Shown here one piece after another: positions 1 to 64,000 of a stretch of DNA of 64,000 nucleotides. Within the stretch, counting starts at the first letter, position 1; each line of letters opens with the position of its first letter. The DNA is from PVC group bacterium (lineage in GTDB: Bacteria > Auribacterota > Erginobacteria > Erginobacterales > Erginobacteraceae), in contig JAZDIV010000033.1 in NCBI GenBank assembly GCA_043804695.1, positions 1,907 through 65,906 of the forward strand, given 5' to 3'. The notes beneath the pieces are model-generated. The model saw only the letters and a list, made by a program, of their open reading frames with translations. It did no database searches and was not told the origin of the DNA. A program made the translations under genes and the position numbers.

Positions 1-1
1 G

Positions 2-790
2 GCCGTGGGCGGCTCCGCCGGCGGTCTCAGGTGGTCCCGCGGTGCGGCCGCCCTCCTGGCGTCCCGGGGATACGCGGCCCTGGCCCTGGCCTATTTCGGG
101 CTAAAAGGGCTCCCCCCGACCCTGAAGGAGATCCCCCTGGAATATTTTCAGAAAGCGATCGGGTGGCTGGAGAAACGTCCCGAGACCCGGAGCGGCACCC
201 TGCGCGTGATCGGGGTCTCGAAAGGCGGGGAACTGGCGCTCCTGCTCGGTTCCGTCTTCCCGGCCGTCACCGGGGTGGCCGCCTTCTCCGGGAGCGGACT
301 CGCCTTCAACTGCCTCGACCGGGCGGTAGTCTCATCGTGGACATTCCGGGGAAAGCCGATCCCGTTTGTTCCCTTCGCCGACGCCTCCTTCTTCTCCCGG
401 GCCGATTTCAGCCGTCCCCTCCGTTTCACCGGGTTCTATCTCGACAACATGAAAAACCCGGATGATCTCCGGGCCGCCGGGATCCCGGTGGAAAAAATCA
501 ACGGCCCCGTCTTCCTCGTCAGCGGGGGCGACGACGGGGTCTGGCCCGCCGGACAGCTGGCCGGGGCCGCCGTCCGGCGCCTGAAAGAGCACCATCATCC
601 CGTGACCCATCTCCACTATCCGGACGCCGGACATCTGACGAGATATCCCTTCCTGCCCACGACCTCTCTCTCCATGCGGATGGAAGAGATGGGTCTCACG
701 CTCGCCTTCGGGGGAAGCCCCGCGGCCAACCACCACGCCGCGGCCGACGCCTGGCCGCGGCTGCTGGATTTCCTGGAGCAGGGCCGGTGA
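2..790 (+). CDS. alpha/beta hydrolase, BAAT / acyl-CoA thioesterase C-terminal-like (5' end cut by window edge)
   Basis: The reading frame is open to the window edge. It has a nucleophile-elbow motif (VIGVSKGGELALLLGS) and a C-terminal DAGH, typical of the BAAT_C / dienelactone-hydrolase fold. Confidence 0.7.
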   Translation, partial: AVGGSAGGLRWSRGAAALLASRGYAALALAYFGLKGLPPTLKEIPLEYFQKAIGWLEKRPETRSGTLRVIGVSKGGELALLLGSVFPAVTGVAAFSGSGLAFNCLDRAVVSSWTFRGKPIPFVPFADASFFSRADFSRPLRFTGFYLDNMKNPDDLRAAGIPVEKINGPVFLVSGGDDGVWPAGQLAGAAVRRLKEHHHPVTHLHYPDAGHLTRYPFLPTTSLSMRMEEMGLTLAFGGSPAANHHAAADAWPRLLDFLEQGR

Positions 791-1509
791 AAGGCAAGGC
801 CCGCCTGAGATCGCTGCCGGCAGTGGCGACCGCCCTTTTTCTGGCCACCGCCGCGGTGCGGGCGGGGCAGGGAATGGCGAACAACACCGCCGTAACGGCA
901 ACCCCGTCGCCGGTGAGCGGAGAAGAGATTTCCGTACTCGATCATTTCCCCCTTCTCAACGGCCTGAGCTGGAAGTACCGTTCCAACCTGGGCGATGTCT
1001 CCTCCCGGGTCATCATCGACGGCGACCGGGTCACGATCATCTCCGAGTCGTCCCCCCTCGACATCAGGCAGACTCTCCAGCTCACGCCGGACGGACTCTT
1101 CCTGACCGAAGCCGAGAGCGACACCTTCCTCCTCTCCACCCGGAGAACCTATCACCCGTTCCTCCTCCGTTTCCCACGCCGGGTCGCGGTCGGCAAAAGC
1201 TGGGAATGGAAGGGGCGGGAAGTGGTGGACGGGGATATCATCGAGAGCCGGGTCGAGGGGGTCATTGACGGGTGGGAGACGGTCGCCGTCCCCGCCGGCG
1301 AGTTCAGATGCCTGAAAGTCACCGTCAGGACCGTCTCCGACGACGGGACGACCAGCTCTTCCACCCAGTGGCTCGCCTCCGGCATCGGGATCGTCCGGGC
1401 CGACATCAAGATCGATGCCGGCGGCCTCTCCGGTTTCATCATCTCCCTGCTCGGGTTCGATTCCTACCATCTGGAACTGGAAGAGATGAACCGGCCGGAG
1501 AAAAAATAA
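787..1509 (+). CDS. secreted hypothetical protein
   Basis: GTG start overlaps the upstream stop (GTGA). N-terminal signal-like segment LPAVATALFLATAAVRA. No family recognised. Confidence 0.55.
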   Translation: MKGKARLRSLPAVATALFLATAAVRAGQGMANNTAVTATPSPVSGEEISVLDHFPLLNGLSWKYRSNLGDVSSRVIIDGDRVTIISESSPLDIRQTLQLTPDGLFLTEAESDTFLLSTRRTYHPFLLRFPRRVAVGKSWEWKGREVVDGDIIESRVEGVIDGWETVAVPAGEFRCLKVTVRTVSDDGTTSSSTQWLASGIGIVRADIKIDAGGLSGFIISLLGFDSYHLELEEMNRPEKK

Positions 1510-1529
1510 TATTTGGAGGGGGGAAGAAA

Positions 1530-1729
1530 CGGTTTGACGGGAGGGCCGAAGCCCATTACCATATCCATTGTCTGGCTTGGGCCGGATCTCGGATATCCGG
1601 ATGAAGCCGCTCCCGGATCCGGCGGAGCGGATCGACGACCCCCGGGGGTTCACCGTCACCGGCCACACCCTGGAATGTGCCGGCATCTGCCCACAATGCC
1701 AAGCCGATTCCAAAAAAACCGGAGACTAG
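1530..1729 (+). pseudogene. Fur/PerR-family regulator remnant (C-terminal domain only, frameshifted)
   Basis: Frame 3 reads RFDGRAEAHYHIHCLAWAG. Frame 2 (ATG 1601 to TAG 1729) reads MKPLPDPAERIDDPRGFTVTGHTLECAGICPQCQ. Together these follow the Fur-family HxHxxCxxCG ... HxLxxxGxCxxC layout, with one Cys replaced by Trp. No winged-helix N-terminus is possible because the upstream gene ends at 1509. Confidence 0.45.
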
Positions 1730-1773
1730 TGGTTATGCGCGGATCAATAGCTTGCATAGATAGCAATAACAAG

Positions 1774-2005
1774 AAATTCCAAATCTCAAGCACCTCAGCC
1801 AAAGGCTGATCAGCCTCAGGCTGAAAATAACAAATAAATTCAAAATTACAATGACCGAAATTCCAAACAATTTACCAAAGTATGGGGGGAAACTCTCAAA
1901 TCCATTGTAAAGCCAATGCTCTTTGATGAGGCGACTTCGCTATCCCCGGCTCTGCCAGCCGGATTTGGAATTTGTGATTTGTGATTTATTTGTTATTTGG
2001 AATTT
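1774..2005. repeat. four copies of the 11-mer AAATTCCAAAY (two forward, two inverted) in the rbr upstream region
   Basis: aaattccaaat 1774-1784 and aaattccaaac 1858-1868. The inverted form atttggaattt is at 1963-1973 and 1995-2005. TCAGCC-N3-GGCTGA hairpins lie at 1796-1824. Confidence 0.7.
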
Positions 2006-2094
2006 GTAATTTAGTCATCTCGAACGGCGTTAGTAGTAATAATTAACATCATGACTAAAAACAAAAAATACTACCAACCTAAGGAGATATTGTC

Positions 2095-2673
2095 ATGGAA
2101 CTGAAAGGTTCACGGACAGCAAAAAATCTGATGACCGCCTTTACCGGCGAGTCTCAGGCCCGCAACCGTTATACCTATTTTGCCGGCAACGCGAGAAAAG
2201 AAGGGTTGGTCCAGATCTCCAATATCTTCGAGGAGACCGCCGGCCAGGAGAAAGAGCATGCGAACAGGCTCTTCAAGTTCATGACCGGCGGCGAAGAGGG
2301 GATTTTAGCGGAAGCAACTTTCCCCTTCGGGGTGATCGGGTCGACCGAGGAGAATTTGAAAGAGGCTGCCGGCGGCGAGCACTACGAGTGGACGGAGATG
2401 TACCCGGGTTTCGCCAAAATCGCCCGGGAGGAAGGCTTTGAGTCGATCGCGAAGGCGATGGAGTCGATCGCGGTGGCCGAGAAACAGCACGAAAAGCGCT
2501 ACCTCGGGCTGGCCGAGAACATCAAGCGGGGCCGGGTCTTCACGCGCGAGAAACCGGTGGTCTGGCGCTGCCTGAACTGCGGGTATCTCCACCAAGGTAC
2601 CGAGGCCCCGGAAATCTGCCCCGCCTGCGCTCATCCCCGGGCGTATTTCGAACTGCTGGGTGAAAACTGGTAA
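2095..2673 (+). CDS. rbr: rubrerythrin
   Basis: AAGGAG RBS. N-terminal diiron four-helix motifs (ESQARNRY, EKEH) plus a C-terminal rubredoxin-like CxxC...CxxC (WRCLNCGY...CPACAHP). Confidence 0.95.
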   Translation: MELKGSRTAKNLMTAFTGESQARNRYTYFAGNARKEGLVQISNIFEETAGQEKEHANRLFKFMTGGEEGILAEATFPFGVIGSTEENLKEAAGGEHYEWTEMYPGFAKIAREEGFESIAKAMESIAVAEKQHEKRYLGLAENIKRGRVFTREKPVVWRCLNCGYLHQGTEAPEICPACAHPRAYFELLGENW

Positions 2674-2681
2674 ATATTCTT

Positions 2682-2960
2682 CACCACCAAGACACGAAGA
2701 CACAAAAAAGGATCGGGGTTAACCTAAATTAGTTATGAAAATTAAATAATTCCATGAATAATTTAGGTTATTATTTGTCGTTCTATGTATTATGAATAGC
2801 AATCCTGTTATACGGCTACCGCACTCTGCTTTTTTCTTCTCCGGAAGGACAACATGTTATTCTTTTTGTTAACCCTGCCGGCAGAAATAGACCTTTGGCT
2901 GTAATTCATTGCCAAAGAATTTGATAAAATCAATCCTTCGTGTCTTAGTGTCTTTGTGGT
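2682..2960. repeat. split long inverted repeat of the ACCAAGACAC type with a nested palindrome
   Basis: Left arm caccaccaagacacgaagacac (2682-2703) is near-complementary to right arm gtgtcttagtgtctttgtggt (2940-2960). The right arm abuts the dfx RBS. Same arm sequence family as 16250-16340 and 56726-56820. Confidence 0.7.
2719..2770. repeat. palindromic intergenic element, ATTCATGAA family (variant copy a)
   Basis: ttaacctaaattagttatgaaaattaaataattccatgaataatttaggtta. The arms are complementary. Both arms carry cctaaatt where other copies have ccggatt. Confidence 0.75.
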
Positions 2961-2978
2961 TACAAAAGGAGGCCAGAG

Positions 2979-3359
2979 ATGACAAAGAGATTTGAGATCT
3001 ATAAATGCGAGGTCTGCGGGAACATCGTGGAAGTCCTCCACGCCGGCGCCGGGGCACTCGTCTGCTGCGGACAGGAAATGACCCTGATGGAGGAGAAGAC
3101 CGCCGACAAGACCATTGAGAAACACGTCCCGGTGATCGAAGAGGTGCAAGACGGTACGGTCGTCAAGGTCGGGTCCGTCCCCCACCCGATGGCGGATGCC
3201 CATTATATCGAGTGGATCCAGATGATCTCTCCCGACGGCGTTCACGCTCCCCGGCATTTCCTGAAGCCGGGCGAGCCGCCGGAGACAAAGTTCAAGATGA
3301 AGCCGGCCGGAGCCACCGCCCGCGAGTTCTGCAACGTCCACGGTCTCTGGAAGAGCTGA
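2979..3359 (+). CDS. dfx: desulfoferrodoxin (2Fe superoxide reductase)
   Basis: AAGGAGG RBS. N-terminal desulforedoxin motif YKCEVCGNIVEV...LVCCG, followed by an SOR domain (KHVPVIE...). Confidence 0.95.
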   Translation: MTKRFEIYKCEVCGNIVEVLHAGAGALVCCGQEMTLMEEKTADKTIEKHVPVIEEVQDGTVVKVGSVPHPMADAHYIEWIQMISPDGVHAPRHFLKPGEPPETKFKMKPAGATAREFCNVHGLWKS

Positions 3360-3511
3360 GCAAATGCCGAGGGGATGAACTTGCTTAAATCGTGATCTTC
3401 AACTTATTATCCATTTCCAAACATTACGGCAAGCGGTATGCAGTAAGCGGTACGCGGTTTTGACTGCTTACCGCTAACCGCTCGCTGCTTACCTGTTTTG
3501 AGGAGGTCCCC

Positions 3512-4024
3512 ATGCTGAGTAAAAAGATGCAGGAAGCGTTAAACACGCAGATCAATAAGGAGCTTTACTCGGCGTACCTTTATCTCTCGATGGCCGCCTA
3601 CTGCGAGACGGTCAACCTGAAGGGCTTCGCCAACTGGATGATGGTCCAGGTCCAGGAAGAGCTGAGCCACGCCCAAAAATTTTTTCACGTCGTCAACGAG
3701 AGGGGGGGCAGGGTCGTCCTCCAGCCGATCGACGGCCCCCCTGCCAAATGGGACTCCCCCCTGGCCGTCTTCAAAAATGTTTACGAGCACGAGCAGCTGG
3801 TCACCGGCCTGATCAACGGCCTGGTCAGGCTCGCGCGGGAAGAGAATGATTGCGCGACCGAAGCGGCGCTCCAGTGGTTTGTCACCGAACAGGTCGAGGA
3901 GGAAGCCTCTGCCGGCGAGGTGGTCGAGCAGCTGAAACTGGCCGGGGACCGGGGCGGAGAATTCTTCATGCTCGATCGCGAACTGGGAACACGCGTCTTC
4001 ACGCCGCCGGCGGCGTCGGGGTAG
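3512..4024 (+). CDS. ftn: bacterial non-heme ferritin
   Basis: GAGGAGG RBS. Ferritin-like diiron residues in LNTQINKELYSAYLYLSMA...QEELSHA...EHEQ. Confidence 0.9.
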   Translation: MLSKKMQEALNTQINKELYSAYLYLSMAAYCETVNLKGFANWMMVQVQEELSHAQKFFHVVNERGGRVVLQPIDGPPAKWDSPLAVFKNVYEHEQLVTGLINGLVRLAREENDCATEAALQWFVTEQVEEEASAGEVVEQLKLAGDRGGEFFMLDRELGTRVFTPPAASG

Positions 4025-4035
4025 TTCGAGAACTG

Positions 4036-4080
4036 CTTCGGAATATTCAGTAGCGGAGATCCGCATCTGATACACAATAA
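4036..4080. repeat. conserved-flank hairpin element (CTTCGGAATNTTCAG ... CTGAT.CACAATAA), variant copy
   Basis: cttcggaatattcag-tagcggagatccgcat-ctgatacacaataa. It shares both flanks with 18953-18999 and 56674-56720 but has a different internal hairpin (gcgga gat ccgc). Confidence 0.6.
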
Positions 4081-4106
4081 TTTTATTTTTCCGGAGGAAA
4101 AATAAC

Positions 4107-4328
4107 ATGAGAGAAAAAGTGGAAGCGGCTTTGAACAAGGTCCGGCCGTTTTTGCAGGCGGACGGCGGCGACGTGGAACTGATCGACGTGACTCCGGAGG
4201 GGTTGGTCAGGGTCAAGCTGACCGGCGCCTGCGGGGGCTGTCCGATGAGCCAGATGACGCTCAAGCACGGAGTGGAACGGGCGATCCGGGAAGAGGTCCC
4301 CGAGATCACCGGGGTTGAATCCGTATAA
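4107..4328 (+). CDS. NifU-like (Nfu C-terminal domain) Fe-S cluster carrier
   Basis: GGAGG RBS. 73 aa with RPFLQADGGDVELIDV...GACGGCPMS, the CxxC of the NifU_C domain. Confidence 0.85.
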   Translation: MREKVEAALNKVRPFLQADGGDVELIDVTPEGLVRVKLTGACGGCPMSQMTLKHGVERAIREEVPEITGVESV

Positions 4329-4446
4329 ATCGCATTATTTTCGTTTTACAAAATTTTTGGGCCGTAGTAGAGTGTCCCCGGTAATCTGGTTTGACTCCAC
4401 GGTCCACGCGATCACGATCAACCAGAAGCCATGAGGAGGAAAGCTG

Positions 4447-4764
4447 ATGGCCATCTTCCGTGAAGGAGCATATCTGGTCTGTATGCGCTGCGGGCGCGAG
4501 ATTGTAATCACCAACGCCGGATACTCGATGACCGATATCTGGTGCTGTATACCGACCAACCCCATGGTCACAAAGGCCACGGCGGCACAGTCAACCAGGG
4601 AAGCAGAAAAGGAGGCTCCCATGAAAGCGGCGAAAAAGAAAGCCCCGGCCAGAAAGGCCGCCAAGAAAAAAGTGGTGAAGACGGCAGCCAAGAAAAAAGT
4701 CATTAAGAAAAAAGCCCCGGCCAAAAAGGCAGCCAAGAAAAAAGTCGCTAGGAAGAAGAAATAG
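4447..4764 (+). CDS. desulforedoxin-like CxxC...CC domain fused to a Lys/Ala-rich histone-H1-like tail
   Basis: GAGGAGG RBS. The N-terminus YLVCMRCGREIVITNAG...WCC parallels the Dfx N-terminus YKCEVCGNIVEVLHAG...VCC in this window. The C-terminal ~50 aa are AKKKA/AAKKK repeats. An intrinsic terminator follows. Confidence 0.7.
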   Translation: MAIFREGAYLVCMRCGREIVITNAGYSMTDIWCCIPTNPMVTKATAAQSTREAEKEAPMKAAKKKAPARKAAKKKVVKTAAKKKVIKKKAPAKKAAKKKVARKKK

Positions 4765-4784
4765 CGATTCCTGTTTGCAAGGAA

Positions 4785-4818
4785 GGAGCCCCGGCCTGCC
4801 CGGGGCTCCTTTTCTTTT
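4785..4818 (+). terminator. rho-independent terminator
   Basis: ggagccccgg-cctgc-ccggggctcc stem-loop followed by ttttctttt. Confidence 0.75.
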
Positions 4819-4864
4819 ATCAAGATCTGCCGAGGGGGAAGGGGAATCTTCAACATCTTAAACC

Positions 4865-5551
4865 ATGAGCCTGAAGATCAACACCGGCCATAAACCATTC
4901 ATCATGGTCTTTGATTTCGACGGGACCATCACCGAGGAGGATATCTTCGACGCCGTCTTCGCCCGCTTCGCCGACCCGAAATGCTGGGAGGCACACCGGG
5001 CCTACCATGACCGGGAGATCAGCATGAAGGAGGCCTACCTGGCGATGGCTGAATACTTCCGGGGCAGCGCGGAAGAGGTCCGCGATTTTGTCCGGGAGTT
5101 CGCCCGCCTCCGCTCCGGCTTCAAGGAGCTGCAGGCGGCGCTCTTTGCCCGCGGGCTCCGGACGATGATCGTCTCCAACGGATTCGACATCTACCTCCAC
5201 TACCTCCTCGACTTCTGGGGACTCGACTTCGCCCCGGAAGATATTTTCTGCCACCACGCTGAGATTCAAGACGGCCGTTTCATCCCTTCCTTCCGCGAGC
5301 ACCGTGACCTCCGGCACGACCACTGCCTGATCGGGAAGGCGGAGATCATCCGGGAGCTTCAGGAGAAGGGCTCGTTTGTCGCCTTTGCCGGAAACGGCTG
5401 GAGCGACACGCCCGCCTCCCACGTCGCCGACCTGGTCTTTGCCCGGGATCGACTGGCCCGGTACTGCCGGGAGCACCGCCTCCCCTCCGTCCCCTTCTCG
5501 ACCTTTCATGAGGTGGGAACCTATCTCTTCGGGGGCAAAAGAAATGCGTGA
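4865..5551 (+). CDS. HAD-IB family phosphatase (MtnX / phosphoserine-phosphatase-like)
   Basis: Motif I FDFDGTIT. SNGF and GNGWSD motifs. Confidence 0.8.
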   Translation: MSLKINTGHKPFIMVFDFDGTITEEDIFDAVFARFADPKCWEAHRAYHDREISMKEAYLAMAEYFRGSAEEVRDFVREFARLRSGFKELQAALFARGLRTMIVSNGFDIYLHYLLDFWGLDFAPEDIFCHHAEIQDGRFIPSFREHRDLRHDHCLIGKAEIIRELQEKGSFVAFAGNGWSDTPASHVADLVFARDRLARYCREHRLPSVPFSTFHEVGTYLFGGKRNA

Positions 5552-7652
5552 TTCCGTCAAAGCGTCTGTCCGGATATTGCTGCCGCTGGCGATCATCATT
5601 CTGCTGACGGGTTTTTTTGCCGATTTGATATACCGGGCCACGGAAAAACAGCTGGTGAGCGATTTCGGCAGAGACCAGCTGGTGCTGGCGAGTTCCGCGT
5701 CCAAGAACATAGATTTCTACCTGCGCAGCCTGGGGACCGATTCGCTCCGGCTCTCCCGCGATCTCTCGGCGGGCGGTTGGAAGGAGGGGGAGACCGAGGC
5801 GAAGCTCGCCTTCACCTTCGCAAGCATGTTCCCGCGGGCGGACGTCCTGCTGGTGGCCGATCTGAGCGGCCAGATCCGTTCCGTCTTCCCGCGTGACTTT
5901 TTCCGGGGAGAGGAGAGGATAGCGTTAGTGGAAACGGACCAGGTGCTTCAGGGCCTGAAGAAAGGGACGCCGCATATTTTCTCCCGCTCCTTCCGCATCC
6001 GAAACAAAATCAGGTACCTGGTGTTTCTCGCGTCGCCGGTTTATCAGGCCGCCCTTCCCGGCTCTCCGGGCGGGCCGGCGGCGGTTCATGATTTGGATGG
6101 CCTCGTCTGCGTCGGGATCGCCATCGATGAGATAGTGGAGAACTTCATCCTTCCGGACGTCACCGGGTCGTTGCCGACTATTTATATCATTGACTCCGAC
6201 GGCACGTTCCTGGCGCACTCGACCGCGGATGTTGCCGGCCAAAACGCGCTCTCGCTCGCGCGGGAAGGAGGAAAAGGGCTATCTCTGGCCGGGATGGGGG
6301 AAAATCGCCTGCACGGGATCCTGCAAGGGGAGGAAAGCTCGGGGATCGTCCGGGGAGGAGACCCGGGCGATCAGATCGTCTCCTTCGCGTTTAGCACGGT
6401 GGGGGGATCCCGCTGGCTGGTCGGCGTGAGCCGGCCCCTCCGCCAGATCGCCCAATCCCTCAACCGGATCCAGAAGTACTACGTTTCTTTTCTCGCCTTT
6501 CTTCTCTGTCTGGGTTTCGTCTCCGGATATTTCCTCTTCAGGGCGCACCGGGCCCGGGTGCGGGCGGAAGAAGAAGCCCGCGTCCAGCGGAAGCTCAAGG
6601 AATCGGAGGAGCGGTACCGGACGCTGGTGGAGAGCAGTCCGGACGGTATCATCACCCTCGATCTGGAGGGCGGGATCGCGGATTTCAACCAGACCTTCGC
6701 TTCGATGCTGGGATATCCGCCCGCCGAAATCGCCGGCCTGGACCTGAGGCGGGTTGTCACTCCCCCCGGACAGGAACAGATTCCGCTGCCGGCCTTCTTG
6801 GCCGAGGGGCGGAGTGAATCCGGAATCGAACTGCAGCTTTACCGTCCCGACGGAAGGATTCTGCAGATTTCGATGGACGCGGCGCTCAAGTTCGATGAAG
6901 ACGGTTCTCCCCGGCATTACTTCGCGGTGCTGAGAGATGTCACGCAGAAAAAGGAACTGGAACAGAAACTCGCCTTCGCCGATAAAATGGCCGGCATCGG
7001 CCAGCTGGCGGCCGGCGTGGCTCACGAATTCAACAATCTCCTTTCCCTCATCCGGAGCTCGGCCGAGATCGTGGCCCATTTCATCGGAGACGGGAAAACC
7101 CGCCCCGAAGTGCTGAAAATCGTCAAAGCGTCGGACCGGGGCGCCGTCCTGGTCGACGGCCTACTCCATTTCGCCGGCCGCAAGTCCGGAGTCCGGGAAA
7201 AGATCGATCCGGTGCAGGCCCTAGAAGAAGTCCTGGAGCTGGTGGCGGCCGATTTCCACACCTCCGGTCTCACCGTGCGGAAGGAATACTCTCTCGTGCC
7301 GGAGGTAGCGGCGGACAAGGGGCAGCTCCAGCAGGTCTTTTTAAATCTTATCATCAACGCCCGGGAGGCGATGGCGCGGGAACATACGCTCACGCTCCGG
7401 GCCGGCCACCAGGGAGACGAGGTGATTCTGGAGTTCGAAAACAACGGGCGCCCCATTTCCGCGGAGGCGCTTCACCACATCTTCGAGCCGTTCTACAGTT
7501 CCCGGGAAAGCAGGCGGAGCGGGAAGCGGGGAACGGGGCTGGGGCTCTCCATCTCGCTGGGGATCATCAAAGCCCACGGCGGAACCATCGCGGTGGCGAG
7601 CGGGGAGGGACGGCCCACGGTTTTCACCGTCAAACTGCCGGCGGCTTCATGA
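5544..7652 (+). CDS. sensor histidine kinase (periplasmic Cache-like domain, PAS, HisKA, HATPase_c)
   Basis: Start moved to ATG 5544 (MRDSVKASVRILLPLAIIILL, a TM helix). H-box GVAHEFNNLL, N-box LIINAREAM, G-box GTGLGLSIS. PAS segment ERYRTLVESSPDGIITLD. Confidence 0.85.
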   Translation: MRDSVKASVRILLPLAIIILLTGFFADLIYRATEKQLVSDFGRDQLVLASSASKNIDFYLRSLGTDSLRLSRDLSAGGWKEGETEAKLAFTFASMFPRADVLLVADLSGQIRSVFPRDFFRGEERIALVETDQVLQGLKKGTPHIFSRSFRIRNKIRYLVFLASPVYQAALPGSPGGPAAVHDLDGLVCVGIAIDEIVENFILPDVTGSLPTIYIIDSDGTFLAHSTADVAGQNALSLAREGGKGLSLAGMGENRLHGILQGEESSGIVRGGDPGDQIVSFAFSTVGGSRWLVGVSRPLRQIAQSLNRIQKYYVSFLAFLLCLGFVSGYFLFRAHRARVRAEEEARVQRKLKESEERYRTLVESSPDGIITLDLEGGIADFNQTFASMLGYPPAEIAGLDLRRVVTPPGQEQIPLPAFLAEGRSESGIELQLYRPDGRILQISMDAALKFDEDGSPRHYFAVLRDVTQKKELEQKLAFADKMAGIGQLAAGVAHEFNNLLSLIRSSAEIVAHFIGDGKTRPEVLKIVKASDRGAVLVDGLLHFAGRKSGVREKIDPVQALEEVLELVAADFHTSGLTVRKEYSLVPEVAADKGQLQQVFLNLIINAREAMAREHTLTLRAGHQGDEVILEFENNGRPISAEALHHIFEPFYSSRESRRSGKRGTGLGLSISLGIIKAHGGTIAVASGEGRPTVFTVKLPAAS

Positions 7653-7676
7653 TGCCGCCCGGGGAGTTCCGAAACC

Positions 7677-8276
7677 ATGAGAAAGATACGGGTGCTGATT
7701 GTTGACGACGACCGCGACCTCTGCGACAACCTGAGCAAGATCCTCTCGCTGGACGATCGGGAAACGGAGGTCGCGTTCGACGGCGCCGACGCCCTGGTTA
7801 AACTGCGCCGCCGGGAATACGACGTGCTGGTTCTGGACATCAAAATGCCGGGGATGGACGGGATTCAGCTGCTGCAGGAGATCCAGGACCGGTCGGGGAA
7901 TACCGCGGTGATCATCCTCACCGCCTACCCCACGCTGGAGACGGCCATGGACGCGGTGGGGGACAGGATGATCATCGAATACGTCCGCAAGCCCTTTTCC
8001 ATGCAGCAGATCCGGAACGCGGTGGGGAAAGCCGCCGCGAGCATCGGCCTGGTGAGCTGCCCGCCCGAAAATCTCAACGAGCGGGTGGGGGCACTGGTTC
8101 GCCGCCGGCGGAACCTGAAGGAGATGGGCGGCCGGGAACTGGCCCGGGCCGCCGGTCTGTCTCCCAGCCTGCTCAGCCAGGTGGAATCGGGAAAGAGCGC
8201 CGCCTCGCTGAAAACGCTTTACCAGATCGCGAAAGCGCTGGATCTCAGCGTCTCTGATCTTCTGCAGGATTTGTGA
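7677..8276 (+). CDS. response regulator, REC domain with C-terminal XRE-type HTH
   Basis: VLIVDDD...DVLVLDIKMPGMDG receiver. C-terminus LKEMGGRELARAAGLSPSLLSQVESGK is an HTH_3. Confidence 0.85.
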   Translation: MRKIRVLIVDDDRDLCDNLSKILSLDDRETEVAFDGADALVKLRRREYDVLVLDIKMPGMDGIQLLQEIQDRSGNTAVIILTAYPTLETAMDAVGDRMIIEYVRKPFSMQQIRNAVGKAAASIGLVSCPPENLNERVGALVRRRRNLKEMGGRELARAAGLSPSLLSQVESGKSAASLKTLYQIAKALDLSVSDLLQDL

Positions 8277-8506
8277 GGAAGTATCTCATTGCCCATCCGC
8301 CCAATTCGGTCGGCCCCTGAAAATCCGGGATAACCTCCGCTCTCCCGCTTGATGCCGCGAACCTCCGGTCAGCCCCGGGCAGCGGCACGTCCATCCATCT
8401 CTTCTTGTTAGTTAGAACCCCCTGGTTTATCGCCCGGTGTTCAATGCCATGAAATTAAATTCATTCCCACTTTACATCTCTACGCTTGGATGCTACGCTT
8501 CCCGCC

Positions 8507-9952
8507 ATGATAAGAAAATCGCTCATCCAGAACGTTTTCCTCGCCGTTTTCGGGCTGCTGCTGGGAATGATCGCCCTCGAAGCCGGTTTGCGGGTTGCCG
8601 CTCGTGTGGTCATGTGGCAAAGAGACCGGGGGGCTTCGCCTTCTCCGGGTGAGCGCGGCCAGTTCACGATTTTATGCGTCGGGGAGTCGACCACCTACTG
8701 CGGCGACCGTTCGTATGCCTACCCCCGTCAGCTGGAATACATCCTGGGAGAACAACATCCCGGCCGCGGCATCCGGGTTATCAACAAAGGAAAACCGGGG
8801 TGCAATTCGGCTTATATAGCCCGCAAACTCCCGGAATGGCTGGCTGAAGATCAACCCGACCTGGTCGTCGCCATGATGGGAATCAATGACTCCCGGGAAC
8901 GGCTCGCAGCCTATTCCGCCGCCGGGGAGGAACCGGGGTTCTGGGAGCGCCTTCGCCTCGTCAAGGTTTTGCGTTTCGCCGGGCAGAACCTCGGATTCAT
9001 CCTGCGCTCCGGGATCAGGACTCTGACCTGGAATGCCGACGATTATGTTTTCGCAGGGATGCGTTTGCTTGAAATCGGGGATGATGAAGAGGCCACGCGT
9101 TTGTTCCGCCGCGCGCTCGAGCGTGACCCCCACTGTGCTGCCGCTCACACGGGCCTGGCCCGTTATTATCTGCACCGGCAGGATTTTAAAAAAATAATGA
9201 GTGAATGCGCTCTCGCGCTCACACACGATCCGAACAACGACCGGGCGATGACGGTCAAGGGGCGGGCGTGCATGGAACAGAGCAAATGGGGCGAGGCAGC
9301 CGGATATCTCGAGCAGGCATTGAGCATCAACCCCCTCAATGATGAAGCCCTCGGCGCCCTCGCCTGGTGCTATTACTGGAAGCAGAAACGTCTGCAGGAA
9401 GCCGAGGATCTTGCCCTCCGGGCTCTCCGGAGCGCCCCGGCGAACCACCTGGCGAACGCGGCGTTGTGGTCTGTGTACAGGAAGCGCGGGGAGACCGGGC
9501 GGGCGCTCGACGTTTGCCTGAAGGCCCACGAGGCCGAGCCCCTCAACGACCGCTACTGCGCCGAAATCGCTCAACTCTATGACGAACTGGGTGCCCCCGA
9601 ATCATCGGAGACATACCGCCAGAAAATCGAATCCGCGCGCCTGAGCGCCGTCAACCCCATGACGGTGGAGAGTTACCGGAAGATCAGGGAGATGTGCCGG
9701 GAGCGGGGGATCCTTCTGGTGGCGGTCCAGTACCCGATGCGAAGCGTTGAGCCGATCGAGAAGATCGTGGGGCCGGGCGAGGGGGTGATCGTCGTCGACA
9801 ACGAGCTCATCTTCAAGGAAGCGGTGAACCGGGACAGCTTTCAGGCATATTTTAAGGACAACTTCGCCGGAGATTTCGGACACTGCACCGCCGAGGGGAA
9901 CCGCCTCCTCGCCGACAACATCGCCCGGCATATCGGCCCGGAGATGAATTGA
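8507..9952 (+). CDS. SGNH/GDSL hydrolase with an internal TPR-repeat insertion
   Basis: N-terminal TM. Block I ILCVGESTTY. GINDS. About 200 aa of TPR-like repeats (ALERDPHCAAAHTGLARYY...). The C-terminus has GHCTAEGNRLLA (DxxH-type block V). Confidence 0.7.
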   Translation: MIRKSLIQNVFLAVFGLLLGMIALEAGLRVAARVVMWQRDRGASPSPGERGQFTILCVGESTTYCGDRSYAYPRQLEYILGEQHPGRGIRVINKGKPGCNSAYIARKLPEWLAEDQPDLVVAMMGINDSRERLAAYSAAGEEPGFWERLRLVKVLRFAGQNLGFILRSGIRTLTWNADDYVFAGMRLLEIGDDEEATRLFRRALERDPHCAAAHTGLARYYLHRQDFKKIMSECALALTHDPNNDRAMTVKGRACMEQSKWGEAAGYLEQALSINPLNDEALGALAWCYYWKQKRLQEAEDLALRALRSAPANHLANAALWSVYRKRGETGRALDVCLKAHEAEPLNDRYCAEIAQLYDELGAPESSETYRQKIESARLSAVNPMTVESYRKIREMCRERGILLVAVQYPMRSVEPIEKIVGPGEGVIVVDNELIFKEAVNRDSFQAYFKDNFAGDFGHCTAEGNRLLADNIARHIGPEMN

Positions 9953-9959
9953 AAGTCAA

Positions 9960-10223
9960 ATGGATCGTAAGCGAGCAGAGATCGACGTCCGCCATCTGAA
10001 GCGGGCGGTCTACGGGCCGGTCGTCGTCGCCTTCCTGGTTTTGATCGCCCTGGTATGGCTGGACGAAGCCCTTGACGTGCCTTTCCTTATCTATCGTACA
10101 TCCCAGACCGCGCCCGGATGGATAGAGGCGCTCGAAGAAACCCTTCTCATCTTCACCATCGCGTTCTTCACCATCGCGGCCCTGCGCGCCGGGCTTAACC
10201 GGCTCATCGACGGGACGAGATGA
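9960..10223 (+). CDS. small membrane protein, unknown function
   Basis: Two predicted TM helices. The stop overlaps the next start (ATGA). Confidence 0.45.
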   Translation: MDRKRAEIDVRHLKRAVYGPVVVAFLVLIALVWLDEALDVPFLIYRTSQTAPGWIEALEETLLIFTIAFFTIAALRAGLNRLIDGTR

Positions 10224-11782
10224 GAAAGCGGGTTGTTGTAGTGCTGCTCCTTATCCTCGTGACGGGAGCCTTTCTGCGGCTGTACCGGCTCGGGACCGTC
10301 CCCGGGGGCTTTTTCCGGGATGAGGCGTGGAACGGTTACAAAGCCTACTCTCTCCTGAAGACGGGAAAGGACACGCGGGGGAACGCTTTCCCGCTCTTCT
10401 TCGCCCAGTGGGGGGACATCTCTTTCAGCAGCCCCTTTGTGTACGCGTCCATCCCCTTCATTTACCTCTTCGGCCTCAACGAGACGGCCACCCGCCTTCC
10501 CGCCGCCCTTTTCGGCCTGCTAACGGTGGGGATGCTCTATCTCTGCGTGAAGGAATTTTTCGGTCGCGATCGTGCTCTGGCGGCCTCATTTCTGCTCGCC
10601 GTCTCCCCCTGGCATATCCAGTTCAGCCGGCTGGCATTTCGGGCGATTACCTTCCCGTTCTTCTTCCTGCTCGCGGTCTGCCTCTTGAAAAAGGGCCTTC
10701 GGCGGAAGGGATGGCTCCCTGTGGGGTTCGCGGTTCTGGGGGCGACTATTTACACCTACTCCTCTGCCATGGTTTTCATCCCGCTTTTCTGCGCGGTATA
10801 TCTCCTGGTTTACCGGCGCACCCTCTTCTGCCGGCAGACGGCGGTTGTGACGGTTCTTTCCCTTCTTCTCTTCTTAATCATTGTATATCCGGCGACGCTT
10901 CACAGCCGCACGTGGGAGGGGCAGCAATATTTCCGTGGAACGACCTATGTGGGCGATAAGCTGAGAGTGGGAGATCTTAAGGATTTCTTTTTAAGATACA
11001 TCGGCTATTTCTCTCCGGCGTATCTGGCCGGTTCCGGGCCGGAAGAGATTCCCTGGCCCAGCCCCTGGAAGTTCGGTCTGGTTTATTTCTTCGAGTACCC
11101 TCTTATCCTCCTTGGTCTCTATGTGTTCATGAGTCGCCGGACACGGGACCGCTGGCTCTTTATCGGCTGGCTTTTCCTCTATCCTTTTTCAGTGTCTCTC
11201 ACCGATGCCTATTTTCACAGCCTGCGCACCTTCATCGCGGCACCTCTCTGGCCGGTGCTGGGCGCCGAGGGGCTCTGCCGTGTGGTGGAGTTCGTTCGCC
11301 GTCGTCGAAGATGGTGGTTGGTTGCGGGATATTCGTTCGCTGCCGCCGCCCTGCTGAACATTGCTCTTTTCGTTCACGCGTTTTTCACAGGATACAGCGC
11401 TAAGTCGTCGGCGGCCCTCCAATACGGCTACCGGGAGGCCATCGGTTACATCGAGTCGATCCGAAAACCGGAGGACGTGGTGAAAGTGCACTCAGATCTG
11501 GTGCTTTCCTATATCTTTGTTATCTTTTACACCGAGTTCGACCCGGATTATTTCCACAAGGCTTCCTTTCGACTCTCTACCCGGCGGAGCGGGTGTTACT
11601 CCGCGTATGGCAACATCGGCCCGTATTACTTCTCCACGGACGATCTTGATTGGGAAAATCCAACGGGGAAAATATATTATCTCAGCAGGCCGAGCCGGAG
11701 GAAGGATGGCTGGAGAAAGCTCAAAACAATCACAGATCCGAGCGGCGCCGCCCAGCTCCAGATTTGGGAGTTGCGGAAATAA
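10220..11782 (+). CDS. GT39/ArnT-like membrane glycosyltransferase (PMT_2 family)
   Basis: Polytopic membrane protein. N-terminal RLYRLGTVPGGFFRDEAWNGYKAYSLL is typical of ArnT/PMT-like enzymes. Confidence 0.8.
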   Translation: MRKRVVVVLLLILVTGAFLRLYRLGTVPGGFFRDEAWNGYKAYSLLKTGKDTRGNAFPLFFAQWGDISFSSPFVYASIPFIYLFGLNETATRLPAALFGLLTVGMLYLCVKEFFGRDRALAASFLLAVSPWHIQFSRLAFRAITFPFFFLLAVCLLKKGLRRKGWLPVGFAVLGATIYTYSSAMVFIPLFCAVYLLVYRRTLFCRQTAVVTVLSLLLFLIIVYPATLHSRTWEGQQYFRGTTYVGDKLRVGDLKDFFLRYIGYFSPAYLAGSGPEEIPWPSPWKFGLVYFFEYPLILLGLYVFMSRRTRDRWLFIGWLFLYPFSVSLTDAYFHSLRTFIAAPLWPVLGAEGLCRVVEFVRRRRRWWLVAGYSFAAAALLNIALFVHAFFTGYSAKSSAALQYGYREAIGYIESIRKPEDVVKVHSDLVLSYIFVIFYTEFDPDYFHKASFRLSTRRSGCYSAYGNIGPYYFSTDDLDWENPTGKIYYLSRPSRRKDGWRKLKTITDPSGAAQLQIWELRK

Positions 11783-11818
11783 AGAAGAGGGATTATCTCT
11801 TCGGGACGGGGCCTGGTT

Positions 11819-11847
11819 AAATCAGATGGATCGGTCTGATTTTTTTC
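11819..11847 (+). terminator. rho-independent terminator
   Basis: aatcaga-tggatcgg-tctgatt followed by a T-run. Confidence 0.6.
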
Positions 11848-11874
11848 TTGCCCGACTTCGCCGGTTCAAAGAAA

Positions 11875-12648
11875 ATGAGCGCTGGCATGGAAAACCGGGG
11901 TAAATCCAGAAGACTTCGCCCCAGCGGAGGTTACCGGACACTCCGTTCATTCCGGGTGACAACGATCATCTACGACGCCACGGTCTCGTTCTGCGACCGT
12001 TTCCTGAACAAACGCTCACGCACCGTGGACCAGATGGTTCAGGCAGCCCGGAGCGGGCGCCAGAACATCGCCGAAGGCAGCCGGGCGGCGGCAACCTCGA
12101 GTCAGACCGAGCTGCGTCTGGTGAATGTCGCCCGGGCCAGCCTCGATGAACTCCTCCTCGATTATGAAGATTTCCTCCGACAGCGAGAGCTGGTTCAATG
12201 GGGAAAAGACGATCCGCGGGCAAGGGAAGTACGGGCGGTGGGGAAGCAGCATCAGACCAATCGGTCCGATCCGTCGGATTCCAAACCCTACGCCGCCTGG
12301 CTCAACCACACCGATCCGGCGGTGGTCGCCAACGCCGTGACCTGCCTGATTCACCAGGCCAATTACCTGCTCGATCGGCAAATTGCCGGGCTGGAACGGC
12401 AGTTCATCGAGGAAGGCGGCTACAGTGAGCGGCTGGCGGCGGCGCGAATTGAGAAGCGGCGGGGGATGAAAAATCAGTCGGATCAGTCCGATCAGACGGA
12501 TCCGACCGATAAAAACTTCCCCCCCTGCCCGCTCTGCGGTGGCCTGATGGTTCCGCGGACCGCCCGCAAGGGAAAGAACGCGGGGAGACAGTTCTGGGGC
12601 TGCGTCGCTTTCCCGGAGTGCAAAGGCACCCGACCATTTGAAGGATGA
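11875..12648 (+). CDS. four-helix-bundle protein (TIGR02436-like, with suffix region) fused to a topoisomerase-type C4 zinc finger
   Basis: RSFRVTTIIYDATVSFCDRF...QMVQAARSGRQNIAEGS. C-terminus CPLCGGLMVPRTARKGKNAGRQFWGCVAFPECKGT. The start is uncertain (TTG 11848 or ATG 11875). Confidence 0.75.
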   Translation: MSAGMENRGKSRRLRPSGGYRTLRSFRVTTIIYDATVSFCDRFLNKRSRTVDQMVQAARSGRQNIAEGSRAAATSSQTELRLVNVARASLDELLLDYEDFLRQRELVQWGKDDPRAREVRAVGKQHQTNRSDPSDSKPYAAWLNHTDPAVVANAVTCLIHQANYLLDRQIAGLERQFIEEGGYSERLAAARIEKRRGMKNQSDQSDQTDPTDKNFPPCPLCGGLMVPRTARKGKNAGRQFWGCVAFPECKGTRPFEG

Positions 12649-12721
12649 GAAGTTGAGGGGAGAAGTGCTCCCCATCCCGGTCCTCCCCCGCCTGCCGGGC
12701 ATAGCCGCTGACCTGACGGTA

Positions 12722-13987
12722 CTACTCCTCCGGCGCCCCCTTCATCCTCAGTTGAGCGCCAGTGACGCTATTTGATTCCGGCCGGCCGTACCCTTCGGGA
12801 TAGAGATAGGAGCCCCGCTCCGACTCCGGCTTCTCCTCTTCCACCTGGATCCGGTTATCCTCCGCCCAGGGGTCCCGGCGGATGCCGGTCACCTGCCAGG
12901 AGACCTCCATCCCGGGGGTCCCGCCGGCGATCCGGAAGCTGTTCCCGGACACCTTTTGCGAGATGTAAAGGTTCGGGCCGGGCGCCCCGAGCGGGGTGAG
13001 CTGATAGCGGAAATCGCGGTTGAGGGCCTCGAACCAGTCCGGGAGCGTCACCGCCGCTTCCCCGCTCCCGTCGAGGACCGCGGTGCCATTGTAAATATTC
13101 ATCATGTCCGGCGACTCGACGAAGGAGTGGCTCAGGTAGCGGTTCTCCGGGTCGAGGGGATGGTCGATCCGGAAGCTGCCGCCGGTTTTGTAAAGGGTGC
13201 CCGTGATATTAACATCCCCATTGAACCAGCCGGCGTAACCGGAGGAACTTTCACCATAGATACCCACCCCGAAGTTACTTTTTCCTCCGACGGCTCTCCC
13301 GTTGCTTGCTGTGGTTTCAAACCATCCGGCGTCGTTGGAACCTCCCCGCACCTCTAATTGATAGGTGGGGCTCGCCGTTCCGATGCCAACCCGGCCGGTG
13401 CTCTGCACGATGAAGGCTGACCCCCCCGGCCCGGCGGAGATGAAATTCTGTCCGCAGTCGATAATATCGATTCCGTTATAGGGAGTATCATGGATATAGA
13501 GGGCGCTCCAGCCGGTATTGGCAATTTCAACGCCGTGCCAGGGAGAATTCACGAAGTATCCCCGGCCGCCGTCAACGGTGAGGCGATCCTGGACATAAAG
13601 AGAGTCGGTCCCGATCCCGACGTTTCCCGCGGTAAAATAAAGATTATTCCCTTTCGGGGTCCAGCGGCCGCCCGGCGCGCTGAGGGGGATATCGGTGCCC
13701 CCGCCGTAGTAGGCCCGGGTCAGCCCCCGCACCGCCCAGAGACCGGTTACCGGGCGGAAGATGGCGATATCGTCTTTCCCGTTGTTATTATAGTCCCCGG
13801 GGACCGGGATGTCGCCCGAACCGCCGAAATAGACCCGGGTTATCCCCCGCACCGACCAGAGCCCGCTGGCGGGCCGGAAGATCCCGATGTCATCCCTGCC
13901 ATCCCCGCCGAAGTCCGCTCCCGCCACCGCCCAATTCCAGCTCAAACCGAGCACTGCAACCGCCAGCACCGCCGCCGTTCTTTTCAT
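12722..13987 (-). CDS. secreted protein: two GDYDGDG/GLWAVRG repeat units, a GNVGIGT fibre-like region, and a conserved C-terminal domain
   Basis: AAGGAGG RBS before ATG 13987. Signal peptide MKRTAAVLAVAVLGLS. Two repeat units. C-terminus SFRIDHPLDPENRYLSHSFVESPDMMNIYNG...SWQVTGIRRD. Confidence 0.8.
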   Translation of the reverse strand: MKRTAAVLAVAVLGLSWNWAVAGADFGGDGRDDIGIFRPASGLWSVRGITRVYFGGSGDIPVPGDYNNNGKDDIAIFRPVTGLWAVRGLTRAYYGGGTDIPLSAPGGRWTPKGNNLYFTAGNVGIGTDSLYVQDRLTVDGGRGYFVNSPWHGVEIANTGWSALYIHDTPYNGIDIIDCGQNFISAGPGGSAFIVQSTGRVGIGTASPTYQLEVRGGSNDAGWFETTASNGRAVGGKSNFGVGIYGESSSGYAGWFNGDVNITGTLYKTGGSFRIDHPLDPENRYLSHSFVESPDMMNIYNGTAVLDGSGEAAVTLPDWFEALNRDFRYQLTPLGAPGPNLYISQKVSGNSFRIAGGTPGMEVSWQVTGIRRDPWAEDNRIQVEEEKPESERGSYLYPEGYGRPESNSVTGAQLRMKGAPEE

Positions 13988-14218
13988 ACCACTGCCTCCT
14001 TTTTTCTCTCCTGCGACCACGACGGTGCGCGGCCCTCCAGACTTGCCGCTGGAGGGACGCGCTCTGCCGCGTCAGAAGCAGCTTGTTTACCCTGCAGATA
14101 CAGCCGTTATTCTCCTGATAGCCCTCTTCCGGCAGTTTCGCCGTCTTTTCAGTGGGAGGGCGTTTCCTGTTCATAGGGCTTCCTTCCATCGGGTTATCGG
14201 ATGCTGAAAACGGCGTTT

Positions 14219-14503
14219 CTACTCCTTTGTCTTCAAGCGGCAGCAGCCCGGCGAACCCATATCCAGGCCGCAGTGGGGGCACTTCTCGGCGCCCGCCCGG
14301 CAGCAGAGCTCGGTTCCCTTGACCTGACCGCATTTGGAACAGAGGGCCTTCATGTCCACCGCGGCGGCCGCGACCGCAGGCATGCCGCAGCCCTGTTTCC
14401 CGGCCGATTGTTTTGCCGGGCAGCAGCCGGCCATGGCCGGGGTCGCCGCCAGGCAACCGATCACCAGGACCAGACCGCAGATGATGAGATGTCTTGGCAT
14501 CAT
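14219..14503 (-). CDS. small Cys-rich secreted protein or lipoprotein (putative metal-binding)
   Basis: AAGGAGG RBS 5 nt before ATG 14503. Signal segment LIICGLVLVIGC. Contains GCCPAK, CSKCG, LCCRAG, CPHCG and GCCRLK. Lies 45 nt downstream of hcp on the same strand. Confidence 0.6.
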   Translation of the reverse strand: MMPRHLIICGLVLVIGCLAATPAMAGCCPAKQSAGKQGCGMPAVAAAAVDMKALCSKCGQVKGTELCCRAGAEKCPHCGLDMGSPGCCRLKTKE

Positions 14504-14566
14504 TGCATCCTCCTTATTCATTTTGTTGCTTCTTTTTTAACGGCGCCGGCATTCCGGCCGCCGGAA

Positions 14567-16207
14567 TTATGAACTTAGAATCTCTGCCAGGTCCTCTTCC
14601 GGATCCCCGATCGGCCTGATCGCGAATTTCTTCACCAGGACCTGGAGGACGCCGGGCGAGACAAACGCCGGGAGGCTGGGGCCAAGGCGGATACCCTTGA
14701 TCCCGAGGTGGAGGAGGGAGAGGAGGACCACCACCGCCTTCTGCTCGTACCAAGAGATGATCAGGGAGAGCGGAAGATCGTTGACCCCGCACTCAAACGC
14801 CCCGGCCAGGGCCTGGGCAATCCGCACCGCCGAGTAGGCGTCGTTGCACTGCCCGACGTCGAGGAGCCGCGGGATCCCGCCAATCTCGCCGAAGTCTCGG
14901 GTATTGAAACGGTACTTTCCGCAGGCCAGCGTCAGGATCACGGTGTCTTTCGGCGTCAGTTCGGCAAATTTTGTGAAGTAGTTCCGCCCGGGCTTGGCCC
15001 CGTCGCAGCCGCCGATCAGGAAGAAATGTTTGATGGCTCCGGTCTTCACCGCTTCGACTACCTGGCCGGCCACGGAGAGAACCGCCTCGTGGGCGAACCC
15101 GACGGTGATGGTCTTCCCCGCCGACTCCTCGAACCCTCCCAGCTTTTTCGCCTTCGCAATCACCGCCGAGAAGTCCTTCGGGCCCCCGTCACGGTCCGGG
15201 ATGTGCGTCACACCCGGCCAGGCGACCAGACCGGTGGTAAAGACCCGGTCCCGGTAGGAGTCGAGCGGCTTCTGGATGCAGTTGGTGGTGAAGAGGATGG
15301 CGGCGGGCACGCCGTCGAACTCCTTTTGCTGGTTCTGCCAGGCGGTGCCGAAGTTCCCCGCCAGATGCCGGTTTTTCTTCAGACCGGGGTACCCGTGGGC
15401 GGGGAGCATCTCCCCGTGGGTGTAAACGTTGACCCCGGTGCCCTCGGTCTGCCGGAGCAGCTCTGCCAGGTCCTTGAGGTCGTGCCCGGTGATGATGATG
15501 GCCGGTCCCTTCCGGGTCCCCAGGAAGACCGGAGACGGTTCCGGAACCCCGAAGTGCTCCCGGTGTCCCTCCGAGAGGAGCGCCATCGCGATGATGTTCA
15601 CCCTCCCGCACTCCAGGTTCAGGGAAACCAGTTCGTCGGCGGAACGGTCGCCTTCCGCCAGGACGGCAAGAGCCCGATTGATAAAATCGTACACCTCGTT
15701 CGAGTCGCTGCCCAGAATACGCGCGTGGTCAGTGTAGGCGGAGAGCCCCTTCAGCCCGAAGAGCAGAAGATGCTCCAGCGAGCGGAGATCTTCGGGCTTT
15801 TTGGGGTCGGCCATCAAGCCGACGCCCGCCGCCTGCTCCAGAAGCTCCGCCCTTGTCCCCGCGGGCTCCCAGGCGGCCGCGGCCGGCGGCCGGAGGCCGG
15901 GATCGGGGGACAGCCCCCGGGCTTTCTCTTTGACTTCCGCCGCCCGGCGGATCAGTCCCTCCAGGCGATCGGGATCGAAGTCGACGTTGGTGATCGTACT
16001 GAAGAGGGCCCGCACGATGAATTCGTTCACCTCCGGGTCCCGTTTCCCCGCCGCCGCACCGAGGGCGGCATACCAGCCGATCCCTTTCACTGCGTGGACC
16101 AGCAGATCCTGCAGGGCGGCTGTCTCCGGGGTCTTCCCGCAGACTCCTCCCACCGTGCAGCCGGTACCTTTGGCCGTCTGTTCACACTGGTAACAAAACA
16201 TGTTCAT
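14567..16207 (-). CDS. hcp: hybrid cluster protein / hydroxylamine reductase
   Basis: N-terminus MFCYQCEQTAKGTGCT. Full-length (546 aa) prismane-family architecture. Confidence 0.95.
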   Translation of the reverse strand: MNMFCYQCEQTAKGTGCTVGGVCGKTPETAALQDLLVHAVKGIGWYAALGAAAGKRDPEVNEFIVRALFSTITNVDFDPDRLEGLIRRAAEVKEKARGLSPDPGLRPPAAAAWEPAGTRAELLEQAAGVGLMADPKKPEDLRSLEHLLLFGLKGLSAYTDHARILGSDSNEVYDFINRALAVLAEGDRSADELVSLNLECGRVNIIAMALLSEGHREHFGVPEPSPVFLGTRKGPAIIITGHDLKDLAELLRQTEGTGVNVYTHGEMLPAHGYPGLKKNRHLAGNFGTAWQNQQKEFDGVPAAILFTTNCIQKPLDSYRDRVFTTGLVAWPGVTHIPDRDGGPKDFSAVIAKAKKLGGFEESAGKTITVGFAHEAVLSVAGQVVEAVKTGAIKHFFLIGGCDGAKPGRNYFTKFAELTPKDTVILTLACGKYRFNTRDFGEIGGIPRLLDVGQCNDAYSAVRIAQALAGAFECGVNDLPLSLIISWYEQKAVVVLLSLLHLGIKGIRLGPSLPAFVSPGVLQVLVKKFAIRPIGDPEEDLAEILSS

Positions 16208-16361
16208 CTCGTACCTCCTTATAAATTACTCGCTTCGCTCACAACTTTTGCCACTAAGACACCAAGACACCAAGAAAAACCAAATAAAGTGAGTATTTTT
16301 CTTTTCCCTCTTTTCTTGGTGTCTTTGTGCCTTGGTGGCTAATAATTTTTAAATTCCGAAA
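16208..16361 (-). repeat. leader cassette copy A (long ACCAAGACAC hairpin plus conserved 5' and 3' flanks) upstream of hcp
   Basis: 16250-16340 matches the reverse complement of 56726-56820, with 2 mismatches by eye in the first ~50 nt. The flanks tggctaata...aaattccgaaacag and aaaagtt... are shared. Both copies have the same orientation relative to the downstream ORF, with the hairpin ending about 41-43 nt before the start codon. Confidence 0.8.
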
Positions 16362-16368
16362 CAGCGTC

Positions 16369-16806
16369 TTATTCCACACCGCAACTGGTGGACTGTTTCA
16401 TTTTTTCCGGATGCGGGGTTTTGATGATCAGGAACGTCGCGTCTTCCCCGGATTGGTTGACGATGTTCATCGGGGTCCCGTTGGCCACCGGGACCAGGTC
16501 GCCTTCCCGCGCCCGGATCTTCTCCCCGGCCAGGTCCACGACCACCTCGCCTTTGACCACCAGGAGGTGAATGTTTGAGTTGGCGTTGTGCTGGGGGACC
16601 ATCTGACCCGGTTTCAAGGCTGCCTGCATCAGCAGCAGGTAGTCCTCGTCCACCAGCTTTCTCTTTCCCACCCCCTCGTCCTGGCATGGTATTTCTTTCA
16701 ACACGTTTATCTCCGGCATCATCACCTCCTCGCCACCGTCACACCGGGGGCCCAGTATTGTTACGGCTATCAAACCGCATACAACCGTTAAGCTCTTCTT
16801 TATCAT
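16369..16806 (-). CDS. cupin-domain protein with N-terminal signal/TM segment
   Basis: GGAAGGAG RBS before ATG 16806. Cupin core PGQMVPQHNANSNIHLLVVKGEVVVDLAG. Confidence 0.7.
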   Translation of the reverse strand: MIKKSLTVVCGLIAVTILGPRCDGGEEVMMPEINVLKEIPCQDEGVGKRKLVDEDYLLLMQAALKPGQMVPQHNANSNIHLLVVKGEVVVDLAGEKIRAREGDLVPVANGTPMNIVNQSGEDATFLIIKTPHPEKMKQSTSCGVE

Positions 16807-17018
16807 CTTCTTACCTTTCTCCTTCCTGTTTCTGTCCTTGCCTTCGCCGACGTCCCTGGTGCAGACGATCGTATTTTTCCGGGCCCTCCGACAACAGACC
16901 CCCGCGGCCTTGTGCCGCGGGTGAATCAGTTCACTGGCTACCCCCGACGCCCCCCCTTCCCAGGAGCTGGGGTTGTTTGGACACCCATTGTAGCCTGTGA
17001 ACTTCCGCTCCGGCGGGA

Positions 17019-17064
17019 CTCCTTCGACTCCGCTCCCTTCGACTGCGCTCAGGGTCTTCGACAG
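17019..17064. repeat. AGTCGAAGG / CCCTGAGCG element (related in inverted orientation to 40041-40100)
   Basis: The reverse complement of 17019-17064 shares accctgagcg, cagtcgaagg and ggagtcgaag, in that order, with 40048-40095. Confidence 0.6.
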
Positions 17065-17120
17065 GATCTTCGAAAAGCCGCCGGGGGCGGGTGCTGCTTT
17101 GCGGCCGGTTGTAATATTCC

Positions 17121-17561
17121 TCAATCCTGATTACCTTTCTCTTCATGGGATACTCCTTCAACATCCCTTACCAGGCCGCCGATGGTGATCCCCGCCAGGT
17201 CGGCCAGGACATTTTCTTCGATCTTTTTCAGCTGGCGGCGAAGGGGGCAGCGGGAGCGGTTTGGGCACACATGATTCCTGAAGAGGCACTCCGCCAGGTC
17301 AAGCTTCCCCTGAAAAATCCCGATCAGACGGATGAGCTCGATCCGGCCGGGGTCCCCGGCCAGGCGGACGCCCCCCCCCGCGCCCTCCCGGCTGGAGACC
17401 AGCCCTTCCCGGGCGAGATCCTGGAGAAGTCGGCGGAGATAGGAGAGCGGAATCTTCTCCCGCTCCGCGATCTCCCGCGAGGAGACATATCGCCCCTTCT
17501 CCCGGGCCAGGCAGATCAACGCCCGGACCGCGTAATCGGTATTCTTGGTCAGCAATTTCAT
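17121..17561 (-). CDS. Rrf2-family transcriptional regulator (NsrR/IscR-like, three-Cys cluster motif)
   Basis: MKLLTKNTDYAVRALICLA wHTH. C-x6-C-x5-C (CLFRNHVCPNRSRC). Confidence 0.9.
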   Translation of the reverse strand: MKLLTKNTDYAVRALICLAREKGRYVSSREIAEREKIPLSYLRRLLQDLAREGLVSSREGAGGGVRLAGDPGRIELIRLIGIFQGKLDLAECLFRNHVCPNRSRCPLRRQLKKIEENVLADLAGITIGGLVRDVEGVSHEEKGNQD

Positions 17562-17578
17562 TGTCCTTTTCCCGGTTA

Positions 17579-17603
17579 AACTAATACTAATATAGTATTA
17601 GTT
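17579..17603. promoter_or_regulatory. perfect 11-3-11 palindrome, candidate Rrf2 operator in the divergent rrf2/fprA promoter region
   Basis: aactaatacta-ata-tagtattagtt. It lies 18 nt upstream of the rrf2 start and about 120 nt upstream of the flavodiiron gene. Confidence 0.5.
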
Positions 17604-17723
17604 AGACGAACTGTCAAGTATTCCGTTCATTTGTTTTTCATTTTTCTCTACCCCGTTATAGCTTTTCATTAAGCTCTAAAATATGGTATGTAGTACCTCA
17701 GGGAACATTAAACAGGGAGAGAA

Positions 17724-18911
17724 ATGAAGATGAAACCGCGGAAGATAACCGAAGGCGTCTCCTGGGTAGGAGCGATCGACTGGGACCGAAAGCTCTTCGA
17801 TGCCCTGATCCCCCTGCCCGACGGGACCAGCTACAACTCTTACCTGATCGAGGGTGATGAGAAAACGGCCCTGATCGATTCCGTCGATCCCCCGTTTTCC
17901 GGTCTGCTGCTCGAAAAACTGGCCGGGGTGGAAAAAATCGACTACCTTGTCTCCAACCACGCGGAACAGGACCACTCCGGGTCCATCCCGCGCGTCCTCG
18001 ATAGATACCCGGAAGCGAAGGTCGTCACCAACCCGAAATGCCAGGGGATGCTGATCGATCTCCTCCGGATCCCGGAGGAGAAGTTCATCACCGTCGAAGA
18101 CGGCGGGATTCTCTCGCTGGGCAACCGGACCCTGGAGTTCATCTACACCCCCTGGGTCCACTGGCCGGAGACGATGTCCACCTTCCTGCGGGAGGAGAGA
18201 ATTCTCTTCTCCTGCGACTTCTTCGGCTCCCACCTGGCAACCTCCGATCTCTTCGCCTCCGATGATGACCGGGTGGCCGAAGCCGCCAAGAGGTACTACG
18301 GGGAGATCATGATGCCCTTCCGGCCGACGATCGTCAGGAACCTGGATAAAATCAAGGGGCGGGATATCTTTCTGATCGCGCCCAGCCACGGGCCGATATA
18401 CAACCATCCGTCGTTTATCATCAGCGCTTACCGCAAGTGGGTGGCGGACACCTGTGAAAATTCAGTGGTGCTGCCGTTCGTGACCATGCACGGGAGCACC
18501 GGCCTGATGGTGGAGCATTTACTCAGCGCCCTGCTGGAAAAGGGGATCACCGTTTATCCCTTCAACCTGGCGGTCACCGATGTCGGCAAGCTGGTGATCG
18601 CTCTGGTGGAAGCCGCCACCATCGTCATCGGCACGCCGACCGTGCTGGCCGGTCCCCACCCGCTGGCACTAAACGCGGCCGCCCTGGTCAACGCCCTGCG
18701 TCCCAAGGCCCGGTTCGCCTCGATCATCGGCTCCTACGGGTGGGGGGGGAAAACCGTCGAGCAGATCACCGGGGCCATCGCCAATCTGAAGATTGAGCTG
18801 CTGGAGCCGATTCTCTGCCAGGGACTCCCCGGGTCGGATGACTTCAGGGCCCTGGACGGCCTGGCCGATGCCATCGCCGCGAAGCACCGGCAAGTTGGCG
18901 CGAAGCCCTAA
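17724..18911 (+). CDS. fprA: flavodiiron protein (FprA-type; metallo-beta-lactamase plus flavodoxin domains)
   Basis: WDRKLFD...GTSYNSYLI...SNHAEQDHSGS diiron motif. C-terminal flavodoxin-like domain. Confidence 0.9.
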   Translation: MKMKPRKITEGVSWVGAIDWDRKLFDALIPLPDGTSYNSYLIEGDEKTALIDSVDPPFSGLLLEKLAGVEKIDYLVSNHAEQDHSGSIPRVLDRYPEAKVVTNPKCQGMLIDLLRIPEEKFITVEDGGILSLGNRTLEFIYTPWVHWPETMSTFLREERILFSCDFFGSHLATSDLFASDDDRVAEAAKRYYGEIMMPFRPTIVRNLDKIKGRDIFLIAPSHGPIYNHPSFIISAYRKWVADTCENSVVLPFVTMHGSTGLMVEHLLSALLEKGITVYPFNLAVTDVGKLVIALVEAATIVIGTPTVLAGPHPLALNAAALVNALRPKARFASIIGSYGWGGKTVEQITGAIANLKIELLEPILCQGLPGSDDFRALDGLADAIAAKHRQVGAKP

Positions 18912-18952
18912 CTTGTTGTAGCGAAGCGGAAATCCCGATGTATCGGGGCTGC

Positions 18953-18999
18953 TTCGGAATTTTCAGCCAGAGGCTGATGCGCCTCTGGAGCACAATAAA
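18953..18999. repeat. 47-nt double-hairpin element
   Basis: ttcggaattttcagccagaggctgatgcgcctctggagcacaataaa differs by eye at 2 positions from 56674-56720. Hairpins are tcagcc-N3-ggctga and tgcgcc-tct-ggNgca. Confidence 0.8.
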
Positions 19000-19140
19000 T
19001 TAACAAAACGGCTATCGTTGAACGGTTGCGCTGCTCGAAACGTTGAACGGCGTACGGTTACGTGCGGCTCGCCCCCGCAACCGATTCCAGCTGCGCAACC
19101 GCAACCTTTTAACCCGAACGTTGCCCGAGCGAAGCGAGGG

Positions 19141-19569
19141 CTAAGTTCTAAGTATCCGCACCACCCGGGCTTCTCCCTCTTTCCGCCGGCGCCGCCGCTC
19201 ACAGCGGCGGATAAATAAGAACGCGGCAGAAAGAAGAACCACCCCCAGGCCCAGGCCGGGCAGGGACGGATCCCATCCCCGGAGGGAAGCCAGACCGTAT
19301 CCCGCGGCGACGCCGATAAAAAACCCGAGCAGGGGAAGGCCGAAGAGAAGCAGGGCGGACCGAAGGGGATCACGGGGGGAAATTTCCACCTCGACCTCGT
19401 CCCCCGGACGGGCGGCCGCCGGGTTCAGGGCATCGAGGACCATGTATTTCCCCCCTTCCCCTGCCGCGCAGCGCCCGCAGCCGGCGCAGCCCGACTGCCG
19501 GGGCAGACGGACCATCGCGCGGCCTACCGTTATCCCGACAACCCGTCCTCTTTCCATCCTCAAACCCAT
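19141..19569 (-). CDS. RseC/MucC-family (SoxR-reducing system) membrane protein
   Basis: N-terminus GRVVGITVGRAMVRLPRQSGCAGCGRC followed by two TM helices. The start is uncertain (19557, 19569 or 19593). Confidence 0.7.
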   Translation of the reverse strand: MGLRMERGRVVGITVGRAMVRLPRQSGCAGCGRCAAGEGGKYMVLDALNPAAARPGDEVEVEISPRDPLRSALLLFGLPLLGFFIGVAAGYGLASLRGWDPSLPGLGLGVVLLSAAFLFIRRCERRRRRKEGEARVVRILRT

Positions 19570-19623
19570 GCCATCAGCAGGTGCGATTGACAATCACCAA
19601 TCCATCTATTATTCTGGTTCTCT

Positions 19624-19791
19624 TTCATTTTGTGTGGGTAGATACCGGTATTCAAAGCATCATTATATAATGACGAGATCCTCAGCCTCTGGCTGAGGAT
19701 TGATTTAGTCATTAACAATCCAAGCTAACCGCCAAGGTATGTAAGAGCATCAGATCATTTGAATTCCCCACACGAAACGGCAGAGAACCAT
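19624..19791. repeat. imperfect 25-nt inverted repeat enclosing a TCAGCC-N3-GGCTGA hairpin (nested element)
   Basis: Arm ctggttctctttcattttgtgtggg (19624-19648) pairs with cccacacgaaacggcagagaaccat (19767-19791), about 20 of 25 complementary by eye. Inner hairpin cctcagcctctggctgagg lies near 19680-19698. Confidence 0.55.
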
Positions 19792-19834
19792 TATCCTTTG
19801 ATCATGGCATCGATAGAAACCACCATCCCGACGC

Positions 19835-19885
19835 TTAATCCAGATTATTCATGAAAATTAAATACTTTCAAGAATAATCCAGGTT
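19835..19885. repeat. palindromic intergenic element, ATTCATGAA family (copy b, degenerate)
   Basis: ttaatccagattattcatgaaaattaaatactttcaagaataatccaggtt, 25 nt upstream of the tamA start. Confidence 0.7.
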
Positions 19886-19909
19886 GCTGCGAAGGGGCTG
19901 CTGTCCTCA

Positions 19910-21745
19910 ATGAAGATTTTTTACTGGATACCGTGCTTCTTTTTCATCTTCTGCGGGGCGGTTCTGACCGACGATACCTCCGGGGATTGGACCCCTGCTC
20001 CCTATTCTGTCTCCATCCATCTCCACGGCGAAAAAAGCGACCCTCTCAAGCAGCTGCTCCTGGACGTCTCCACCACCGCCGCCAGCCAAAAAAATCCGCC
20101 CCCGACCCTGAGCCTGCTGGAGGCGATCGCCCAGAATGACGCGGAAAAGATGGTGAAAGTTCTCCGCGCGGAAAGCTTCTACACCGGGACGGTGCGGCCT
20201 GATTTCAAAAGGAACAAAAATGAACTCCACATCATCTTCTCGGTAACGACCGGGAAACCGTTCCTTCTCGGCACCGCCCATATCAATATCGCGGGGGAGG
20301 CGCTGCCGGCGGCGGTCGCGGTCCCCGACGGAACCGCGATCGGGCTGAAAGCCGGCGAACGGGGAACCTCCACCACGATCGTTTCCGCGGGAGACAGGCT
20401 TCTAAAATTTTTCCAGAAAAACGGATACCCCTTCGTGCAGATCCGCGACCGGCAGGTGGTGGTGGATTACGCGACCGAGACGGTCGCCGCCACCTTCACG
20501 ATCGACCCGGGGGAACGGGCGTCCTTCGCCTGGACAACTTTCACCGGGCTGAAGGACGTGGACCCGGAGTTCGTCCGGAAGAAGATCCCCTGGCAGGAGG
20601 GCCAGCTGTACGACCCGGCGTTGGTACAGGAACTCCGGAACCGGCTCAGCCGGACCGGTCTCTTCACCACGGTCCTGGTCTCGCACGGGCAGGAAGAAGA
20701 AAAAACCGAGGAGGCGGATCACCGGACCGGGGAGAATACGGACGTCCCCCTCGTTCCTCTCCCGGTCACGGTCACGGTCCGGGAGAGGGACCGCCACACG
20801 GTCGGGCTGATGGCAGGATACAGCACCGACATCGGCTTCGGGGGGGGGGCCTCCTGGGAGGACCGGAACCTGCTGGGGCAGGGAGAACTGCTGCATCTGG
20901 AGTTTTTCGTCAGCCAGCAGATGTATCTCGGGGAAGGCCGGTTCCGGCTGCCGGAATTTCTCAGTCCCGACCAGTCGCTGACCCTGGCCGTCCAACCGGT
21001 CTATGACGATCCCAAGGCATACACCAGCTACCGGATCCGCAACTCGGCCGTCATTCAGCATGACTTCAGCGATGCCTTTTCCGTGAGCGGCGGCGCCGCC
21101 TTCACCTTGGACGCGGTCGAGCAGCTTGATCAGGAGAAAGACTATCTTCTTTTCTCAATCCCCATCTCGGCGAACTGGAGTCTCGGCGGCATTCAGCCGT
21201 TCCCCCGGGCGGGCGCCCTTTTCTCCGTGATGGGCGAGCCCTACTACGACCTGCACAGCGATCGCCTCTTCATCAAAACGCTGCTCAACACCAACCTTCT
21301 CTACCGGTTCCCCGGGGCCGATTTCCTGACCGCCGTCGGCCGGATCTCCTTCGGGAGCATCCCCGAGGCGTCCCCGGGAGAAGTCCCGGCCGACCTTCGG
21401 TTCTACGCGGGGGGGGCGAACTCGATCCGGGGGTACGCCTACCAGATGGTGGGCCCCCTGGTGAAGAGAGACCCGGTCGGCGGACGGTCGCTTTTCACTT
21501 TCTCCTTCGAGTGCGACGTCCAGATGATCGGGGACTTCGGGGGGGCCGTTTTTCTCGACGGCGGCTCCGCGTTCGAAGATGCACTGCCCGGCCCGTGGGA
21601 CGAGGTTCGCTATGGAACAGGCATGGGGCTGCGGTACTTCACCCCGATCGGACCGATCGGGCTGGACATCGGCTTTCCCCTCAACGGGCGCAAAGGGATC
21701 GACAAAGATTTCCAGGTGTACGTCAGCATCGCGCAGATTTACTGA
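19910..21745 (+). CDS. tamA: TamA/BamA-family (Omp85) outer-membrane protein
   Basis: POTRA-like N-terminal repeats. C-terminal Bac_surface_Ag barrel (FYAGGANSIRGYAY...). Paired with the tamB-like gene downstream. Confidence 0.85.
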   Translation: MKIFYWIPCFFFIFCGAVLTDDTSGDWTPAPYSVSIHLHGEKSDPLKQLLLDVSTTAASQKNPPPTLSLLEAIAQNDAEKMVKVLRAESFYTGTVRPDFKRNKNELHIIFSVTTGKPFLLGTAHINIAGEALPAAVAVPDGTAIGLKAGERGTSTTIVSAGDRLLKFFQKNGYPFVQIRDRQVVVDYATETVAATFTIDPGERASFAWTTFTGLKDVDPEFVRKKIPWQEGQLYDPALVQELRNRLSRTGLFTTVLVSHGQEEEKTEEADHRTGENTDVPLVPLPVTVTVRERDRHTVGLMAGYSTDIGFGGGASWEDRNLLGQGELLHLEFFVSQQMYLGEGRFRLPEFLSPDQSLTLAVQPVYDDPKAYTSYRIRNSAVIQHDFSDAFSVSGGAAFTLDAVEQLDQEKDYLLFSIPISANWSLGGIQPFPRAGALFSVMGEPYYDLHSDRLFIKTLLNTNLLYRFPGADFLTAVGRISFGSIPEASPGEVPADLRFYAGGANSIRGYAYQMVGPLVKRDPVGGRSLFTFSFECDVQMIGDFGGAVFLDGGSAFEDALPGPWDEVRYGTGMGLRYFTPIGPIGLDIGFPLNGRKGIDKDFQVYVSIAQIY

Positions 21746-21777
21746 CCACTTTTTATTAACCATGAAGAACATGGATA

Positions 21778-21850
21778 GGGAATAGGGATTGGGGAATGGT
21801 GAATGGGTTATGAGCTGGCGTCTATTCCCCATTCCCTAATCCCCATTCCC
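21778..21850. repeat. ~30-bp-stem hairpin built from GGGAATAGGGA-type words between tamA and tamB
   Basis: gggaatagggattggggaatggtgaatggg pairs with ctattccccattccctaatccccattccc, about 26 of 30 complementary by eye. A related word, ggaatagggaacagggaata, occurs at 36687-36706. Confidence 0.65.
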
Positions 21851-21877
21851 CAAATGTCCTTCGTGGTCGGTACCTTT

Positions 21878-24562
21878 ATGAAAGTGACTCGTATATTAAA
21901 AACCATAATAAAATACGTCTTCCGCGCTCTGATGCTGCTCCTGGCACTGGTCGCGGTGCTCCTGGGCGTGATCCAGACCCCGGCCGGGAAGAGGCTGCTC
22001 GCCGACGGGATTACCGCTCTGGCGAGTTCGGACGACGGGTCGGGAGTGACTTTCAGATCGCTCTCCGGTTTCATCCCCTTCCGCTTCGGTGTCGGCGAAT
22101 TCAAAATCAGCGACCCGGAAGGTGACTGGCTGGTGGCAGAGGACATATCGCTGCGCATGGACGCGGGGAGCCTCCTCCTTTTCCGCCTCCGGGCGGAAGA
22201 GGTGACCGCCGGGAGGGTCACCTGGCGGAGGCTGCCGGCAGGGACGGATGACGACAGGAGAGCAGAGGACCCGGAGGAGGAGGGTTTCACCCCCCGGGAC
22301 ATCCCCTCCTTTGCCGTGGAGCGCCTGTGGATAAAAAACCTGACCGCGGAAGAATCCCTGCCGGGGAAACGGATTGTCGCCGAGCTGAAAGGACATGTCC
22401 GCAACGATTCGGCCGGCGGCGCCGGCGTCAACCTGGCCCTGAAACCGGTCGGTCGGGATGGTGATGACCTGACCGTGGCGGGGATGGCGGCGGCCGATCT
22501 GTCATCCCTTTCCCTGGACATCAAGCTCGACGAAGAAGCGGGAGGGAACCTGGGAAGCCTGATCATTCCCGGGGACTCCGTGCCTCTCTCCCTCCGGCTG
22601 CATGGCGGGGGACCGTGGGAAGCCTGCCGGGTCAGGCTGGCGGTCCGGGCCGCGGAGCGCGGAGAGCTGGACCTGGACGTCGTCTTCGACATCTCCCGCA
22701 CGCTGGCGGAGGGCACGCTGACGGCGGCCATTACCCGGCTGCCGGGGCCGGCGGGCGGAATCGAGAGCGGGCGGCTGTCGGCCCGGCTGGCCGTCGAAAA
22801 CGGCCGGCAGAACATATCCGCCCGGATCGAGGCGGACGGCCTGAAAACGCCCCTGGGGCACGTCGAACGGATCGAGGCGACCGTTGACGGCACCGACATC
22901 CTGCAGGATCCCCGCGGGACCGTCGAGTTCACCGCCCACGGCCTTCGCCCCGCTCCTCCGGGAGCGGAAGAGATGGCGGAGGCAGAGCTGGCCCGAACCG
23001 TCACCGGCCGGCTCACCCTCCGGGACACGGATCACCGGCCCCGGGCTGACCTGGAGATTCAGATCGAAAAATACGCCCTGCCCGGATCGCCCATCAGCCC
23101 GGCGGGGACGCGGCGGCTTACGATCCAGGCTCACCTCGAGGACGGCCAAATCCACGCCGAGCTCGACAGCGGCCGGGAGGGGGACATCCTTCTGCAGGCG
23201 AAGATGACCGCGAAGGCCGACTTCTCCCTCGCTCCCCTCATCTTCCGCCTCGACGAAGGGGGGCCGATCGAAGGCGAGCTTTCGGCGCGGCTCGATCTTT
23301 CTTTTCTGAACAACCGCCTGGCCCTCTCCCGCCAGAGCCTCCGCGGCACTCTCAGCGCCGACCTCACCGCCGGGGGCACCATCCGGAAACCGGAGCTGAA
23401 CGGAGAGATCAGCCTCCGCAAGGGAGAATATCAGAACCTGGTTTCCGGGACGGTCCTCAGCGGCCTGACCGCGACCGTGAAAGCCAAGTCAGACCGCCTG
23501 GAAATCACCGAGCTGTCGGCCCGGACGCCGGCGGGGGGAAAGATCTCCCTGACCGGCCATGCCCGGCTCTCTCCCCGGGACGGTTTTCCCCTTTCCCTGT
23601 CACTCCTGCTGACAGATGCCCAGCTGGTGGACATGGAGATGGTAACGGCAGCGCTGGCCGGGAAGATAGACCTGGAAGGAAGCCTGGAAAAGAGCCGCCT
23701 CGGCGGAAAGATAACGATCAAGAAAGCGGAAGGGCGCATCCCGAGCAAATTGTCCTCCGGGGTACCGGAGATCACCGTCACCGAGATCAACAAACCGGGG
23801 GGGACGGCGGTTCCTCACCCCGCGGCTTCCTCTTCCTTCCTGAAAACGGTCGCCCTCGATCTCCGCCTCACGGCCCCGGAAGACGTATTCATCAAAGGCC
23901 GGGGACTGGATTCCGAGTGGAAGGCCGATGTCACCGCCACCGGGACGGCCGACGCCCCTTCCCTGCGCGGCGGCATCACCCTGCTCGACGGCATCTTTAT
24001 TTTCATGGGGGAAGAGCTCAAGCTGGAAAACTGCAGCATCATGATGGACGGCGGCTTCCCCCCGGTCCCGCAGCTGAAGATCAACGCCCGGATCGTGAAG
24101 TCGGACATCACGATCACGCTCCAGGTAGTCGGCCCGGTCAACGCCCCGGAGGTGATCCTCTCATCCCAGCCCCCCTACCCGGCCGACGAGATCCTCGCCC
24201 GGCTCCTTTACGGGCGCCCGGCATCTCAGCTGAGCGGCCTCCAGGCTTTGCGGATAGCCGACGGGCTCCGGACACTGCAGGGGAAAGGAGGCATCCTTGA
24301 CCGCCTGACCGGATGGACTTCCTTCCTGGGGAATGTCCAGGTTGATTTCACGGAGCTGGAGGGAAGCACCGACCAGACCGCGGTCCGGGTCCGGTGGAGC
24401 CTGAGCAAGAACTTCTATGTTGAAAACCAGCACTCCATTGATGCCCGCGACAATCTCTTCCTGGCCCGCTGGGACCTGACCCGAAGACTCCAGCTCCGCA
24501 CCCAGTCGGGCTACGGTTTTCTCGGGGACGCCGTTTACCTGCGTTACCAGTGGGATTATTAA
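21878..24562 (+). CDS. tamB: TamB-like translocation and assembly module protein (DUF490)
   Basis: N-terminal TM (FRALMLLLALVAVLLGV). C-terminus WSLSKNFYVENQHS...YLRYQWDY is typical of DUF490. The start was chosen downstream of the hairpin; 21803 and 21854 are alternatives. Confidence 0.8.
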   Translation: MKVTRILKTIIKYVFRALMLLLALVAVLLGVIQTPAGKRLLADGITALASSDDGSGVTFRSLSGFIPFRFGVGEFKISDPEGDWLVAEDISLRMDAGSLLLFRLRAEEVTAGRVTWRRLPAGTDDDRRAEDPEEEGFTPRDIPSFAVERLWIKNLTAEESLPGKRIVAELKGHVRNDSAGGAGVNLALKPVGRDGDDLTVAGMAAADLSSLSLDIKLDEEAGGNLGSLIIPGDSVPLSLRLHGGGPWEACRVRLAVRAAERGELDLDVVFDISRTLAEGTLTAAITRLPGPAGGIESGRLSARLAVENGRQNISARIEADGLKTPLGHVERIEATVDGTDILQDPRGTVEFTAHGLRPAPPGAEEMAEAELARTVTGRLTLRDTDHRPRADLEIQIEKYALPGSPISPAGTRRLTIQAHLEDGQIHAELDSGREGDILLQAKMTAKADFSLAPLIFRLDEGGPIEGELSARLDLSFLNNRLALSRQSLRGTLSADLTAGGTIRKPELNGEISLRKGEYQNLVSGTVLSGLTATVKAKSDRLEITELSARTPAGGKISLTGHARLSPRDGFPLSLSLLLTDAQLVDMEMVTAALAGKIDLEGSLEKSRLGGKITIKKAEGRIPSKLSSGVPEITVTEINKPGGTAVPHPAASSSFLKTVALDLRLTAPEDVFIKGRGLDSEWKADVTATGTADAPSLRGGITLLDGIFIFMGEELKLENCSIMMDGGFPPVPQLKINARIVKSDITITLQVVGPVNAPEVILSSQPPYPADEILARLLYGRPASQLSGLQALRIADGLRTLQGKGGILDRLTGWTSFLGNVQVDFTELEGSTDQTAVRVRWSLSKNFYVENQHSIDARDNLFLARWDLTRRLQLRTQSGYGFLGDAVYLRYQWDY

Positions 24563-24611
24563 ACCGGATTATTCATGAAAATTTTCAATTTCCATGAATA
24601 ATCCGGTTTAA
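24560..24611. repeat. palindromic intergenic element, ATTCATGAA family (copy c)
   Basis: taaaccggattattcatgaaaattttcaatttccatgaataatccggtttaa. The tamB stop codon TAA is part of the left arm. Confidence 0.8.
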
Positions 24612-24680
24612 TTAATCGTTGATCACGATGTCGACCGGTGATAGAGTATTTGTTCCTTAATCTTCGTCATTGTTTAAAAC

Positions 24681-24724
24681 TAATCCGATTTCTGCCTGCC
24701 TGTCGGCAGGCAGAAATCGGATTA
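24681..24724 (+). promoter_or_regulatory. perfect 20-bp stem / 4-nt loop hairpin in the 5' leader of CDS 24741
   Basis: taatccgatttctgcctgcc-tgtc-ggcaggcagaaatcggatta, ending 5 nt before the AAGGAGA RBS. Confidence 0.55.
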
Positions 24725-24740
24725 ACAAGGAGAAAGATGC

Positions 24741-25499
24741 ATGAAAACACCGCCGCCGGTCAAGGTATCCCAGGACAAGATCACCTTCGATGTCAGCGAG
24801 ATCGAGGCTGTTCTCCAGGCCCCCCCGATGGACGTCAAGCCGTTCGAACCACGCTCGGTCCTGCTGAAGAACAAGGCGGGCGCGACCAAGACCATGCTGG
24901 TCCGAGAGGCGAGGCTGGAAGAGGCCACGCCGCTGCTTAAACTCATCCGGGAGAAATTTCTCCAGGAAGAGAACCTGGAAGACGTGCCGGACTTCTATGA
25001 CATCGTCGGGGCCCGGGTCTACGCCGAGATCCTGGGCTGGTACCGTCGCCGCCTGAAAGACCCCTACACGCTGGTCGGCCTCTGCGACGGGGAGCTGACC
25101 GCCTTTTGCAACGGCCGGCTGATGAACGAGGAGATCAACATCAGTCTCCACACGATGGCGTTCGACCGCGGCTTCCGGGCCGGGGCGGCCATGTACTTCA
25201 TCAAGTGCCAGTACTGCTTCGACGACCTCGGACAGGACGAGTTCTGGTCGACGTTCGAGAGCTACAACGGCTGGAAGCGCTGGGGCTTCGGGATGGCGCA
25301 GCCGTCGTACCCCTGGCCCGATCTCCAGCATGAACTGGGGGGGGGCCGGGTCTATTACATCACCAAGAAGTACTGGGAGACCTCCGTCAAGAACTACCTG
25401 GTCCAGATGTACGACATCACGGTCGACCGGGATGTTTCCGAGGAGCTGCTGGCGAAGAACGAGGTCCTCCATCTTCCCGAGGATGTAGCCGGAGAGTAA
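24741..25499 (+). CDS. hypothetical protein (possible acyltransferase-like fold, unassigned)
   Basis: Good RBS, an intrinsic terminator downstream, and an amino-acid composition that looks like a genuine protein. No motif I can name. Confidence 0.65.
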   Translation: MKTPPPVKVSQDKITFDVSEIEAVLQAPPMDVKPFEPRSVLLKNKAGATKTMLVREARLEEATPLLKLIREKFLQEENLEDVPDFYDIVGARVYAEILGWYRRRLKDPYTLVGLCDGELTAFCNGRLMNEEINISLHTMAFDRGFRAGAAMYFIKCQYCFDDLGQDEFWSTFESYNGWKRWGFGMAQPSYPWPDLQHELGGGRVYYITKKYWETSVKNYLVQMYDITVDRDVSEELLAKNEVLHLPEDVAGE

Positions 25500-25536
25500 C
25501 CGGTCAACCCTGAGGGACTGTTGCTCATGGTCACGC

Positions 25537-25572
25537 AAAAGGTGGTGCCGCCGCGGTGGCACCACCTTTTTT
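25537..25572 (+). terminator. rho-independent terminator
   Basis: aaaaggtggtgcc-gccgc-ggtggcaccacctttttt. Confidence 0.8.
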
Positions 25573-25698
25573 ATTCAATTCATTAAGAATTGGCATTGAT
25601 ATTATACATTGGTAGCCGCAGACTTTAGAGGCAACTATAAAAAAGCGAGTAAAGTGATTTTTCTCTCGTAAAATTTTTTTCGGAGTAAAAATTTTAAA

Positions 25699-26334
25699 AT
25701 GCTCGAAACCGTCATCTCCCACCTGAACTCGGTGGACCCGTTCTGGATCTACGTCATCCTCATCTTCTTCTCCTTCATCGAGAATATCTTTCCCCCCTCT
25801 CCCAGCGACGTGGTGGTGATCGCGGGAGCATCGCTGATCGCCTCCACCACGATCAGCTTCATACCGGTGGTCGTCCTCACCGCCCTCGCCAGCGCGCTGG
25901 GTTTCATGGTGATGTACCTGATCGGAAAGTACCTGGGGGAGAAGATCGTGCGGACGGGGAAGCTCCGATTCATCTCTCCGGAGGCCTTGAAGAAGAGCGA
26001 GCGGTGGTTCGGCCGCTACGGCTACGCCTTCATCCTCGCCAACCGGTTTCTGCCGGGAACGAGGGCCGCGATCAGCTTCGTCTCCGGACTGCTGGAACTC
26101 CGTCCCGGCAGGACTTTTTTCTGCGCCCTGGCCAGCGCTCTCCTCTGGAACACGCTGATCATCTATGCCGGGATGGCGCTCGGCGACAACGTCGCCCTGA
26201 TCGACCGTTATCTCTCCGCCTACCGAAACGTCATCCTGCTGATCGCGGGGGCTGTTCTGGTGATTTTAATCGTCAGACACTTCATCATTCGACGGGGGAA
26301 AAACCGGTCGGACGTTCGCCGGGATAAAACGTAG
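25699..26334 (+). CDS. DedA-family (SNARE-associated) membrane protein
   Basis: FFSFIENIFPPSPSDVVVIAGASL signature. Multiple TM helices. Confidence 0.9.
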   Translation: MLETVISHLNSVDPFWIYVILIFFSFIENIFPPSPSDVVVIAGASLIASTTISFIPVVVLTALASALGFMVMYLIGKYLGEKIVRTGKLRFISPEALKKSERWFGRYGYAFILANRFLPGTRAAISFVSGLLELRPGRTFFCALASALLWNTLIIYAGMALGDNVALIDRYLSAYRNVILLIAGAVLVILIVRHFIIRRGKNRSDVRRDKT

Positions 26335-26357
26335 CTTCGCGAATGTCCGGGGAGCCG

Positions 26358-27488
26358 TTACTGCGCCGGGATATCCGGCGGGGACGGCCCGGTCTCTTTC
26401 CCGGCATAGAAGAGCATAAAATAATTATCCAGTTTTCCCCGGGAGCCTCTCAGGAGCTCAACCAGGTAATATCTTCCCGCCAGGCCCCCGTAATTCTCCG
26501 TGAACCGGCCGAAGAACACCGCCCCGCGGCCGTTGGCATCGATGATCAGTACCCGGATCGTTCGGGCGGCCGGGTCTTCATCTTCCACCGTGTACCCGGC
26601 GTCATATAATTTCCCTCCCATCACCTCCTTAAATCGGCCTTCTCCGGTAAAATAGATGTGCTGAAGGTTTTTTCCGCGAGACCGGGATCCCTCGAAGGAT
26701 GAGATGGTATTTTCCGATATCCAGTGACCGACCAGGGCCGCCGCGGGTGTCTGAACGGCCCTCTCCTTCCCCGGGACAACATCGGTCCGGAAGTAATAGC
26801 TCCACTCCCTGAGCTCGCCGCCCTCATCCTCATCCACCGGTTCCCGGTAAGTCCACTCCCCTGTCTCCAGGCCGTCGGCGAAATCTCCTTCGCACTTCAG
26901 CCGCCCGTCTTCATACCAGGACCGCCACCGGCCGTTTTCCCAGCCGTTCCGGTACTCCCCCTCCCGTCGTTTGCGGCCGTTCTCGTACCAGTAGGTCCAG
27001 GGGCCGTCCGGCTTCCCCCGGGCATACCTGCCCTCCTGCCGATTCTGTCCGTCCCGGTCATCGTACCGGTAGGTCCAGGGACCGTTTTCAACCCCGGCCT
27101 CGTACCAGCCCTCTTTCCAGTCCAGCCCGTTTTTATACCAGAACTTCCAGAAACCGGTCCGGCGACCGTATTCGTCAAACGAACCCTTCTTCTCCCGGAT
27201 CCCGTTATTGTACCAGTACGACCACTCCCCGACCCGGTCGCCGTCCCTGAACTCCCCTTCCATCATCTTCCGGCCGTTCCGATACCAGTAGGCCCAGGGG
27301 CCGACCTCCCGGTAATAATCATCACCCGGTTTCCCGGTCACCTCCACCCTCCCCAGCGCCCGCGGACGCCCGAGCCCCCACAGTCGAAGAGGGCAGTCGG
27401 CCGCCGCCGGGCGGCAGAAGTGACCCATCAAGCCCACCGTGCCGACAAGAATCATAAATGCAGAAATAAGTTTATTGAAGCGGTGCAT
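26358..27488 (-). CDS. secreted MORN-variant / YwqK-like repeat protein
   Basis: Tandem GxWxYWYxNGxxxxEGxY units (GPWAYWYRNGRKMMEGEF, GPWTYWYENGRKRREGEY, and others). Confidence 0.8.
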   Translation of the reverse strand: MHRFNKLISAFMILVGTVGLMGHFCRPAAADCPLRLWGLGRPRALGRVEVTGKPGDDYYREVGPWAYWYRNGRKMMEGEFRDGDRVGEWSYWYNNGIREKKGSFDEYGRRTGFWKFWYKNGLDWKEGWYEAGVENGPWTYRYDDRDGQNRQEGRYARGKPDGPWTYWYENGRKRREGEYRNGWENGRWRSWYEDGRLKCEGDFADGLETGEWTYREPVDEDEGGELREWSYYFRTDVVPGKERAVQTPAAALVGHWISENTISSFEGSRSRGKNLQHIYFTGEGRFKEVMGGKLYDAGYTVEDEDPAARTIRVLIIDANGRGAVFFGRFTENYGGLAGRYYLVELLRGSRGKLDNYFMLFYAGKETGPSPPDIPAQ

Positions 27489-28596
27489 AATTGCTTTCGC
27501 CCACGGTTATCCCTTCTTCGAAAAGAATCTCGATAAAAAGAATCAGCGAAGGGGTCGCGTTCTTCCAATATTCCTGAAAATGTTCATCGTCGCCGGGAAC
27601 CTCCCGCTTCCAGGTCAGGCGCGGGCCGAGACCGATCCGGAACCAGGGGCGCCAGATGGAACGATAATAGCGGAGGGTCAGCTGGTGCTGGTTGTCCTTG
27701 AAGGAGGGCCAGGTGTGGAAGTTGCTCTCCCACTCCAGGCTGACCGCGTAATTGGTGCCGTGGCGGATGTCGAAGTTCAGGTACTGCAGGTTGAATTCCT
27801 GGGAAAGGTCGATCCCGTTGCTGGTGTTCGAATATGTTGACTGGGTGTAACTCCGGGCCAGGAACCGGGAGCCGAGGTAGCGGTTAATCTCCAGTTTGGT
27901 CGTCTCACCCGGACCGTCATCGGTATAATAATACACGTACTGGATCGGCCGGAAGAGCCAGCGGCCGGTGACATGGGTGTACTGCAGACGGGGCTTGATA
28001 TAGACCGCCGGGGGAATCGTGAATTTCAGACCGAGGTTGGTGCTGAACTGCCAGTCTTTCGTCCGCGCGTGGCTGAAGCGCAGGCCGGCGGTGAAGTTGT
28101 TGTCGGAGTCATCATTCTCCCGGTCGAAATAATCCTGGTCGTCCTCATACTCGTCATCGGCGTCACGGCCGATAAAGACACCAAGCCGGTTCTCCAGAAG
28201 CGGAAGAGGAGCAAACACCCAGAAGCGGTTTTTGAATTCAAACTCCGGGCCTTCCTTCAGTTCGCCGCCCAGGCGGACCTGCAGCCACGGCTTATCGATC
28301 TCAGACTCCAGCGTGTCGGGATCCCCGAACCAGTTGTCAAACGAGAAAACCTGGCTGGCCATGAATGACGACATCCAGCCGTGGGTGACATCGATGAGCG
28401 TCTCTCCCGGGACGACGGCGCCCGGGGACGGGAACACCGCGGGAGTGGGTGAAGAGGCAGGAAGGGACGGCTCTCCCTGCGGCGCCTCGGGAGCGACCGT
28501 CGGGACCGGACCGGCCTCTCCCCCCCGGGTCGTAGTCCCCCCGATCATCAGGGCCGGCAGGACAAGAAAAATCATGATTTCCGCCGGGCGTCTCAT
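27472..28596 (-). CDS. hypothetical outer-membrane/secreted protein (beta-rich, acidic insert)
   Basis: Signal-like N-terminus, a Pro-rich linker, a FDNWFGDPD motif, and an aromatic-rich alternating sequence. The start is uncertain (28596 or 28575). Confidence 0.6.
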   Translation of the reverse strand: MRRPAEIMIFLVLPALMIGGTTTRGGEAGPVPTVAPEAPQGEPSLPASSPTPAVFPSPGAVVPGETLIDVTHGWMSSFMASQVFSFDNWFGDPDTLESEIDKPWLQVRLGGELKEGPEFEFKNRFWVFAPLPLLENRLGVFIGRDADDEYEDDQDYFDRENDDSDNNFTAGLRFSHARTKDWQFSTNLGLKFTIPPAVYIKPRLQYTHVTGRWLFRPIQYVYYYTDDGPGETTKLEINRYLGSRFLARSYTQSTYSNTSNGIDLSQEFNLQYLNFDIRHGTNYAVSLEWESNFHTWPSFKDNQHQLTLRYYRSIWRPWFRIGLGPRLTWKREVPGDDEHFQEYWKNATPSLILFIEILFEEGITVGESNYAPLQ

Positions 28597-28662
28597 TGTA
28601 TCATATTATCACATTACAATGATTCTTCACCCTCTTTAGAGAACAGATCCTCGAAGAGGACC

Positions 28663-29061
28663 TCAAGATAGAGGAAGAGCACGGGCGTCCTGCTCCAGCT
28701 TGGGGCTTCCGAAGTAGTTGTCGAACTTGTAGACCTCTTCCGCGACCAAATGGGAGATCGACCGGTGGACCTCGTCGACCGTGGTCTCCTGGGAGGAGCC
28801 GGGAACGGGGGTTGTCCAGCGCGGGGGGGTCGGGGTTATGACCCATACGGGAGTCAGGGTCGACGAGGGAGAGGGGACCGGCGTCCGGGTCGGCGCTGGT
28901 GAGAGAGTGGGGGAGGACACCGGGGGAGACGACAGCGTCCCGGGAGTCGGCATGGTCTCTATTGCAGCAAAGATCACTCCGGTTAAAAAAAGCGGGATGA
29001 GAGCAGTTAAAACCCCGGCTATCCGGGGAGGACGATTACTGAGGAGATTATAACATGCCAT
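28663..29061 (-). CDS. membrane-anchored Pro/Ser/Thr-rich protein; truncated paralogue of the N-terminus of 27472-28596
   Basis: HRSISHLVAEEVYKFDNYFGSPKLEQD parallels HGWMSSFMASQVFSFDNWFGDPDTLES in the downstream gene. It ends immediately after this shared motif. Confidence 0.45.
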   Translation of the reverse strand: MACYNLLSNRPPRIAGVLTALIPLFLTGVIFAAIETMPTPGTLSSPPVSSPTLSPAPTRTPVPSPSSTLTPVWVITPTPPRWTTPVPGSSQETTVDEVHRSISHLVAEEVYKFDNYFGSPKLEQDARALPLS

Positions 29062-29226
29062 GACACGGGCATCTGCTGTGCACTATAAAGTAGCGGGCCA
29101 ACTTGATGCTTCGGAATTTCAAAAACGGTAACGGCTGCCTCGCCGGGCGCACGTAACCCTAACCGGCAGACGAAACGGGCAGCGTCACCGTAACCGTAAC
29201 CACGTTGCGCCGAAGGCGCTAATTTA

Positions 29227-29688
29227 TTATTCCAGCAGACGGGGACAGATCGAAAAGAGCACCTGCCAGCTGCCATCTCCGTTCTGCTCCAGTCCGACGA
29301 CCTCCCCCGGTTTAAAACGGAAGATCTGGGATTCTTCGGGGCAGCCCAGGAGCAGATTGGCCAGGCGCGAGAGAAAGGGTAGATGGCCGACCAGGAGCAG
29401 ATCTTCTTCCCGGTCGATGATATCGGCGCGGACCGGGCCGACCGGATCAAGGGGGGCCAGGCCCGGTCTTTCCAGGAGGCGGGTGATCCCCGCCGCCTGG
29501 GCGATGATCTCGGCGGTCTCCCTGACCCGGGCTTTCTCGCTGTGCCAGATCTCGGGGATGGACAGACCGTTCTGTTCCAGGAAGCGGCCGATGACGGCGA
29601 CGTCAAGCCGGCCCCGCTTCGTCAGTCTCTGCTCCGGATCCTTCTTCATCGCCTGCGGTTCGCCGTGGCGGACAAGGTACAGTTTCAC
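29227..29688 (-). CDS. sixA: phosphohistidine phosphatase SixA
   Basis: MKLYLVRHGE (RHG motif) and the histidine-phosphatase-family layout, 153 aa. Confidence 0.85.
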   Translation of the reverse strand: MKLYLVRHGEPQAMKKDPEQRLTKRGRLDVAVIGRFLEQNGLSIPEIWHSEKARVRETAEIIAQAAGITRLLERPGLAPLDPVGPVRADIIDREEDLLLVGHLPFLSRLANLLLGCPEESQIFRFKPGEVVGLEQNGDGSWQVLFSICPRLLE

Positions 29689-29971
29689 GCTCTCCCTCCT
29701 TCAAGGTCAAGAGAAACTCCCGACACCGCCGATACCTCCGGACCCCCGCTATCCCGGCCAGGAGCGCCAGGGGGAGGAAAAAACATCCGGTGATTATCAG
29801 AACGGTGTTCTGAAAAAACTTAATAAAAGACACCCCGACCACGAACAGGGTCAGCGACAGCCGCAGATAGGCCAGCAGCGTCCGCTCGTTGGCGAGGATG
29901 GTCCGATCGGCGGCCAGGTGGTCCCTGACATCGGCCAGGCTGAAATGTCTGATCTTCCCGTGCTCTTCCAT
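29603..29971 (-). CDS. DUF202 (YidH-like) membrane protein
   Basis: DHLAADRTILANERTLLAYLRLSL signature plus TM helices. The 3' tail overlaps the sixA start by 86 nt. Confidence 0.6.
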   Translation of the reverse strand: MEEHGKIRHFSLADVRDHLAADRTILANERTLLAYLRLSLTLFVVGVSFIKFFQNTVLIITGCFFLPLALLAGIAGVRRYRRCREFLLTLKEGERETVPCPPRRTAGDEEGSGAETDEAGPA

Positions 29972-29988
29972 CGCGCGCCTTCTGTCAG

Positions 29989-30033
29989 CCCGGATTATTC
30001 ATGAAAATTAAAAATGTTCATGAATAATCCAGG
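29989..30033. repeat. palindromic intergenic element, ATTCATGAA family (copy d)
   Basis: cccggattattcatgaaaattaaaaatgttcatgaataatccagg. Confidence 0.8.
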
Positions 30034-30071
30034 TAATCGCTTATCGTTCCCTGTATTAGGAATACATCGGG

Positions 30072-30776
30072 TTACCACGCGAAAAAATCGTAGAGTGTCT
30101 CCACCCGGTCCGCGTAGAGGTCGATCGACTCTTTCAGCTCCTGTCGGGCGGCGGGACATCCCAGGCCGAACGCGGCCCCGATCGAGATCACTTCATCGAT
30201 ATGATCTTTCGGGTTGTCGCCGATGGTGATCACGTCCGGGAAAGACCGGCCATACTGATCGAGGATGTAGCGGATCGCCTCCGGCTTCTTCCCCTCGATC
30301 ACCCCGTCCTTCTGCAGCCGGGTCATGCTGAAATACCCGTCCACCGGTATCCGGTAGTTTGTCAGCCACTTCCCATCCCCTTCGCTGACCGTGAGAATGA
30401 TAATCAGGCTCCCCGCCGCCTTCAGTTTCCGGATAAAATCATCCATCCCCGGGATCAGGAGGTTGAACCGGTCGTGCTGGTTATTGTTCAGGTAGTACTG
30501 CCAGCTGACTTCGCCCACCTGTATCAGCTGCCCTTCGTTCAAGCCGGGGTAATACACCTCGTAAACGCCGGTCCGATGAAAGGGATGGTATTCCCGAGTG
30601 TACTTCTCTTTGCTCAGCTTGGCCGCGGGGGGATAGACTTGCGATATCACCTTGTCAAACGCCTCCTCGAAACAGCCGTAGGCGATCTCCCGGCTGGAAA
30701 TGATCGTGGCGTCCCGGTCCAGGATGACCAGCCGGTCCCGGGACGGCAGGGGCAGTGAAAGGTCTTTTCTTCTCAT
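30072..30776 (-). CDS. HAD-superfamily hydrolase
   Basis: Motif I VILDRDAT. Motif IV-like ITIGDNPKDH. No SD sequence; preceded by the conserved TATAAATTAGCTCGCT leader. Confidence 0.7.
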   Translation of the reverse strand: MRRKDLSLPLPSRDRLVILDRDATIISSREIAYGCFEEAFDKVISQVYPPAAKLSKEKYTREYHPFHRTGVYEVYYPGLNEGQLIQVGEVSWQYYLNNNQHDRFNLLIPGMDDFIRKLKAAGSLIIILTVSEGDGKWLTNYRIPVDGYFSMTRLQKDGVIEGKKPEAIRYILDQYGRSFPDVITIGDNPKDHIDEVISIGAAFGLGCPAARQELKESIDLYADRVETLYDFFAW

Positions 30777-30841
30777 AATATAAATTAGCTCGCTGCGCTC
30801 GCAAATTTATAATGGCCCCCCGACTGATTTAGTCGGGGGGG
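30777..30841 (-). promoter_or_regulatory. conserved TATAAA..AGCTCGCT..TTTATA leader plus a 10-bp G/C hairpin
   Basis: tataaattagctcgctgcgctcgcaaatttata, then ccccccgact-gattt-agtcgggggg. Related leaders are at 61291-61371 and 16219-16245. Confidence 0.55.
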
Positions 30842-31070
30842 CTATAGCTTGAACAAAAATGGTTCCATCGAGGCTATCTCACAAAAAGCCTCTTCCCACT
30901 TCCAGCCGACACCACATTGCCGACTTATAACTCATTGGCTGGCTATACTGTATAACTATTATTTTTTCGTAGAAAAATAATATTAAAACAGCGAGTCAGC
31001 GCCTCCGGCGTTATTGTTTAGTTATACCGGGGTAATGTCAAACAATTAATACCACGGTGTCCGGCCTGGA

Positions 31071-31934
31071 TCAGCCCTGTTCAATATGCAGCGCCACCGG
31101 CGACCGCCACCCGGTATCGAAACCCAGCTCCTCCAGGAGGGCGATCCCTTCCTTGATCCCCTGCCCGGCCGTCGCCGCGCAGTGGGAGTCATCCCCGGGG
31201 ACAACGTCGATCCCCTTTTCGCGGGCCGCCTCCAGGATAGGCCGGCACGGGTATGGCTCGCCGCCTTCCGGCAGCTCCCGGCAGTCGCAGTCCAGGATCA
31301 ACCCCAGTTCTCCGATCCGATCCAGGTTGCGGCGGAGACGGCTCCCGATGGCGGGCCGGCCCAGTCGTCCGCGGTAGTCGGGGTCAAAAATCCTGATCAG
31401 GTCGAGATGCCCCACCACCGCCGGGCGGAGGGCGTTGATCATCTCGAACTGCAGATCGAAATACCGGCAGTAAAGGCCGTCGAGGCCGCCCGCGCGGACG
31501 GCGGCTTCCCCGTACCTCTCCGGTGAGTAGTCAAAGGGTATCTCCCCGACATGATGAACGGAGCCGACGATGTAATCGGGCCGGAACGTCTTCACCAGGC
31601 CGCGAACGGCCATCCGGTACCCGCTGAAACTCTCCGTCTCGAACCCCAGGTAGATGGTCAGGGAGGAGGCGTACTTCTTGCGGAGTTCGCGCCCGACCAT
31701 CATGTAGCGGGCGAAACGGCGGTAGACGGCGGCGGCATCGAGGCCGGCGGCGATCTCCTCCGGGAAGAGATACCGGTCGCTGACGGGGGGCATGTGCTCC
31801 GTGATTCCGACCCGCCGGAAACCCCGTTCAATATACGCCCGGACCGTCTCCTCCAGGGTGCCCTCGGCATGGCTGCAGAACACGCCGCTGTGGCCGCCAT
31901 GGAGGGAAATGAGTTCAGGTTTTGCGATCGGCAT
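31071..31934 (-). CDS. hisK: histidinol-phosphatase, PHP family
   Basis: ISLHGGHSGVFCSHAEGTLEE...GITEHMP metal ligands. HisJ/HisK-type length. Confidence 0.85.
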   Translation of the reverse strand: MPIAKPELISLHGGHSGVFCSHAEGTLEETVRAYIERGFRRVGITEHMPPVSDRYLFPEEIAAGLDAAAVYRRFARYMMVGRELRKKYASSLTIYLGFETESFSGYRMAVRGLVKTFRPDYIVGSVHHVGEIPFDYSPERYGEAAVRAGGLDGLYCRYFDLQFEMINALRPAVVGHLDLIRIFDPDYRGRLGRPAIGSRLRRNLDRIGELGLILDCDCRELPEGGEPYPCRPILEAAREKGIDVVPGDDSHCAATAGQGIKEGIALLEELGFDTGWRSPVALHIEQG

Positions 31935-32154
31935 CGCGCGCGCCAGCTATAAAAGCGGAGTTTGTCCACCTTCCCACGTTTAATTCGTTGATTATCATCA
32001 TATTATTTTCCCGCAGGGAAAATAATTTTACCACTTGCCCTGAAGGGTGTATGCCAGATGCAAGACAAAATACCCTTGTCCTTACTTCCTGGCGAGAGAA
32101 AAGGCGTCGGTCCGGAGCCGGTTGTTCCGCCGATCCCCGGGGCCCGGGCATGGT

Positions 32155-32730
32155 TCAAAACTCACCAGATGTAGTCATAAATCGGGTTAAAGGGAAATAC
32201 CCGATATGGATGGCGACCCGACTGTCTTTTTCGGTCAGCTGGAGATAGATCCGGGTGCGGCCGGACGTCCAGACGGTCAACGGGCCCATCGCCTTCCGGA
32301 GCACCAGCTGATACCGGTCCCCCGGGTCGGCGGGGTCGAGATCGCCGACGGCCTCCTCTTTCAGGTTCAGCTCCTCCTCCGCCGGTTCCCCGTACTCCTT
32401 GAGCAGGTACGCCCGGATCCCTTCATAATCATCCATCACCGCGTCCTGCCCCGGCGGCTCGACCGTGCAGATGCCCCGGGCCAGCTTACCCTGGTCGAAG
32501 AGATAAAAGATCGAGGCCCGGACCCCGGCGATATCCCCCTCGTAGAGAAGAAGCTCCGGCATCTCTCCGCTCTGCCGGGCCTCCGTCTCCGTCTTCTTAA
32601 CCTCGTCCGGGGACATCCCCCAGCGGGCCTGCCGGAAGTCGGGAGGGCCGGTTTCTTCTTCAGCCCCGGCCGGTACGCTAATCAATAAAGCAATGACAAT
32701 CACGCTTGCCGCACATAGTGCCTTCATCAT
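32155..32730 (-). CDS. secreted hypothetical protein
   Basis: AGGAGA RBS before ATG 32730. Signal peptide MMKALCAASVIVIALLISVPAGA. Confidence 0.6.
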   Translation of the reverse strand: MMKALCAASVIVIALLISVPAGAEEETGPPDFRQARWGMSPDEVKKTETEARQSGEMPELLLYEGDIAGVRASIFYLFDQGKLARGICTVEPPGQDAVMDDYEGIRAYLLKEYGEPAEEELNLKEEAVGDLDPADPGDRYQLVLRKAMGPLTVWTSGRTRIYLQLTEKDSRVAIHIGYFPLTRFMTTSGEF

Positions 32731-32785
32731 TATTCTCCTGGTCTGATTGTTTTTCACTCTATTTTATAGGTTTTATTCAAAACTA

Positions 32786-32809
32786 ACCCGATTTATGCAT
32801 AAATCGGGT
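32786..32809. repeat. short palindrome acccgatttatgcataaatcgggt
   Basis: Perfect 10-bp arms. It overlaps the stop codon of the upstream (minus-strand) gene. Confidence 0.6.
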
Positions 32810-34611
32810 CAGCGCGTCACCGGGATGTCGCCGGCGGACCCGAAATACAGCCGGGTGACGCCCCGGATCGCCCACAGCCCGGAAGCAGCCCGGAAGATAC
32901 CGATCTCCTGATTGCCGTTCCCGGAGTACCCGGCGGGGACCGGACGGTCGTTCCCGCTCCCGAAGTAGGCCCGGGTTATCCCACGGATCGCCCATAGACC
33001 CCCCGCCCCGGCGGGGCGGAAGATACCCGCCTCGGCCGTCCCGTCGCCGTCAAAATCCCCCGGAACCGGCTGACCGCTCCCGAAATAGAACCGGCTGATG
33101 CCCCGGACCGCCCAGAGACCGTTGGCGGAGCGGAAGACGGCGAGATCGAAAGCTCCGTCCCCATTGTAATCTTCCGGGACCGCCGTGTCGAGGGACGACC
33201 CGAAATAGGCCCGGGTTATCCCCCGGGCCGTCCAGAGCCCTCCTGAAGACCGGAAGATCGCGATGTCGGCGCCCCCGGCGCCGTCGTAGTCGCCGGGCAC
33301 CGGCTGGTCGCCCGGTCTCCCGAAGTAGGCTCGGGTCAGACCCCTCACCGCCCAGAGACCGGCGGAGGAACGAAAGACCGCAATCTCGGCGCTCCCGTTG
33401 CCGTCATAATCGCCGGGAGCGGTGGTGGTGCCGGAGTCGCCGAAGTAGGACCGGGTCACCCCCCGGACCGCCCAGAGGCCGGTCTCCCCCCGGAAGATAG
33501 CGATGTCGGCGGTGCCGTCGCCGTCGTAGTCCCCTCCGGCCAGGACCGGAGGAGCTTCCGGGCGCCCCCGGTAGTAGTCGGAAGCGATGCCGGCGGTGTA
33601 CGCGGTCCAGGCGGCGGGGGACGAGTTGATCCGAAGGTCCGACCAGCTCCCGTCGTCATTCTCCCACCGCTCGGAGTAGACGACCGCGACCCGGACCCGG
33701 GGATAAACGGACGGCAGGGAGGCCAGCGCCCCCGTATACCAGGCCGCCTTGTCCCCCTTCAGCGGGTACTCCCCCACCCCCCATTCGGCCAGGATCAGCG
33801 GTTTCTCGGCGGAAAGAGCACAGATCGCGCTGTACGCCGGCGTCATCAGGGCTTCGAAACTCTCCCAGTCCTCATCGGCATACTGGACCCCGTAAACGCT
33901 GAAGCCGAGCCAGTCGACATAGCCGTCCCCGGGGTAGTAGGCGGCGATCGAGTTCCAGGGCTCATCAGGAAACGACTCGTGGTTGGCGTGAAAATACCAG
34001 GTGACATTGTCCGCCCCCCGGGTCCGGAAAAGATCGACGATGTGGCGGAAGGCGTCGACGAACCGTTCCGGCCCGTCGGCTTTCGTTGGGTCGCCGTAAC
34101 CGGTGGCGGCGGCGCCGCCCTGATAGGTCCCGGACCAGGGGAACCAGTCGCCGTTCATCTCCACCCCGAAGTTGACCATCACCGGCCTCCCGAAGGCCTT
34201 CACCCGATCGGCCCAGGCGGAGAGAAAAACATCAAAGTCCCCGTCAATGATCTTCTGGAGCGAATAGGCCGGCTGATATCCTTCCGTCCAGTAGGGCTCC
34301 CCCCAGGGCATCAGCCGGAGCATCGGTACCGCCCCGTACCGCCCCATCGCCTCCAGCTGCTCCCCGGAGACCGTCTGCTCCCCCCAGAAGACCGAGAAGG
34401 GGGAGAAGGCGACCGCCTTCCCGGTCAGCTGCTCGAGATTCTCCAATTCCCCCGCGGTAACATCGTCCTCGTGTTCGCCCCAGCCCGGGAAGACCCCGGT
34501 GTAGCAGCCGTACCCGGGCGGGAGGACCGCCCCCCGGGCGCCGGGCGCGCCGGGGGGAGAAAAGACGGCGAACCCTGCCGCCAGCATAATGGCTGTGAGT
34601 TTCTTGCCCAT
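32809..34611 (-). CDS. secreted GH26-like glycoside hydrolase fused to six GDYDGDG/GLWAVRG repeat units
   Basis: GGGGGAGG RBS before ATG 34611. Signal peptide. VMVNFGVEMNGDWFPWSG and LAEWGVGEY segments are GH26/mannanase-like. Six ~40-aa repeats end in GDIPVTR-stop. Confidence 0.85.
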   Translation of the reverse strand: MGKKLTAIMLAAGFAVFSPPGAPGARGAVLPPGYGCYTGVFPGWGEHEDDVTAGELENLEQLTGKAVAFSPFSVFWGEQTVSGEQLEAMGRYGAVPMLRLMPWGEPYWTEGYQPAYSLQKIIDGDFDVFLSAWADRVKAFGRPVMVNFGVEMNGDWFPWSGTYQGGAAATGYGDPTKADGPERFVDAFRHIVDLFRTRGADNVTWYFHANHESFPDEPWNSIAAYYPGDGYVDWLGFSVYGVQYADEDWESFEALMTPAYSAICALSAEKPLILAEWGVGEYPLKGDKAAWYTGALASLPSVYPRVRVAVVYSERWENDDGSWSDLRINSSPAAWTAYTAGIASDYYRGRPEAPPVLAGGDYDGDGTADIAIFRGETGLWAVRGVTRSYFGDSGTTTAPGDYDGNGSAEIAVFRSSAGLWAVRGLTRAYFGRPGDQPVPGDYDGAGGADIAIFRSSGGLWTARGITRAYFGSSLDTAVPEDYNGDGAFDLAVFRSANGLWAVRGISRFYFGSGQPVPGDFDGDGTAEAGIFRPAGAGGLWAIRGITRAYFGSGNDRPVPAGYSGNGNQEIGIFRAASGLWAIRGVTRLYFGSAGDIPVTR

Positions 34612-34706
34612 GTCTTCTGCCTCCCCCATTGCAAACATACCATATTGCATCCCGGAGGGGATACTCACCGGGCGATGAGGAGCGCCATGATCCATCCGTC
34701 AACAGC

Positions 34707-36635
34707 CTATCTCGTCACCGGCAGGTCACCGGCCGTTCCGTAATAGACCCGGGAGCCGTCCCGGACGGCCCAGAGTCCGAAGTCCTGCCGGAAAACGCCG
34801 GGGTCATCGGCCCCGTCGCCGTTGAAATCGGCCCGGAGTGGGTAGTCGGTGCACCGGCCGAAGTAGAAGCGGGTGACGCCGCGGACCGCCCAAAGGCCGG
34901 TCGACCAGGGGCGGAAGACGGCCGCCTCCCAGGTTCCGTCGGCGTCGTAGTCCCCGGGGAGCGGCCAATCGTCGGCCCCGCCGAAGTATATCCGGGTGAC
35001 CCCCCGAATCGCCCAGAGGCCGGAGGATGGACGGAAGATGCCGAAGGCCGCCCTTCCGGCACCCTCATAGTCGCCGGGGACGGCCGAATCCCCGGAGGCG
35101 CCGAAGTAGGCGCGGGTGACCCCGCGGGCGGACCAGAGGCCGGCGGGCGGACGGAAGATGGTGACGTCGGCGGTGCCGTCACCGTCATAGTCGGCCGGGG
35201 CCGGCGTGTCGCCGGCCACGCCGTAGTAGCTGCGGGTGACCCCGCGGACCGCCCAGAGGCCGGAAGCGGAGCGGAAGATGCCGATGTCGGCGGTGCCGTC
35301 ACCGTCATAGTCCCCGGAGACGGGCGCGTCCCCTGACCCTCCGAAGTAAGATCGGGTGATATCTCTCACCGCCCAGAGACCGGTGTTCCCCCGGAAGACG
35401 GCGATGTCGGCGGTGCCGTCGCCGTCGTAGTCACCCGCCTCCAGGATGAAGCCGGGGCGGGGCACGGTCGGTCCGCAGGTCGGGGTGGGGCCGGGGGTCC
35501 GGGGTGTTGCCGTCGGTGAAGATATCGGAGCAGGCGTCCGGGACGGCGGGGGGCTCGCGGTCGGGAACGGGGCAGCCGTTGCCGAGGGGGAGGGGGATGG
35601 AGTGCCGGTGACCATCGGCGTAGGCGACGGCAAAGGAAGCATATACGTGTCGACGATGCCCCCCCCGCGGGAGACAAACGTGAAAGTGATGTACCCTCCA
35701 TCGGCTTCGATCAACATGGCCCCGTAATCCCCGTTGTAACGGACCCTGCTCTCAGGCAGCGGGGTGTCGAAGCTGTAAATGCTCCGCCCCCCCAGCCCAT
35801 TGACGAAATAGGGAAGATCGCCTACCAGGAGGCGCTCATACGTATGCGCGTGCCCGCTGATGACCGCCGACGCCCCCCAGGGACCGAAGGGCCACTGCAT
35901 TCGGACGGTTGATCCATGAACCTCGTCTGACGAGTAGGGCGGCTCGTGAAAGCTCACAATCTTCCAGGGAGCGGCGGAAGCAGCCAGGCCGGACTGGAGC
36001 CACGCGGCCTGAACCGAGGTATCGTCGGTGCCGTCGGGCTCGCGGATGTCGCTGTCGAGAAAAAAAAGATGAACCGGCCCGTACTCGAAGTCATAATAGC
36101 GCTCGTTGCCGGGCAGGGTGAAATAGTTGAAGTACGGGCCGCTGCAACCGCCGGCGCAGGTTAGGGAATCCCAGTCGTGGTTCCCGAGCGAGGGAAAGAA
36201 GCGGTTCGACTCCGCCCCGGGCCCGTACGCGCCGGTATAAGGATACATAAATTCGTGGTAATACTGCCCGATGTTGTCGTCGATAGTGGAGGCGGCTCCG
36301 GACGGGTAGTTATTGTCGCCGGCGGTGATAATCAGGTCCGGCCCCCAGCCCTGCACCAGGACAGCGACGTCTTCCTCCGGGGCGCCCGCCCACCCGAAAT
36401 CGCCGATGACCGCAATCCGGACGGAGAGGGGCGGTGAAGGTGAGGGCAACGGGGCGCTGCCCCCGTAAACGGCATCAACGTAATAACGATTAAACGTGAA
36501 CCCGGTCGACGGGAAAAGGGCGGAGGGATAGCCCAGAAGACCGATAAGAAAGAGCATCGCCAGAGACAGGCCGAAGAAAAGACGGGAGAACCTCAGGGAG
36601 CGGCCGTAAAATTCTGTCGAGGAGATTGCCATCAT
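34707..36635 (-). CDS. secreted calcineurin-like metallophosphoesterase fused via a Pro/Thr/Ser linker to six GDYDGDG/GLWAVRG repeat units
   Basis: IAVIGDFG...AGDNNY...GNHDW...HEPPYSS...SGHAHTYER motifs. Linker PSPTPMVTGTPSPSPSATAAP... Six repeats end in GDLPVTR-stop. Confidence 0.85.
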   Translation of the reverse strand: MMAISSTEFYGRSLRFSRLFFGLSLAMLFLIGLLGYPSALFPSTGFTFNRYYVDAVYGGSAPLPSPSPPLSVRIAVIGDFGWAGAPEEDVAVLVQGWGPDLIITAGDNNYPSGAASTIDDNIGQYYHEFMYPYTGAYGPGAESNRFFPSLGNHDWDSLTCAGGCSGPYFNYFTLPGNERYYDFEYGPVHLFFLDSDIREPDGTDDTSVQAAWLQSGLAASAAPWKIVSFHEPPYSSDEVHGSTVRMQWPFGPWGASAVISGHAHTYERLLVGDLPYFVNGLGGRSIYSFDTPLPESRVRYNGDYGAMLIEADGGYITFTFVSRGGGIVDTYMLPLPSPTPMVTGTPSPSPSATAAPFPTASPPPSRTPAPISSPTATPRTPGPTPTCGPTVPRPGFILEAGDYDGDGTADIAVFRGNTGLWAVRDITRSYFGGSGDAPVSGDYDGDGTADIGIFRSASGLWAVRGVTRSYYGVAGDTPAPADYDGDGTADVTIFRPPAGLWSARGVTRAYFGASGDSAVPGDYEGAGRAAFGIFRPSSGLWAIRGVTRIYFGGADDWPLPGDYDADGTWEAAVFRPWSTGLWAVRGVTRFYFGRCTDYPLRADFNGDGADDPGVFRQDFGLWAVRDGSRVYYGTAGDLPVTR

Positions 36636-36805
36636 GGTTCATTCTTGAGTTATTATACCATGACGGGCAAGGTGGAGCAATGTGGAATAGGGAACAGGGA
36701 ATAAAGGACGGAGCAAATATTTCAATTTACTCATCCGGCTGTCTGCTTCCGGTTTTCGGCGAGAGGACGTAAAGAAGTAAAGACCGTCCCTTTTTCTCCC
36801 AACAT

Positions 36806-39800
36806 TCAGGTCCGGTTCAAGCGGATCAGACGCCGCTCCTCCCGCCAGGAGTAGAGACAGGGGATGATGAACCAGGTGACCATTTCGATCACCATCCCTC
36901 CCAGGGAAGGGATCGCCATCGGCCGCATCACTTCGCTCCCCGTGCCCCGGATGAACATGATCGGCAGCAGCGCGACGATGGTGGTGATGGTGGTGAGGAA
37001 GGCCGGGCGGATCCGGCCGAGGCCCGCGAAGACCGTTGCTTCGACCACGTCCCGGCGGGTCTTGATCTCGGCGGCCCGCTCCTTAAAGACGTTGTCCAGA
37101 TAAGTGGTCATCAGCACCCCGTCATCCACCGCTATCCCGAACAGGGCGATGAAGCCCACCCAGACGGCCACCGAAAAATTATACCCGGAGAGGGCGAGGA
37201 GCCAGAGCCCCCCGGAGAGCGTCACGGGGATGGCGATGAATATGAACGCGCTCTTGGTCAGGCTGCGGAAGTTCATATAGATCAGGAGGAAATTGAGGAG
37301 GAGGCTCACCGGCACGAGCACCTCGAGTTTCTTCCGGGCGCGGACCTGGTTCTCAAACTGCCCCGACCATTCCAGAAAATAGCCGGCCGGAAGCTTGACC
37401 TTCTCCCTCACCCGGGCCGCGGCCTCCTCGACGAAACCCACCATGTCCCGTCCCCGGACGTTCATCAGGACATAAGCCCTCAGTTGCCCGTTCTCGGAGT
37501 TGATCATCGCCGGCCCGGTGACGAAGTAGATGTCGGCCAGCTGCGTGATGGGGATCTGCTGGCCGCCGGGGGTCGGGACCAGCACGCGCTTGAGGTCTTC
37601 GATCGTCTCCCGGGACTCCCGCGGATAGCGGACCCGGACCGGGTAGCGCTCCCTTCCCTCGACGGTGAAGGTGATGTTCTGCCCCCCGATCCCCGTCTCG
37701 ATCACCTCCTGGACGTCCTTCACCGTCAGACCGTAGCGCGCGATCTGGTCGCGCTTGATGCCGAACTCGAGGTAGGGTTTCCCCACGATCTTCTCCGCGT
37801 AAAGATCGGCGGCCCCCGGCACGTCCTGGACCACCGCCGCCACCTCCTCCGCGATCTGCTGGATCATCTTTAAGTCGGGGCCGAAGACCTTCACCCCGAC
37901 CGACGTCCGGATCCCGGTGGAGAGCATGTCGATCCGGTTGACGATCGGCTGGGTCCAGATGTTGGTCACCCCGGGGATCTGGAGCGCCGCGTTCAGATCC
38001 CGGACGAGCTTTTCCTTGGTCATCCCCTTCCGCCAGAGCTTCTTCGGCTTGAGCGTGATGATCGTCTCGAACATCTCCACCGGCGCGGGGTCGGTGGGCG
38101 TCTCCGCCCGGCCGAGTTTTCCCACCACCATCTCGACCTCGGGGAACTCCCGGATGATACTGTCCTGGAGCCGGAGCACGCGGTGGGCCTCGGTCAGGGA
38201 AACCGCCGGTTGCATCACCGGCATGAACAGGATGCTCCCCTCGTCGAACGGAGGCATGAACTCCTTTCCCACCTTAAGCGATACGATCAGCGAGCCGATG
38301 AGCACCGCCGCCGGAAGGGCGAGGAATATCCGGCGGTGACCCAGCACCCAGCGGAGAATCCGCTCGTAGGTCCGGTGCAGCCGCCGGACCAGGGGGTTTT
38401 CCTCCGGGTCGCGGAGCTTCCCCCGCAGCCCGTAGAGGCAGAGGACGGGGGTGAAGGTCAGGGCGACGGTGAGGGAAGAGAGGAGGACGAGGGTCTTGGT
38501 CCAGGCGAGGGGGTGAAAGAGCTTCCCCTCCTGGGCCTGGAGGGCGAAGACGGGGATAAAGGAGACGACCGTGGTCAGAACCGCGGTCAGCAGCGCGCTT
38601 CCCACCTCCGAGGCCGCCTCGAAGACTACCTCCCGGCGGGTCACCGCTTTAATCCTGATCTCCTCCGCCCGCAGGCGGAGGCGGCGGTAGGCGTTCTCGG
38701 TCATGACGATCCCCATGTCCACCAGGGTGCCGATGGCGATGGCGATCCCGCTTAAGGACATGATGTTGGAGTCGATTCCGAGATAGTACATGGCGATGAA
38801 GGCCATCAGGACGGAGAAGGGAAGGGTGAGGCAGATGGCCGCTCCCGCGAAGAGATGGGCCATGAAGGGAATAACCACCGCGAGAGTGACGAGCACCTCC
38901 AGAATGAGGGCTTCCCGCAGTGTCCCGACGGTACGCCCGATCAGCTCGGTCCGGTCGTAGAAGGCGACGATCTTCACCCCGGGAGGCAATCCGGCCTCGA
39001 TCTCCGGGATCTTCGCCTTGACCCGATCGATGACTTTCCGGGCGTTCTCCCCGAAGCGCATCACCACCACCCCGCCCACCGCCTCCCGGCCGTCCTTGTC
39101 GAGCAGGCCCCGGCGGAACTCCGGGCCGAGACGGACCGTGGCGATGTTCTTGAGATAGATGGGGGTGCCGTCCTGATCGCCCACGGCGATGCTTTCGATG
39201 TCCTCAATCGAGGTGATGAACCCCCGGCCGCGGACGATGTATTCCACCGGCCCGGCCTCCACCACCTTGGCGCCGATGTCGATGTTCGACTTCCGCACCG
39301 CCTCGATGATGGCGCCGAGGGAGACCTTTTGGGCGAACATTTTCCCGGGATCGACGTCGATCTGGTACTGGCGGAGGAACCCCCCCACCGTGGCCACTTC
39401 CGAGACCCCTTCCACCGAGTTGAGCTGGAAGCGGATGAACCAGTCCTGGAGGCGGCGAAGCTCGTCCAGGCTCCGCCCCTCCCCTTCGACCGTGTACCAG
39501 AAGACCTGGCCGAGGCCCGTGGCGTCCGGGCCCAGGATCGGCGTCACTCCCTCCGGGAGCTGGGTGGAGGCGCCGTTGAGCCTCTCCAGCGCTCGCGACC
39601 GCGCCCAGTAGTAGTCAATCCGGTCGTCGAAGATGAGGTACACCTCGGAGAAACCGAAGGCTGAGCTGGCGCGGACGGTCTTGACCCCGGGGATGCCGCG
39701 CAGGGCGACGGAGAGCGGATAGGTGACCTGGTCCTCGACGTCCTGGGCGGAGCGCCCCGGCCAGTCGGTGTAGACCAGGACCTGCTTCTCCCCGATATCG

Positions 39801-39919
39801 GGGATGGCGTCCACGGGGACGCGGGAGATAGCCCACAAGCCCCAGAAGAAGATCGCCGCGTACGCCACCGCGACGACGAAAGGCGTTTTCAGGCAATAGG
39901 ATATGAGGCGATTGATCAT
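36806..39919 (-). CDS. cusA: CusA/CzcA-family heavy-metal efflux RND pump
   Basis: 1037 aa, 12-TM RND layout. N-terminus MINRLISYCLKTPFVV...VDAIPDIGEKQV is typical of the HME-RND family. Confidence 0.95.
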   Translation of the reverse strand: MINRLISYCLKTPFVVAVAYAAIFFWGLWAISRVPVDAIPDIGEKQVLVYTDWPGRSAQDVEDQVTYPLSVALRGIPGVKTVRASSAFGFSEVYLIFDDRIDYYWARSRALERLNGASTQLPEGVTPILGPDATGLGQVFWYTVEGEGRSLDELRRLQDWFIRFQLNSVEGVSEVATVGGFLRQYQIDVDPGKMFAQKVSLGAIIEAVRKSNIDIGAKVVEAGPVEYIVRGRGFITSIEDIESIAVGDQDGTPIYLKNIATVRLGPEFRRGLLDKDGREAVGGVVVMRFGENARKVIDRVKAKIPEIEAGLPPGVKIVAFYDRTELIGRTVGTLREALILEVLVTLAVVIPFMAHLFAGAAICLTLPFSVLMAFIAMYYLGIDSNIMSLSGIAIAIGTLVDMGIVMTENAYRRLRLRAEEIRIKAVTRREVVFEAASEVGSALLTAVLTTVVSFIPVFALQAQEGKLFHPLAWTKTLVLLSSLTVALTFTPVLCLYGLRGKLRDPEENPLVRRLHRTYERILRWVLGHRRIFLALPAAVLIGSLIVSLKVGKEFMPPFDEGSILFMPVMQPAVSLTEAHRVLRLQDSIIREFPEVEMVVGKLGRAETPTDPAPVEMFETIITLKPKKLWRKGMTKEKLVRDLNAALQIPGVTNIWTQPIVNRIDMLSTGIRTSVGVKVFGPDLKMIQQIAEEVAAVVQDVPGAADLYAEKIVGKPYLEFGIKRDQIARYGLTVKDVQEVIETGIGGQNITFTVEGRERYPVRVRYPRESRETIEDLKRVLVPTPGGQQIPITQLADIYFVTGPAMINSENGQLRAYVLMNVRGRDMVGFVEEAAARVREKVKLPAGYFLEWSGQFENQVRARKKLEVLVPVSLLLNFLLIYMNFRSLTKSAFIFIAIPVTLSGGLWLLALSGYNFSVAVWVGFIALFGIAVDDGVLMTTYLDNVFKERAAEIKTRRDVVEATVFAGLGRIRPAFLTTITTIVALLPIMFIRGTGSEVMRPMAIPSLGGMVIEMVTWFIIPCLYSWREERRLIRLNRT

Positions 39920-39941
39920 GGCTGATCCCAGGCCGGGCGTC

Positions 39942-40149
39942 TTAACCCGGATTATTCACGAAAACTTCGTTTTCGCTCATAACCGCCTGTGAGAAAGCAG
40001 ATTGCTTTCTCACAGGCTTCGACGCGGTGCTTCGCACCTTGCTCAGGGTTAACCCTGAGCGGAATCCTGAGCCAGTCGAAGGATGGAGTCGAAGCCCGGA
40101 GGGCGACTTGTTCAGGGAACCGTCAGGTTTCATGAATAAGTCGGGTTAA
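39942..40149. mobile_element. ~200-bp MITE-like long form of the ATTCATGAA palindromic element, between cusB and cusA
   Basis: Terminal inverted repeats are ttaacccggattattcacgaaaa (39942-39964) and tttcatgaataagtcgggttaa (40128-40149). The interior is a chain of hairpins (39986-40016 perfect 13-bp stem; 40041-40060). The right end supplies the cusB stop codon. Confidence 0.55.
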
Positions 40150-41498
40150 TGCCGGTGCTGGGTTTGGATTGGCCCGCTCTCCTCCTTCGGTGGCGCGGTT
40201 TCGGCATCGAACTCCACCGCCCCGCCCCAGAGAGCCGACATGCCCCCGGTCAGCTGGCTCTGGGAATCGATCAGGAAATTTCCCCGGGTGACCACCCGCT
40301 CACCTTCGGCAAGCCCGGAGAGCACCGGGAAGAATCTCGTCCGGACGCCCTCCACGTCGGCGTAGGCCAGCGGACCGGCGACGATCTCCCTGCCCAGGTA
40401 CTCGCCCTCCCGGTTACCCTGGATGTAAACGATCTTGCGGCGGCCGGTGTCCAGGACCGCCTCCTCCGGAACGGCCGGGACCATGTGCTCGCCCCGGGGA
40501 GAGAGGTACCTGCTTTCGATTTCGACGTCCACGTACATCTCCGGTTTGAGCTTGAGCCCGGGGTTCTCCACCCGGAGCCGCGCTTTGAAGGAACGGGTCC
40601 CCGGGTCGACCACGGGACTGAGGGAAACGACTTCCCCGGCGAAGCTTTCCCCGGGATAAGCAGGAGCGGTGACGTTCGCGGACTGGCCGGACTTGACCCA
40701 GCCGATCTCGTATTCATAGATGCTGGCGTACACCCACATCTTTTCCCGGGGAAGCAGAAGGCTCTGGTCGGGGGAGCGTTCGTTGACCAGGCGGGCGATT
40801 TCCTCCTCGCTCAGGCCGAAAAGACGGAGCCGGGTCTTTCCCTTTTCCACCAGGTCCTTCGCCCGGGCGCGGACGTCCGGGTCCGTCCCCCCGGCGGCCG
40901 CCCCGTCCAGCGTTTGCAGGGAGGAAATGAACTCCTGCTCGGCCACCGAGAGTTCAGGGTCGTAGGCGACCACACCCGCCGCGCGGACGTTCTGGAAGAG
41001 ATGCTGTTTTCCCACCGGCGCCAGCTCGATGCCCCCCAGTTCAACCTGTTGCGCCGTCAGCTTCACCCAGGAGAGGGCTTCCGGCTGCTTCAGATCCGCG
41101 GGGGCAATAAGCTTCAGCGGCTGGTGGCAGACCGGGCACTGCGAGAGCCCTTTCCCCTGGAAGGAAAAGGAATGGCCCCCGCAGACGCACCGGGCGTCGG
41201 GCTTCCCTTCGTCGCAGTGGGGGCAATGCCCTTCCGTCTTGACGCCGCAGCCGTATACGGCCTGCTCCTCCGCCGCCGGTTCGGCCGACTCCCGGTACAC
41301 GGGAATCAGCTCCATGCCGCAGAGCGGGCACTTCCCGGGCCGATCCTGGCTGACCGAGGGGTGCATGGAACAGGTCCAGTGATCGACTTCCTGGACTGCC
41401 TCCGCCGCGTGCGACTCACTTCCCGTCTCCAGTTCTCCGCTCGCGGGCAGGAGCACCAGCAAAGCGCCCAGACACCCTGCCAATCTCAGTATATTCAT
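40146..41498 (-). CDS. cusB: CusB-like RND periplasmic adaptor with N-terminal heavy-metal-binding motifs
   Basis: HWTCSMHPSV...CPLCGMELIP (YHS-like). An extra Cys/His-rich stretch GHCPHCDEG...CVCGGH...CPVCHQPL. HlyD-like barrel-sandwich C-terminus. Confidence 0.9.
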   Translation of the reverse strand: MNILRLAGCLGALLVLLPASGELETGSESHAAEAVQEVDHWTCSMHPSVSQDRPGKCPLCGMELIPVYRESAEPAAEEQAVYGCGVKTEGHCPHCDEGKPDARCVCGGHSFSFQGKGLSQCPVCHQPLKLIAPADLKQPEALSWVKLTAQQVELGGIELAPVGKQHLFQNVRAAGVVAYDPELSVAEQEFISSLQTLDGAAAGGTDPDVRARAKDLVEKGKTRLRLFGLSEEEIARLVNERSPDQSLLLPREKMWVYASIYEYEIGWVKSGQSANVTAPAYPGESFAGEVVSLSPVVDPGTRSFKARLRVENPGLKLKPEMYVDVEIESRYLSPRGEHMVPAVPEEAVLDTGRRKIVYIQGNREGEYLGREIVAGPLAYADVEGVRTRFFPVLSGLAEGERVVTRGNFLIDSQSQLTGGMSALWGGAVEFDAETAPPKEESGPIQTQHRH

Positions 41499-42805
41499 TC
41501 CTTGTTCCCTCCCTCGACTGATTCCGGCTCTTCCCCGCCTTCCCCCCTCCCCCCGCCCTGGAACCGCCCCACCGCCATTTCCAGGTCGGCCCGGGCCACT
41601 TCCCCTTCCGTCAGGGCCGCGTAATACTCCTGTTTCAAGTCCAGCAATACCCCGATGCCGGTGAGAGGTTCTTCGACGTCTCCCCGGTTGACCTCGTAGG
41701 CGGCCAGCGCCGAGCGATAGCTCGCCTCCGCCTGCGGCAGATAGGCGGTCCGGTACAGAAGGACGAGGCGGTTCAGGGCTTCGACCCGCGAGAAGGCTTC
41801 CCTCACCTCGAGGCTGACCCGGTTTTCACGTTCCTTCAACTCCGCCTCCATCGCCTTCAGCTCCGCGGCCATTTCCCGGACGTTGAAATTCTGCTTCTGC
41901 CAGAACCAGAGCGGCAGGGTGATTCCGATCATGCCCGCCCAGTCGGAAAGGTGTCCGTCCTTTTCCATGGCTTCATACCTGAGCGTGAAATCGGGGAGGT
42001 ACTCCTGCCGCGCCAGTTGATGAAGGCGCTGGGCCCTCTCGACCGCCAGGTGCAGCGCGCGGAGCTCCGGTCGGTTTTGCCGGGCAATGCGGTAGAGTTC
42101 GGGAAGTCTCATCACGGCCGGCGGATTTTCGCGCACCAACGGGCGGGCGAGTTCCGTTTCCGGATCCCGGTTGAGAAGCAGATTTAATTTCGCCCGCTGC
42201 GACTGCCGCTCGCCTTCCATCCGGATCAGCTCACCGTCGATCCGGGAGACCTCCAGCTGGATCCGGAGGACGTCCCGCTGCTTTCCCTTCCCCGCCGCGT
42301 AGCTTTCACTCGCCGACCCGAATATCTGCTCCAGAAGGCTCTTGCTCTCGCGGGCGATCTCGATCTTCTTCTCGATCAGCGCGAGATTGGCATAGGCGGT
42401 CTTCACCCGGGCGATAACCTCGTTTTCCTTTTCCTGTAAGTCTTCATAGGCCATCTGGGCTTCCCGGACGGCGACCTGCCTTCTCATGATGAGCTTCGTG
42501 GGAAAGGGGATTTCCTGCGACACGCCGAAGACCCGCATCGGGCCGAGGTCGCCTTCCATCAGAGCTTCGCGGCTCAAGGTCATCTTGTCGTACGTAAAAT
42601 TAAAGCCCGGGTCGGAAAGGCTCAGGGCGGGCTCGATCCGGGCCCGGGCGGCCTCGTACCTCTGGCGGGCGGCCTCGATCCCGGGGTTGCTCGACCGCGC
42701 CTCCTCGATCAGGGTTTCGAGGTCGAGAACGCCCTCCCCCGGGGCGGCCGGCGGTCCCGGCCAAACCGAGGCGAAGATCAGAAAGATGACGGCGATTGTT
42801 TTCAC
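41495..42805 (-). CDS. cusC: TolC-family outer-membrane efflux protein (CusC/CzcC-like)
   Basis: Signal peptide and two OEP repeats. Start and stop overlap the neighbouring genes. Confidence 0.85.
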   Translation of the reverse strand: MKTIAVIFLIFASVWPGPPAAPGEGVLDLETLIEEARSSNPGIEAARQRYEAARARIEPALSLSDPGFNFTYDKMTLSREALMEGDLGPMRVFGVSQEIPFPTKLIMRRQVAVREAQMAYEDLQEKENEVIARVKTAYANLALIEKKIEIARESKSLLEQIFGSASESYAAGKGKQRDVLRIQLEVSRIDGELIRMEGERQSQRAKLNLLLNRDPETELARPLVRENPPAVMRLPELYRIARQNRPELRALHLAVERAQRLHQLARQEYLPDFTLRYEAMEKDGHLSDWAGMIGITLPLWFWQKQNFNVREMAAELKAMEAELKERENRVSLEVREAFSRVEALNRLVLLYRTAYLPQAEASYRSALAAYEVNRGDVEEPLTGIGVLLDLKQEYYAALTEGEVARADLEMAVGRFQGGGRGEGGEEPESVEGGNKE

Positions 42806-43089
42806 AGCTTATGGAGCCTCCGGATCAAATCCATGATCTCCTCGGCTTTCTCCCGCTTCCCCCGCTCCGAGCGTCCCCGGAATGCGTCGCTGACGCAGTG
42901 CTCGAGATGGCGGGAGAGGATGTTCTCCGCCACCCGGTGGAGGGCGTTGATCACCGCGTGAACCTGAAAGATGATGTCCATGCAATACTTCTTCTCCTCG
43001 ATCATCTTCTGCAAACCCCGGACCTGCCCCTCGATCCTCCTCAGGGAAATCTGCTCCTGCTCATGGGTTGCGGGTGGAAATTTTACCAT
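42802..43089 (-). CDS. csoR: CsoR/RcnR-family metal-sensing repressor (DUF156)
   Basis: LRRIEGQVRGLQKMIEEKKYCMDIIFQVHAVINAL...HLEHC, the C-H-C metal-site pattern. Confidence 0.85.
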   Translation of the reverse strand: MVKFPPATHEQEQISLRRIEGQVRGLQKMIEEKKYCMDIIFQVHAVINALHRVAENILSRHLEHCVSDAFRGRSERGKREKAEEIMDLIRRLHKL

Positions 43090-43227
43090 CTGTCACCCCC
43101 GATGTTTAAAAGGAATTGTTCGTCATTCGACATTCGGCTTTCGATATTTTCTCGTTTTCAGCACTGTCAATTCCTACTCCGCTCGATGGATGAACACGTT
43201 CACGCAGCTTTCTCCGCTTTCCGTTTA

Positions 43228-43250
43228 ATATACCCTACCCCCCCATGGTG
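43228..43250. promoter_or_regulatory. C7 tract flanked by TACCCTA / ATGGTG, candidate CsoR-family operator
   Basis: atataccctacccccccatggtg lies about 140-160 nt upstream of the csoR start. CsoR/RcnR operators are known to be G/C tracts with flanking inverted AT-containing arms. Confidence 0.3.
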
Positions 43251-43263
43251 TCAACTCCGGGGA

Positions 43264-43402
43264 GTGATTTTTTTCGTACCGGGAAGCTCCCTCTGGGCGG
43301 TTCCGGGCGGCAGCCGGGTCTATTTCGGCGCCGCGGGAGACACGCCCGTGCCCGGGGACTACGCCGGGAACATCATCGATGACATCACTCGGTTCGATGG
43401 CG
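43264..43402 (+). pseudogene. orphan fragment (~1.3 units) of the GDYDGDG/GLWAVRG repeat
   Basis: Reads IFFVPGSSLWAVPGGSRVYFGAAGDTPVPGDYAGNIIDDITRFDGG, with no start codon, signal peptide or catalytic head. Confidence 0.45.
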
Positions 43403-43647
43403 GAGCGAACCCTCATTTGGGGCGTGTTTTCGAATCTGACCGCCGGCGGTTGGGGCGCGAATTCCGGGGACAGGACTATTCCGCAATTCCGGCCCGGCGG
43501 CAGCTCAAAGACCGCCCGAAAAGTTTTCTTTTAACTTGTCCGGCGGGCAAGTTTGCATTCTTATAGCCGGCTGAACATTATGCTGGTATAGTTTCTCATG
43601 CAGGGAGTTCTTTAATCATAAATTTCAAAGGAGGTTGAGATATCGGG

Positions 43648-45426
43648 ATGAAAAAGCTGCTGGTAGCCGTCATCTTTTCCGTGATCCAGTTGGGTGCTGA
43701 TGGAAAGGCCGAGGCCTGTTCGGATGTTTTCGTCAACCAGGGGAGCGAGAAAGTTTCAGGCCGGAACATCGACTGGCCGATCGGCAATGCCATCCGGATG
43801 TCGCTGAATCCCCGGGGCGTGTACCAGACCGCCGTGCCCCTGCTGCCCGGAGATCAACCGGTAAGCTGGGTCTCCCGGTACGGGAGTATCACGCTGGGAT
43901 TGTATTTTATCGGCTCCTATATTCACCTGGACGGGATGAACGAGCACGGTTTGAGTGTGGGGATGCTGATGATGCTCGATGCGGTCTATCCGCCCCCCGA
44001 TTCCCGGCCGTACCTGAACGATGACAGATGGCCGCAGTACTACCTCGACAACTGCCGGACCGTCGCCGAGGTGGTGGCCATTGCGCCCACAATGAGAGTA
44101 TTCTGCCTGGTGGGGGGACACCTGGTTTTACACGATGCCTCCGGCGACTCCGCCGTAATGGAGTATGTTAACGGCGAATTGAAAATATACCTACCCCCGG
44201 AATATAACGGCGTGCTGACCAACGATCCCGACTATGAAGAACAATTGGCCAATCTCGCCAATTATGCGGGGTTCGGAGGGGACCTCCCTCTGCCCGGCGG
44301 CGTTGAATCCGAGTCCCGCTTCGTGCGGGCCTCCTGGTACCTCCAGACGCTCCCCGTGCCGGAATCGCTCGAAGAGACGATCGGCTCGACCCTGGCCATC
44401 ATGCAGAATGTAGCCAAACCTCTCTTCGACCGGGAGCAAAGTTGTACCCTGAGCACCAGCATTCGCGACCACACCGCTAAAAGGTATTACTGGCGCTCGT
44501 TCTGCCAGCCCAATCTCAGATACGTTGATCTGGATGCGGTGGACTTTTCGCCCGGCAACCCGGTAAGAGTGCTCGACCTCTATGCCGACCTGGTGGGCGA
44601 TGTTGAAAGCTACTTCAAGCCTGATCCCTCGCAACTGGTTATCCCCCGGGGGGACTATGACGGGGACGGGACCTCGGATATCGCCGTCTTCCGGGCGTTA
44701 TCCGGGATGTGGGCGGTCCGGGGGATAACCCGGGTTTACTTCGGTTCTCCGAAGGACCTGCCGGTGCCCGCAGATTATAGGGGTGACGGCACCACGGACA
44801 TCGCGGTTTATCGGGGCAATTCCGCCCTCTGGGCGATTAGAAACGTAACCCGGGATTACTTCGGAGGCCCGGCCGGCCGACCGGTCCCCGGAGATTACAA
44901 TGGTGACGGCAGTTCCGACATCGCCGTCTTTCAGGATAGAATTGGCCTCTGGGCTATCAAAGGCATAACCAGGACCTATTTCGGAAGCAGGGGTGATTTG
45001 CCGGTTGCCGGGGACTATGACGGGGACGGGACGATCGATATCGGGGTTCTCCGGCGCCGGATCGGCAGTGACCAATGGATCATTAAGGATCTCAGCCGCT
45101 TCTATTTCGGGGACGGGATGGGGATAGCTGTGCCCGGAGATTACGACGGCGACGGAACCTGGGAAGCCGCCCGTTACGCTCCTCTTACCTACGACTCCGC
45201 GCTCGGACGATGGGTAGTAAGGGGAATGAGCGATGTAATTTACGGCCTGGCTACCGATCTGCCGGTCCCGGCCGATTATGCCGGCGACGGCTCCGTCCGC
45301 CCGGCGATCTTCCGGGAGGATTCCGGCCTGTGGGCGGTCCGGGACCTGACCCGCTGCTACTTCGGCACCTGGTACGATCTGCCCTCCACCCGCCATAACT
45401 CACGGAAGCATGCTCGCCCCCGGTAA
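43648..45426 (+). CDS. secreted Ntn-hydrolase (choloylglycine hydrolase / linear amide C-N hydrolase family) fused to six repeat units
   Basis: AAAGGAGG RBS. The signal peptide ends ...GKAEA-CSDVFV, with the nucleophile Cys at the mature N-terminus. Six more divergent repeat units follow. Confidence 0.85.
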   Translation: MKKLLVAVIFSVIQLGADGKAEACSDVFVNQGSEKVSGRNIDWPIGNAIRMSLNPRGVYQTAVPLLPGDQPVSWVSRYGSITLGLYFIGSYIHLDGMNEHGLSVGMLMMLDAVYPPPDSRPYLNDDRWPQYYLDNCRTVAEVVAIAPTMRVFCLVGGHLVLHDASGDSAVMEYVNGELKIYLPPEYNGVLTNDPDYEEQLANLANYAGFGGDLPLPGGVESESRFVRASWYLQTLPVPESLEETIGSTLAIMQNVAKPLFDREQSCTLSTSIRDHTAKRYYWRSFCQPNLRYVDLDAVDFSPGNPVRVLDLYADLVGDVESYFKPDPSQLVIPRGDYDGDGTSDIAVFRALSGMWAVRGITRVYFGSPKDLPVPADYRGDGTTDIAVYRGNSALWAIRNVTRDYFGGPAGRPVPGDYNGDGSSDIAVFQDRIGLWAIKGITRTYFGSRGDLPVAGDYDGDGTIDIGVLRRRIGSDQWIIKDLSRFYFGDGMGIAVPGDYDGDGTWEAARYAPLTYDSALGRWVVRGMSDVIYGLATDLPVPADYAGDGSVRPAIFREDSGLWAVRDLTRCYFGTWYDLPSTRHNSRKHARPR

Positions 45427-45544
45427 GATCCGGGGTCAGGTCTGTCTTTCGGCTCTAGAGGCTCCAACGAGATACGGTGTTCCCCGCGGCAAATGTGGCA
45501 GGGGAATATCGGGAAATTGACCTTGAAAAAAGTTGTGCAGCTCG

Positions 45545-45588
45545 GGGAGTGAAAAAGCCGGCCTTTGTGGGCCGGCTTTTTCACTCCC
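45545..45588. terminator. bidirectional intrinsic terminator between convergent genes
   Basis: Perfect 19-bp stem gggagtgaaaaagccggcc / ggccggctttttcactccc with A- and T-runs on both sides. Confidence 0.8.
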
Positions 45589-46357
45589 TTCTCAGGTCGG
45601 TTATAGTAAAGCGGGTCTCCCCTATTTCACGCCGACCGAGACCCAGATCATAGTCGAGTGGGGGCGTCGAGCTTCCTCCCCGGACGACAAGACCCGGCTG
45701 GCTGGTATCACCATATACATGAAGTTTTGCGCCGGGACTGGTGGTCCCGATACCGACGTTCCCGGTCCGCTGGAAGGTGACCCGGTAGGCATCCTGAGTC
45801 TCATCGTAGAGGTAGAGCTTGTTGGCGGAACCATTGTAATAAATGCTCATGGCAATGGCGCCGCTCTCCCAGAATTCCACCAAGGAATTAGAGTTGACGC
45901 CGGATCCGTGAAGCGCCAGGGTGGCAGCATTGCCAGCGTCACCGGTATCCCAGACGTCCAGGTCGGAAGCGGAGGCAGTTGTCCCGATACCAACGGTGCC
46001 CGAATTGTAATAGATACCGCTTCCGCTCGGGAGCCAACGCCCGCCGTCACCCCCCAGGGAAATATCAGCGGAATTTCCGAAATAGGCCCGGGTCACGCCA
46101 CGGACGGCCCATAAACCGGTGCCCGGCCGGTTGACGGCTATCTCGTCGGTTCCGTCGCCGTTGTAGTCCCCGGGAGCCGGGTTGTCTCCCGTACCGCCGA
46201 AGTAAGCCCGGGTCACGCCACGGACGGCCCACAGACCGACATTGGGCCGGAATATACTGATGTCGTCGGTCTCATCGCCGTTAAAGTCGGCGGCCGGGGA
46301 GACTAGTCCGCGACTCAAGCTGAACAATACGACCAAAATCATCGCCGATCTCTTCAT
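45581..46357 (-). CDS. secreted protein: two repeat units plus a GTVGIGT/GNVGIGT fibre-like region
   Basis: Signal peptide MKRSAMILVVLFSLS. Two repeat units (ADFNGDETDDISIFRPNVGLWAVRGVTRAYFG...). Resembles the N-terminal half of 12722-13987. Confidence 0.75.
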   Translation of the reverse strand: MKRSAMILVVLFSLSRGLVSPAADFNGDETDDISIFRPNVGLWAVRGVTRAYFGGTGDNPAPGDYNGDGTDEIAVNRPGTGLWAVRGVTRAYFGNSADISLGGDGGRWLPSGSGIYYNSGTVGIGTTASASDLDVWDTGDAGNAATLALHGSGVNSNSLVEFWESGAIAMSIYYNGSANKLYLYDETQDAYRVTFQRTGNVGIGTTSPGAKLHVYGDTSQPGLVVRGGSSTPPLDYDLGLGRREIGETRFTITDLRRE

Positions 46358-46438
46358 CTCCTCTTCTCCTTGTTTATTTTCACTCGCTTGCTATGTGTAA
46401 AAAACAACCCGGTTGGACAGGAAGCCCACAAAGGAAAT

Positions 46439-46678
46439 TTATACCTTAATATAAAAGCATTCATCAAGGAAAAGCAAAAATCCTGCCAGCTTCCGGGCGA
46501 TGCCGAGCGTCCCTGACATGCCGGGTATCCCCTGGGAGAAGCTCGAGGGATGCCAGGATATTTCCTGGATCGTTCCTTCGATGGTCATCGGATCGATCGG
46601 TATCCTGGGGGCGGAAAAAGACGGGCTAACCAGGAGCACGGACAACATGGGCAGGGCGACGGAGAGGGCACGTTTCAT
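46439..46678 (-). CDS. small secreted hypothetical protein
   Basis: AAGGAGG RBS before ATG 46678. Signal peptide [23 protein letters not shown]. Confidence 0.45.
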
Positions 46679-46748
46679 GGCTTCCTCCTTTGTTCTCTTG
46701 TTTTCTGTCGGACGATGGGGGTGGAGTCCGGGTCTTCCCGCCCGGAGG

Positions 46749-47051
46749 TCACTCCTGCAGTTTGACCTCGTTCCCGGTGGCCAGGCTCCGGAGCCTGACG
46801 GCGCCCCCAGGGGTCCGGGTGGTGAAGAGGGGACCCTGCGGAGCGAAGGAATCGAACGATTCGCCCTCGATCCGCAGGAGCGTTTTCCCGGTGGCGCTCT
46901 CCCACAGTATCACCTCGCGCGGCGCATCGACGGTCTTTCCCAGCACCGATTCGATCGTGATGATTTTGCCGTCGGGAGAGAAGGCTGCAGCCGACCCGGG
47001 GAGCGGACGGCCCTTTTCCGGGGCCGCATAAAGTGATATACTGTGCTGGGG
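46749..47051 (-). pseudogene. 5'-truncated WD40/PD40-like repeat fragment
   Basis: The stop-to-stop frame reads ...[43 protein letters not shown]... There is no ATG. It abuts the divergent gene at 47058. Confidence 0.35.
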
Positions 47052-47057
47052 TCATAC

Positions 47058-48821
47058 ATGAAACCGAAGTTACCATCCTGGTGGAGCATCTTCTTCTTTC
47101 TTCTGTCGGTGTGCGACGGCGCAGGCGATACGGTGTGTGCCGGCACAAATCCCCTCACCGGCTTCGAGACCCGTTCCGACGGGGCGACCCGGATCACCGA
47201 CGCGCTCCCCCGCAGCTGCCAGAACCCGGTCTTTTCTCCCGACAGTCAATACATCCTCTTCACGCGATTCATCAACGGCTACAATGACGGCCCCTCAGAA
47301 TTGGTGCGGATACGGATCGATGCCACGGCTGAGACGGTGATCGTCTCTTCCGCCGATGCCGATAACGTCAACGTACCCTTCGGCTCCTGGGCCTCGGGGA
47401 AGATCTGCTGGGCATCGGACCGGGGCGGGGGGGCGGAAGAGGTCTTCGTCGCCGACGAAGACGGGACGAACATCCGCCAGGTGACCGACCACCCCACGAG
47501 CCAGGGATACTATATCGAACCGGTCTTCAACCCCGCCGACACCAACAAAATCCTCTTTGAGATTTCTCCCTCTGACTCATCGGCACACCTGATCGCGCTG
47601 GTCGAGCGAGACAAAGGAGACCGGGTCACCATCCTGACCGGTGGTACAACGTATGACGACCGCCTTCCGTCCTGGTCACGCGACGGCTCGAAGATTCTCT
47701 TTCAGAGAACCGGCATCTCCGGCCCGGAGAACTGGGAGATTTACACCGCGGCTATAACTCTCGGCGACTCACCCTGCCTCAGTAATTATGTCAACATCTC
47801 CAATGCCACGTCACAGGAAACCGACAACTCCTGGTCATACCTGGACACACGGGTTCTCTCCTCCAGCGATTACGGGAACCTTCCCGTCCCCAATATCTAT
47901 GCCTTTCCCTCGAGCGGGGCGGGCCGGCCGCGCCGGGTGACTTACTCCAATGTTTACGAAGACGGCGCCCCTGCCTATTCCCCCGATGGGAAATGGATCG
48001 CGTTCGAGTCGCATTCCACCGTCAACGAGGACTCGCCATCGGCGATCTGGATCATCCCCGCCCGGCCGACGGCCGACCCGATATCTTTTCGCGGGGGTGA
48101 TTACACTGGCGACGGTACGTCCGACATCGCCGTCTTCCGGCCTGTGTCGGGTCTCTGGGCGGTCCGGGGTATCAGCAGGGCTTACTTCGGAGGAGCTTGC
48201 GACCTCCCCAAACCCGGAGATTATGATGGAGACGGGACGGGAGAGGCCGGTATCTTCCGCCCGGAGGCAGGTCTCTGGGCGATCCGCGGTGTCACCCGGT
48301 GCTATTACGGCTCCGCCGATGCTCAGCCGGTGCCCGGCGACTACAACGGTGACCGTCTGTGCGATCTCGCTCTTTTCCGTTGGGGCGCCGGTCTCTGGGC
48401 GGTCCGGGGGATAACACGTGGATACTTCGGCTCCGCGGACGATCAGCCGGTCTCCGGTGATTATAATGGTGATGGAACTCTGGATCCGGCCATTTTTCGG
48501 CCCCTGACAGGTCTCTGGGCAATCCGGAAGATCAGCAGATTCTACTTCGGGGCGGTGAGCGACGGCGCTTTCCCGGGAGATTACAACGGAGACGGAACCG
48601 CAGAGGCCGCGGTCTTCCGGGGCGTCTCCGGCCTCTGGGCGGTCCGGGGTGTCACCCGGAGATACTTCGGGGCCGCAACCGACCATCCTGTCCCCGCCGA
48701 TTACAACGGAAACGGCGGGGATGATATCGGGATATTCCGCGCCAGTTCCGGCCTCTGGGCGGTCCGGGGTATCAGCCGGGTCTATTTCGGCGCCCCGGGA
48801 GACCTCCCCGTCACCCGCTGA
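47058..48821 (+). CDS. secreted TolB/PD40-like beta-propeller protein fused to six repeat units
   Basis: Signal MKPKLPSWWSIFFFLLSV. PD40-type FSPDSQYILF, PSWSRDGSKILF and YSPDGKWIAFES. Six repeat units end in GDLPVTR-stop. Confidence 0.85.
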   Translation: MKPKLPSWWSIFFFLLSVCDGAGDTVCAGTNPLTGFETRSDGATRITDALPRSCQNPVFSPDSQYILFTRFINGYNDGPSELVRIRIDATAETVIVSSADADNVNVPFGSWASGKICWASDRGGGAEEVFVADEDGTNIRQVTDHPTSQGYYIEPVFNPADTNKILFEISPSDSSAHLIALVERDKGDRVTILTGGTTYDDRLPSWSRDGSKILFQRTGISGPENWEIYTAAITLGDSPCLSNYVNISNATSQETDNSWSYLDTRVLSSSDYGNLPVPNIYAFPSSGAGRPRRVTYSNVYEDGAPAYSPDGKWIAFESHSTVNEDSPSAIWIIPARPTADPISFRGGDYTGDGTSDIAVFRPVSGLWAVRGISRAYFGGACDLPKPGDYDGDGTGEAGIFRPEAGLWAIRGVTRCYYGSADAQPVPGDYNGDRLCDLALFRWGAGLWAVRGITRGYFGSADDQPVSGDYNGDGTLDPAIFRPLTGLWAIRKISRFYFGAVSDGAFPGDYNGDGTAEAAVFRGVSGLWAVRGVTRRYFGAATDHPVPADYNGNGGDDIGIFRASSGLWAVRGISRVYFGAPGDLPVTR

Positions 48822-49039
48822 TCCGGATCCGGCTTATTCAATCTCGCAGGCTGGCCGCTTCGCGTCCATGCCGTGCAGGTGATTACACACTAAAATAACT
48901 CCCCCGGCAGTTCCCCTCCCCGTCAGAACCGTTCCTCCCAGGCGTCTATTGTTTAACGGCATCTGCCTCAAGGCAGTTGCCGGGTTTATACTCCTCATCT
49001 TTTCCTCCCTTAAAAAATTAAAAAAAATCAAAAAAAGTA

Positions 49040-49068
49040 TTGACTACTTCGTCTAAATCGACTATATG
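49040..49068 (+). promoter_or_regulatory. candidate sigma70-type promoter with an A-rich upstream tract
   Basis: TTGACT - 17 nt - TATATG, preceded by aaaaaattaaaaaaaatcaaaaaaag. Confidence 0.4.
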
Positions 49069-49240
49069 GTCATAATCAACTAAATAGTCGATCATGACCA
49101 AGTTGTCGTACTCAACCAATCAGTCAATATCGACCGATGTGTCGTACTCAACCAATCAGTCGATTATGACCAATGTGTCGTACTCAACCAATCAGTCGAT
49201 TATGACGATGTTGTCGTATTAGACTGATCGGTCATTATGT
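49069..49240. repeat. tandem 36-bp repeats (three near-identical units plus degenerate flanking copies) filling the tetR leader
   Basis: Units start at 49103, 49139, 49175 and 49210, e.g. gtgtcgtactcaaccaatcagtcgattatgaccaat. An internal 18-bp half-period shares ACCAATnnGTCG. Confidence 0.85.
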
Positions 49241-49906
49241 ATGAATGCAACGCTGAAAAGCCGGCACACCCGGCGAGCCCTGGCTACCCGGGGCAAACTG
49301 CTCGAAGCCGCCCGGACCCTTTTCACGGAACGGGGGTTTGAACTCACCTCCATTGACGACATAACGCGCCGGGCCGATGTCGGGAAGGGGACTTTCTATT
49401 ACCACTTCACCGACCGGGAAGAGATCATCAAGGCCCTGATCGAGTGGGTGATCGGAGAACTGCTGGCCGTTATCGATAACACGTGCCGGGAAGCCACGGA
49501 TCTGAAAACAACTCTGGAGGGTTTGATCGAAGCTCACATCAAGTTCTTTTCGAACCGGTGGGAGGACTTCGTGCTCTTCTTCCAGGGGAGAACCGAGCTT
49601 ACCATCGAGCTGAGTTATGACGGGATTGAGACTCCGTTCCTGAAGTACCTGGAGCGGGTCGAAGAGCTGCTGGTACCTTTTCTCCAGCGAAGGCTGCCGC
49701 CGCCGATCATGCGACGGATCGCCTGCGCGGTAGTGGGGCTGGTCTCCGGTTATTACTCTTTCGCGGCCATCGAATCGCTGGATGACGGTATAGATGCCAC
49801 GTTCGCCTCGCTCCGCGAGGCGATGGTGGCGAGCATGATGCGCTTCGTCCAGGAAGCAAGCACCACGACCGAGAATAGGAGCCAGGAGAAAGAGGCTGGA
49901 CAATAA
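49241..49906 (+). CDS. TetR/AcrR-family transcriptional regulator
   Basis: N-terminal HTH TRGKLLEAARTLFTERGFELTSIDDITRRADVGKGTFYYHF. Confidence 0.9.
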   Translation: MNATLKSRHTRRALATRGKLLEAARTLFTERGFELTSIDDITRRADVGKGTFYYHFTDREEIIKALIEWVIGELLAVIDNTCREATDLKTTLEGLIEAHIKFFSNRWEDFVLFFQGRTELTIELSYDGIETPFLKYLERVEELLVPFLQRRLPPPIMRRIACAVVGLVSGYYSFAAIESLDDGIDATFASLREAMVASMMRFVQEASTTTENRSQEKEAGQ

Positions 49907-49983
49907 TTTACACATTAACAGGCGCACAGCACCGAGGCCATTCGGCCCGCTGACTGTGCGGTAACCTCAAGAGGAGAACCTCA

Positions 49984-50487
49984 TTGAAAACTATCGATGA
50001 GATAGAAAAAACCGATCCGATCGCCATTCCGGGAACCCGGCGACGGCGTCTTAACGGAATCAATCGGAAACCCGGCGACGGGCCAACGATTAAAGAGGCG
50101 GAAGGACGGCGCGTCTTCAATGAAGCGGTCAAGAAGTCCGTCTGGGGGATGGCGGCCAGCATCGACATCTACAACTGCGATCCGGCCACGATCCGGGACG
50201 CCGACAAGATCCGCCGGTTCGTCGCCGAACTCTGCGACCTGATCGGGATGAAGAGGTTCGGCGAAACTCAGGTGGTCCACTTCGGCGAGGACGAGCGGGT
50301 GGCGGGCTACTCCATGATCCAGCTGATCGAGACCTCGCTGATCTCCGCCCATTTCGCCAATCTGACCAACACCGTTTACCTCGACGTCTTCAGCTGCAAA
50401 CCGTACGATCCCGTCAAGGCGGAACGGTTCGCCCTCAAGTTCTTCGGGGGCACCCGCTGCATCACCAAGATCAACCTGAGGATGTGA
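49984..50487 (+). CDS. AdoMetDC-like (SpeH family, PF02675-type) pyruvoyl-dependent decarboxylase homologue
   Basis: Core IDIYNCDP...AGYSMIQLIETSLISAHFAN...YLDVFSCKPYDP parallels the SpeH self-cleavage region (E-S). The start is uncertain: TTG 49984 gives a ~55-aa extension, and ATG 50149 is the alternative. Confidence 0.7.
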   Translation: MKTIDEIEKTDPIAIPGTRRRRLNGINRKPGDGPTIKEAEGRRVFNEAVKKSVWGMAASIDIYNCDPATIRDADKIRRFVAELCDLIGMKRFGETQVVHFGEDERVAGYSMIQLIETSLISAHFANLTNTVYLDVFSCKPYDPVKAERFALKFFGGTRCITKINLRM

Positions 50488-50490
50488 CCC

Positions 50491-51447
50491 GTGCTCGAAT
50501 TCCGCATCATCACCGACCCGGACGAGTGCCGGGAGATCTGGGAACGGGTCATCCCCCGGGAAACCGTGACGGATCTCTGGGAGATCCGGGACTGCTTTCA
50601 CCGGCACTTCCGGCGTCCGTCCTGCTTCATAACGGCCGTCAGCGGGGGGGAGGTCGTCGGCTTCCTCCCCGTGAGCCGGATCGAGGAGGCCGGCGTCTAC
50701 GGCTACTTCCCCGGCGAGACCTGGGAGGGCGAAACCTGGCTGGAACAGAACCGGATCATCGCCCGGGATGACGGGATCCTCCGGGGTCTGCTCGAACGCT
50801 GCCCGGGGCGGCATCACCTCCGCTACCTCGTCAACGGGGGGGAGGGGTGCGCCGTGGATGAGATCGGCTACCTTTTCTCCCCCCCTTCCTACGGGTACGA
50901 CTTCGATAAGTACCTGGCCGAGTTCTCCGGCAAATCGCGGAAACGCCTGAAGCGGGACCTGGAATCACTTGAGAACCGCGGTGTCGAGTACCTCCATGAC
51001 CGGGTCGAGGATTTTGATCACATCGTGCGTCTCAACATCGGGCGGTTCGGCGAGCGGTCATACTTTTCCGACCCCCGTTTCACGCAGAGCTTCTACAGCA
51101 TTCTCGATCTCCTCCGGGAACGGGGATGGCTCCGCCTGACCACCGTCCTAATCGAGGGCCGGGTGGCCGCGGTCGACATCGGCTGCGTGTACAACGGCGT
51201 CTATACCCTGCTCGGCGGGGGGACGGACGGCGATTACCCCGGGGTGGCCAAGCTGATCAACATCCACCATATCCGCCGGGCGTGCCGCGAGCGGCTGGAC
51301 CTGGTCGATTTCCTCTGCGGCGATTTTTCCTGGAAATCGCTCTTCCATCTCTCGGTGCGCCCGCTTTATCTCCTGTCCGGCTCTTTTCCCCGGGAAGCGC
51401 ACAGACCGGCGCCGGCCGACCGGAGGGAAATGGTGTATGCCGGATGA
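50491..51447 (+). CDS. GNAT-fold acyl/aminoacyl transferase (Acetyltransf_6 / FemAB-CelD-like)
   Basis: GTG start 3 nt after the upstream stop. C-terminal half RVAAVDIGCVYNGVYTLLGGGTDGDYPGVAKLINIHHIRRA. Confidence 0.7.
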   Translation: MLEFRIITDPDECREIWERVIPRETVTDLWEIRDCFHRHFRRPSCFITAVSGGEVVGFLPVSRIEEAGVYGYFPGETWEGETWLEQNRIIARDDGILRGLLERCPGRHHLRYLVNGGEGCAVDEIGYLFSPPSYGYDFDKYLAEFSGKSRKRLKRDLESLENRGVEYLHDRVEDFDHIVRLNIGRFGERSYFSDPRFTQSFYSILDLLRERGWLRLTTVLIEGRVAAVDIGCVYNGVYTLLGGGTDGDYPGVAKLINIHHIRRACRERLDLVDFLCGDFSWKSLFHLSVRPLYLLSGSFPREAHRPAPADRREMVYAG

Positions 51448-52726
51448 GCGCGTCCTGGTCGCGGGGACAACGGCCGACTACATCGACCTCATCCGTCGCC
51501 GCTTTCCCGGCCGGGCGGTTTTCCTGACCGATCCGGCGGAACGGGCCAAACCTTCCCCCTACCCGGCACCCGACCGGGCATCCGAAATTCTCTGCGGCCT
51601 GTCCTCCCCCCGGGAGGCGCTGGCCGCCCTCGACGGTCATCTCCGGAGGCAGAAGCAACGGCTCACCGGGGTCGCCTGTTTCGACTGCGAATCCCTCTCC
51701 CTGGCGGCGGAGATCGCCCGCTCTTTTTCGCTCCCTTTCCCTTCCCTGGAAGCCGTGGACGCTTCCCGGAACAAGTTCTTTTCCAAGCGCCTCTGGCTGG
51801 AAGCCGGTCTCCCCTGCCCGGAGGTGCGGCTGGCGCGGACGGCGGACGCCGCGGCGGATTTCCTCCGGGGGATGACCCGGGCGGCCGTCATGAAGCCTCT
51901 GACCGGGAGCGGGAGCGAGCTGATCTTTCTCTGCCGTGATGAAAAGGACTGCCGGAGAGCATTCGCCACCTTAAGCGAAAAGCTATCCTCCCATCCTAAC
52001 AGCAGGATGTATGAACCGCGGACCTGGCGGGGGGAGGAGATCGATCCCCGCAAAGCCTTCGTGATCGAGGAGATGGTGGAGGGAGAAGAGCTGAGTTGCG
52101 ATTTCGCGCTCGATCACGGCGCGGTGAAGATCATCCGGATCGCGAGAAAGATACTCGCCCGGAACCAGACCTTCGGCACGGTCCTGGCCTACATCCTGAC
52201 GAACGCGCTCCCTTCCGGCATCGATCCGGCCGGTTTCCGCCGGCAGATGGCGGAGGCGGCCCGGGCCCTCGGCATTTCCCGCAGCATCTGCATGATCGAC
52301 TTCATGGTCTCCCGGGGAAGGGCCCTGATGCTGGAAATGACCCCCCGGCCGGGGGGCGACTGCCTGGTCTCCCTGGAACGGCTGAGCGCCGGCTTCGACA
52401 TGCTGGGCTACGCGCTCGATTTCGCCGAGGGACGTCAGGAAGATCCGCCCCCGGCCGGGAGCTGGCAGCCGCTGGTGGGGATCCATTTACTGGCGGACCG
52501 TCCCGGCACGATCCGGGCGATCGACGACCGGAAGCTCCGGGGCGATCCCCGGGTGCTCGAATACAGCCTGACGGCCGGGCCCGGCCGGCGGGTGCTGATG
52601 CCCCCCGACGACTACGATTCCCGTAAACTGGGGCACGCGGTCTTCCGGCCGCGCGATCCGGCCGGGATCGAAAAAGAGTGCCTCGAACTGTCCGCCCGAC
52701 TTATAGTGGAATTTGAGCCTGAATGA
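51437..52726 (+). CDS. ATP-grasp domain ligase
   Basis: NKFFSKRLWLEAGLPCPE...AVMKPLTGSGSELIF...EEMVEGEELSCDF is the ATP-grasp core. It overlaps both neighbouring genes. Confidence 0.8.
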   Translation: MPDERVLVAGTTADYIDLIRRRFPGRAVFLTDPAERAKPSPYPAPDRASEILCGLSSPREALAALDGHLRRQKQRLTGVACFDCESLSLAAEIARSFSLPFPSLEAVDASRNKFFSKRLWLEAGLPCPEVRLARTADAAADFLRGMTRAAVMKPLTGSGSELIFLCRDEKDCRRAFATLSEKLSSHPNSRMYEPRTWRGEEIDPRKAFVIEEMVEGEELSCDFALDHGAVKIIRIARKILARNQTFGTVLAYILTNALPSGIDPAGFRRQMAEAARALGISRSICMIDFMVSRGRALMLEMTPRPGGDCLVSLERLSAGFDMLGYALDFAEGRQEDPPPAGSWQPLVGIHLLADRPGTIRAIDDRKLRGDPRVLEYSLTAGPGRRVLMPPDDYDSRKLGHAVFRPRDPAGIEKECLELSARLIVEFEPE

Positions 52727-54039
52727 TGAAAAACACCAAAAAAACCCGGGCCGGCGCATCGGTTACCCCATCCGAAAATCTTCCCCTTGATGGGGATACC
52801 CTAAAACGGTTCGTGCGGAAGTTCCTGGACCGGCGGGAGCTGTATCTGCGGGCCGCGGAGAGGTGCGGCTCACCCCTTTACCTGATCGAGAAACCGATCC
52901 TGACCGCCCGGGCGAAACAGTTCACGGAAGCCTTCCGGGCCGTGCTCCCGGACATCCGTGTTTACTTCGCCGTCAAGAGCAACAATCACCCGGCGGTCGC
53001 CCGGACGCTGGTCAAGGCGGGGCTTGGATTGGATGTCTCCAGCGGCCGCGAGCTCCGGATGGCGCTGGACAGCGGGGCAGAAGATATCGTCTTCAGCGGT
53101 CCGGGGAAGACCGGCGAGGAGCTTTTCCTGGCAGTCGAACACCGCGACCGGGTGACGGTCCTGATAGACAGTCTCGGTGAACTGGAGCACCTGGAGTCGA
53201 TCGCCGGTGAGACCGGAGCTGCTGTCCGGGCCGGGGTGCGGCTGACCACCGATGAGCGGGCCCTCTGGGCCAAGTTCGGCATCCCCCTCTCCTCCCTGCC
53301 GGCCTTTCTGGCCGCCGCCGGGCAGACCGGGCATGTCCGGCTGAGAGGATTCCAGTTCCATACCAGCTGGAATATGACCCCGGACAACCAGGTCAGCTTC
53401 ATCATCCGTCTGGCCGGGGCGATCGGAAGCCTGGATGATGAGTCTCGGAAAAAGATCGAGTTCATCGATATCGGCGGGGGCTTCTGGCCGGAAGACGGGG
53501 AGTGGCTCCACCGGGAGGACGGGGGAGTGGTCAACCCGGACAACCGTGACCGGGACCCCCTCCTTCACTTCCGGAAGCCCTCCGTCCCGATTCGGGAGTT
53601 CGCGGAAAAAATCGGCCGAGCCTTCAGGGAGAAGATCCTCCCCCTGACCGGCTGCCGTCTCTGTGCCGAGCCGGGACGATGGCTCTGTCATCCGGCCATG
53701 CAGATCCTGCTCCGGGTCACGGACAGGAAAGGGCCGGATTTGGTCATTACCGACGCCGGGACCAATGCGATCGGCTGGGAGCGCTTCGAGACTGATTACT
53801 TCCCGGTGATCAACCTTTCCCGGCCCGGGCTGACCGAACATCCCTGCCGGGTCCTCGGCTCGCTCTGCACGCCGCACGACGTCTGGGGCTACTCCTACCA
53901 CGGAGAGGACATCCGGCCGGGGGACCTGCTCCTGCTTCCCAACCAGGGGGCTTATACCTACAGCCTCCGCCAGGAGTTCATCAAGCCGCTCCCCGGGGTG
54001 GCAACGGTGGATGCGGCGGGGGAGATCGCCTCGTCGTAA
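52723..54039 (+). CDS. fold-type III PLP-dependent decarboxylase (Orn/DAP/Arg decarboxylase family)
   Basis: GSPLYLIEKPIL...YFAVKSNNHPAV (PLP Lys)...GLDVSSGREL...IDIGGGF...EPGRWL. Confidence 0.9.
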   Translation: MMKNTKKTRAGASVTPSENLPLDGDTLKRFVRKFLDRRELYLRAAERCGSPLYLIEKPILTARAKQFTEAFRAVLPDIRVYFAVKSNNHPAVARTLVKAGLGLDVSSGRELRMALDSGAEDIVFSGPGKTGEELFLAVEHRDRVTVLIDSLGELEHLESIAGETGAAVRAGVRLTTDERALWAKFGIPLSSLPAFLAAAGQTGHVRLRGFQFHTSWNMTPDNQVSFIIRLAGAIGSLDDESRKKIEFIDIGGGFWPEDGEWLHREDGGVVNPDNRDRDPLLHFRKPSVPIREFAEKIGRAFREKILPLTGCRLCAEPGRWLCHPAMQILLRVTDRKGPDLVITDAGTNAIGWERFETDYFPVINLSRPGLTEHPCRVLGSLCTPHDVWGYSYHGEDIRPGDLLLLPNQGAYTYSLRQEFIKPLPGVATVDAAGEIASS

Positions 54040-54090
54040 CCGGCGCAAAACAGAAGAACAGTCGAGCGCAAGTTGCTCCTCAGGTCAAAT

Positions 54091-54115
54091 AAAAACCGGT
54101 CACAGCCGGTTTTTC
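54091..54115 (+). terminator. rho-independent terminator
   Basis: aaaaaccgg-tcacag-ccggttttt. Confidence 0.75.
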
Positions 54116-54124
54116 ATTTCCTTT

Positions 54125-54167
54125 CCTTATTTAACAAATAAGGTCAAACCTTATTTGTTAAATAAGG
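54125..54167. repeat. pair of mutually complementary 19-nt palindromes
   Basis: ccttatttaacaaataagg - tcaaa - ccttatttgttaaataagg, between convergent genes. Confidence 0.7.
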
Positions 54168-54199
54168 AGGTGGGGCAACGCACCGCCGGCACCTTTTCG

Positions 54200-55189
54200 T
54201 TAGAACCTGCTCACCGCCCGGACGGAGAGAACAGGCCCGTCGCCAACGTCAACCCGGTTGTCCGTCCGGTCGTCGTTGTAGCTCTCGCCTTCGAAGAAGA
54301 AGCGGTCGAAAGCGTAACCCCCGGACAGTGTCACTTCAATATCACCAGCAGGATGTAGGGAGATCCCTCCTTCAGCCCGCTGCTCGTACCAGAAGAGCCG
54401 GTCATCACGATCTTCCCTCCCGGCCCGGTAATAGCGGTCGTTCTCCCAGCGGAAGGAGGCAAAGATGCCGATCAGCGGAGAAAGCTGATACTCGCACCCG
54501 GCAAAGACGCTGTGGATGGGGAAATAGAACCCCCGAAGCTGCAGTCCCTTCGCGGGGCTATAATTCACGAAGAGCAGAGGAATCCCGACCAGAGCGCTGA
54601 AATCGCGGGAAGGGGCGTGGAGATACCCGGCCCCCGGGATGGGCACGTGGGGGAGGAACTCCCGGTTGGTGGAGTAGTTGAGGAAGAAGACCCAGGAATC
54701 CCGTCCAGCCGCGGGGATGTTGAGATAACCGTTGAGCATGACGGCCGTTTCGTACCAGCCGTTGAACGGCCGGTCGGAAGGCGAGGAAAGGGAGAGATTG
54801 CCCCCGATTATCCAGTTTCCGGAAAGGCGCCGGCGATACACCGCTCCGAAATGAAGATCCCAGAGTTCGGCAGGCATCTCGTCTCCCGTGTTCGGGAGAA
54901 CGGCTCGGGTATGGATGTCACGGAGGCCGAGGCGTGAGACAGCGGTCCATTCCCGGTCCGGCCCCTGGACCAGCGGGATGAGAATCGACGCCTCCCAGCG
55001 TGACTCCTCCAGACCGGTAACCTGGTCCTTAACCCGCTCCCGCGGGCTGTACTCGAACCGGCCCGAAACCGCCGTCCCCTGTTTCCCCGTCAGCGGCTGA
55101 AACCAGTGGGAGATCCCCTCCTGACCGGAGACGGTCATCGGTATGAATGCCAGGAAAAACATGTACATTAATATTATAATTCTTCTCAT
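54200..55189 (-). CDS. outer-membrane beta-barrel protein, unknown function
   Basis: Signal peptide MRRIIILMYMFFLAFIPMTVSG. Alternating aromatic-rich strands. C-terminal ...AVSRF (terminal Phe). Confidence 0.7.
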   Translation of the reverse strand: MRRIIILMYMFFLAFIPMTVSGQEGISHWFQPLTGKQGTAVSGRFEYSPRERVKDQVTGLEESRWEASILIPLVQGPDREWTAVSRLGLRDIHTRAVLPNTGDEMPAELWDLHFGAVYRRRLSGNWIIGGNLSLSSPSDRPFNGWYETAVMLNGYLNIPAAGRDSWVFFLNYSTNREFLPHVPIPGAGYLHAPSRDFSALVGIPLLFVNYSPAKGLQLRGFYFPIHSVFAGCEYQLSPLIGIFASFRWENDRYYRAGREDRDDRLFWYEQRAEGGISLHPAGDIEVTLSGGYAFDRFFFEGESYNDDRTDNRVDVGDGPVLSVRAVSRF

Positions 55190-55278
55190 TATATTTATCT
55201 TCTCGCTGGCTGAAGAGGCTGTCCGATAATTCGGATTTTAAGCATTTAGAGGTCATTCAGACTGTGTCGTAACCATCA

Positions 55279-55410
55279 AAATGTCATCGCGAGGAGCCCC
55301 GATAAATCGGGGTAGACTGCGCGACGAAGCGATCTCAATTTGAGAACAGAATATGTTATCTTCCAAAGGATTGAGATTGCTTCGCCCCTCCGGGGCTCGC
55401 AATGACATTT
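55279..55410. repeat. ~130-nt long hairpin element (AAATGTCATYGCGAG termini)
   Basis: aaatgtcatcgcgag (55279-93) pairs with ctcgcaatgacattt (55396-410). gaagcgatctcaat (55326-39) pairs with attgagattgcttc (55370-83). There are inner small hairpins. Confidence 0.7.
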
Positions 55411-55533
55411 CAGGATTTATCGGACAACCTCTGAAGCCTGCGGCTACCAAAATCGGGTTTATCGAACAGCCACTGAAGTCCCGCATTACGAGCCGGGTCA
55501 CAGCTCGAAATCGGGAAACAGGCCCTCACCCTG

Positions 55534-56322
55534 TTATTGCAAAAATCCCCGAATTGCCGCCGCCAGCTTTTCCGGTTCTTCATACTCGCTCACGTGGCCG
55601 CCGGGAAGTCTCGCGATCCGGGAGCCTGCGATTTTTCCGGCCAGGGCTTCCGATTCGCGCGGCAGGGCAATAATATCGTCATCCGATATGATGACCAGAG
55701 TGGGCGCCTTGATCTTATGGAGAAACCCCGACGAGTCGAAGCCGGCAAGTACGGGATACTGCCTTTCCATTTCCCCGATTGTGGGCGGAGTCGGGTTATC
55801 GAGCAGCCTCTTCCTGAGTGCTTCCGCCCTGTCTTTATTGGCCAGCGCAGATGCGCCGAAGAGCCAGGGCATGGCGATATCCAGCTGGCAGTCAACGGAT
55901 ACTCCGTGTTTGATGGCCCGGATCAGACCCCTCTGGGCCATCAGCATCCGTTCGTCCCACCGGGCGGCGGAGTTGACGATCACCAGTCGGCCGACGGCAT
56001 CCGGATAGTTGACGGCCAGCATCTGGGCGATCGTTCCCCCCATGGAATGGCCGACAATGTGCGGTTTCTCCAGAGCCAGCTCCCTGATCAACCCCGCCGT
56101 TCCTTCGGCCATCGACTCCGCCGTCAAGGGGCCTCCGCTGTCCCGGGTGCGGCCCGAACCGGGATTGTCGAAAATGAGTACCCGGCAGCGGTCGGTAAAC
56201 AGGGGGTACATCTCCCTCCAGGCGGTGTGATTGGCCCCATATCCGGCTATGAAGACCAACGGTTTTCCTTCACCATGGAGTTCGTAATAGTAAGAAACGC
56301 TATCAACCTTTATCCGCGGCAT
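55534..56322 (-). CDS. alpha/beta hydrolase
   Basis: GGAGGG RBS favours ATG 56322 over 56337. HIVGHSMGG nucleophile elbow. Confidence 0.85.
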   Translation of the reverse strand: MPRIKVDSVSYYYELHGEGKPLVFIAGYGANHTAWREMYPLFTDRCRVLIFDNPGSGRTRDSGGPLTAESMAEGTAGLIRELALEKPHIVGHSMGGTIAQMLAVNYPDAVGRLVIVNSAARWDERMLMAQRGLIRAIKHGVSVDCQLDIAMPWLFGASALANKDRAEALRKRLLDNPTPPTIGEMERQYPVLAGFDSSGFLHKIKAPTLVIISDDDIIALPRESEALAGKIAGSRIARLPGGHVSEYEEPEKLAAAIRGFLQ

Positions 56323-56340
56323 CTTTCCCTCCTGCATGGC

Positions 56341-56382
56341 CCGGATTACTCATGAAAATTTTCTTTTTCATGAGTAATCCGG
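56341..56382. repeat. palindromic intergenic element, ATTCATGAA family (copy f, compensated variant)
   Basis: ccggattactcatgaaaa-ttttct-ttttcatgagtaatccgg is a perfect 18-bp stem. Both arms carry the T-to-C / A-to-G change relative to other copies. Confidence 0.8.
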
Positions 56383-56458
56383 ACTACCATTTATCGTTCA
56401 ACGCGTTACATATAGTAATTCCGATTATGCGGATACAGCAAACTATTTTTAAAATACC

Positions 56459-56489
56459 TTGTCTGTCAGACCGGCCTGTGGTATAGAAT
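56459..56489 (+). promoter_or_regulatory. candidate promoter (TTGTCT -35; extended -10 TGGTATAGA)
   Basis: ttgtct-17 nt-tataga with an upstream TG. It lies about 35 nt before the candidate riboswitch. Confidence 0.45.
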
Positions 56490-56519
56490 TTCTGTTTTTA
56501 CCGAGATAAAACTCTGTAA

Positions 56520-56668
56520 TCCGTATCTCCGACTCTGCGTCACTACGCCTCCGGGTATGTGCTCAGAGCGACAGGGTCCGGCTGGAAACGGCTGTGCCTC
56601 CCGCGTTTGGAAAGGAGATCGGCGGACCATTTTGCCGGCCCCCTCCGCGGGGGCCGGTTTTATTTTTA
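56520..56668 (+). ncRNA. candidate Moco/Tuco riboswitch with an intrinsic terminator expression platform
   Basis: Contains CCUCCGGG ... CCUCCCGCGUUUGGAAAGGAGAU, which resembles my recollection of the Moco motif conserved cores (CCUCCGAG ... CCCGCCUGGAAAGGAG). atctcc/ggagat could form P1. Followed by ccggccccc-tccgc-gggggccgg plus ttttattttt. It is upstream of tupABC. Not verified by covariance search. Confidence 0.5.
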
Positions 56669-56673
56669 ACTGT

Positions 56674-56860
56674 TTCGGAATTTTCAGCCTGAGGCTGATG
56701 CGCCTCTGGCGCACAATAAAATATTAGCCACCAAGACACAAAGGCACCAAAATAAAGAGGAAAAGGGGCAAAATACTCACCTTATTTGGTTTTTCTTAGT
56801 GTCTTGGTGTCTTAGTGGCGAAAAGTTAGCGCGGAGGCGCTAAGTTCTTCCAATCGGAAG
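56674..56860 (+). repeat. leader cassette copy B: 47-nt double hairpin, long ACCAAGACAC hairpin (56726-56820), and ttagcgc-ggag-gcgctaa leader upstream of tupA
   Basis: See 16208-16361. Copy A lacks only the ~37-nt double-hairpin segment; the flanks on either side align. Confidence 0.8.
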
Positions 56861-57765
56861 GTGGGGAACATGTCGAAAAGAATCGTCGTATTTATTGCTC
56901 TGCTCTGTTCCCTCATCGTCCCGGCTGGACCGGCCAGGGCGGAGGAACGGTTCAAGCTGGCCACCACCACCAGCACGGAAAATTCGGGGCTGCTGGGCGT
57001 CCTCATCCCGCCGTTCGAGAAAAAGTTCGGCTATAACGTCGATGTGATAGCCGTCGGGACCGGCGCCGCCCTCAAACTGGGGGAGAACGGCGACGCGGAC
57101 GTCGTTCTGGTCCATGCGCCCGATCAGGAAGCGGCCTTTGTCGAGGCCGGCTTCGGCGTCAACCGGCGCAGCGTGATGTACAATGACTTCATCATCGTCG
57201 GGCCCGGGGACGATCCGGCCGGCATCCGGGGGGAGAAGGACGCGGCCCGGGCCATGGCCCTGATCGCGGGCAGGAAGTCACCCTTCGTCTCCCGGGAGAT
57301 GATTCCGGGACTCATATCAAGGAGCAATTTCTCTGGAAAGAATCCGGCCTTCCGCTAAAAGAGGTTAAGAAACTGCTCTCCAAAAAAGACACGGAGAGTG
57401 AAGTGCAGTACGTGGCCCCGGAGGGCGATTGGTACTTCTCCATCGGGCAGGGGATGGGATCCGCACTGATGATGGCGGACGAGAAACGGGCCTACTGCCT
57501 GGCCGACCGGGGCACCTATCTCGCCTACCGGGACAAGATCAAGCTGGATGTCCTGACCGAGGGTGATCCCCGGCTGTACAATCCGTACGGCGTGATGGCC
57601 GTCAACCCGGAGCGGTTCCCCCGGATCCAGTATTTCGGCGCCATGGCCCTGATCGCCTGGATGACATCGGTGGAAGGGCAGAAGATCATCGCGGATTTCC
57701 GCCGGGACGGTGAGGTTCTCTTTCACCCCCTGGCGGTACGTCCCGATTTTCTTGGTAAACGATAA
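56861..57765 (+). pseudogene. tupA: tungstate ABC transporter substrate-binding protein TupA, frameshifted
   Basis: Frame 2 reads ...FKLATTTSTENSGLLGVLIP...SPFVSR and then goes out of frame. Frame 1 continues GDDSGTHIKEQFLW...WYFSIGQGMGSALMMADEKRAY...NPYGVMAVNP. One G appears to be missing in the run at 57291-57297. Confidence 0.8.
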
Positions 57766-57769
57766 AATC

Positions 57770-58462
57770 ATGGAATATCTTTTTACGGGAATCACTGACG
57801 CCGGCCGGCTGATCATCCATTGCAATCCGGAACTGCTGCGGATTGTCTGGGTATCGATCCGGGTTTCCGGCACCGCTCTTCTTTTCGCCGCCCTGGCCGG
57901 CATCCCGCTCGGGTTCTGGGTCGCCGTCACCACCTTCCCGGGAAAACGGGCGGCGGTGACGCTGCTCAACACGCTGATGGGCCTGCCCACGGTGGTGGTC
58001 GGCCTCTGGGGCTACTCTTTCCTCTCCCGGCGGGGATTGCTGGGAAGCTGGGGGCTTCTCTACACACCTGGTGCCATGATCATCGGCCAGTTCGTCCTCG
58101 CCACCCCGATTATCGCCGCCCTTTCCCTGGCTGCCGTCCAGGGGATCAACCGGCAGGTTGCATTGACCGCGCTCACGCTGGGAGCTTCACCCCGTCAGAA
58201 AAACTGGAAGGTCCTCTCCGAAGCGAAATTCGCCATCCTGGCCGCCGTCATCGCCGGATTCGGCCGGATCTTCGCCGAGATCGGTGCCTCCACCATGCTG
58301 GGCGGGAACATCCAGGGCTACACCAGGAATATCACCACCGCCATCGCCTACGAAACCGGCAAGGGGGAGTTTTCGCTCGGGATCGCCCTCGGCATCATCC
58401 TCCTGGTCATCGCGCTCGGCATCAACATCCTGCTCCAGGTCTGGCAGGGGAAACTGGAATGA
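57770..58462 (+). CDS. tupB: tungstate ABC transporter permease
   Basis: Start moved to ATG 57770. BPD-transporter permease with the EAA-like loop LGASPRQ. Confidence 0.85.
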   Translation: MEYLFTGITDAGRLIIHCNPELLRIVWVSIRVSGTALLFAALAGIPLGFWVAVTTFPGKRAAVTLLNTLMGLPTVVVGLWGYSFLSRRGLLGSWGLLYTPGAMIIGQFVLATPIIAALSLAAVQGINRQVALTALTLGASPRQKNWKVLSEAKFAILAAVIAGFGRIFAEIGASTMLGGNIQGYTRNITTAIAYETGKGEFSLGIALGIILLVIALGINILLQVWQGKLE

Positions 58463-59478
58463 GCGGAAACACGCCATTACTCTCCCTGACTGCGCTCGAT
58501 TTCCGCTATCCCGGCGGCTTTTCCCTCCGGATACCGAGCCTGGAGCTGGCGGACGGCGTCATCCACGCTCTTTCCGGGCCGAACGGGGCCGGGAAGACAA
58601 CTCTTCTTCACATCCTGGCCCTTCTCCTGCCCGCCGGGACGGACGGCTACCGGTACCGGGGGCAACCCCTCCCGAAAACACCACGGCAGCAGCTGGACAT
58701 CCGGCGCTCGATGACCCTGGTCGAGCAGAACCCCTGTTTTTTCCGGGCCACCATCGGGGAAAACATCGCCTATGGATTGAGACTCCGGCGCTGGAAGGAA
58801 CGGGACATCCGGAAAGCGGTCGCCGCCGCCGGGGACGACCTCGGCATCGGCAGCCTGCTCGATCGGAAACCGGACCGTCTTTCCGCGGGGGAGAAGCAGA
58901 AGGCCGCCCTGGCCCGGGCGCTGGTCCTCCGCCCCGAAATCCTGTTTCTCGATGAGCCCACGGCCAACGTGGACCGGCAGAGTGTCTCCCTGATCGAAGA
59001 AGCGGTCAAAGGATTCCACCGGAAACGCGGGGGAACCGCAGTCTGGGCCACCCACAATCTCCGGCAGGCCTTCCGGGTCGGCGACCGGGTGATGAGCCTG
59101 GTGAACGGAAAGCTGGCGCCGGGAACCATCGACAACCTCTTTGCCGGCCGGGTCGAAAAACGGGGGGAGGAGTCGATCTTCTACTTCGGGCCGGGGCTCT
59201 CGGCGGTCGTCCCCTCGTCGAATGAAGGAACGGCCCGGATGCTCATCCTCCCCGAGGAGATCATCGTCTCTCCGGAACCCCTCCAGTCCAGCGCGCGCAA
59301 CTGCTTCCCGGGCCGGGTGGTAGGGATGGAAGAGCGGGGAAGTAATGTCGCGGTTCTGGCGGATATCGGTGTGCCGATCACTGCGCTCATCACCCCCCCA
59401 TCGTATCGCAAACTCGGCCTTCATCTGAGCTCAAAAGTGTATATCAGCTTCAAGGCCACCGCGGCGTCTGTCTTTTAG
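58459..59478 (+). CDS. tupC: tungstate/molybdate ABC transporter ATPase with a C-terminal TOBE-like domain
   Basis: ATGA overlap with tupB. Walker A GPNGAGKTT, signature LSAGEKQ, Walker B ILFLDEP. C-terminal TOBE-like domain (RVVGMEERGSNVAVLADIG). Confidence 0.85.
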   Translation: MSGNTPLLSLTALDFRYPGGFSLRIPSLELADGVIHALSGPNGAGKTTLLHILALLLPAGTDGYRYRGQPLPKTPRQQLDIRRSMTLVEQNPCFFRATIGENIAYGLRLRRWKERDIRKAVAAAGDDLGIGSLLDRKPDRLSAGEKQKAALARALVLRPEILFLDEPTANVDRQSVSLIEEAVKGFHRKRGGTAVWATHNLRQAFRVGDRVMSLVNGKLAPGTIDNLFAGRVEKRGEESIFYFGPGLSAVVPSSNEGTARMLILPEEIIVSPEPLQSSARNCFPGRVVGMEERGSNVAVLADIGVPITALITPPSYRKLGLHLSSKVYISFKATAASVF

Positions 59479-59534
59479 TGTTCTCTGTTAGAATACCCGA
59501 GAGAAACTTCTTCTTGATAAAGGAAGGCACTGAT

Positions 59535-60671
59535 ATGGCAAGCATCCTGTTTGAACCGATAACAATCAACACCATCGAGCTGAGAAACCGTTTCGTCATG
59601 TCGGCCGCCGCCGACAACCTGTCCGGGGAGGATGGAGAGGTGACGGACGCCCAGGTCGCCCGGTACAGAGAACTGGCCGAAGGAGGGGTGGGGCTGATCA
59701 TCAGCGGGGGCATCACCGTGCATCCGACCGGGACCTCTCATCCCGGATCCCCGGCCCTGGCGAACGACGCCGCGGTGTCCGGCTGGAAAACGTTAACCAC
59801 CGCGGTTCACGGCCGGGGGGGAAAGATCGCCGCCCAGCTCGTCCACTCCGGGATCTGGACCTCCCGGTACCAGAACAGCCTCGGCCGGGACGGCATCGCC
59901 CCCTCGGTTCTGCCGCCGGACTGCTATTACCTGAACCGGGGCTGGATGACCGCGGGCCGGTACAGGGCAGCGACCGATGATGACCTGACAGTGATCATCA
60001 CCGCCTTCGGTGCCGCCGCCCGGCGGGCCAAGGAAGCCGGATTCGACGCGGTCCAGTTCCACGGAGCGCACGACAGTTTACTGAGCCAGTTTCTCTCCCC
60101 TCACACCAACCGGCGTACCGACCGGTGGGGAAGGTCACCGGAGAACCGTCTCCGTCTTCATCGAGAATTGTACCGCTCTGTCCGCGAGCGCGTCGGGGCA
60201 GAATACCCGGTCATGATCAAACTGGGTGTGGAAGACGGGTTCAGTGGGGGGCTCACCTTCGCTGAAGGGAAAGCCGCGGCAGCCGCCCTCGGCGGGCTGG
60301 GCGTCGATGCTATTGAGGTGAGTTTGGGCCTTCAGGGCGAACTCTTCGCGGGGACCGTCCTCAGAACCGGCATCAACACGATCAGTAAAGAGGCGTACTA
60401 TAGAAACTGGTCTCGGGAGATTAAGAAGACTGTCGCTCTCCCCATCATGCTGGTCGGCGGGCTACGGTCTTTTGAGCTGATCGAGGAGATTGTCCGGAAC
60501 GGCGAGGCCGATCTCGCCTCACTCTGCCGCCCCCTGGTCAGGGAGCCGGGACTGATCGGCGATTGGGAGAGCGGGGACAGGCACCGGGCGACCTGCGTCT
60601 CCTGCAACCTCTGCGTGAAAGCTATCGGGGAGGGGAAACCCCTGGCCTGTTACCTGGACACCGCTGAGTAG
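59535..60671 (+). CDS. Old-Yellow-Enzyme family NADH:flavin oxidoreductase with a C-terminal Cys motif
   Basis: AAGGAAGG RBS. FEPITINTIELRNRFVMSA...GGVGLIISGG...HGAHDSLLSQFLSP. C-terminus CVSCNLCVKAIGEGKPLAC. Confidence 0.85.
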   Translation: MASILFEPITINTIELRNRFVMSAAADNLSGEDGEVTDAQVARYRELAEGGVGLIISGGITVHPTGTSHPGSPALANDAAVSGWKTLTTAVHGRGGKIAAQLVHSGIWTSRYQNSLGRDGIAPSVLPPDCYYLNRGWMTAGRYRAATDDDLTVIITAFGAAARRAKEAGFDAVQFHGAHDSLLSQFLSPHTNRRTDRWGRSPENRLRLHRELYRSVRERVGAEYPVMIKLGVEDGFSGGLTFAEGKAAAAALGGLGVDAIEVSLGLQGELFAGTVLRTGINTISKEAYYRNWSREIKKTVALPIMLVGGLRSFELIEEIVRNGEADLASLCRPLVREPGLIGDWESGDRHRATCVSCNLCVKAIGEGKPLACYLDTAE

Positions 60672-60705
60672 CATTCTCCCCTGATTCCGAGGACACAATA
60701 CTTTG

Positions 60706-60757
60706 ATTCCGGGGACACACTTAATTCAAATTACGTCATTCATTGTGTCCCCGGAAT
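60706..60757. terminator. hairpin between convergent genes (possible bidirectional terminator)
   Basis: attccggggacaca / tgtgtccccggaat, a 14-bp stem with a 24-nt AT-rich loop. A direct half-copy, gattccgaggacacaa, lies at 60683-98. Confidence 0.5.
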
Positions 60758-60786
60758 GTAAATGTTAACCGGCCTCCTTCCCGTCG

Positions 60787-61290
60787 TCAGTCCAGGCCGA
60801 TCTCTTCCAGGTATTCTTCGATCCTGACCCGGACAGCATCCCAGTCACCGTCCACGAAAAAGTCGGTGATTCCGCATGCTGTGTACGCGATCAGGTCGGT
60901 GTCTTTATCCCCCACCCCGAAGAGAACGTTGTACTGCTCCTGGAGGGAACGGATCTCCCGGGTTTTATACAGAGAAGACTCTTCGTCGGGATCTTCTTTT
61001 AAGATGAGTCTGCCGGAAGGGAAGTCCCATTTTTGTAATATCCACTCCGTCTCCTCGCGCCTGTCCGTCGTCCGGGCGCTCAGGTAGACGATGGTTATTT
61101 CCCGCGATTTGATCCACTTTATCGTCTCCAGCGCGCCGAGGACCGGGCTGGCGGGTCTTTTAAAATTGAAGAGGGTGCCGTCGACATCGATGACGCAGGA
61201 GGGTGGTTTGGACTGTCCGCACCCGGAAATGTACAGAAGGCAGCAGTACAGGAATGGAATAACGCCGATGTAATAATACCTTTTTCTCAT
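60787..61290 (-). CDS. HAD-superfamily phosphatase lipoprotein
   Basis: Lipobox LLYISGC. Motif I IDVDGTL. GVGDKDTD. No SD sequence; preceded by the conserved TATAAACTAGCTCGCT leader. Confidence 0.7.
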   Translation of the reverse strand: MRKRYYYIGVIPFLYCCLLYISGCGQSKPPSCVIDVDGTLFNFKRPASPVLGALETIKWIKSREITIVYLSARTTDRREETEWILQKWDFPSGRLILKEDPDEESSLYKTREIRSLQEQYNVLFGVGDKDTDLIAYTACGITDFFVDGDWDAVRVRIEEYLEEIGLD

Positions 61291-61371
61291 CTATAAACTA
61301 GCTCGCTAAGTTTACCCTCGGTTTACCGGGGCTCGCTACTTTATATGAGCCCCCCGATTGATTCAATCGGG
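61291..61371 (-). promoter_or_regulatory. conserved TATAAA..AGCTCGCT..TTTATA leader (expanded) plus a G/C hairpin
   Basis: ctataaactagctcgct...gctcgctactttata, then cccgattg-att-caatcggg. Parallels 30777-30841. Confidence 0.5.
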
Positions 61372-61552
61372 TATTTTCTAACCTTTCGTTTGAAGAGGAG
61401 TCAAGACCTATCCTTCCAATAACGGTTCGTCATGGACATTGGGCTTTTCCTACGGTATTTTCAAGGTATTCCATGTTCACGCTGTATTTTCATCAATCAA
61501 AAAGTTCAAACCTGAGCCAATGTATGATTACATCGAATTAAGGAGGAGTCCG

Positions 61553-62083
61553 ATGAAATATTTCCTGTTACCGGTTCTGCTGGTCATTCTGGCGCCCCCG
61601 GCATCGGCCGGGGAATCCGACTGGAGGACTTTTACCTCGGAAGCGGGCGGCTTCACGGTTCTTCTGCCCGGAACCCCCATCTTCAGCGACACAACCGACC
61701 ACACCGTGGTCGGCGCGGTCGGGGAGAACCTCTACAGCCTGGAGACGGCGGCGGCTTCCTTCAGCGCCGAGTATTCCGACCTGCCGGGGGTTGCCACCTT
61801 CTTCGAGAGCGCCGATTCCCTTTATAACGATGCCCGGGAGGGCTTGCTCAAGCAGACCGGGGCCCGTCAAACCGGCTATTACGGGATCGAACAGGAGAGC
61901 ATCCGGGGGAAGGAGATAACCTACGAGGTTCCCGCCAACCGGAATTCCCCCCTCCTGCACGGGAAAGCGCGCTTTCTTCTCAGGGACAAACGACTCTATG
62001 TTCTTGTTGTCACCACCCCGGAGATGAGCGATGCGGATGGGATCGTTTCCCGATACCTGGATTCATTCCGCTTACTCAAGTAG
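61553..62083 (+). CDS. secreted hypothetical protein
   Basis: AAGGAGG RBS before ATG 61553. Signal peptide MKYFLLPVLLVILAPPASA. Confidence 0.6.
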   Translation: MKYFLLPVLLVILAPPASAGESDWRTFTSEAGGFTVLLPGTPIFSDTTDHTVVGAVGENLYSLETAAASFSAEYSDLPGVATFFESADSLYNDAREGLLKQTGARQTGYYGIEQESIRGKEITYEVPANRNSPLLHGKARFLLRDKRLYVLVVTTPEMSDADGIVSRYLDSFRLLK

Positions 62084-62167
62084 CTTGAGGCTGTCCGAAA
62101 ACGTATCAATTTGAGAAAAACTAATTAAAACCACGAAGGTCACGAAGCAAAGAATTAAATCAGATTC

Positions 62168-62796
62168 ATGTACGGCGCGGTTCTTCTGGCAGTGGCCGGA
62201 ATCGCGCTCTGGATCATCACCTCCGACCACGGCGAGGGGATGGGGAACCATCACTACATCGAGCACAGTCAGAAGATCTACAATGAACAGCTCCATGTTC
62301 CCCTGATCTTCCACCGCGGCGACGGGGGGCTGAAGCCGCGTGAGATCAGCGAGCTGGTCCGGCACGTTGACATTCTTCCCACCCCGGCGGAACTGGTCGG
62401 GTACCCCCTGGGTGATGGGTCGCCGCATGTCCAGGGTGATACCCTGGTCCCCTTTCTCCGGGGGGAGGAAATTCTACCGGACCGGTCTGCTTTTCCTCAA
62501 CGCCGTCCCCCGACCGGGCGCGGCAAGAAGCGTGGGGATCCGAGCGGGTGTACTCCATCCAGAACCGCGACTATAAATACATCTACAACTCTGATAAGCA
62601 AGACGAGTTTTACCACCTGTCGGAAGATCCCCTGGAAAGACACAACCTGATCGACACCCCTTCGGCGGAAAAAGACCGGATGGGAAAGAGCCTCCAGCGA
62701 TACCATGACCTGCTTCTTTCCTGAACGTCTTTTGCCGCCCAGTCCGAACTCAATCCCCGATACAGGAAAACGCTGAAATCCCTCGGCTACCTGTAG
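62168..62796 (+). pseudogene. sulfatase gene remnant (C-terminal half only, with at least two frameshifts)
   Basis: ITSDHGEGMGNHHY...LHVPLIFH...VRHVDILPTPAELVG. Then in other frames VYSIQNRDYKYIYNSDKQDEFYHLSEDPLERHNL and ...LKSLGYL-stop. The N-terminal catalytic half is absent. Confidence 0.7.
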
Positions 62797-62898
62797 GGGG
62801 CCGGGAGCCTTTCCGAGTAATGACTCCTACTATTCGAAAGCAGCCGATACCGTGGCAGCGGCGGCGTCTTTTCATTGATTCAGAGACCGTCTACAGAT

Positions 62899-63834
62899 TT
62901 ATAATCTGTATAAGCGCATGAATAACCCACGGGCGATACCGGTCAGCACGCCCAGATGGATAATAGCCAGGATCAGCGGCACCCGGTAGAGCGTCTTCCA
63001 CCCCGGCACCCCGAAGCAGCCGGTCCGTGCTTTCCTGAAGAGATAGACGCCGATCGCGGCGACCATCAGGACCCAGGGGAGCGGTCCGGGCATCACCAGG
63101 CCCCAGAGCAACAGGCCGGCCAGGAGGACGTCCTGAAATAATGTCCAGAGATACATGCGGGAGGTCCGGCCGCCGCGCGTGGTATCGCGGGCATAGAGAT
63201 GAAACTGCCGCAGTACGGCCCGGTATGATGACCGGGGGCGCCAGCCCACGATCGCGGCGGACGCCGTCTTCAGCTTACCGCCACAGTCGACCAGAGAAAG
63301 CACGAAGCCGAGGTCGTCCAGAACGTGAGTCTCCTCGGGAAAGCCCCCCGCCTTCTCCCACGCCGCCCGCGTGAAGGCCAGCGAACGGGCCGTGGGGCGG
63401 ACATACTGTCCCTGGAGCCGCAACCGGGCCGACCCGGAACATCGCCCCACACAGTCTTCAAAATCGGTCCGGGGAATCAGCCGGTAGCTGCCGCAGACCA
63501 GGTCGGTGCCGGACCGGTCTTCAAGGGGAGCCAGCAACCGCTCCAGCCACCCGGAGAAGGGCCGGCAGCCGGCGTCGGTCACGGCCAAGAGGTCATGGGC
63601 GCTTTCCCGGACGGATCGGTTCCGCCCCCGGGATATGCCGGCGCCGGGGTCGACCACCACCCGCAGGGGCAGACCGGCGCCGGTGGCCTCGAGGGCGGCA
63701 ACGGTACCGTCGGTGGAGCCGCCGTCGACGAACACAATCTCATCCGGCGGTCGGGTCTGGGCCCGCAACCCTTCGAGCAGATCGGCGACCGTTCCGGCCT
63801 CGTTCAATACGGTAATAATGACAGTGACCTGCAT
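62899..63834 (-). CDS. family 2 glycosyltransferase with a C-terminal membrane segment
   Basis: VTVIITVLNEAGTVADLL...IVFVDGGSTDGT...AVTDAGC. Confidence 0.85.
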   Translation of the reverse strand: MQVTVIITVLNEAGTVADLLEGLRAQTRPPDEIVFVDGGSTDGTVAALEATGAGLPLRVVVDPGAGISRGRNRSVRESAHDLLAVTDAGCRPFSGWLERLLAPLEDRSGTDLVCGSYRLIPRTDFEDCVGRCSGSARLRLQGQYVRPTARSLAFTRAAWEKAGGFPEETHVLDDLGFVLSLVDCGGKLKTASAAIVGWRPRSSYRAVLRQFHLYARDTTRGGRTSRMYLWTLFQDVLLAGLLLWGLVMPGPLPWVLMVAAIGVYLFRKARTGCFGVPGWKTLYRVPLILAIIHLGVLTGIARGLFMRLYRL

Positions 63835-63885
63835 TATCGGGTGGCCGGAAGATCACCCGTCATGCCGTAATAGCAGCGGGTAACG

Positions 63886-64000
63886 TTATGCAGCTTCTCC
63901 GGACAGCGTGTAAATCTCTTCCCTCATCGTGGTCAATTTTCCGAAACAGAGCAGGACATCCCCTAAAAGAATCTTGGTGTCTGCCGCCGGATTGGCGATC
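63886..64000 (-). CDS. 3' end of a gene cut by the window edge (TrkA-C/RCK_C-like C-terminus)
   Basis: The reverse frame reads IANPAADTKILLGDVLLCFGKLTTMREEIYTLSGEAA-stop. Only 38 codons are visible. Confidence 0.3.
   Translation of the reverse strand, partial: IANPAADTKILLGDVLLCFGKLTTMREEIYTLSGEAA

Follow-up and report, generated by a model that had tools for sequence, protein, structure and literature searches.

The window, by which we mean the whole stretch of 64,000 nucleotides analysed here, encodes a 105-residue protein in which two unlike parts are joined: a head that profile comparisons place in the desulforedoxin (Dx) superfamily, as a diverged domain with an extended loop, and a long polycationic Lys/Ala tail. 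In what follows, X denotes this open reading frame (ORF) together with its homologues, the family built of such a head and tail. Arguing by analogy with known proteins, we read X as a dimeric metal-(Cys)4 protein that would act on DNA or another polyanion and be used together with oxidative-stress and iron genes; we give this reading a probability of about 0.55. A sequence-only reading of the same DNA had stated that no described example was known to it, and our literature searching likewise turned up no account of a protein in which a Dx-like head carries a basic tail.

Gene signals and the head domain

X is a real gene, as its ribosome-binding site, its terminator and a conserved orthologue attest. 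The features of the gene and its surroundings are collected in Table 1. The ORF and its 105-residue translation agree with those quoted in the sequence-only reading, which had also credited X with a strong ribosome-binding site and a terminator of its own; both are in place. The AGGAGG sequence is invariant in the three aligned spacers (3/3) and is present in G009, a genome of the same order, as well. In G001, a genome of the same genus, an equivalent hairpin lies 3′ of the X orthologue, whose identity to the window protein is 81% over residues 1-59; the same-genus orthologue retains the ribosome-binding site, the head, the tail and the terminator.

Table 1. Features of gene X and its neighbours (positions within the window)
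Feature	Position	Strand	Basis or remark
DUF3108-like gene	787-1509		
rbr, rubrerythrin	2095-2673	+	PF02915, 115 bits
dfx, desulfoferrodoxin	2979-3359	+	PF06397, 73 bits; PF01880, 68 bits
ftn, ferritin	3512-4024	+	Pfam, 151 bits
nifU-like gene, 73 residues	4107-4328	+	Pfam, 103 bits
Promoter-like site TTTACA-17-TAGAGT	4345..4373	+	Consensus scan of the 118-nt nifU-X spacer
Ribosome-binding site AGGAGG	4434..4439	+	7 nt 5′ of the X ATG, read from the sequence
Coding sequence of X, 105 aa	4447..4764	+	ORF reading; stop codon 4762-4764
Dx-like head, residues 8-42 (approximate)	4468..4572	+	Profile, profile-profile and fold comparison
Head Cys12	4480-4482	+	
Head Cys15	4489-4491	+	
Head Cys33	4543-4545	+	
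Head Cys34	4546-4548	+	
Linker, residues 43-58, with predicted helix 43-56 (TKATAAQSTREAEK)	4573..4620	+	AF2 model
Polycationic Lys/Ala tail, residues 59-105 (47 residues)	4621..4761	+	Net charge +24.5, pI 12
Intrinsic-terminator-like hairpin, 14-pair stem (9 G-C), then T-run	4781..4813	+	
HAD-family hydrolase gene, downstream of X	4865..5551	+	Pfam; conserved close-clade neighbour

The promoter-like site between nifU and X is a consensus match and probably the promoter of X. The orthologous spacer from the same genus keeps this block as TTGTACA...TAAAGT. Because such a site lies in the spacer and its block is kept in the sister species, X is perhaps a transcription unit of its own and not simply the last gene of an operon. 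Probably X is transcribed from a promoter of its own, to which read-through from the rbr-dfx-ftn-nifU genes may add. X had been described as ending an oxidative-stress operon; the four genes are indeed upstream, but the putative promoter makes the operon part of that description less apt.

The head carries its four cysteines in the spacing C12-x2-C15-x17-C33C34, versus C-x2-C-x15-CC in the desulfoferrodoxin (Dfx) encoded upstream; its loop is thus two residues longer, just as had been noted from the sequence alone. All four cysteines are invariant in the 49 aligned X heads (49/49), and G16 and G25 are nearly so; with the features retained by the same-genus orthologue, this invariance marks the pattern as no chance one. 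Among 61 X relatives the spacing is x17 in 27 and x18 in 34, as against x15 in every canonical Dx or Dfx of the window's phylum.

Taken alone, the head of the window protein scores 12.9 bits (E 0.088) against PF06397, below the Pfam gathering cut-off of 23 bits, and the whole protein searched against Pfam and NCBIfam gave low-complexity noise only. By that cut-off and by the x15 rule the window protein is not a formal member of PF06397. The family is matched more widely. PF06397 is found by 31/49 X heads at E<=0.01 (best E 7.7e-8), the head of P0003 reaching 25.6 bits and so passing the cut-off of 23, and TIGR00319 by 8/49; any single zinc-ribbon family is matched by at most 3/49.

Comparison with known structures gives the same picture. 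A profile made from the 49 sequences and run against the PDB has as its top matches the desulforedoxin entries 1cfw/1dxg (E 3.2e-4) and, next to them, 1dfx (E 4e-4), with the desulfoferrodoxins 2ji2 and 1vzg among further matches. These Dx/Dfx alignments span the whole domain, whereas the rubredoxin and zinc-ribbon matches of the same profile are confined to the first CxxCG knuckle. The larger profile was needed, since one made from 6 sequences found nothing significant in the PDB (1dfx at E 0.23 was its sole full-length alignment); phmmer of the X head against the PDB also returned nothing meaningful. Aligned by hhalign with 17 canonical Dx/Dfx N-domains from the same phylum, the X family matches over 34 columns (probability 98.0, E 2.6e-13), the only gap being one of 3 columns just before the CC pair. 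This profile-profile comparison is the equivalent of the HHpred check on a PF06397-type domain that the sequence-only reading had proposed. In the phylum-wide genome search X family members scored 55-63 bits and canonical Dx/Dfx proteins at most 35, a clean separation.

These matches identify the head as a diverged Dx-superfamily domain rather than a generic zinc ribbon. Its second ligand pair is CC and not CxxC, so that X lacks the two CxxC (or CPxC) knuckles that mark the zinc ribbons and rubredoxins of PF09723 and PF00301. The sequence-only reading had held that the head mirrors the Dx domain of Dfx, and had left room for a better alignment to a zinc ribbon. The likeness to Dx holds for the family, by the PF06397, PDB and hhalign matches, but not for the window protein on its own score (12.9 versus 23 bits); a zinc ribbon is not the better match.

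Structure prediction is consistent with a Dx fold, although it is weak evidence. An AF2 model of X from 41 sequences has pLDDT 82-92 for residues 1-50, a helix at 43-56 and a low-confidence coil tail. Foldseek of this model gave 1dxg (probability 0.96, TMt 0.77), 1dfx and 2ji2 as the top three PDB entries, with rmsd 1.2-2.0 A and E-values of 0.28-0.86, as expected for 40 residues. Modelling the head by itself gave a poorer result (pLDDT 74.5) and an ambiguous set of Foldseek matches.

Tail, fusion and distribution of the family

Residues 1-58 of X are near neutral, and the charge of the protein resides in the tail. Between the two parts, the linker region holds a motif, PTNPMVTK, that is conserved within the close clade. 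The tail is modelled as coil with pLDDT of about 56-64, and the DNA encoding it contains a 27-nt imperfect tandem repeat. It meets the description of an H1-like tail, being Lys/Ala-rich, repetitive, highly basic and predicted to be disordered. Against HC2 (PF07382) X scores 12.4 bits (E 0.17; cut-off 40) and is not a member, so that its likeness to H1/Hc-type tails, which the sequence-only reading had pointed out, is one of composition only. In a composition scan of the source genome (88% complete) the only other comparable Lys-rich tail was that of the ribosomal protein bL21.

A word-indexed search found five metagenomic proteins with a CxxCG...CC head and a Lys/Ala tail. The profile search, over 1.84 billion representative proteins, found 66 X clusters at E<=1e-3, of which 16 at E<=1e-10. 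Whole-genome searches added six further relatives in the window's phylum, where X is present in 7/79 species genomes. Two relatives come from the genome collection, one in uncultured bacterium MFD02416 (same genus) and one in PVC group bacterium B1Sed10_207 (same order), and one member (P0058, of a third subfamily) comes from a Thermodesulfovibrionales metagenome-assembled genome. Where source entries name X members, all are called ‘hypothetical protein’. The family is rare and patchy and, as far as seen, confined to uncultured anaerobes.

Among the 61 members with an extended loop, the median tail has 49 residues and a net charge of +13; the charge is +5 or more in 49/61 and +15 or more in 28/61. 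Several of the exceptions resemble frame-shifted assemblies or have their basic stretch N-terminally. In G005 and G002, which belong to the same family as the window genome, the tails are Gly/Ser/Asn-rich and barely basic, from which it follows that a polycation is common in X but not obligatory. In P0018, a single case, the place of the tail is taken by an HNH endonuclease domain. Judged by its domains, this protein is a second, independent pairing of the X head with a DNA-directed module.

It might be supposed that X is no functional fusion at all, with a tail that is either spuriously extended sequence or read-through of low complexity, or with the true gene on the opposite strand. The tail is of low complexity and variable in length, and an antisense ORF of 173 residues (4335-4856) overlaps X. 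Against this, the design of head plus tail recurs in three subfamilies and at least two phyla, the orthologues in G001 and G009 differ in tail length and yet keep the tail basic and in frame, the terminator is located after the tail, and the antisense ORF matched no family. The supposition is already contradicted by these findings and we regard it as hardly credible. The antisense ORF resembles the usual F/L/A-rich shadow of Lys/Ala codons. To judge by its recurrence, the fusion of head and basic tail is a family trait and not spurious; the search of other genomes for the same fusion, which the sequence-only reading had suggested, thus gave homologues with both parts in several lineages.

Gene neighbourhood

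The gene order rbr-dfx-ftn-nifU-X-HAD is shared by the window and G001. The first four of these genes, which X had been said to follow, are confirmed by Pfam, and their linkage to X recurs in the phylum. G009 has rbr-dfx-ftn-X, with a 44-nt spacer and a ribosome-binding site between ftn and X. In G053, from a different family and with an X of a different subclade, the order is a Fur/PerR-type gene, dfx, a rubrerythrin-like gene, ftn, thioredoxin, ccdA, a tlpA-like gene, a ferritin-like gene, X and a gene for a DUF255 thioredoxin protein. In G042, X is followed by a hemerythrin gene and a thioredoxin-reductase-like gene, and in G005 it lies downstream of a P-type ATPase gene and one 98-aa ORF of no family.

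Two contigs of close relatives have shorter versions of the window's arrangement: DUF3108-like-NifU-X-HAD (P0027) and X-HAD (P0021). On the evidence of these close-clade gene orders, and with a DUF3108-like gene also in the window, rbr-dfx-ftn looks like a cassette that has been gained or lost beside a conserved nifU-X-HAD core.

Other members are set differently. The neighbours in subfamily A are ribonucleotide reductase (RNR), a 63-aa ORF and a TilS-like gene; a ZIP transporter gene, CooT and a radical-SAM gene lie near X in other members; and in the Thermodesulfovibrionales member X lies between panB and cytochrome genes.

Within the phylum, X stands beside dfx and ferritin genes in 4/7 of the genomes that have it (three genera), and within 4 kb of a superoxide reductase (SOR) gene in 4/7 (three genera). 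With 1-3 SOR genes in about 3 Mb, we estimate the chance of such a position at <1% for each genome; the proximity of X to SOR genes is far above chance. Since SOR genes are found in 65/79 genomes of the phylum, co-occurrence of X and SOR is uninformative and only their physical linkage has weight. In this phylum X is genuinely linked to genes of oxygen defence and iron; across the whole family the link is a tendency, not a rule.

Known systems and possible function

The X head has in common with Desulfovibrio gigas Dx (1DXG/1CFW) and with the centre-I domain of Dfx/2Fe-SOR (1DFX, 2JI2) the CxxCG...CC pattern, two short (in X, predicted) beta-hairpins and a size of about 36 residues. The conserved Dx motif is CXXCX15CC (PMC3116461). 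X differs in the loop before the CC pair, which is 2-3 residues longer (x17/18 versus x15), in the residues that follow this pair (IPTNPM in the close clade, G-x-P-M in Dx/Dfx), and in the long polycationic tail attached to it.

Of the described architectures in which Dx is joined to a DNA-binding module, the closest is that of the HTH-Dx-SOR superoxide reductases of SORGOdb, which have a Dx domain and a DNA-binding domain in one polypeptide (PMC3116461). Like them, X pairs a Dx domain with a DNA-binding module (putative in X) and belongs among the oxygen-defence genes of anaerobes. HTH-Dx-SOR proteins begin with a folded helix-turn-helix and continue into a catalytic SOR domain, whereas X has no SOR domain and its putative DNA-binding part is a disordered tail.

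As functional analogues, the closest to X are two nucleoid proteins, MDP1 and DdbA. Mycobacterial MDP1 (HupB) is an HU protein with a Lys/Ala/Pro tail; it acts as a ferroxidase and guards DNA against Fenton damage (PMC3116847). It offers a functional analogy for a Dps-like role, as the sequence-only reading had imagined for X, in that an H1-like tail, iron handling and DNA protection come together in it; its head, however, is an HU fold with ferroxidase-type activity and that of X a Cys4 knuckle, and the two are not homologous. Streptomyces DdbA is nucleoid-associated, combines an H1-like Lys-rich region with a four-cysteine DksA-like zinc domain and is linked to stress and development (PMC3643593). 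Compared with X its domain order is reversed, and its zinc finger is of the DksA/TraR type (two CxxC pairs on a coiled coil), not a Dx fold. The chlamydial Hc1/Hc2 proteins and Pseudomonas AlgP are Lys/Ala-rich and repetitive, with lengths that vary by repeat number (PMC2848022, PMC9239181). The X tail shares this composition and repeat-based length variation, but those proteins have no metal-binding head.

Some roles were considered and rejected. X is not a Dps/ferritin-like four-helix bundle with a ferroxidase site, for it has no ferritin-family match and the likeness is functional at most. Nor would it be the only nucleoid protein of its genome, which has two HU-type genes, or the replacement for a missing rubredoxin, since a canonical rubredoxin is encoded elsewhere in the genome.

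Free Dx forms homodimers in which each chain has one Fe(Cys)4 site; as PDB entries illustrate, the site also accepts Zn, Cd, Ga and other metals. From the established properties of Dx and of H1-like tails we infer one metal per head, a two-tailed dimer and polyanion binding for X. The four cysteines of the head would coordinate a single metal ion in tetrahedral geometry (Fe, as Dx does, or perhaps Zn), and the head would dimerise like Dx, giving two tails per particle. The ligand of the tails would be DNA of any sequence or a different polyanion, for instance RNA or polyphosphate. Under oxygen or iron stress X may in this way bring to the nucleoid a thiolate centre that is redox-active or buffers metal; there it could shield DNA, compact it, or pass electrons on to the detoxifying enzymes encoded nearby. 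Redox or iron sensing, DNA binding and Dps-like protection, the roles put forward in the sequence-only reading, are likewise putative. This composite has points against it: the gene context of X is not uniform across the family (subfamily A, P0058), the window head is sub-threshold for Pfam and does not keep the canonical x15 spacing, the polycation is not obligatory (G005, G002), and HU-type genes are already at hand in the genome.

X might instead be a soluble electron carrier, the equivalent of rubredoxin or Dx, that serves superoxide reductase or rubrerythrin, or that reduces ferritin iron for release in the way that Bfd reduces the iron of bacterioferritin; the tail would then only dock on acidic partners. 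In favour of such a carrier is the homology of the head to Dx, itself a redox protein. X comes directly after a ferritin or ferritin-like gene in G009 and G053, and one gene after ftn in the window; the neighbouring proteins are acidic (pI 4.8 for ftn, 5.1 for NifU, 5.8 for rbr and 6.2 for dfx); and in known operons a rubredoxin gene follows dfx (rbo), as in rbo-rub of Desulfovibrio vulgaris. We nevertheless think this rather doubtful, because the genome has its canonical rubredoxin, Dfx and Rbr each have an Fe(Cys)4 domain of their own, and a 47-residue tail of charge +24 far exceeds the needs of known docking patches. Many X family members, moreover, are distant from dfx, rbr and ferritin genes, and the HNH nuclease domain that replaces the tail in one member points to nucleic acid.

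Nucleic acid is also the target if the head serves as a structural Zn(Cys)4 knuckle for binding to RNA or the ribosome, like the small basic zinc-ribbon ribosomal proteins, with no redox role and with only an incidental linkage to stress genes. It is common for small basic Cys4 proteins to be ribosomal, the weak PDB matches include RNA-binding proteins of the zinc-ribbon kind, the bL21 of this genome is Lys-rich-tailed too, and subfamily A adjoins the housekeeping genes for RNR and the TilS-like protein. Those PDB matches, however, cover the first CxxCG knuckle only, where Dx/Dfx align over the whole domain, and the CC form of the second ligand pair is at odds with a ribbon; the patchy occurrence (7/79 genomes of the phylum) is unlike that of a core ribosomal component, and linkage to dfx and ftn recurs in three genera. 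A ribosomal knuckle is accordingly quite unlikely. Less probable still, and in our opinion very improbable, is that the tail targets polyphosphate granules and not DNA, with the head handling iron there. AlgP, which is Lys/Ala/Pro-rich and H1-like, does associate with polyphosphate granules and spaces them (PMC9239181), and X is found in iron- or metal-related neighbourhoods, but no ppk, ppx or granule gene adjoins any X member examined.

The preferred reading, in which X is dimeric, has a metal-(Cys)4 centre and sits on DNA or a different polyanion, can be carried further. Strict anaerobes could have in X a class of chromatin proteins, so far unrecognised, that are switched by redox state or iron; in these a Dx-type Fe(Cys)4 dimer would clasp two H1-like tails, and oxidation or loss of iron would alter dimerisation and hence DNA bridging or compaction, directly coupling the state of the nucleoid to oxygen and iron stress alongside the PerR-type regulon to which X would belong. 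In this specific form the proposal is speculative and, we judge, unlikely.

To our knowledge desulforedoxin, a minimal iron-sulfur protein, has been described in two forms only, the free 36-residue dimer and the electron-transfer domain found in enzymes such as superoxide reductase and desulforubrerythrin. A loop-extended version of this textbook fold, joined to an H1-like polycation and in one case to an HNH nuclease, would show the fold in a new role, with a metal-thiolate centre carried to DNA or some other polyanion. Should the iron centre exist and be redox-active, anaerobes would have in X a component of oxygen defence bound to the nucleoid, or a chromatin protein that depends on metal; should the head bind no more than zinc, X would still be an unannotated nucleoid- or RNA-associated protein of several uncultured phyla.

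Domain partners of desulforedoxin-like heads

Besides the polycationic Lys/Ala tail, desulforedoxin (Dx)-like heads have other partners. In P0018, a metagenomic relative of 171 aa, the extended-loop head leads into an HNH endonuclease domain (PF01844, 26.6 bits), which occupies the place of the lysine-rich tail; P0019 and P0020 carry a C-terminal domain unlike that of P0018, for which no family match was found. Five small metagenomic proteins (P0052, P0059, P0061, P0062 and P0065) consist of a tandem pair of Dx-like CxxC...CC units and lack the basic tail. In G010, a genome of the same order as the window's, a 1-Cys peroxiredoxin (AhpC-TSA, 116 bits, plus 1-cysPrx_C) has a desulforedoxin domain of the canonical type (PF06397, 45 bits) fused to its N-terminus (L015 and L054); this protein would be a Dx-peroxiredoxin fusion.

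Elsewhere in the window's genome, ribosomal protein bL21 has a long Lys-rich C-terminal extension, and another contig contains an ORF with ∼10 VPK repeats.

Coordinates of features discussed
Feature	Location	Coordinates	Strand
DUF3108-like gene	window	787-1509	
rbr-dfx-ftn	window	2095-4024	
Oxidative-stress string	L025 (G053:C5)	3808-10146	
63-aa ORF	L031	4667-4858	
Desulforedoxin domain	G010 C21	4207-4302	
bL21	C114		-
VPK-repeat ORF	C43		-

Gene neighbourhoods

In G053, from another family of the phylum, a long single-strand run of oxidative-stress genes encodes, in order, a Fur/PerR-type regulator, desulfoferrodoxin, a rubrerythrin-like protein, ferritin, thioredoxin, CcdA-like, TlpA-like and ferritin-like/Dps-like proteins, the Dx-tail protein and a DUF255 thioredoxin-domain protein. 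On several metagenomic contigs (L031, L062-L064) a conserved 63-aa ORF, matching no family, separates the Dx-tail gene of subfamily A from a class II-type ribonucleotide reductase gene.

The rbr-dfx-ftn genes

In the window a DUF3108-like gene lies 5′ of rbr. In L066, a contig that is metagenomic and comes from a close relative, the order is DUF3108-like/NifU/Dx-tail/HAD (downstream hydrolase), without rbr-dfx-ftn. From this comparison of gene order, rbr, dfx and ftn therefore look like a cassette, either gained by insertion into, or lost from, a conserved nifU-Dx-tail-HAD core.

Follow-up and report, generated by a model that had tools for sequence, protein, structure and literature searches.

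The window, i.e., the entire 64-kb stretch of DNA that was analysed, contains the gene for the hybrid-cluster protein (hcp; 14567-16207, minus strand), which lies downstream of an ORF for an Rrf2 regulator and an ORF for a cupin-domain protein on the same strand. The spacer in front of hcp harbors a long imperfect hairpin (16250-16339, minus strand), recognized by alignment, by its sequence pattern and by its RNA fold. Its two arms (16250-16278 and 16311-16339) each consist of (G)CCAC followed by 2.5-3 octamers of the type CACNAAGN. A second hairpin of this kind, supported by the arm pattern, alignment and fold, occurs upstream of tupA (56727-56819, plus strand). The first-pass annotation had described the two as inverted near-copies, and indeed a repeat search aligned them over 67 nt at 87% identity. 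When both are read in the sense of the downstream gene, the similarity between the hcp spacer (16236-16364, minus strand) and the tupA leader (56670-56846) extends over ~130 nt at ~90% identity and spans the left flank CTGTTTCGGAATTT, both arms, the loop and AAAAGTT. In the hcp spacer this common stretch is composed of a short repeat (module A, 16351-16364), an AT-rich linker, the hairpin and AAAAGTT; it starts 4 nt downstream of the cupin-domain ORF, counted from the stop codon, and stops 28 nt short of the hcp ATG. The hcp and tupA copies are recent duplicates.

A third arm pair, also reported previously, is present in the spacer between rbr and dfx (2682-2960, plus strand), with arms at 2682-2703 and 2935-2960. 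The arms bracket almost all of this spacer, with the left one beginning 9 nt after the rbr stop codon and 18 nt separating the right one from the dfx ATG; the ~230 nt that they enclose contain another palindromic repeat (2719-2769), belonging to a family with 6 copies in the window. The loops of the three arm pairs thus measure ~32, 45, and 230 nt. All three fold as RNA into a long stem of 5+7+7 bp (5+7+7+ bp for the hcp copy), with 1x1 mismatches that fall on the N positions of the arm (z = -4.2 to -5.6; -4.4 for the hcp copy).

The arm can be written as a tandem octamer array, (A/G)CCAC-NAAG-NCAC-NAAG-NCAC, in which the CAC and AAG triplets are fixed and each fourth base is free. The corresponding pattern, CCACNAAGNCACNAAGNCAC, has 6 exact matches in the window, while shuffled sequences yield on average 0.37 matches even when 3 mismatches are allowed. 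DnaA boxes, Chi sites and parS were considered and rejected, since their sequences do not fit. A lone arm had also been reported next to a truncated sulfatase ORF. An arm-like sequence is present there (ACCACGAAGGTCACGAAGCAAAG; 62130-62152, plus strand), 15 nt upstream of the ORF, but it is degenerate, with one 9-nt unit; it fails the arm pattern at up to 3 mismatches, no partner arm was found and, taken alone, the arm is weak. The idea that the sulfatase fragment represents cargo between two arms was rejected, as no 3' arm follows the fragment.

The tupA leader further contains a Moco/tungsten-cofactor riboswitch (56515-56665, plus strand; RF01055, 69.8 bits), with its aptamer at 56515-56633 and its terminator hairpin at 56634-56665, and the repeats, including the long hairpin, are placed between this terminator and the ribosome-binding site. 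The first-pass annotation had the hairpins end 41-43 nt before the start codon. This is correct for hcp (42 nt; ATG at 16207); for tupA it holds only with the GTG at 56861 as the start (41 nt), whereas the ATG at 56870, preceded by the better ribosome-binding site, lies 50 nt away. All three copies occupy spacers of co-directional units, just past a stop codon or the riboswitch terminator. Since each has a cistron or riboswitch upstream and a start codon as the next feature downstream, they lie inside transcription units; they are intercistronic insertions rather than dedicated leaders. A scan of the window revealed no sigma-70-like promoter in the element and no intrinsic terminator at the hairpins. 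A sigma-70 promoter was rejected on this basis; a terminator was rejected because a U run is lacking. By eye, T-rich sequence often precedes the stem and A-rich sequence follows it, on both strands. Rfam contains no family for the hairpin: its scores were microRNA-precursor-like noise far below the thresholds, and only the neighboring Moco RNA passed.

Repeat modules around the hairpins and the equivalent sites in relatives

The flanks of the hcp and tupA hairpins had been reported to align as well. The alignment is real, but the flanks are separate repeat modules. The sequence CTGYTTCGGAATTT is found at 7 sites in the window (0.5 expected) and, because such modules recur separately, the aligned flanks represent neighboring repeat modules and not one functional unit. 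In the tupA leader, module A (CTGTTTCGGAATTT, 56670-56683) is combined with two mini-hairpins (TCAGCCTGAGGCTGA and TGCGCCTCTGGCGCA) in a separate repeat unit (56670-56713, plus strand). These mini-hairpins (56684-56713) form the extra piece by which the tupA copy had been said to differ, a double hairpin of ~37 nt; two mini-hairpins are indeed present, but the length is 32 nt. At 18949-19000, CTGYTTCGGAATTT is followed by the same double mini-hairpin without the long hairpin. Another mini-hairpin module, AAGTT-AGCGC-GGAG-GCGCT-AAGTT (56820-56846, plus strand), has related copies near 29200 in the window and in a relative (L126, ~9058-9081), and the form AAGTT-GCGCC-GGAG-GCGCT-AACTT recurs in the tupA leader, near 29200 and in one relative. 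The embedding of the hairpins in this mosaic of small repeats explains why ~130 nt, and not the hairpin alone, are common to hcp and tupA.

Two loci from relatives were found via the closest Hcp homologues (85% and 77% identity). In one of them, L127, the rbr-dfx spacer is only 16 nt long (TAAatcAGGAGGcaataaaATG) and the hcp spacer 19 nt, vs. 305 and 161 nt in the window, and its empty rbr-dfx site reads TAAatcAGGAGG...ATG. The rbr-dfx and hcp spacers of the window, therefore, contain insertions. In the other, L126, unrelated small hairpins make up the hcp spacer of 227 nt, and the ribosome-binding site behind them is the same; elsewhere L126 carries a lone arm with the same loop start as the window cassette, followed by CTATTTCGGAATTT, which indicates that modules have been shuffled within the lineage. 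No direct repeat that could represent a target-site duplication was found at the junctions of the window copies or of the full elements discussed below, nor did a comparison of the filled and empty rbr-dfx sites, from two lineages that have diverged, reveal one. The earlier proposal of a mobile or recombining module is borne out by the recent duplicates, by the relatives without the insertions and by the dispersal of the arms over many phyla (see below).

The same annotation proposed a 5'-leader module shared by redox-stress genes and a metal-uptake operon, perhaps a promoter cassette, a stem for mRNA processing or stabilisation, or an RNA bound by a regulator; as a cis-regulatory explanation, this would give the hairpins a dedicated role for these genes. 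The two near-identical copies do share their orientation to the downstream ORF at 42-50 nt from its start, a third copy precedes dfx, another oxidative-stress gene, and the RNA folds are more stable than those of shuffled sequences. However, two copies give a shared orientation no statistical weight, and the close relatives possess hcp and dfx without the hairpin. Furthermore, the tupA hairpin follows the riboswitch terminator and can, therefore, not take part in the riboswitch decision, and the element has no Rfam family and no promoter-like or terminator-like site. The distribution of the family as a whole bears on this proposal as well.

Distribution and conservation of the octamer-array arms

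In genomes sampled at one per species, the arm pattern was found in at least 120 genome loci from many phyla. Chance alone may produce perhaps a few hundred single arm matches in such a genome collection; despite this, most of the matches have a close partner arm. Among the matches listed, 67 loci together contain 73 complete hairpins, whose loops measure 12-411 nt. These hairpins derive from Acidobacteriota, Planctomycetota, Chloroflexota, Bacteroidota, Ignavibacteria, Desulfobacterota, Nitrospirae, Cyanobacteriota, and Alphaproteobacteria. For 43 of the hairpins among the matches listed, the neighboring genes could be classified by crude ORF calls: the flanking ORF pair is tandem for 27, convergent for 11, and divergent for 5, a distribution close to the background of the same loci (350 tandem, 95 convergent, and 98 divergent pairs). 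In this crude calling, the hairpins themselves gave rise to overcalled ORFs. With a placement this near to background, the hairpins are not specifically leaders. In a metagenome scan, a word specific to the loop of the window cassette gave only 5 matches, which are attributable to chance.

Viral contigs also contain the arms. Complete hairpins were present in 71 of 120 viral loci among the matches listed, with up to 4 per 5 kb, and they are located between genes for major head, tape-measure, portal, and tail proteins. A blastn search of plasmids retrieved no hairpin-like DNA, and PADLOC and PHROGs gave no family. The members of the family thus adjoin unrelated genes in all arrangements and, in addition, reside in phage structural operons, which is difficult to reconcile with a leader shared by redox-stress and metal-uptake genes.

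The 73 arm pairs among the matches listed were aligned to compare sequence conservation with pairing. The CAC and AAG positions are nearly invariant and mostly >90% paired, somewhat less so near the loop; the invariance of the 5' arms is partly built in because these were picked by an exact pattern, whereas the N columns and the outer pair are not biased by this selection. The five N columns are unpaired in 39, 27, 36, 37, and 45 of the 73 hairpins, and complementarity at these positions amounts to 40% vs. 32% for shuffled partners. Compensatory change was sought at the variable stem columns and no covariation was detected, with the outermost pair, which is A-U in 38 and G-C in 29 hairpins, as the only exception. 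Because the N bases are free and unpaired in about half of the hairpins, it is the sequence and not the pairing that is conserved. A selected RNA or DNA stem would be expected to accumulate compensatory changes; the pattern fits, instead, two inverted copies of one recognition array for a protein. Structural conservation, which had been named as a check on a leader function, is thus not apparent, and we consider a dedicated cis-regulatory leader very improbable. Integron attC sites (R'' RYYYAAC, R' GTTRRRY) were rejected upon inspection of the same 73 hairpins: GCCAC-type ends lack AAC/GTT, and ACCAC-type ends fit attC core sites only now and then.

A different explanation is that the hairpin itself is selected as an intercistronic mRNA element, e.g., as an RNase III site, an exonuclease barrier or a means to uncouple translation, and that the GxxExxY gene discussed below is a secondary passenger in some of the loops. 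This would agree with the position of the hairpins near stop codons in short transcribed spacers and with their presence at several gene boundaries of phage late operons, where dead weight is costly; the high density of gene-less hairpins in these operons, up to 4 in 5 kb, might point to selection on the hairpin for its own function. With 25-30 bp, the stems also fall within the size range of RNase III substrates, and excision by RNase III has been documented for the architecturally similar intervening sequence of the 23S rRNA of Coxiella (PMC4990558). However, about half of the N positions are mismatched, unlike what would be predicted for a selected RNA stem, and the full elements show no excess of G-U on the sense strand (6 G-U vs. 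4 A-C). A requirement for structure alone would also not preserve the CAC and AAG triplets across phyla, and relatives lack the hairpin at the same sites. We regard an mRNA element as the primary explanation, therefore, as distinctly unlikely.

The conserved arms could alternatively be operators of a host DNA-binding regulator, with hcp, dfx and tupA forming one regulon. They are repeated, sequence-defined sites in inverted orientation, and an Rrf2 regulator is encoded upstream of hcp. Yet the same arms occur in many phyla, beside unrelated genes, in phages and around a nuclease gene, the distance between the arms ranges from 12 to >400 nt, and the elements are located downstream of promoters, within transcription units. 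This explanation is hardly credible. Moreover, as the shared cassette is inserted repeat DNA, it provides no evidence that hcp, dfx and tupA form one regulon.

The GxxExxY gene between the arms

In three of the loci picked by their arms (L018, L020, and L031), an ORF of ~130 codons lies between arms that have no close partner; it encodes a GxxExxY protein, which matches TIGR04256 (E ~1e-39) as well as PF13366 (PDDEXK_3). The same layout was found in L099 and for one gene of L113, so that in five arm-picked loci the arms abut the start and stop codons of this gene. A second sample comprised 11 GxxExxY genes that were taken without reference to arms. Octamer-array arms bracket 7 of these 11 genes (those of L128, L132, L136, L139, L140, and L141, and the second gene of L113, a by-catch with CACAGAGA arms). 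Of the other 4, two have a shorter inverted repeat of the CACGGAT type (L262 and the by-catch L093), one is partial (L138) and one has none (L263).

The neighbors of these genes are diverse. In a group of close homologues (L128-L131) the gene has ftsA and ftsZ as neighbors and is enclosed as GCCAC(NAAGNCAC)2NAAGG..ATG ... stop-NCTTNGTGNCTTNGTGGC; arms of the same type occur in the close homologues L132-L135, which reside in an Fe-S / FrhB-type operon, and in L136 and L137, upstream of a DUF2207 gene. On annotated replicons, the gene has CACAGAGA arms in Bernardetia (neighbors ade and manC), TTCACCACAGAGGACACAGAGG arms in Bacteroides finegoldii (radA and the gene of an FAD-dependent protein) and CACGCGAAGGCGCG arms in Sphingomonas (fabD and fabG). 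In Treponema, where a Fic family gene follows downstream, it is accompanied by an 11-bp CACGGATTCG inverted repeat; in Gemmatirosa, where the neighbors are not annotated, by an adjacent CGCAGAGG hairpin; and in Prevotella, among hypothetical genes, there is no inverted repeat. Where the neighbors could be read, at least 8 full elements run in the same direction as the host genes that flank them on either side, ftsA|ftsZ and fabD|fabG among them; by eye, the ORFs flanking the element of L099 resemble parA and parB. A distance of 6-27 nt separates the 5' arm from the start codon, and the 3' arm follows the stop codon at 1-31 nt. Because its inner end is purine-rich (AAGG/AAGA) and close to the start codon, the 5' arm may supply the ribosome-binding site. 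The arm unit, CACNAAGN in the window and CRC-N-RAG-R in the family generally, follows the divergence of the protein: CACNAAGN is associated with a subfamily at 58-87% identity, and CACAGAGR or CGCGAAGG with proteins at ~40%.

The AlphaFold model of the GxxExxY protein (pLDDT 92.9) has Cas4, lambda exonuclease and tRNA-splicing endonuclease as its best structural neighbors, all of them weak (E ≥0.018), and no solved structure matched the protein by sequence. These neighbors are consistent only with a minimal PD-(D/E)XK nuclease fold. D74 and K86 are invariant and E84 is nearly so. To our knowledge, nuclease or transposase activity is not known for any GxxExxY protein, and there would be no precedent for a PD-(D/E)XK protein of 130 residues that serves, alone, as a transposase. 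The family is large, with 23,469 clusters at 50% identity (profile E ≤1e-3), and proteins that are 80-87% identical are found in records named Desulfobacterales, Cloacimonetes, and Ignavibacteriales, many of them on contigs of <2 kb. The one survey found to list PF13366 assigns it no known function and reports multiple transfers (PMC3424549).

Hairpins without the gene are far more common than those with it, at about 170 to 5 in the arm-pattern samples, among the matches listed. No GxxExxY gene was detected at permissive thresholds in the 64-kb window or in 43 kb from the two relatives. For the viral contigs, a protein-pattern scan did not reveal GxxExxY, and neither did a tblastn search of 1.05 Mb of hairpin-bearing viral loci. 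The loops of the window copies also show no trace of the gene and so lend no support to an origin by internal deletion.

These observations bear on an explanation in which the roles are reversed. The hairpin would then be an independent dispersed repeat and GxxExxY the gene of a homing nuclease that cuts empty hairpins and is copied into them by repair using the homology of the arms, so that the window copies would be unoccupied targets and not deletion derivatives. This would account for the gene always being located exactly between the arms, for empty hairpins being about 30 times commoner (among the matches listed), for empty loops without a remnant of the gene and for the joint occurrence of arm type and protein subfamily. 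The conservation of only part of each arm is also as expected for the recognition site of a protein. On the other hand, it does not account for the spread of the hairpins themselves into new spacers and other phyla, the arms, at 25-30 bp, offer little length for homologous repair, and the nuclease activity is only predicted. A homing nuclease acting on pre-existing repeats, therefore, seems unlikely, although it deserves serious consideration.

A candidate selfish element and its known counterparts

We consider it likely that the hairpins of the window are gene-less copies, either non-autonomous (MITE-like) or "empty-site" copies, of a GxxExxY hairpin element, situated in a mosaic of small repeats. 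In the full element of the CACNAAGN type, the ~130-codon GxxExxY gene lies exactly between two inverted octamer-array arms. The element occupies short spacers of host operons co-directionally, and transcription of the host reads through it; the window copies have retained the arms, around loops that are short and unrelated. The fixed CAC and AAG triplets may be contacted by a protein that recognizes them by sequence, with the GxxExxY nuclease, acting in trans, as the most plausible candidate, and the gene-less hairpins may either spread as MITE-like derivatives or serve as entry points for the nuclease gene. If hcp, dfx and tupA are affected at all, this would then be a side effect of a stable, mismatch-studded stem in front of the ribosome-binding site, possibly through processing by RNase III or altered stability of the mRNA.

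More tentatively, and giving it slightly less than an even chance, we suggest that octamer-array hairpins and GxxExxY together constitute an undescribed selfish class that crosses phyla. In such a class, a minimal PD-(D/E)XK nuclease would recognize CRC-N-RAG-R arrays, and the element would live in operons, among them essential ones such as ftsA-ftsZ, parA-parB, and fabD-fabG, without breaking them, and leave numerous gene-less hairpins in operon spacers, riboswitch leaders and phage late operons. The hairpins insert between cistrons of essential operons, apparently without polar effects. The GxxExxY family, large and without an assigned function in listings, is now tied to a defined DNA architecture. 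Through this link, a common but unnamed class of hairpins seen in metagenome-assembled genomes could be explained, and the hairpins may break assemblies.

In kind, the combination of a dispersed extragenic palindrome and an associated nuclease gene is already known, and it is comparable to REP/RAYT, MITEs and ERIC. A description of the octamer-array/GxxExxY element itself was not encountered in the open-access literature or Rfam, although an earlier description is possible outside open-access papers; the only analogue that these papers yielded is the intervening sequence of Coxiella. The particulars not found in Rfam or the open-access literature are the octamer arrays with a free fourth base, their sharing across phyla, the PD-(D/E)XK gene in the loop and the residence in essential and phage late operons.

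The window copies resemble MITEs in having terminal inverted repeats, a length under about 500 bp, no ORF and many copies, and also in the existence of a larger relative with the same ends and one gene. They differ in that no target-site duplication was seen, the protein is no known transposase and the loops do not contain sequence derived from the gene. ERIC (IRU) sequences are likewise imperfect palindromes (~127 nt) in transcribed intergenic regions, with insertion variants that resemble the 130-nt and 160-nt forms observed here, but their sequence is different, they are confined to Enterobacteria and Vibrio, and no gene is known for them. Foldback (FB) transposons share the long inverted ends built of short tandem repeats, the variable middle part and the coding capacity in only some of the copies; however, they are eukaryotic, much larger, and unrelated in sequence and proteins.

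The intervening sequence (IVS) in the 23S rRNA of Coxiella burnetii is about 430-460 nt long, with a terminal inverted-repeat stem of ~28 bp and one small ORF in the loop (PMC4990558). Its excision by RNase III has been shown, and it is sporadic and horizontally transferred (PMC4990558). The likeness lies in a terminal-stem element that carries an ORF in its loop, lacks its own promoter and is transcribed within host RNA. The IVS differs by being situated in rRNA helices, with near-perfect stems and an ORF of a different family (S23p), whereas the window copies lie between protein-coding genes and are regularly mismatched. S23p (PF05635) is a four-helix bundle.

REP/BIME sequences, with the associated RAYT (TnpA-REP), occur in Proteobacteria and are known to affect mRNA stability as a side effect. 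Like the hairpins described here, they are short extragenic palindromes occupying spacers within operons and at operon ends, form mosaics together with other small motifs and far outnumber an associated small nuclease-type gene, which is itself flanked by inverted copies. However, REPs are 20-40 nt long, each unit is palindromic with a GTAG-type head, they are lineage-specific, and RAYT is an HUH/Y1 enzyme. In contrast, octamer-array arms begin with (A/G)CCAC, are not self-complementary and are common across phyla, and the GxxExxY gene matches PF13366, with a predicted PD-(D/E)XK-like fold, and is located between two arms.

Elements with and without the GxxExxY gene

Full elements, in which a GxxExxY gene lies between two inverted arms of tandem octamers, occupy the ftsA/ftsZ junction in four loci from other genomes (L128-L131) and the fabD/fabG junction in a further one (L141), and in L099 one is situated between two ORFs that, judged by their appearance, are parA-like and parB-like. 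Where such an element lies inside an essential operon, transcription of the operon must read through it. The GxxExxY family (TIGR04256/PF13366) includes members of ~275-295 aa with two profile matches each (e.g., proteins P0242, P0246, and P0251), which are tandem-duplicated or fused doublets. Gene-less octamer-array hairpins were encountered in four IMG/VR viral contigs (L158, L175, L178, and L201) at several gene boundaries of phage structural operons, beside genes for major head, tape measure, portal, and tail proteins. A search of 1.05 Mb of sequence from hairpin-bearing viral loci turned up no GxxExxY gene.

Other repeats in the window

The motif CTGYTTCGGAATTT occurs at seven sites in the window (4033-4046, 16351-16364, 18949-18962, 29106-29119, 46072-46085, 56670-56683, and 63936-63949), where 0.5 would be expected, and also in the locus of the closest relative (L126, 8968-8981). 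Most sites are located directly 3' of stop codons or terminators, and at two of them the same GC-rich mini-hairpin pair follows 3' of the motif. The hcp spacer of this relative (L126, 9774-10000) carries small repeats unlike those of the window's hcp spacer: AACTTTAGGCACTTAA occurs twice in direct orientation, accompanied by several mini-hairpins rich in G and C. The hcp ribosome-binding site is identical in both.

A second, intergenic palindromic family of ~50 nt, with the core CCGGATTATTCATGAAAATT...CATGAATAATCCGG and unrelated to the octamer-array hairpins, is present at 2719-2769, 19835-19885, 24559-24609, 29985-30035, 39935-39967, and 56329-56361; the rbr-dfx hairpin has one of these copies within its loop. 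A tandem array of five 36-nt units (GTCGATnATGACCAAnnTGTCGTACTCAACCAATCA) fills intergenic positions 49051-49230. Coding repeats with a 120-nt period (13665-13926, 32805-33573, 34717-35474, 43290-45404, 46056-46299, and 48096-48829) are common to several large ORFs on both strands and translate into repeats of 40 residues with a high content of G, D, and Y; the proteins that contain them are large and resemble secreted or surface-exposed ones.

The tupA gene and its riboswitch leader

The tupA gene consists of two ORFs in different frames (56870-57358 and 57403-57765), the N-terminal one encoding 162 aa and the C-terminal one ~120 aa, and is either a frameshifted pseudogene or the product of an assembly error. 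Upstream, positions 56515-56665 hold a Moco-type riboswitch followed 3' by a strong terminator (a 10-bp stem with nine G-C pairs, then a T run). In the Rfam alignment this riboswitch is missing the P3 hairpin; the Moco-type variant without P3 is linked to tungsten-cofactor genes.

Follow-up and report, generated by a model that had tools for sequence, protein, structure and literature searches.

Bacterial MITEs are dispersed in intergenic DNA and operons, have a cognate IS in their own or a related genome, can supply stop codons and are co-transcribed with adjacent genes. Named families such as Correia/NEMIS in Neisseria, ERIC, RUP and Chunjie in Geobacter are non-coding elements of ~100-200 bp with inverted repeats and a real interior, while REPINs are short palindromes at gene ends in which the arms change together. 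Our literature search returned no direct description of MITEs derived from the IS1380 family. Members of this family, such as ISEcp1 and ISPme1, tolerate imperfect alternative ends (PMC9330008), and IS1380 transposases have served as the prokaryotic outgroup for piggyBac (PMC10813416). Here we describe a family of hairpins (ATTCATGAA), designated P1, in a 64-kb stretch of DNA (the window) from a 2.97-Mb uncultured Auribacterota assembly. We conclude that P1 is selfish DNA of an ordinary kind, set apart by how small it is and by the changes that occur together in both arms. As a whole explanation, it is probable that P1 originated as a MITE made of IS1380-type ends, was mobilised in trans and had its arms homogenised at the DNA level.

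The original prediction proposed six palindromic copies in the window, and all of them (6/6) were found, with refined coordinates; no strand is assigned to the hairpins of copies a, b, c, e and f. Allowing ≤3 mismatches, we counted 17 occurrences of the half-site GGATTATTCATGAA in the window, compared to 3.4 expected, and none of 100 shuffles reached 17. Copies c, d, a and f were independently listed by an inverted-repeat finder (I3, I14, I17 and I19, respectively), and the window copies folded as single-stranded DNA gave values from -8 to -21 kcal/mol (z -3.3 to -10). Copy a (2723-2767) lies between TTAA (2719-2722) and TTAT and displays GG-to-AA and CC-to-TT changes in both P1 arms (CCTAAATT/AATTTAGG), and copy f (56341-56382; perfect 18-nt arms, -18.7 kcal/mol, z -10) has a T-to-C change (ATTACTC) in both arms (ATTACTCATGA/TCATGAGTAAT), confirming for these 2 copies the both-arm changes that had been predicted. 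Copy b (19839-19883; flanks TTAA at 19835-19838 and TTGC), located 26 nt upstream of the Omp85/TamA gene, is degenerate, having decayed through several one-arm changes. Copy c (24563-24607), flanked by TTAA on both sides, has 26-nt arms that are 96% complementary (-21.3 kcal/mol, z -8.45), with a C-to-A change at the third position of both arms. Copy d occupies 29989-30033, and copy e (39946-40145; TTAA flanks at 39942-39945 and 40146-40149) is a 200-bp MITE with P1 terminal repeats and a different interior, situated between cusB-like and cusA-like genes. Two copies supply stop codons to tamB and cusB, as originally proposed. The left TTAA of copy c (24559-24562, no strand), which is the target tetranucleotide, provides the TAA stop of the TamB gene (PF04357; 21803-24562), and the right TTAA of copy e provides the TAA stop of the CusB-like gene (PF16576). 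An intrinsic terminator was also considered and rejected. The stems are A+T-rich and are followed by TTAA and unrelated sequence with no T-run, in agreement with the earlier remark that elements lacking U-tracts are not classical terminators.

Each P1 arm (TTAA|CCyGGATTATTCATGAA...) is identical to the terminal inverted repeat of an IS1380-family IS of 1,684 bp that lies elsewhere in the genome (C19:16737-18420). This IS carries the 17-nt half-site CCCGGATTATTCATGAA at both ends, inverted and 1,684 bp apart, and is flanked by CTAA/CTAA. Its single 459-aa ORF, at C19:16843-18219 between the ends, is an IS1380-family transposase (NF033539, 336.7 bits against a cut-off of 180; PF13701, 378 bits, 3.8e-113). 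The likeness between P1 and the left end of the IS runs on into the loop region (CATGAaAAtTGAAAAT vs CATGAgAAgTGAAAAT), and the arms of copy c (ACCGGATTATTCATGAAAATT / AATTTCCATGAATAATCCGGT) are two abutted IS1380-type terminal inverted repeats. P1 is therefore a minimal MITE of ~45 bp, in which 2 abutted IS ends have their tips outward, lie 5-11 nt apart and are flanked by TTAA, or more generally YTAR. In another genome, G006, a 61%-identical IS has the ends CCCGAATTATTCATGAG/...ATAAG and CTAA/CTAA flanks, and the ~25 hairpins of G006 share the GAATT variant of the G006 IS ends. Relatives of full length in three other phyla share these ends and show direct duplications of a 4-bp target (CTAA, TTAG, CTAG). 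A Gammaproteobacteria MAG contains six IS copies with CCTGGATAATTCACGAA ends (flanks CTAG/CTAG in 5 and TTAG/TTAG in 1), and an Acidobacteriota MAG has three copies flanked by TTAG/TTAG. In total, the direct flanks of full-length ISs were CTAA/CTAA in 2 cases, TTAG/TTAG in 4 and CTAG in 5, which indicates that a YTAR target is duplicated directly over 4 bp. The TTAA edges pointed out in the original prediction are meaningful in this light, as TTAA is the tetranucleotide that the cognate IS1380-family element targets.

That the elements behave like MITEs, one part of the original REP/MITE-like description, is upheld by the identity of the arms with IS1380 ends. The REP part of that description implies spread by a RAYT, a Y1/HUH tyrosine transposase with the single-stranded hairpin as its recognition site, and we regard this spread as very improbable. 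Short gene-end palindromes with arms that change together are indeed REPIN-like, and six PF01797 Y1-transposase-like proteins are encoded in the genome; however, no P1 or P2 hairpin (P2 is described below) lies within 1.5 kb of any of these six Y1 genes, so the RAYT reading was rejected. Moreover, the inverted ends with which the arms are identical belong to a DDE (IS1380-family) element, the arms follow the IS-specific variant in G006, and the TTAA-type flanks suit the IS1380/piggyBac pattern rather than RAYT.

P1 is not confined to the contig of the window, and the genome-wide pattern search gave 148 half-sites and at least 43 complete hairpins in the 2.97-Mb assembly, the complete hairpins on 36 contigs, with dozens more hairpins in related genomes. 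Of 79 genomes of the phylum examined with a covariance model, 17 contained P1, which was dense in the same order. Coding sequence makes up ~83% of the genome, yet all but one of the hairpins (47 of 48) are intergenic, and the gene-less elements, 45-315 bp in length, contain no ORF. Genome-wide, 5 hairpins abut a stop codon and 4 more give a TGA stop 16 nt inside the hairpin; many copies lie on or beside gene ends, probably because the TAA in TTAA is a stop codon. The orientation of the flanking genes was ++ in 16 cases, -- in 13, convergent in 11 and divergent in 8. This distribution bears on the idea that a dimeric transcription factor uses the palindrome as its operator and that a regulon is marked out by the copies. 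The palindrome does have a perfect dyad (ATTATTCATGAATAAT) at its core, and some copies are upstream of tamA or of the Moco riboswitch, but many others are between the ends of convergent genes, on stop codons or within operons, and the neighbouring genes are functionally unrelated. The arms also vary at many positions while always remaining paired, which a protein site does not need, and the sequence is that of a transposon end, making the operator reading very improbable.

At least 24 of the 43 complete hairpins carry a conserved tail on one side, indicating that in most copies the hairpin alone is not the whole unit. We found a non-coding modular element of ~300 bp with a complete P1 as its left end and, as its right end, a hairpin of a second family, P2 (AACCCGATTTATGAATAAATCGGGTT), which is shorter than P1 and has an outer arm that is a diverged copy of the same IS end repeat. 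The tolerance of imperfect ends in the IS1380 family (PMC9330008) fits this mixing of P1-type and P2-type ends. That the hairpin is one end of a ~300-bp element, with P2 as the other, had not been noticed in the original prediction. In the window, copy c represents this element in a shortened form. Its P1 is followed by a short body (24612-24680, + strand), whose last ~25 nt (CTTCGTCATTGTTTAAAACT) match the conserved stretch preceding P2 in long elements, and by a P2 hairpin as the right end of the composite (24681-24724, no strand; I12 in the inverted-repeat finder), with 20-nt arms that are 100% complementary, a G+C-rich loop extension (TAATCCGATTTCTGCCTGCC/GGCAGGCAGAAATCGGATTA) and a folding energy of -24.4 kcal/mol. 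The composite is closed by TTAA at 24722-24725, 5 nt ahead of the ribosome-binding site of the gene at 24741-25499, and P2 is often found directly ahead of a ribosome-binding site. Composite element d (29989-30071, + strand) consists of P1 (29989-30033), a short TCGTTC-box tail and the right half of P2 (GGAATACATCGGG). Copy a is joined to a long-element body (2768-2934, + strand; ATTTGTCGTTCTATGTATTATGAATAGCAAT...), and C33:4625-4840 matches positions 2-217 of the reference; this element has no P2 end and is cut off at ~2934 by an unrelated CCAAGACAC-type repeat. A long-element-type tail also follows copy f (56383-56450, + strand; TTATCGTTCAACGCGTTACATATAGTAAT...GCGGATACAGCAAACT), and beyond it Rfam places a Moco riboswitch at 56515-56633. 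A solo P2 hairpin is located at 32785-32810 (no strand; C33:34691-34716; AACCCGATTTatgcatAAATCGGGTC). RNAalifold applied to 12 long-element copies on both strands returned mainly the two terminal hairpins and little consistent internal structure. Some element bodies contain TTAACA-N16-TATAAT-like boxes directed toward P2. A mobile promoter or leader cassette was unsupported, the gene beyond P2 being co-oriented in only 15 of 45 oriented cases.

We compared orthologous sites in G001, a genome of the same genus. Composite element d (~83 bp) is missing at the orthologous G001 site, in the kind of comparison of empty and filled sites that was originally proposed, but the flanks (TCAG/TTAC vs TTAC in G001) are too diverged to reveal an exact duplication. 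The G001 sites orthologous to copies b and c are taken by other sequence or elements, leaving copy d as the only usable empty site, and the orthologous-site comparison gave no clean empty site for a solo P1. At one stop codon G001 has a TTAA-[P2-type end...P1]-TTAA unit, whereas in G000 that TTAA carries a P2 element; a given TTAA can thus hold one element or orientation in one of these 2 genomes and another in the other. For composite elements, a direct duplication is supported by the TTAA/TTAA flanks of copies c and e and of G001 L072, and by the non-palindromic TTAT/TTAT flanks of one long element (C126). Most hairpins have palindromic sequence (TTAA, CTAG) immediately beside them, which cannot prove target duplication; among the informative flanks, 6 are inverted-only vs 1 direct-only, and imperfect flanks are divided 16 vs 3 in the same way, whereas full-length ISs have direct flanks. 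Some solo P1 hairpins may be deletion products formed in situ from longer elements. The left end of a second IS was seen at a contig end (C46) next to TTAA, and the assembly holds only one full-length IS. Both G001 and G013 have dozens of hairpins and no IS1380 transposase detected at E≤1e-20, which is weak as absence in MAGs. MAGs often lose multi-copy ISs. With a single assembled IS here and no such transposase hit in G001 and G013, current mobilisation is putative.

The covariation of the two arms is real and survives a proper alignment of all copies. Across 58 copies, drawn from at least 5 genomes, both sides have changed at 16 of the 24 stem pairs (86 cells), a number reached in none of 500 shuffles, and slid controls gave far lower double-change counts. 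We counted 24 distinct types of double change in 68 cells, compared to ~2.6 coincidences expected. Pairs of ends that lie far apart are not symmetrised, as seen in copy e (CACGAA vs CATGAA, GGATT vs GACTT), at the outer ends of the long element and in IS interiors. Strong covariation, very stable stems, the intergenic position of 47/48 hairpins, many of them at gene ends or within operons (copy e separates a cusB-like from a cusA-like gene), and the frequent location of P2 just before a ribosome-binding site are all features that RNA stem-loops would have if they were selected for mRNA 3'-end protection, pausing or termination, or 5'-UTR structure, with compensatory evolution of the arms. We consider this unlikely, since the signature of RNA selection is lacking. 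On the presumed transcribed strand, G.U mismatches were not above A.C mismatches (9 vs 10, from 19 informative mismatches and crude gene calls), and double transversions, which pass through no wobble intermediate, were as common as double transitions (13 vs 11), in a ratio like that of single changes (19 vs 15). The hairpins also occur in every gene-orientation context, have no U-tract and gave no Rfam match at the gathering score; a search of the window with Rfam 15 at gathering thresholds returned only the Moco riboswitch and nothing on P1, P2 or the long elements. In addition, the symmetry of the arms reaches into the flanking tetranucleotide. Together, the mismatch and transversion counts and this extended symmetry lead us to favour homogenisation of the palindrome at the DNA level over selection of an RNA hairpin. 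Where the original prediction had left a choice between selection for, or copying of, a hairpin, the data thus lean toward copying. Template-switch mutation at quasi-palindromes is an established mechanism (PMC7202029).

These observations suggest the following sequence of events. The IS end CCyGGATTATTCATGAAAAT, which also bounds the larger gene-less derivatives (the 200-bp form and the ~300-bp modular element), is most likely acted on in trans by the DDE transposase of the resident IS (C19:16737-18420), with insertion at TTAA-like sites. After insertion, a process acting on DNA would keep closely spaced arms complementary by copying a change from one arm to the other, the likeliest candidates being intra-strand template switching or hairpin-templated repair at quasi-palindromes. 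A duplex of 45 bp cannot bend to join its two tips in one transposase dimer. An idea to which we give rather little credence is that the 45-bp hairpins move as cruciforms, in which the hairpin of each strand would re-form a complete IS-end duplex and both tips and the TTAA would meet at the four-way junction. If so, transposition would need arm pairing and impose selection on the element itself for compensatory changes, which would explain why covariation is limited to closely spaced end pairs, and a DDE (piggyBac-like) transposase would be using a cruciform substrate, a geometry not described before.

Under the preferred reading of P1 as a MITE of IS1380 ends, the P1, P2, 200-bp and ~300-bp forms account for much of the repeated intergenic DNA in this lineage. 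Apparent 'regulatory hairpins' at gene ends, stop codons and ribosome-binding sites are then transposon ends, a warning against over-reading such structures as regulators, and the at least 24 independent double substitutions show that a functional RNA cannot be concluded from hairpin covariation alone. The family adds a well-documented case to the little-described IS1380-derived MITEs and strengthens the parallel with piggyBac through its CCC...GGG ends and TTAA-like target.

Compared to the IS1380 family (IS1380, ISEcp1, ISPme1), the system described here shares the transposase (NF033539/PF13701), ends that start with CC and, at full-length copies, 4-bp direct duplications, and differs in that its elements are gene-less, as small as 45 bp, and have hairpins as ends, each made of an end repeat and its own inverted copy. 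The eukaryotic piggyBac and its MITEs also have CCC...GGG ends, a TTAA-like target and a 4-bp duplication; unlike them, the elements here have a bacterial host, a much smaller transposase (459 aa) and what appears to be a relaxed YTAR target (CTAA, TTAG, CTAG). REP/REPIN-RAYT systems resemble P1 in their hairpins, in pairing that is kept by double changes, a likeness of behaviour alone, and in high copy number at gene ends, whereas the P1 hairpins have no associated RAYT and their arms are DDE-transposon ends with TTAA-type flanks. Quasi-palindrome template switching (PMC7202029) similarly copies one arm to the other in close inverted repeats and allows any base change, although it is a mutational mechanism demonstrated in E. 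coli and not a family of elements. Like other bacterial MITEs, P1 is short, non-coding, bounded by inverted repeats and dispersed, with a cognate IS; unlike those that have been named, it is nearly interior-less, doubles as the end module of a larger element and carries paired substitutions in its arms.

All six hairpin copies (a to f) of the original prediction were located in the window, and copies c, d, a and f were also listed independently by an inverted-repeat finder (as I3, I14, I17 and I19, respectively). The half-site GGATTATTCATGAA, a 17-nt arm sequence common to these hairpins and the IS ends, had 17 matches in the window (up to 3 mismatches) compared to 3.4 expected, a number reached in 0 of 100 shuffles, and single-strand folding of the window copies gave -8 to -21 kcal/mol (z -3.3 to -10). 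Searching the source assembly (G000; 2.97 Mb in 155 contigs, the window being C33:1907-65906), we found 148 half-sites (50 exact, the others with 1 or 2 mismatches) and 43 complete hairpins of ~45 bp (P1), with half-site starts mostly at the same 25-nt offset. The elements are therefore not restricted to contig C33, the confinement that the original prediction had named as evidence against itself. Among the matches listed for a covariance model (both strands counted), the family occurs in 17 of the 79 Auribacterota genomes, and densely so in G000, in the same-genus genome G001, in G006 from another genus of the family, and in G013.

The arms of these hairpins are ends of an IS1380-family element. 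Some apparently orphan half-sites precede an ORF with a ribosome-binding site; at C19:16737-18420, two inverted half-sites 1,684 bp apart bracket a single 459-aa ORF, with CTAA on both sides. This ORF encodes a transposase of the IS1380 family (NCBIfam NF033539, 336.7 bits against a cut-off of 180; Pfam PF13701, 3.8e-113). Contig C46 terminates in a second left end, beside TTAA, and only one assembled transposase gene was found in G000 by tblastn. Since P1 continues to resemble the IS left end in the loop region, P1 represents the IS minus its interior, and not a hairpin into which an IS inserted. No IS1380 transposase was detectable in G001 or G013, which may reflect loss of repeats from these MAGs or a decayed autonomous partner.

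IS ends and hairpins match within G000 and within G006: GGATT is common to the IS and hairpins of G000, and the hairpins of G006 (about 25 loci) share a GAATT variant with the G006 IS, which is 61% identical, ends in CCCGAATTATTCATGAG / CCCGAATTATTCATAAG and is flanked by CTAA/CTAA. Public genomes supplied remoter relatives (42-48% identity): a Gammaproteobacteria MAG has six copies with CCTGGATAATTCACGAA ends, five of them flanked by CTAG/CTAG and one by TTAG/TTAG, and TTAG/TTAG also flanks three copies from an Acidobacteriota MAG. Together, these ends and flanks show that, across this IS clade, ends start with CC and a 4-bp YTAR target is duplicated.

Of the REP/MITE-like behaviour originally proposed, the MITE part thus stands, whereas a REP/RAYT origin was discarded because none of the six Y1-like transposase genes (PF01797) of G000 (C62:5765-6076, C62:12037-12336, C43:49050-49373, C114:33349-33558, C12:3612-3875 and C51:10762-10944) lies near P1 or the second hairpin family, P2. 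Two of these six, of 319 and 335 aa, have long C-terminal extensions. The hairpins have no U-tracts, as had been remarked, which argues against terminators; they have no Rfam match to a known RNA family, and their positions and paired variability count against operator sites. A role as promoter or leader cassettes was not supported either: some bodies contain promoter-like boxes, yet the next gene was co-oriented in 15 cases and opposite in 30. Outward promoters are known in members of the IS1380 family, for example ISEcp1 and ISPme1 (PMC9330008).

On one side only and at a fixed distance, a conserved tail (ATTGTCGTTCAATGTATTATGAATAGCAAT...) accompanies at least 24 of the 43 P1 hairpins; in complete copies it is ~210 nt long and ends in P2 (AACCCGATTTATGAATAAATCGGGTT), followed by TTAA. 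In the inward reading from the right end, P2 begins CCCGATTTATTCATAAA and shares 14 of 17 positions with the IS end. P2 has arms AACCCGATTT..AAATCGGGTT, in many copies a G+C-rich loop extension (ATGCCTGCCTGCCGGCAGGCAGGCAT; ATGCCTGCC..GGCAGGCAT) and in most a short one-sided CATTGTTCAAAAyT tail; 77 copies have up to 1 mismatch per arm, and the family numbers about 75-100 copies genome-wide. It is frequently positioned just ahead of a ribosome-binding site. In the window, a P2 hairpin lies at 32785-32810; copy c is a short composite (P1 24563-24607, 69-nt body, extended P2 24681-24724) with TTAA at both ends; copy d consists of P1, a short tail and half of P2; copy a is P1 with 167 nt of body, cut off by another repeat; and copy e (39946-40145) is a 200-bp MITE of a different type that shares these ends and has relatives on C114 and C119. 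Short-unit hairpin repeats of the CCAAGACAC type (2680-2710, 2935-2960, 16247-16342 and 56726-56812) adjoin or truncate P1 elements, as at the end of the copy a body.

The consensus fold of 12 long elements (~300-bp P1-body-P2 composites) comprises chiefly the two terminal hairpins, with little consistent interior structure. Each end of a composite contains an extra, inward-facing end repeat, so that a transposase could in principle choose among repeats: using an outer and an inner repeat would release a solo hairpin, and using the two outer ones the whole element. Judged from this arrangement, such a choice would explain why solo P1 and solo P2 exist along with composites. In G006 (L089-L095), P1-type hairpins are joined to a different conserved body, which ends in …CCTAAGTTATTCCCTGGCAATTCACAA at the hairpin; the module is thus paired with different interiors in different genera. 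In one long-element interior, body B (for example at C43:11560-11698, C139:4569-4700 and C120:9486-9620), a sigma-70-like box close to the consensus (TTAACA-N16-TATAAT) is directed at P2 from ~60 nt upstream. About 16 copies of yet another small hairpin, ACCCCGATTG-aat-CAATCGGGGT, representing a third family, lie on G000 contigs outside the window (such as C9:19611-19633, C19:119-141 and C48:19118-19140); most are flanked by a box resembling CTGTTGGTTAAC / GTTAACCAACAG and, on their opposite side, by a conserved stretch of the 'ctacttaatag' type.

Composite d is missing from the syntenic region of G001, where the convergent genes around the site are 26 nt apart compared to 109 nt in the window. 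At another locus, G001 carries a P2-type end, a TCGTTCAA box and P1 between two TTAA on a gene's stop codon, and the same TTAA in G000 holds an extended P2. At a third, the same element with the same flanks has opposite orientations in two species of one genus (G000 C127:10907-11152; G001 C38:3243-3699, L065, and C35:242183-242639, L066), suggesting that it either inverted between its hairpin ends or was excised and then inserted into the same TTAA again. Of 48 hairpins, 47 were intergenic according to crude gene calls (83% coding). In five, the hairpin directly adjoins a stop codon formed by the TAA of TTAA, and in four copies a TGA stop is supplied 16 nt inside the hairpin. As predicted, two window copies supply stop codons, TamB ending in the TTAA of copy c and a CusB-like gene in that of copy e. 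Copy e lies between the cusB-like and cusA-like genes of a cusCBA-like RND efflux operon and, if the operon is intact, must be co-transcribed with its neighbours. A Moco/tungsten riboswitch (RF01055, 69.8 bits; 56515-56633) lies ~65 nt downstream of the tail of copy f.

The predicted covariation of the arms persists in an alignment of 58 distinct P1 copies, in which 16 of 24 stem pairs were changed on both sides (86 cells); this was matched by 0 of 500 shuffles, and slid controls were far lower. There were 24 distinct double-change types (68 cells; 65 copies) compared to ~2.6 coincidences expected under independent arm mutation, and P2 and its G+C extension showed the same both-arm substitution. 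RNA-level selection could keep stems paired in this way, but we consider it unlikely: on the presumed transcribed strand, G.U and A.C mismatches were equal in a small sample (9 versus 10), and transitions to transversions were 11:13 in double and 15:19 in single changes, with no bias to wobble-pair routes. The symmetry also runs beyond the element into target DNA, namely the tetranucleotide on either side: where flanks are informative, inverted ones (as in TTAG...CTAA and GTAG...CTAC) outnumbered direct ones by 6 to 1 (perfect) and 16 to 3 (imperfect), and full-length IS flanks are direct. Moreover, end pairs lying far apart (copy e, the outer ends of long elements, the IS beyond 16 nt) were not symmetrised. 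The pattern is not proof, but it is the one expected if arms were corrected at quasi-palindromes by template switching or on a hairpin template, a mutational mechanism already described (PMC7202029).

The literature searched yielded no account of MITEs derived from IS1380 elements. The system consists of MITEs of an IS1380-family element, a known kind (non-autonomous IS derivatives) but a new family, distinguished by extreme shortness (5-11 nt between the two ends), by hairpin-shaped end modules that recombine into composites, and by clear concerted change of the arms. As to how a 45-bp unit could be mobilised, a hypothetical cruciform route is one answer, to which we give little probability. 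IS1380 transposases have served as a prokaryotic outgroup of piggyBac (PMC10813416), and the IS clade described here follows the same logic as piggyBac, with its CCC...GGG ends and TTAA target.
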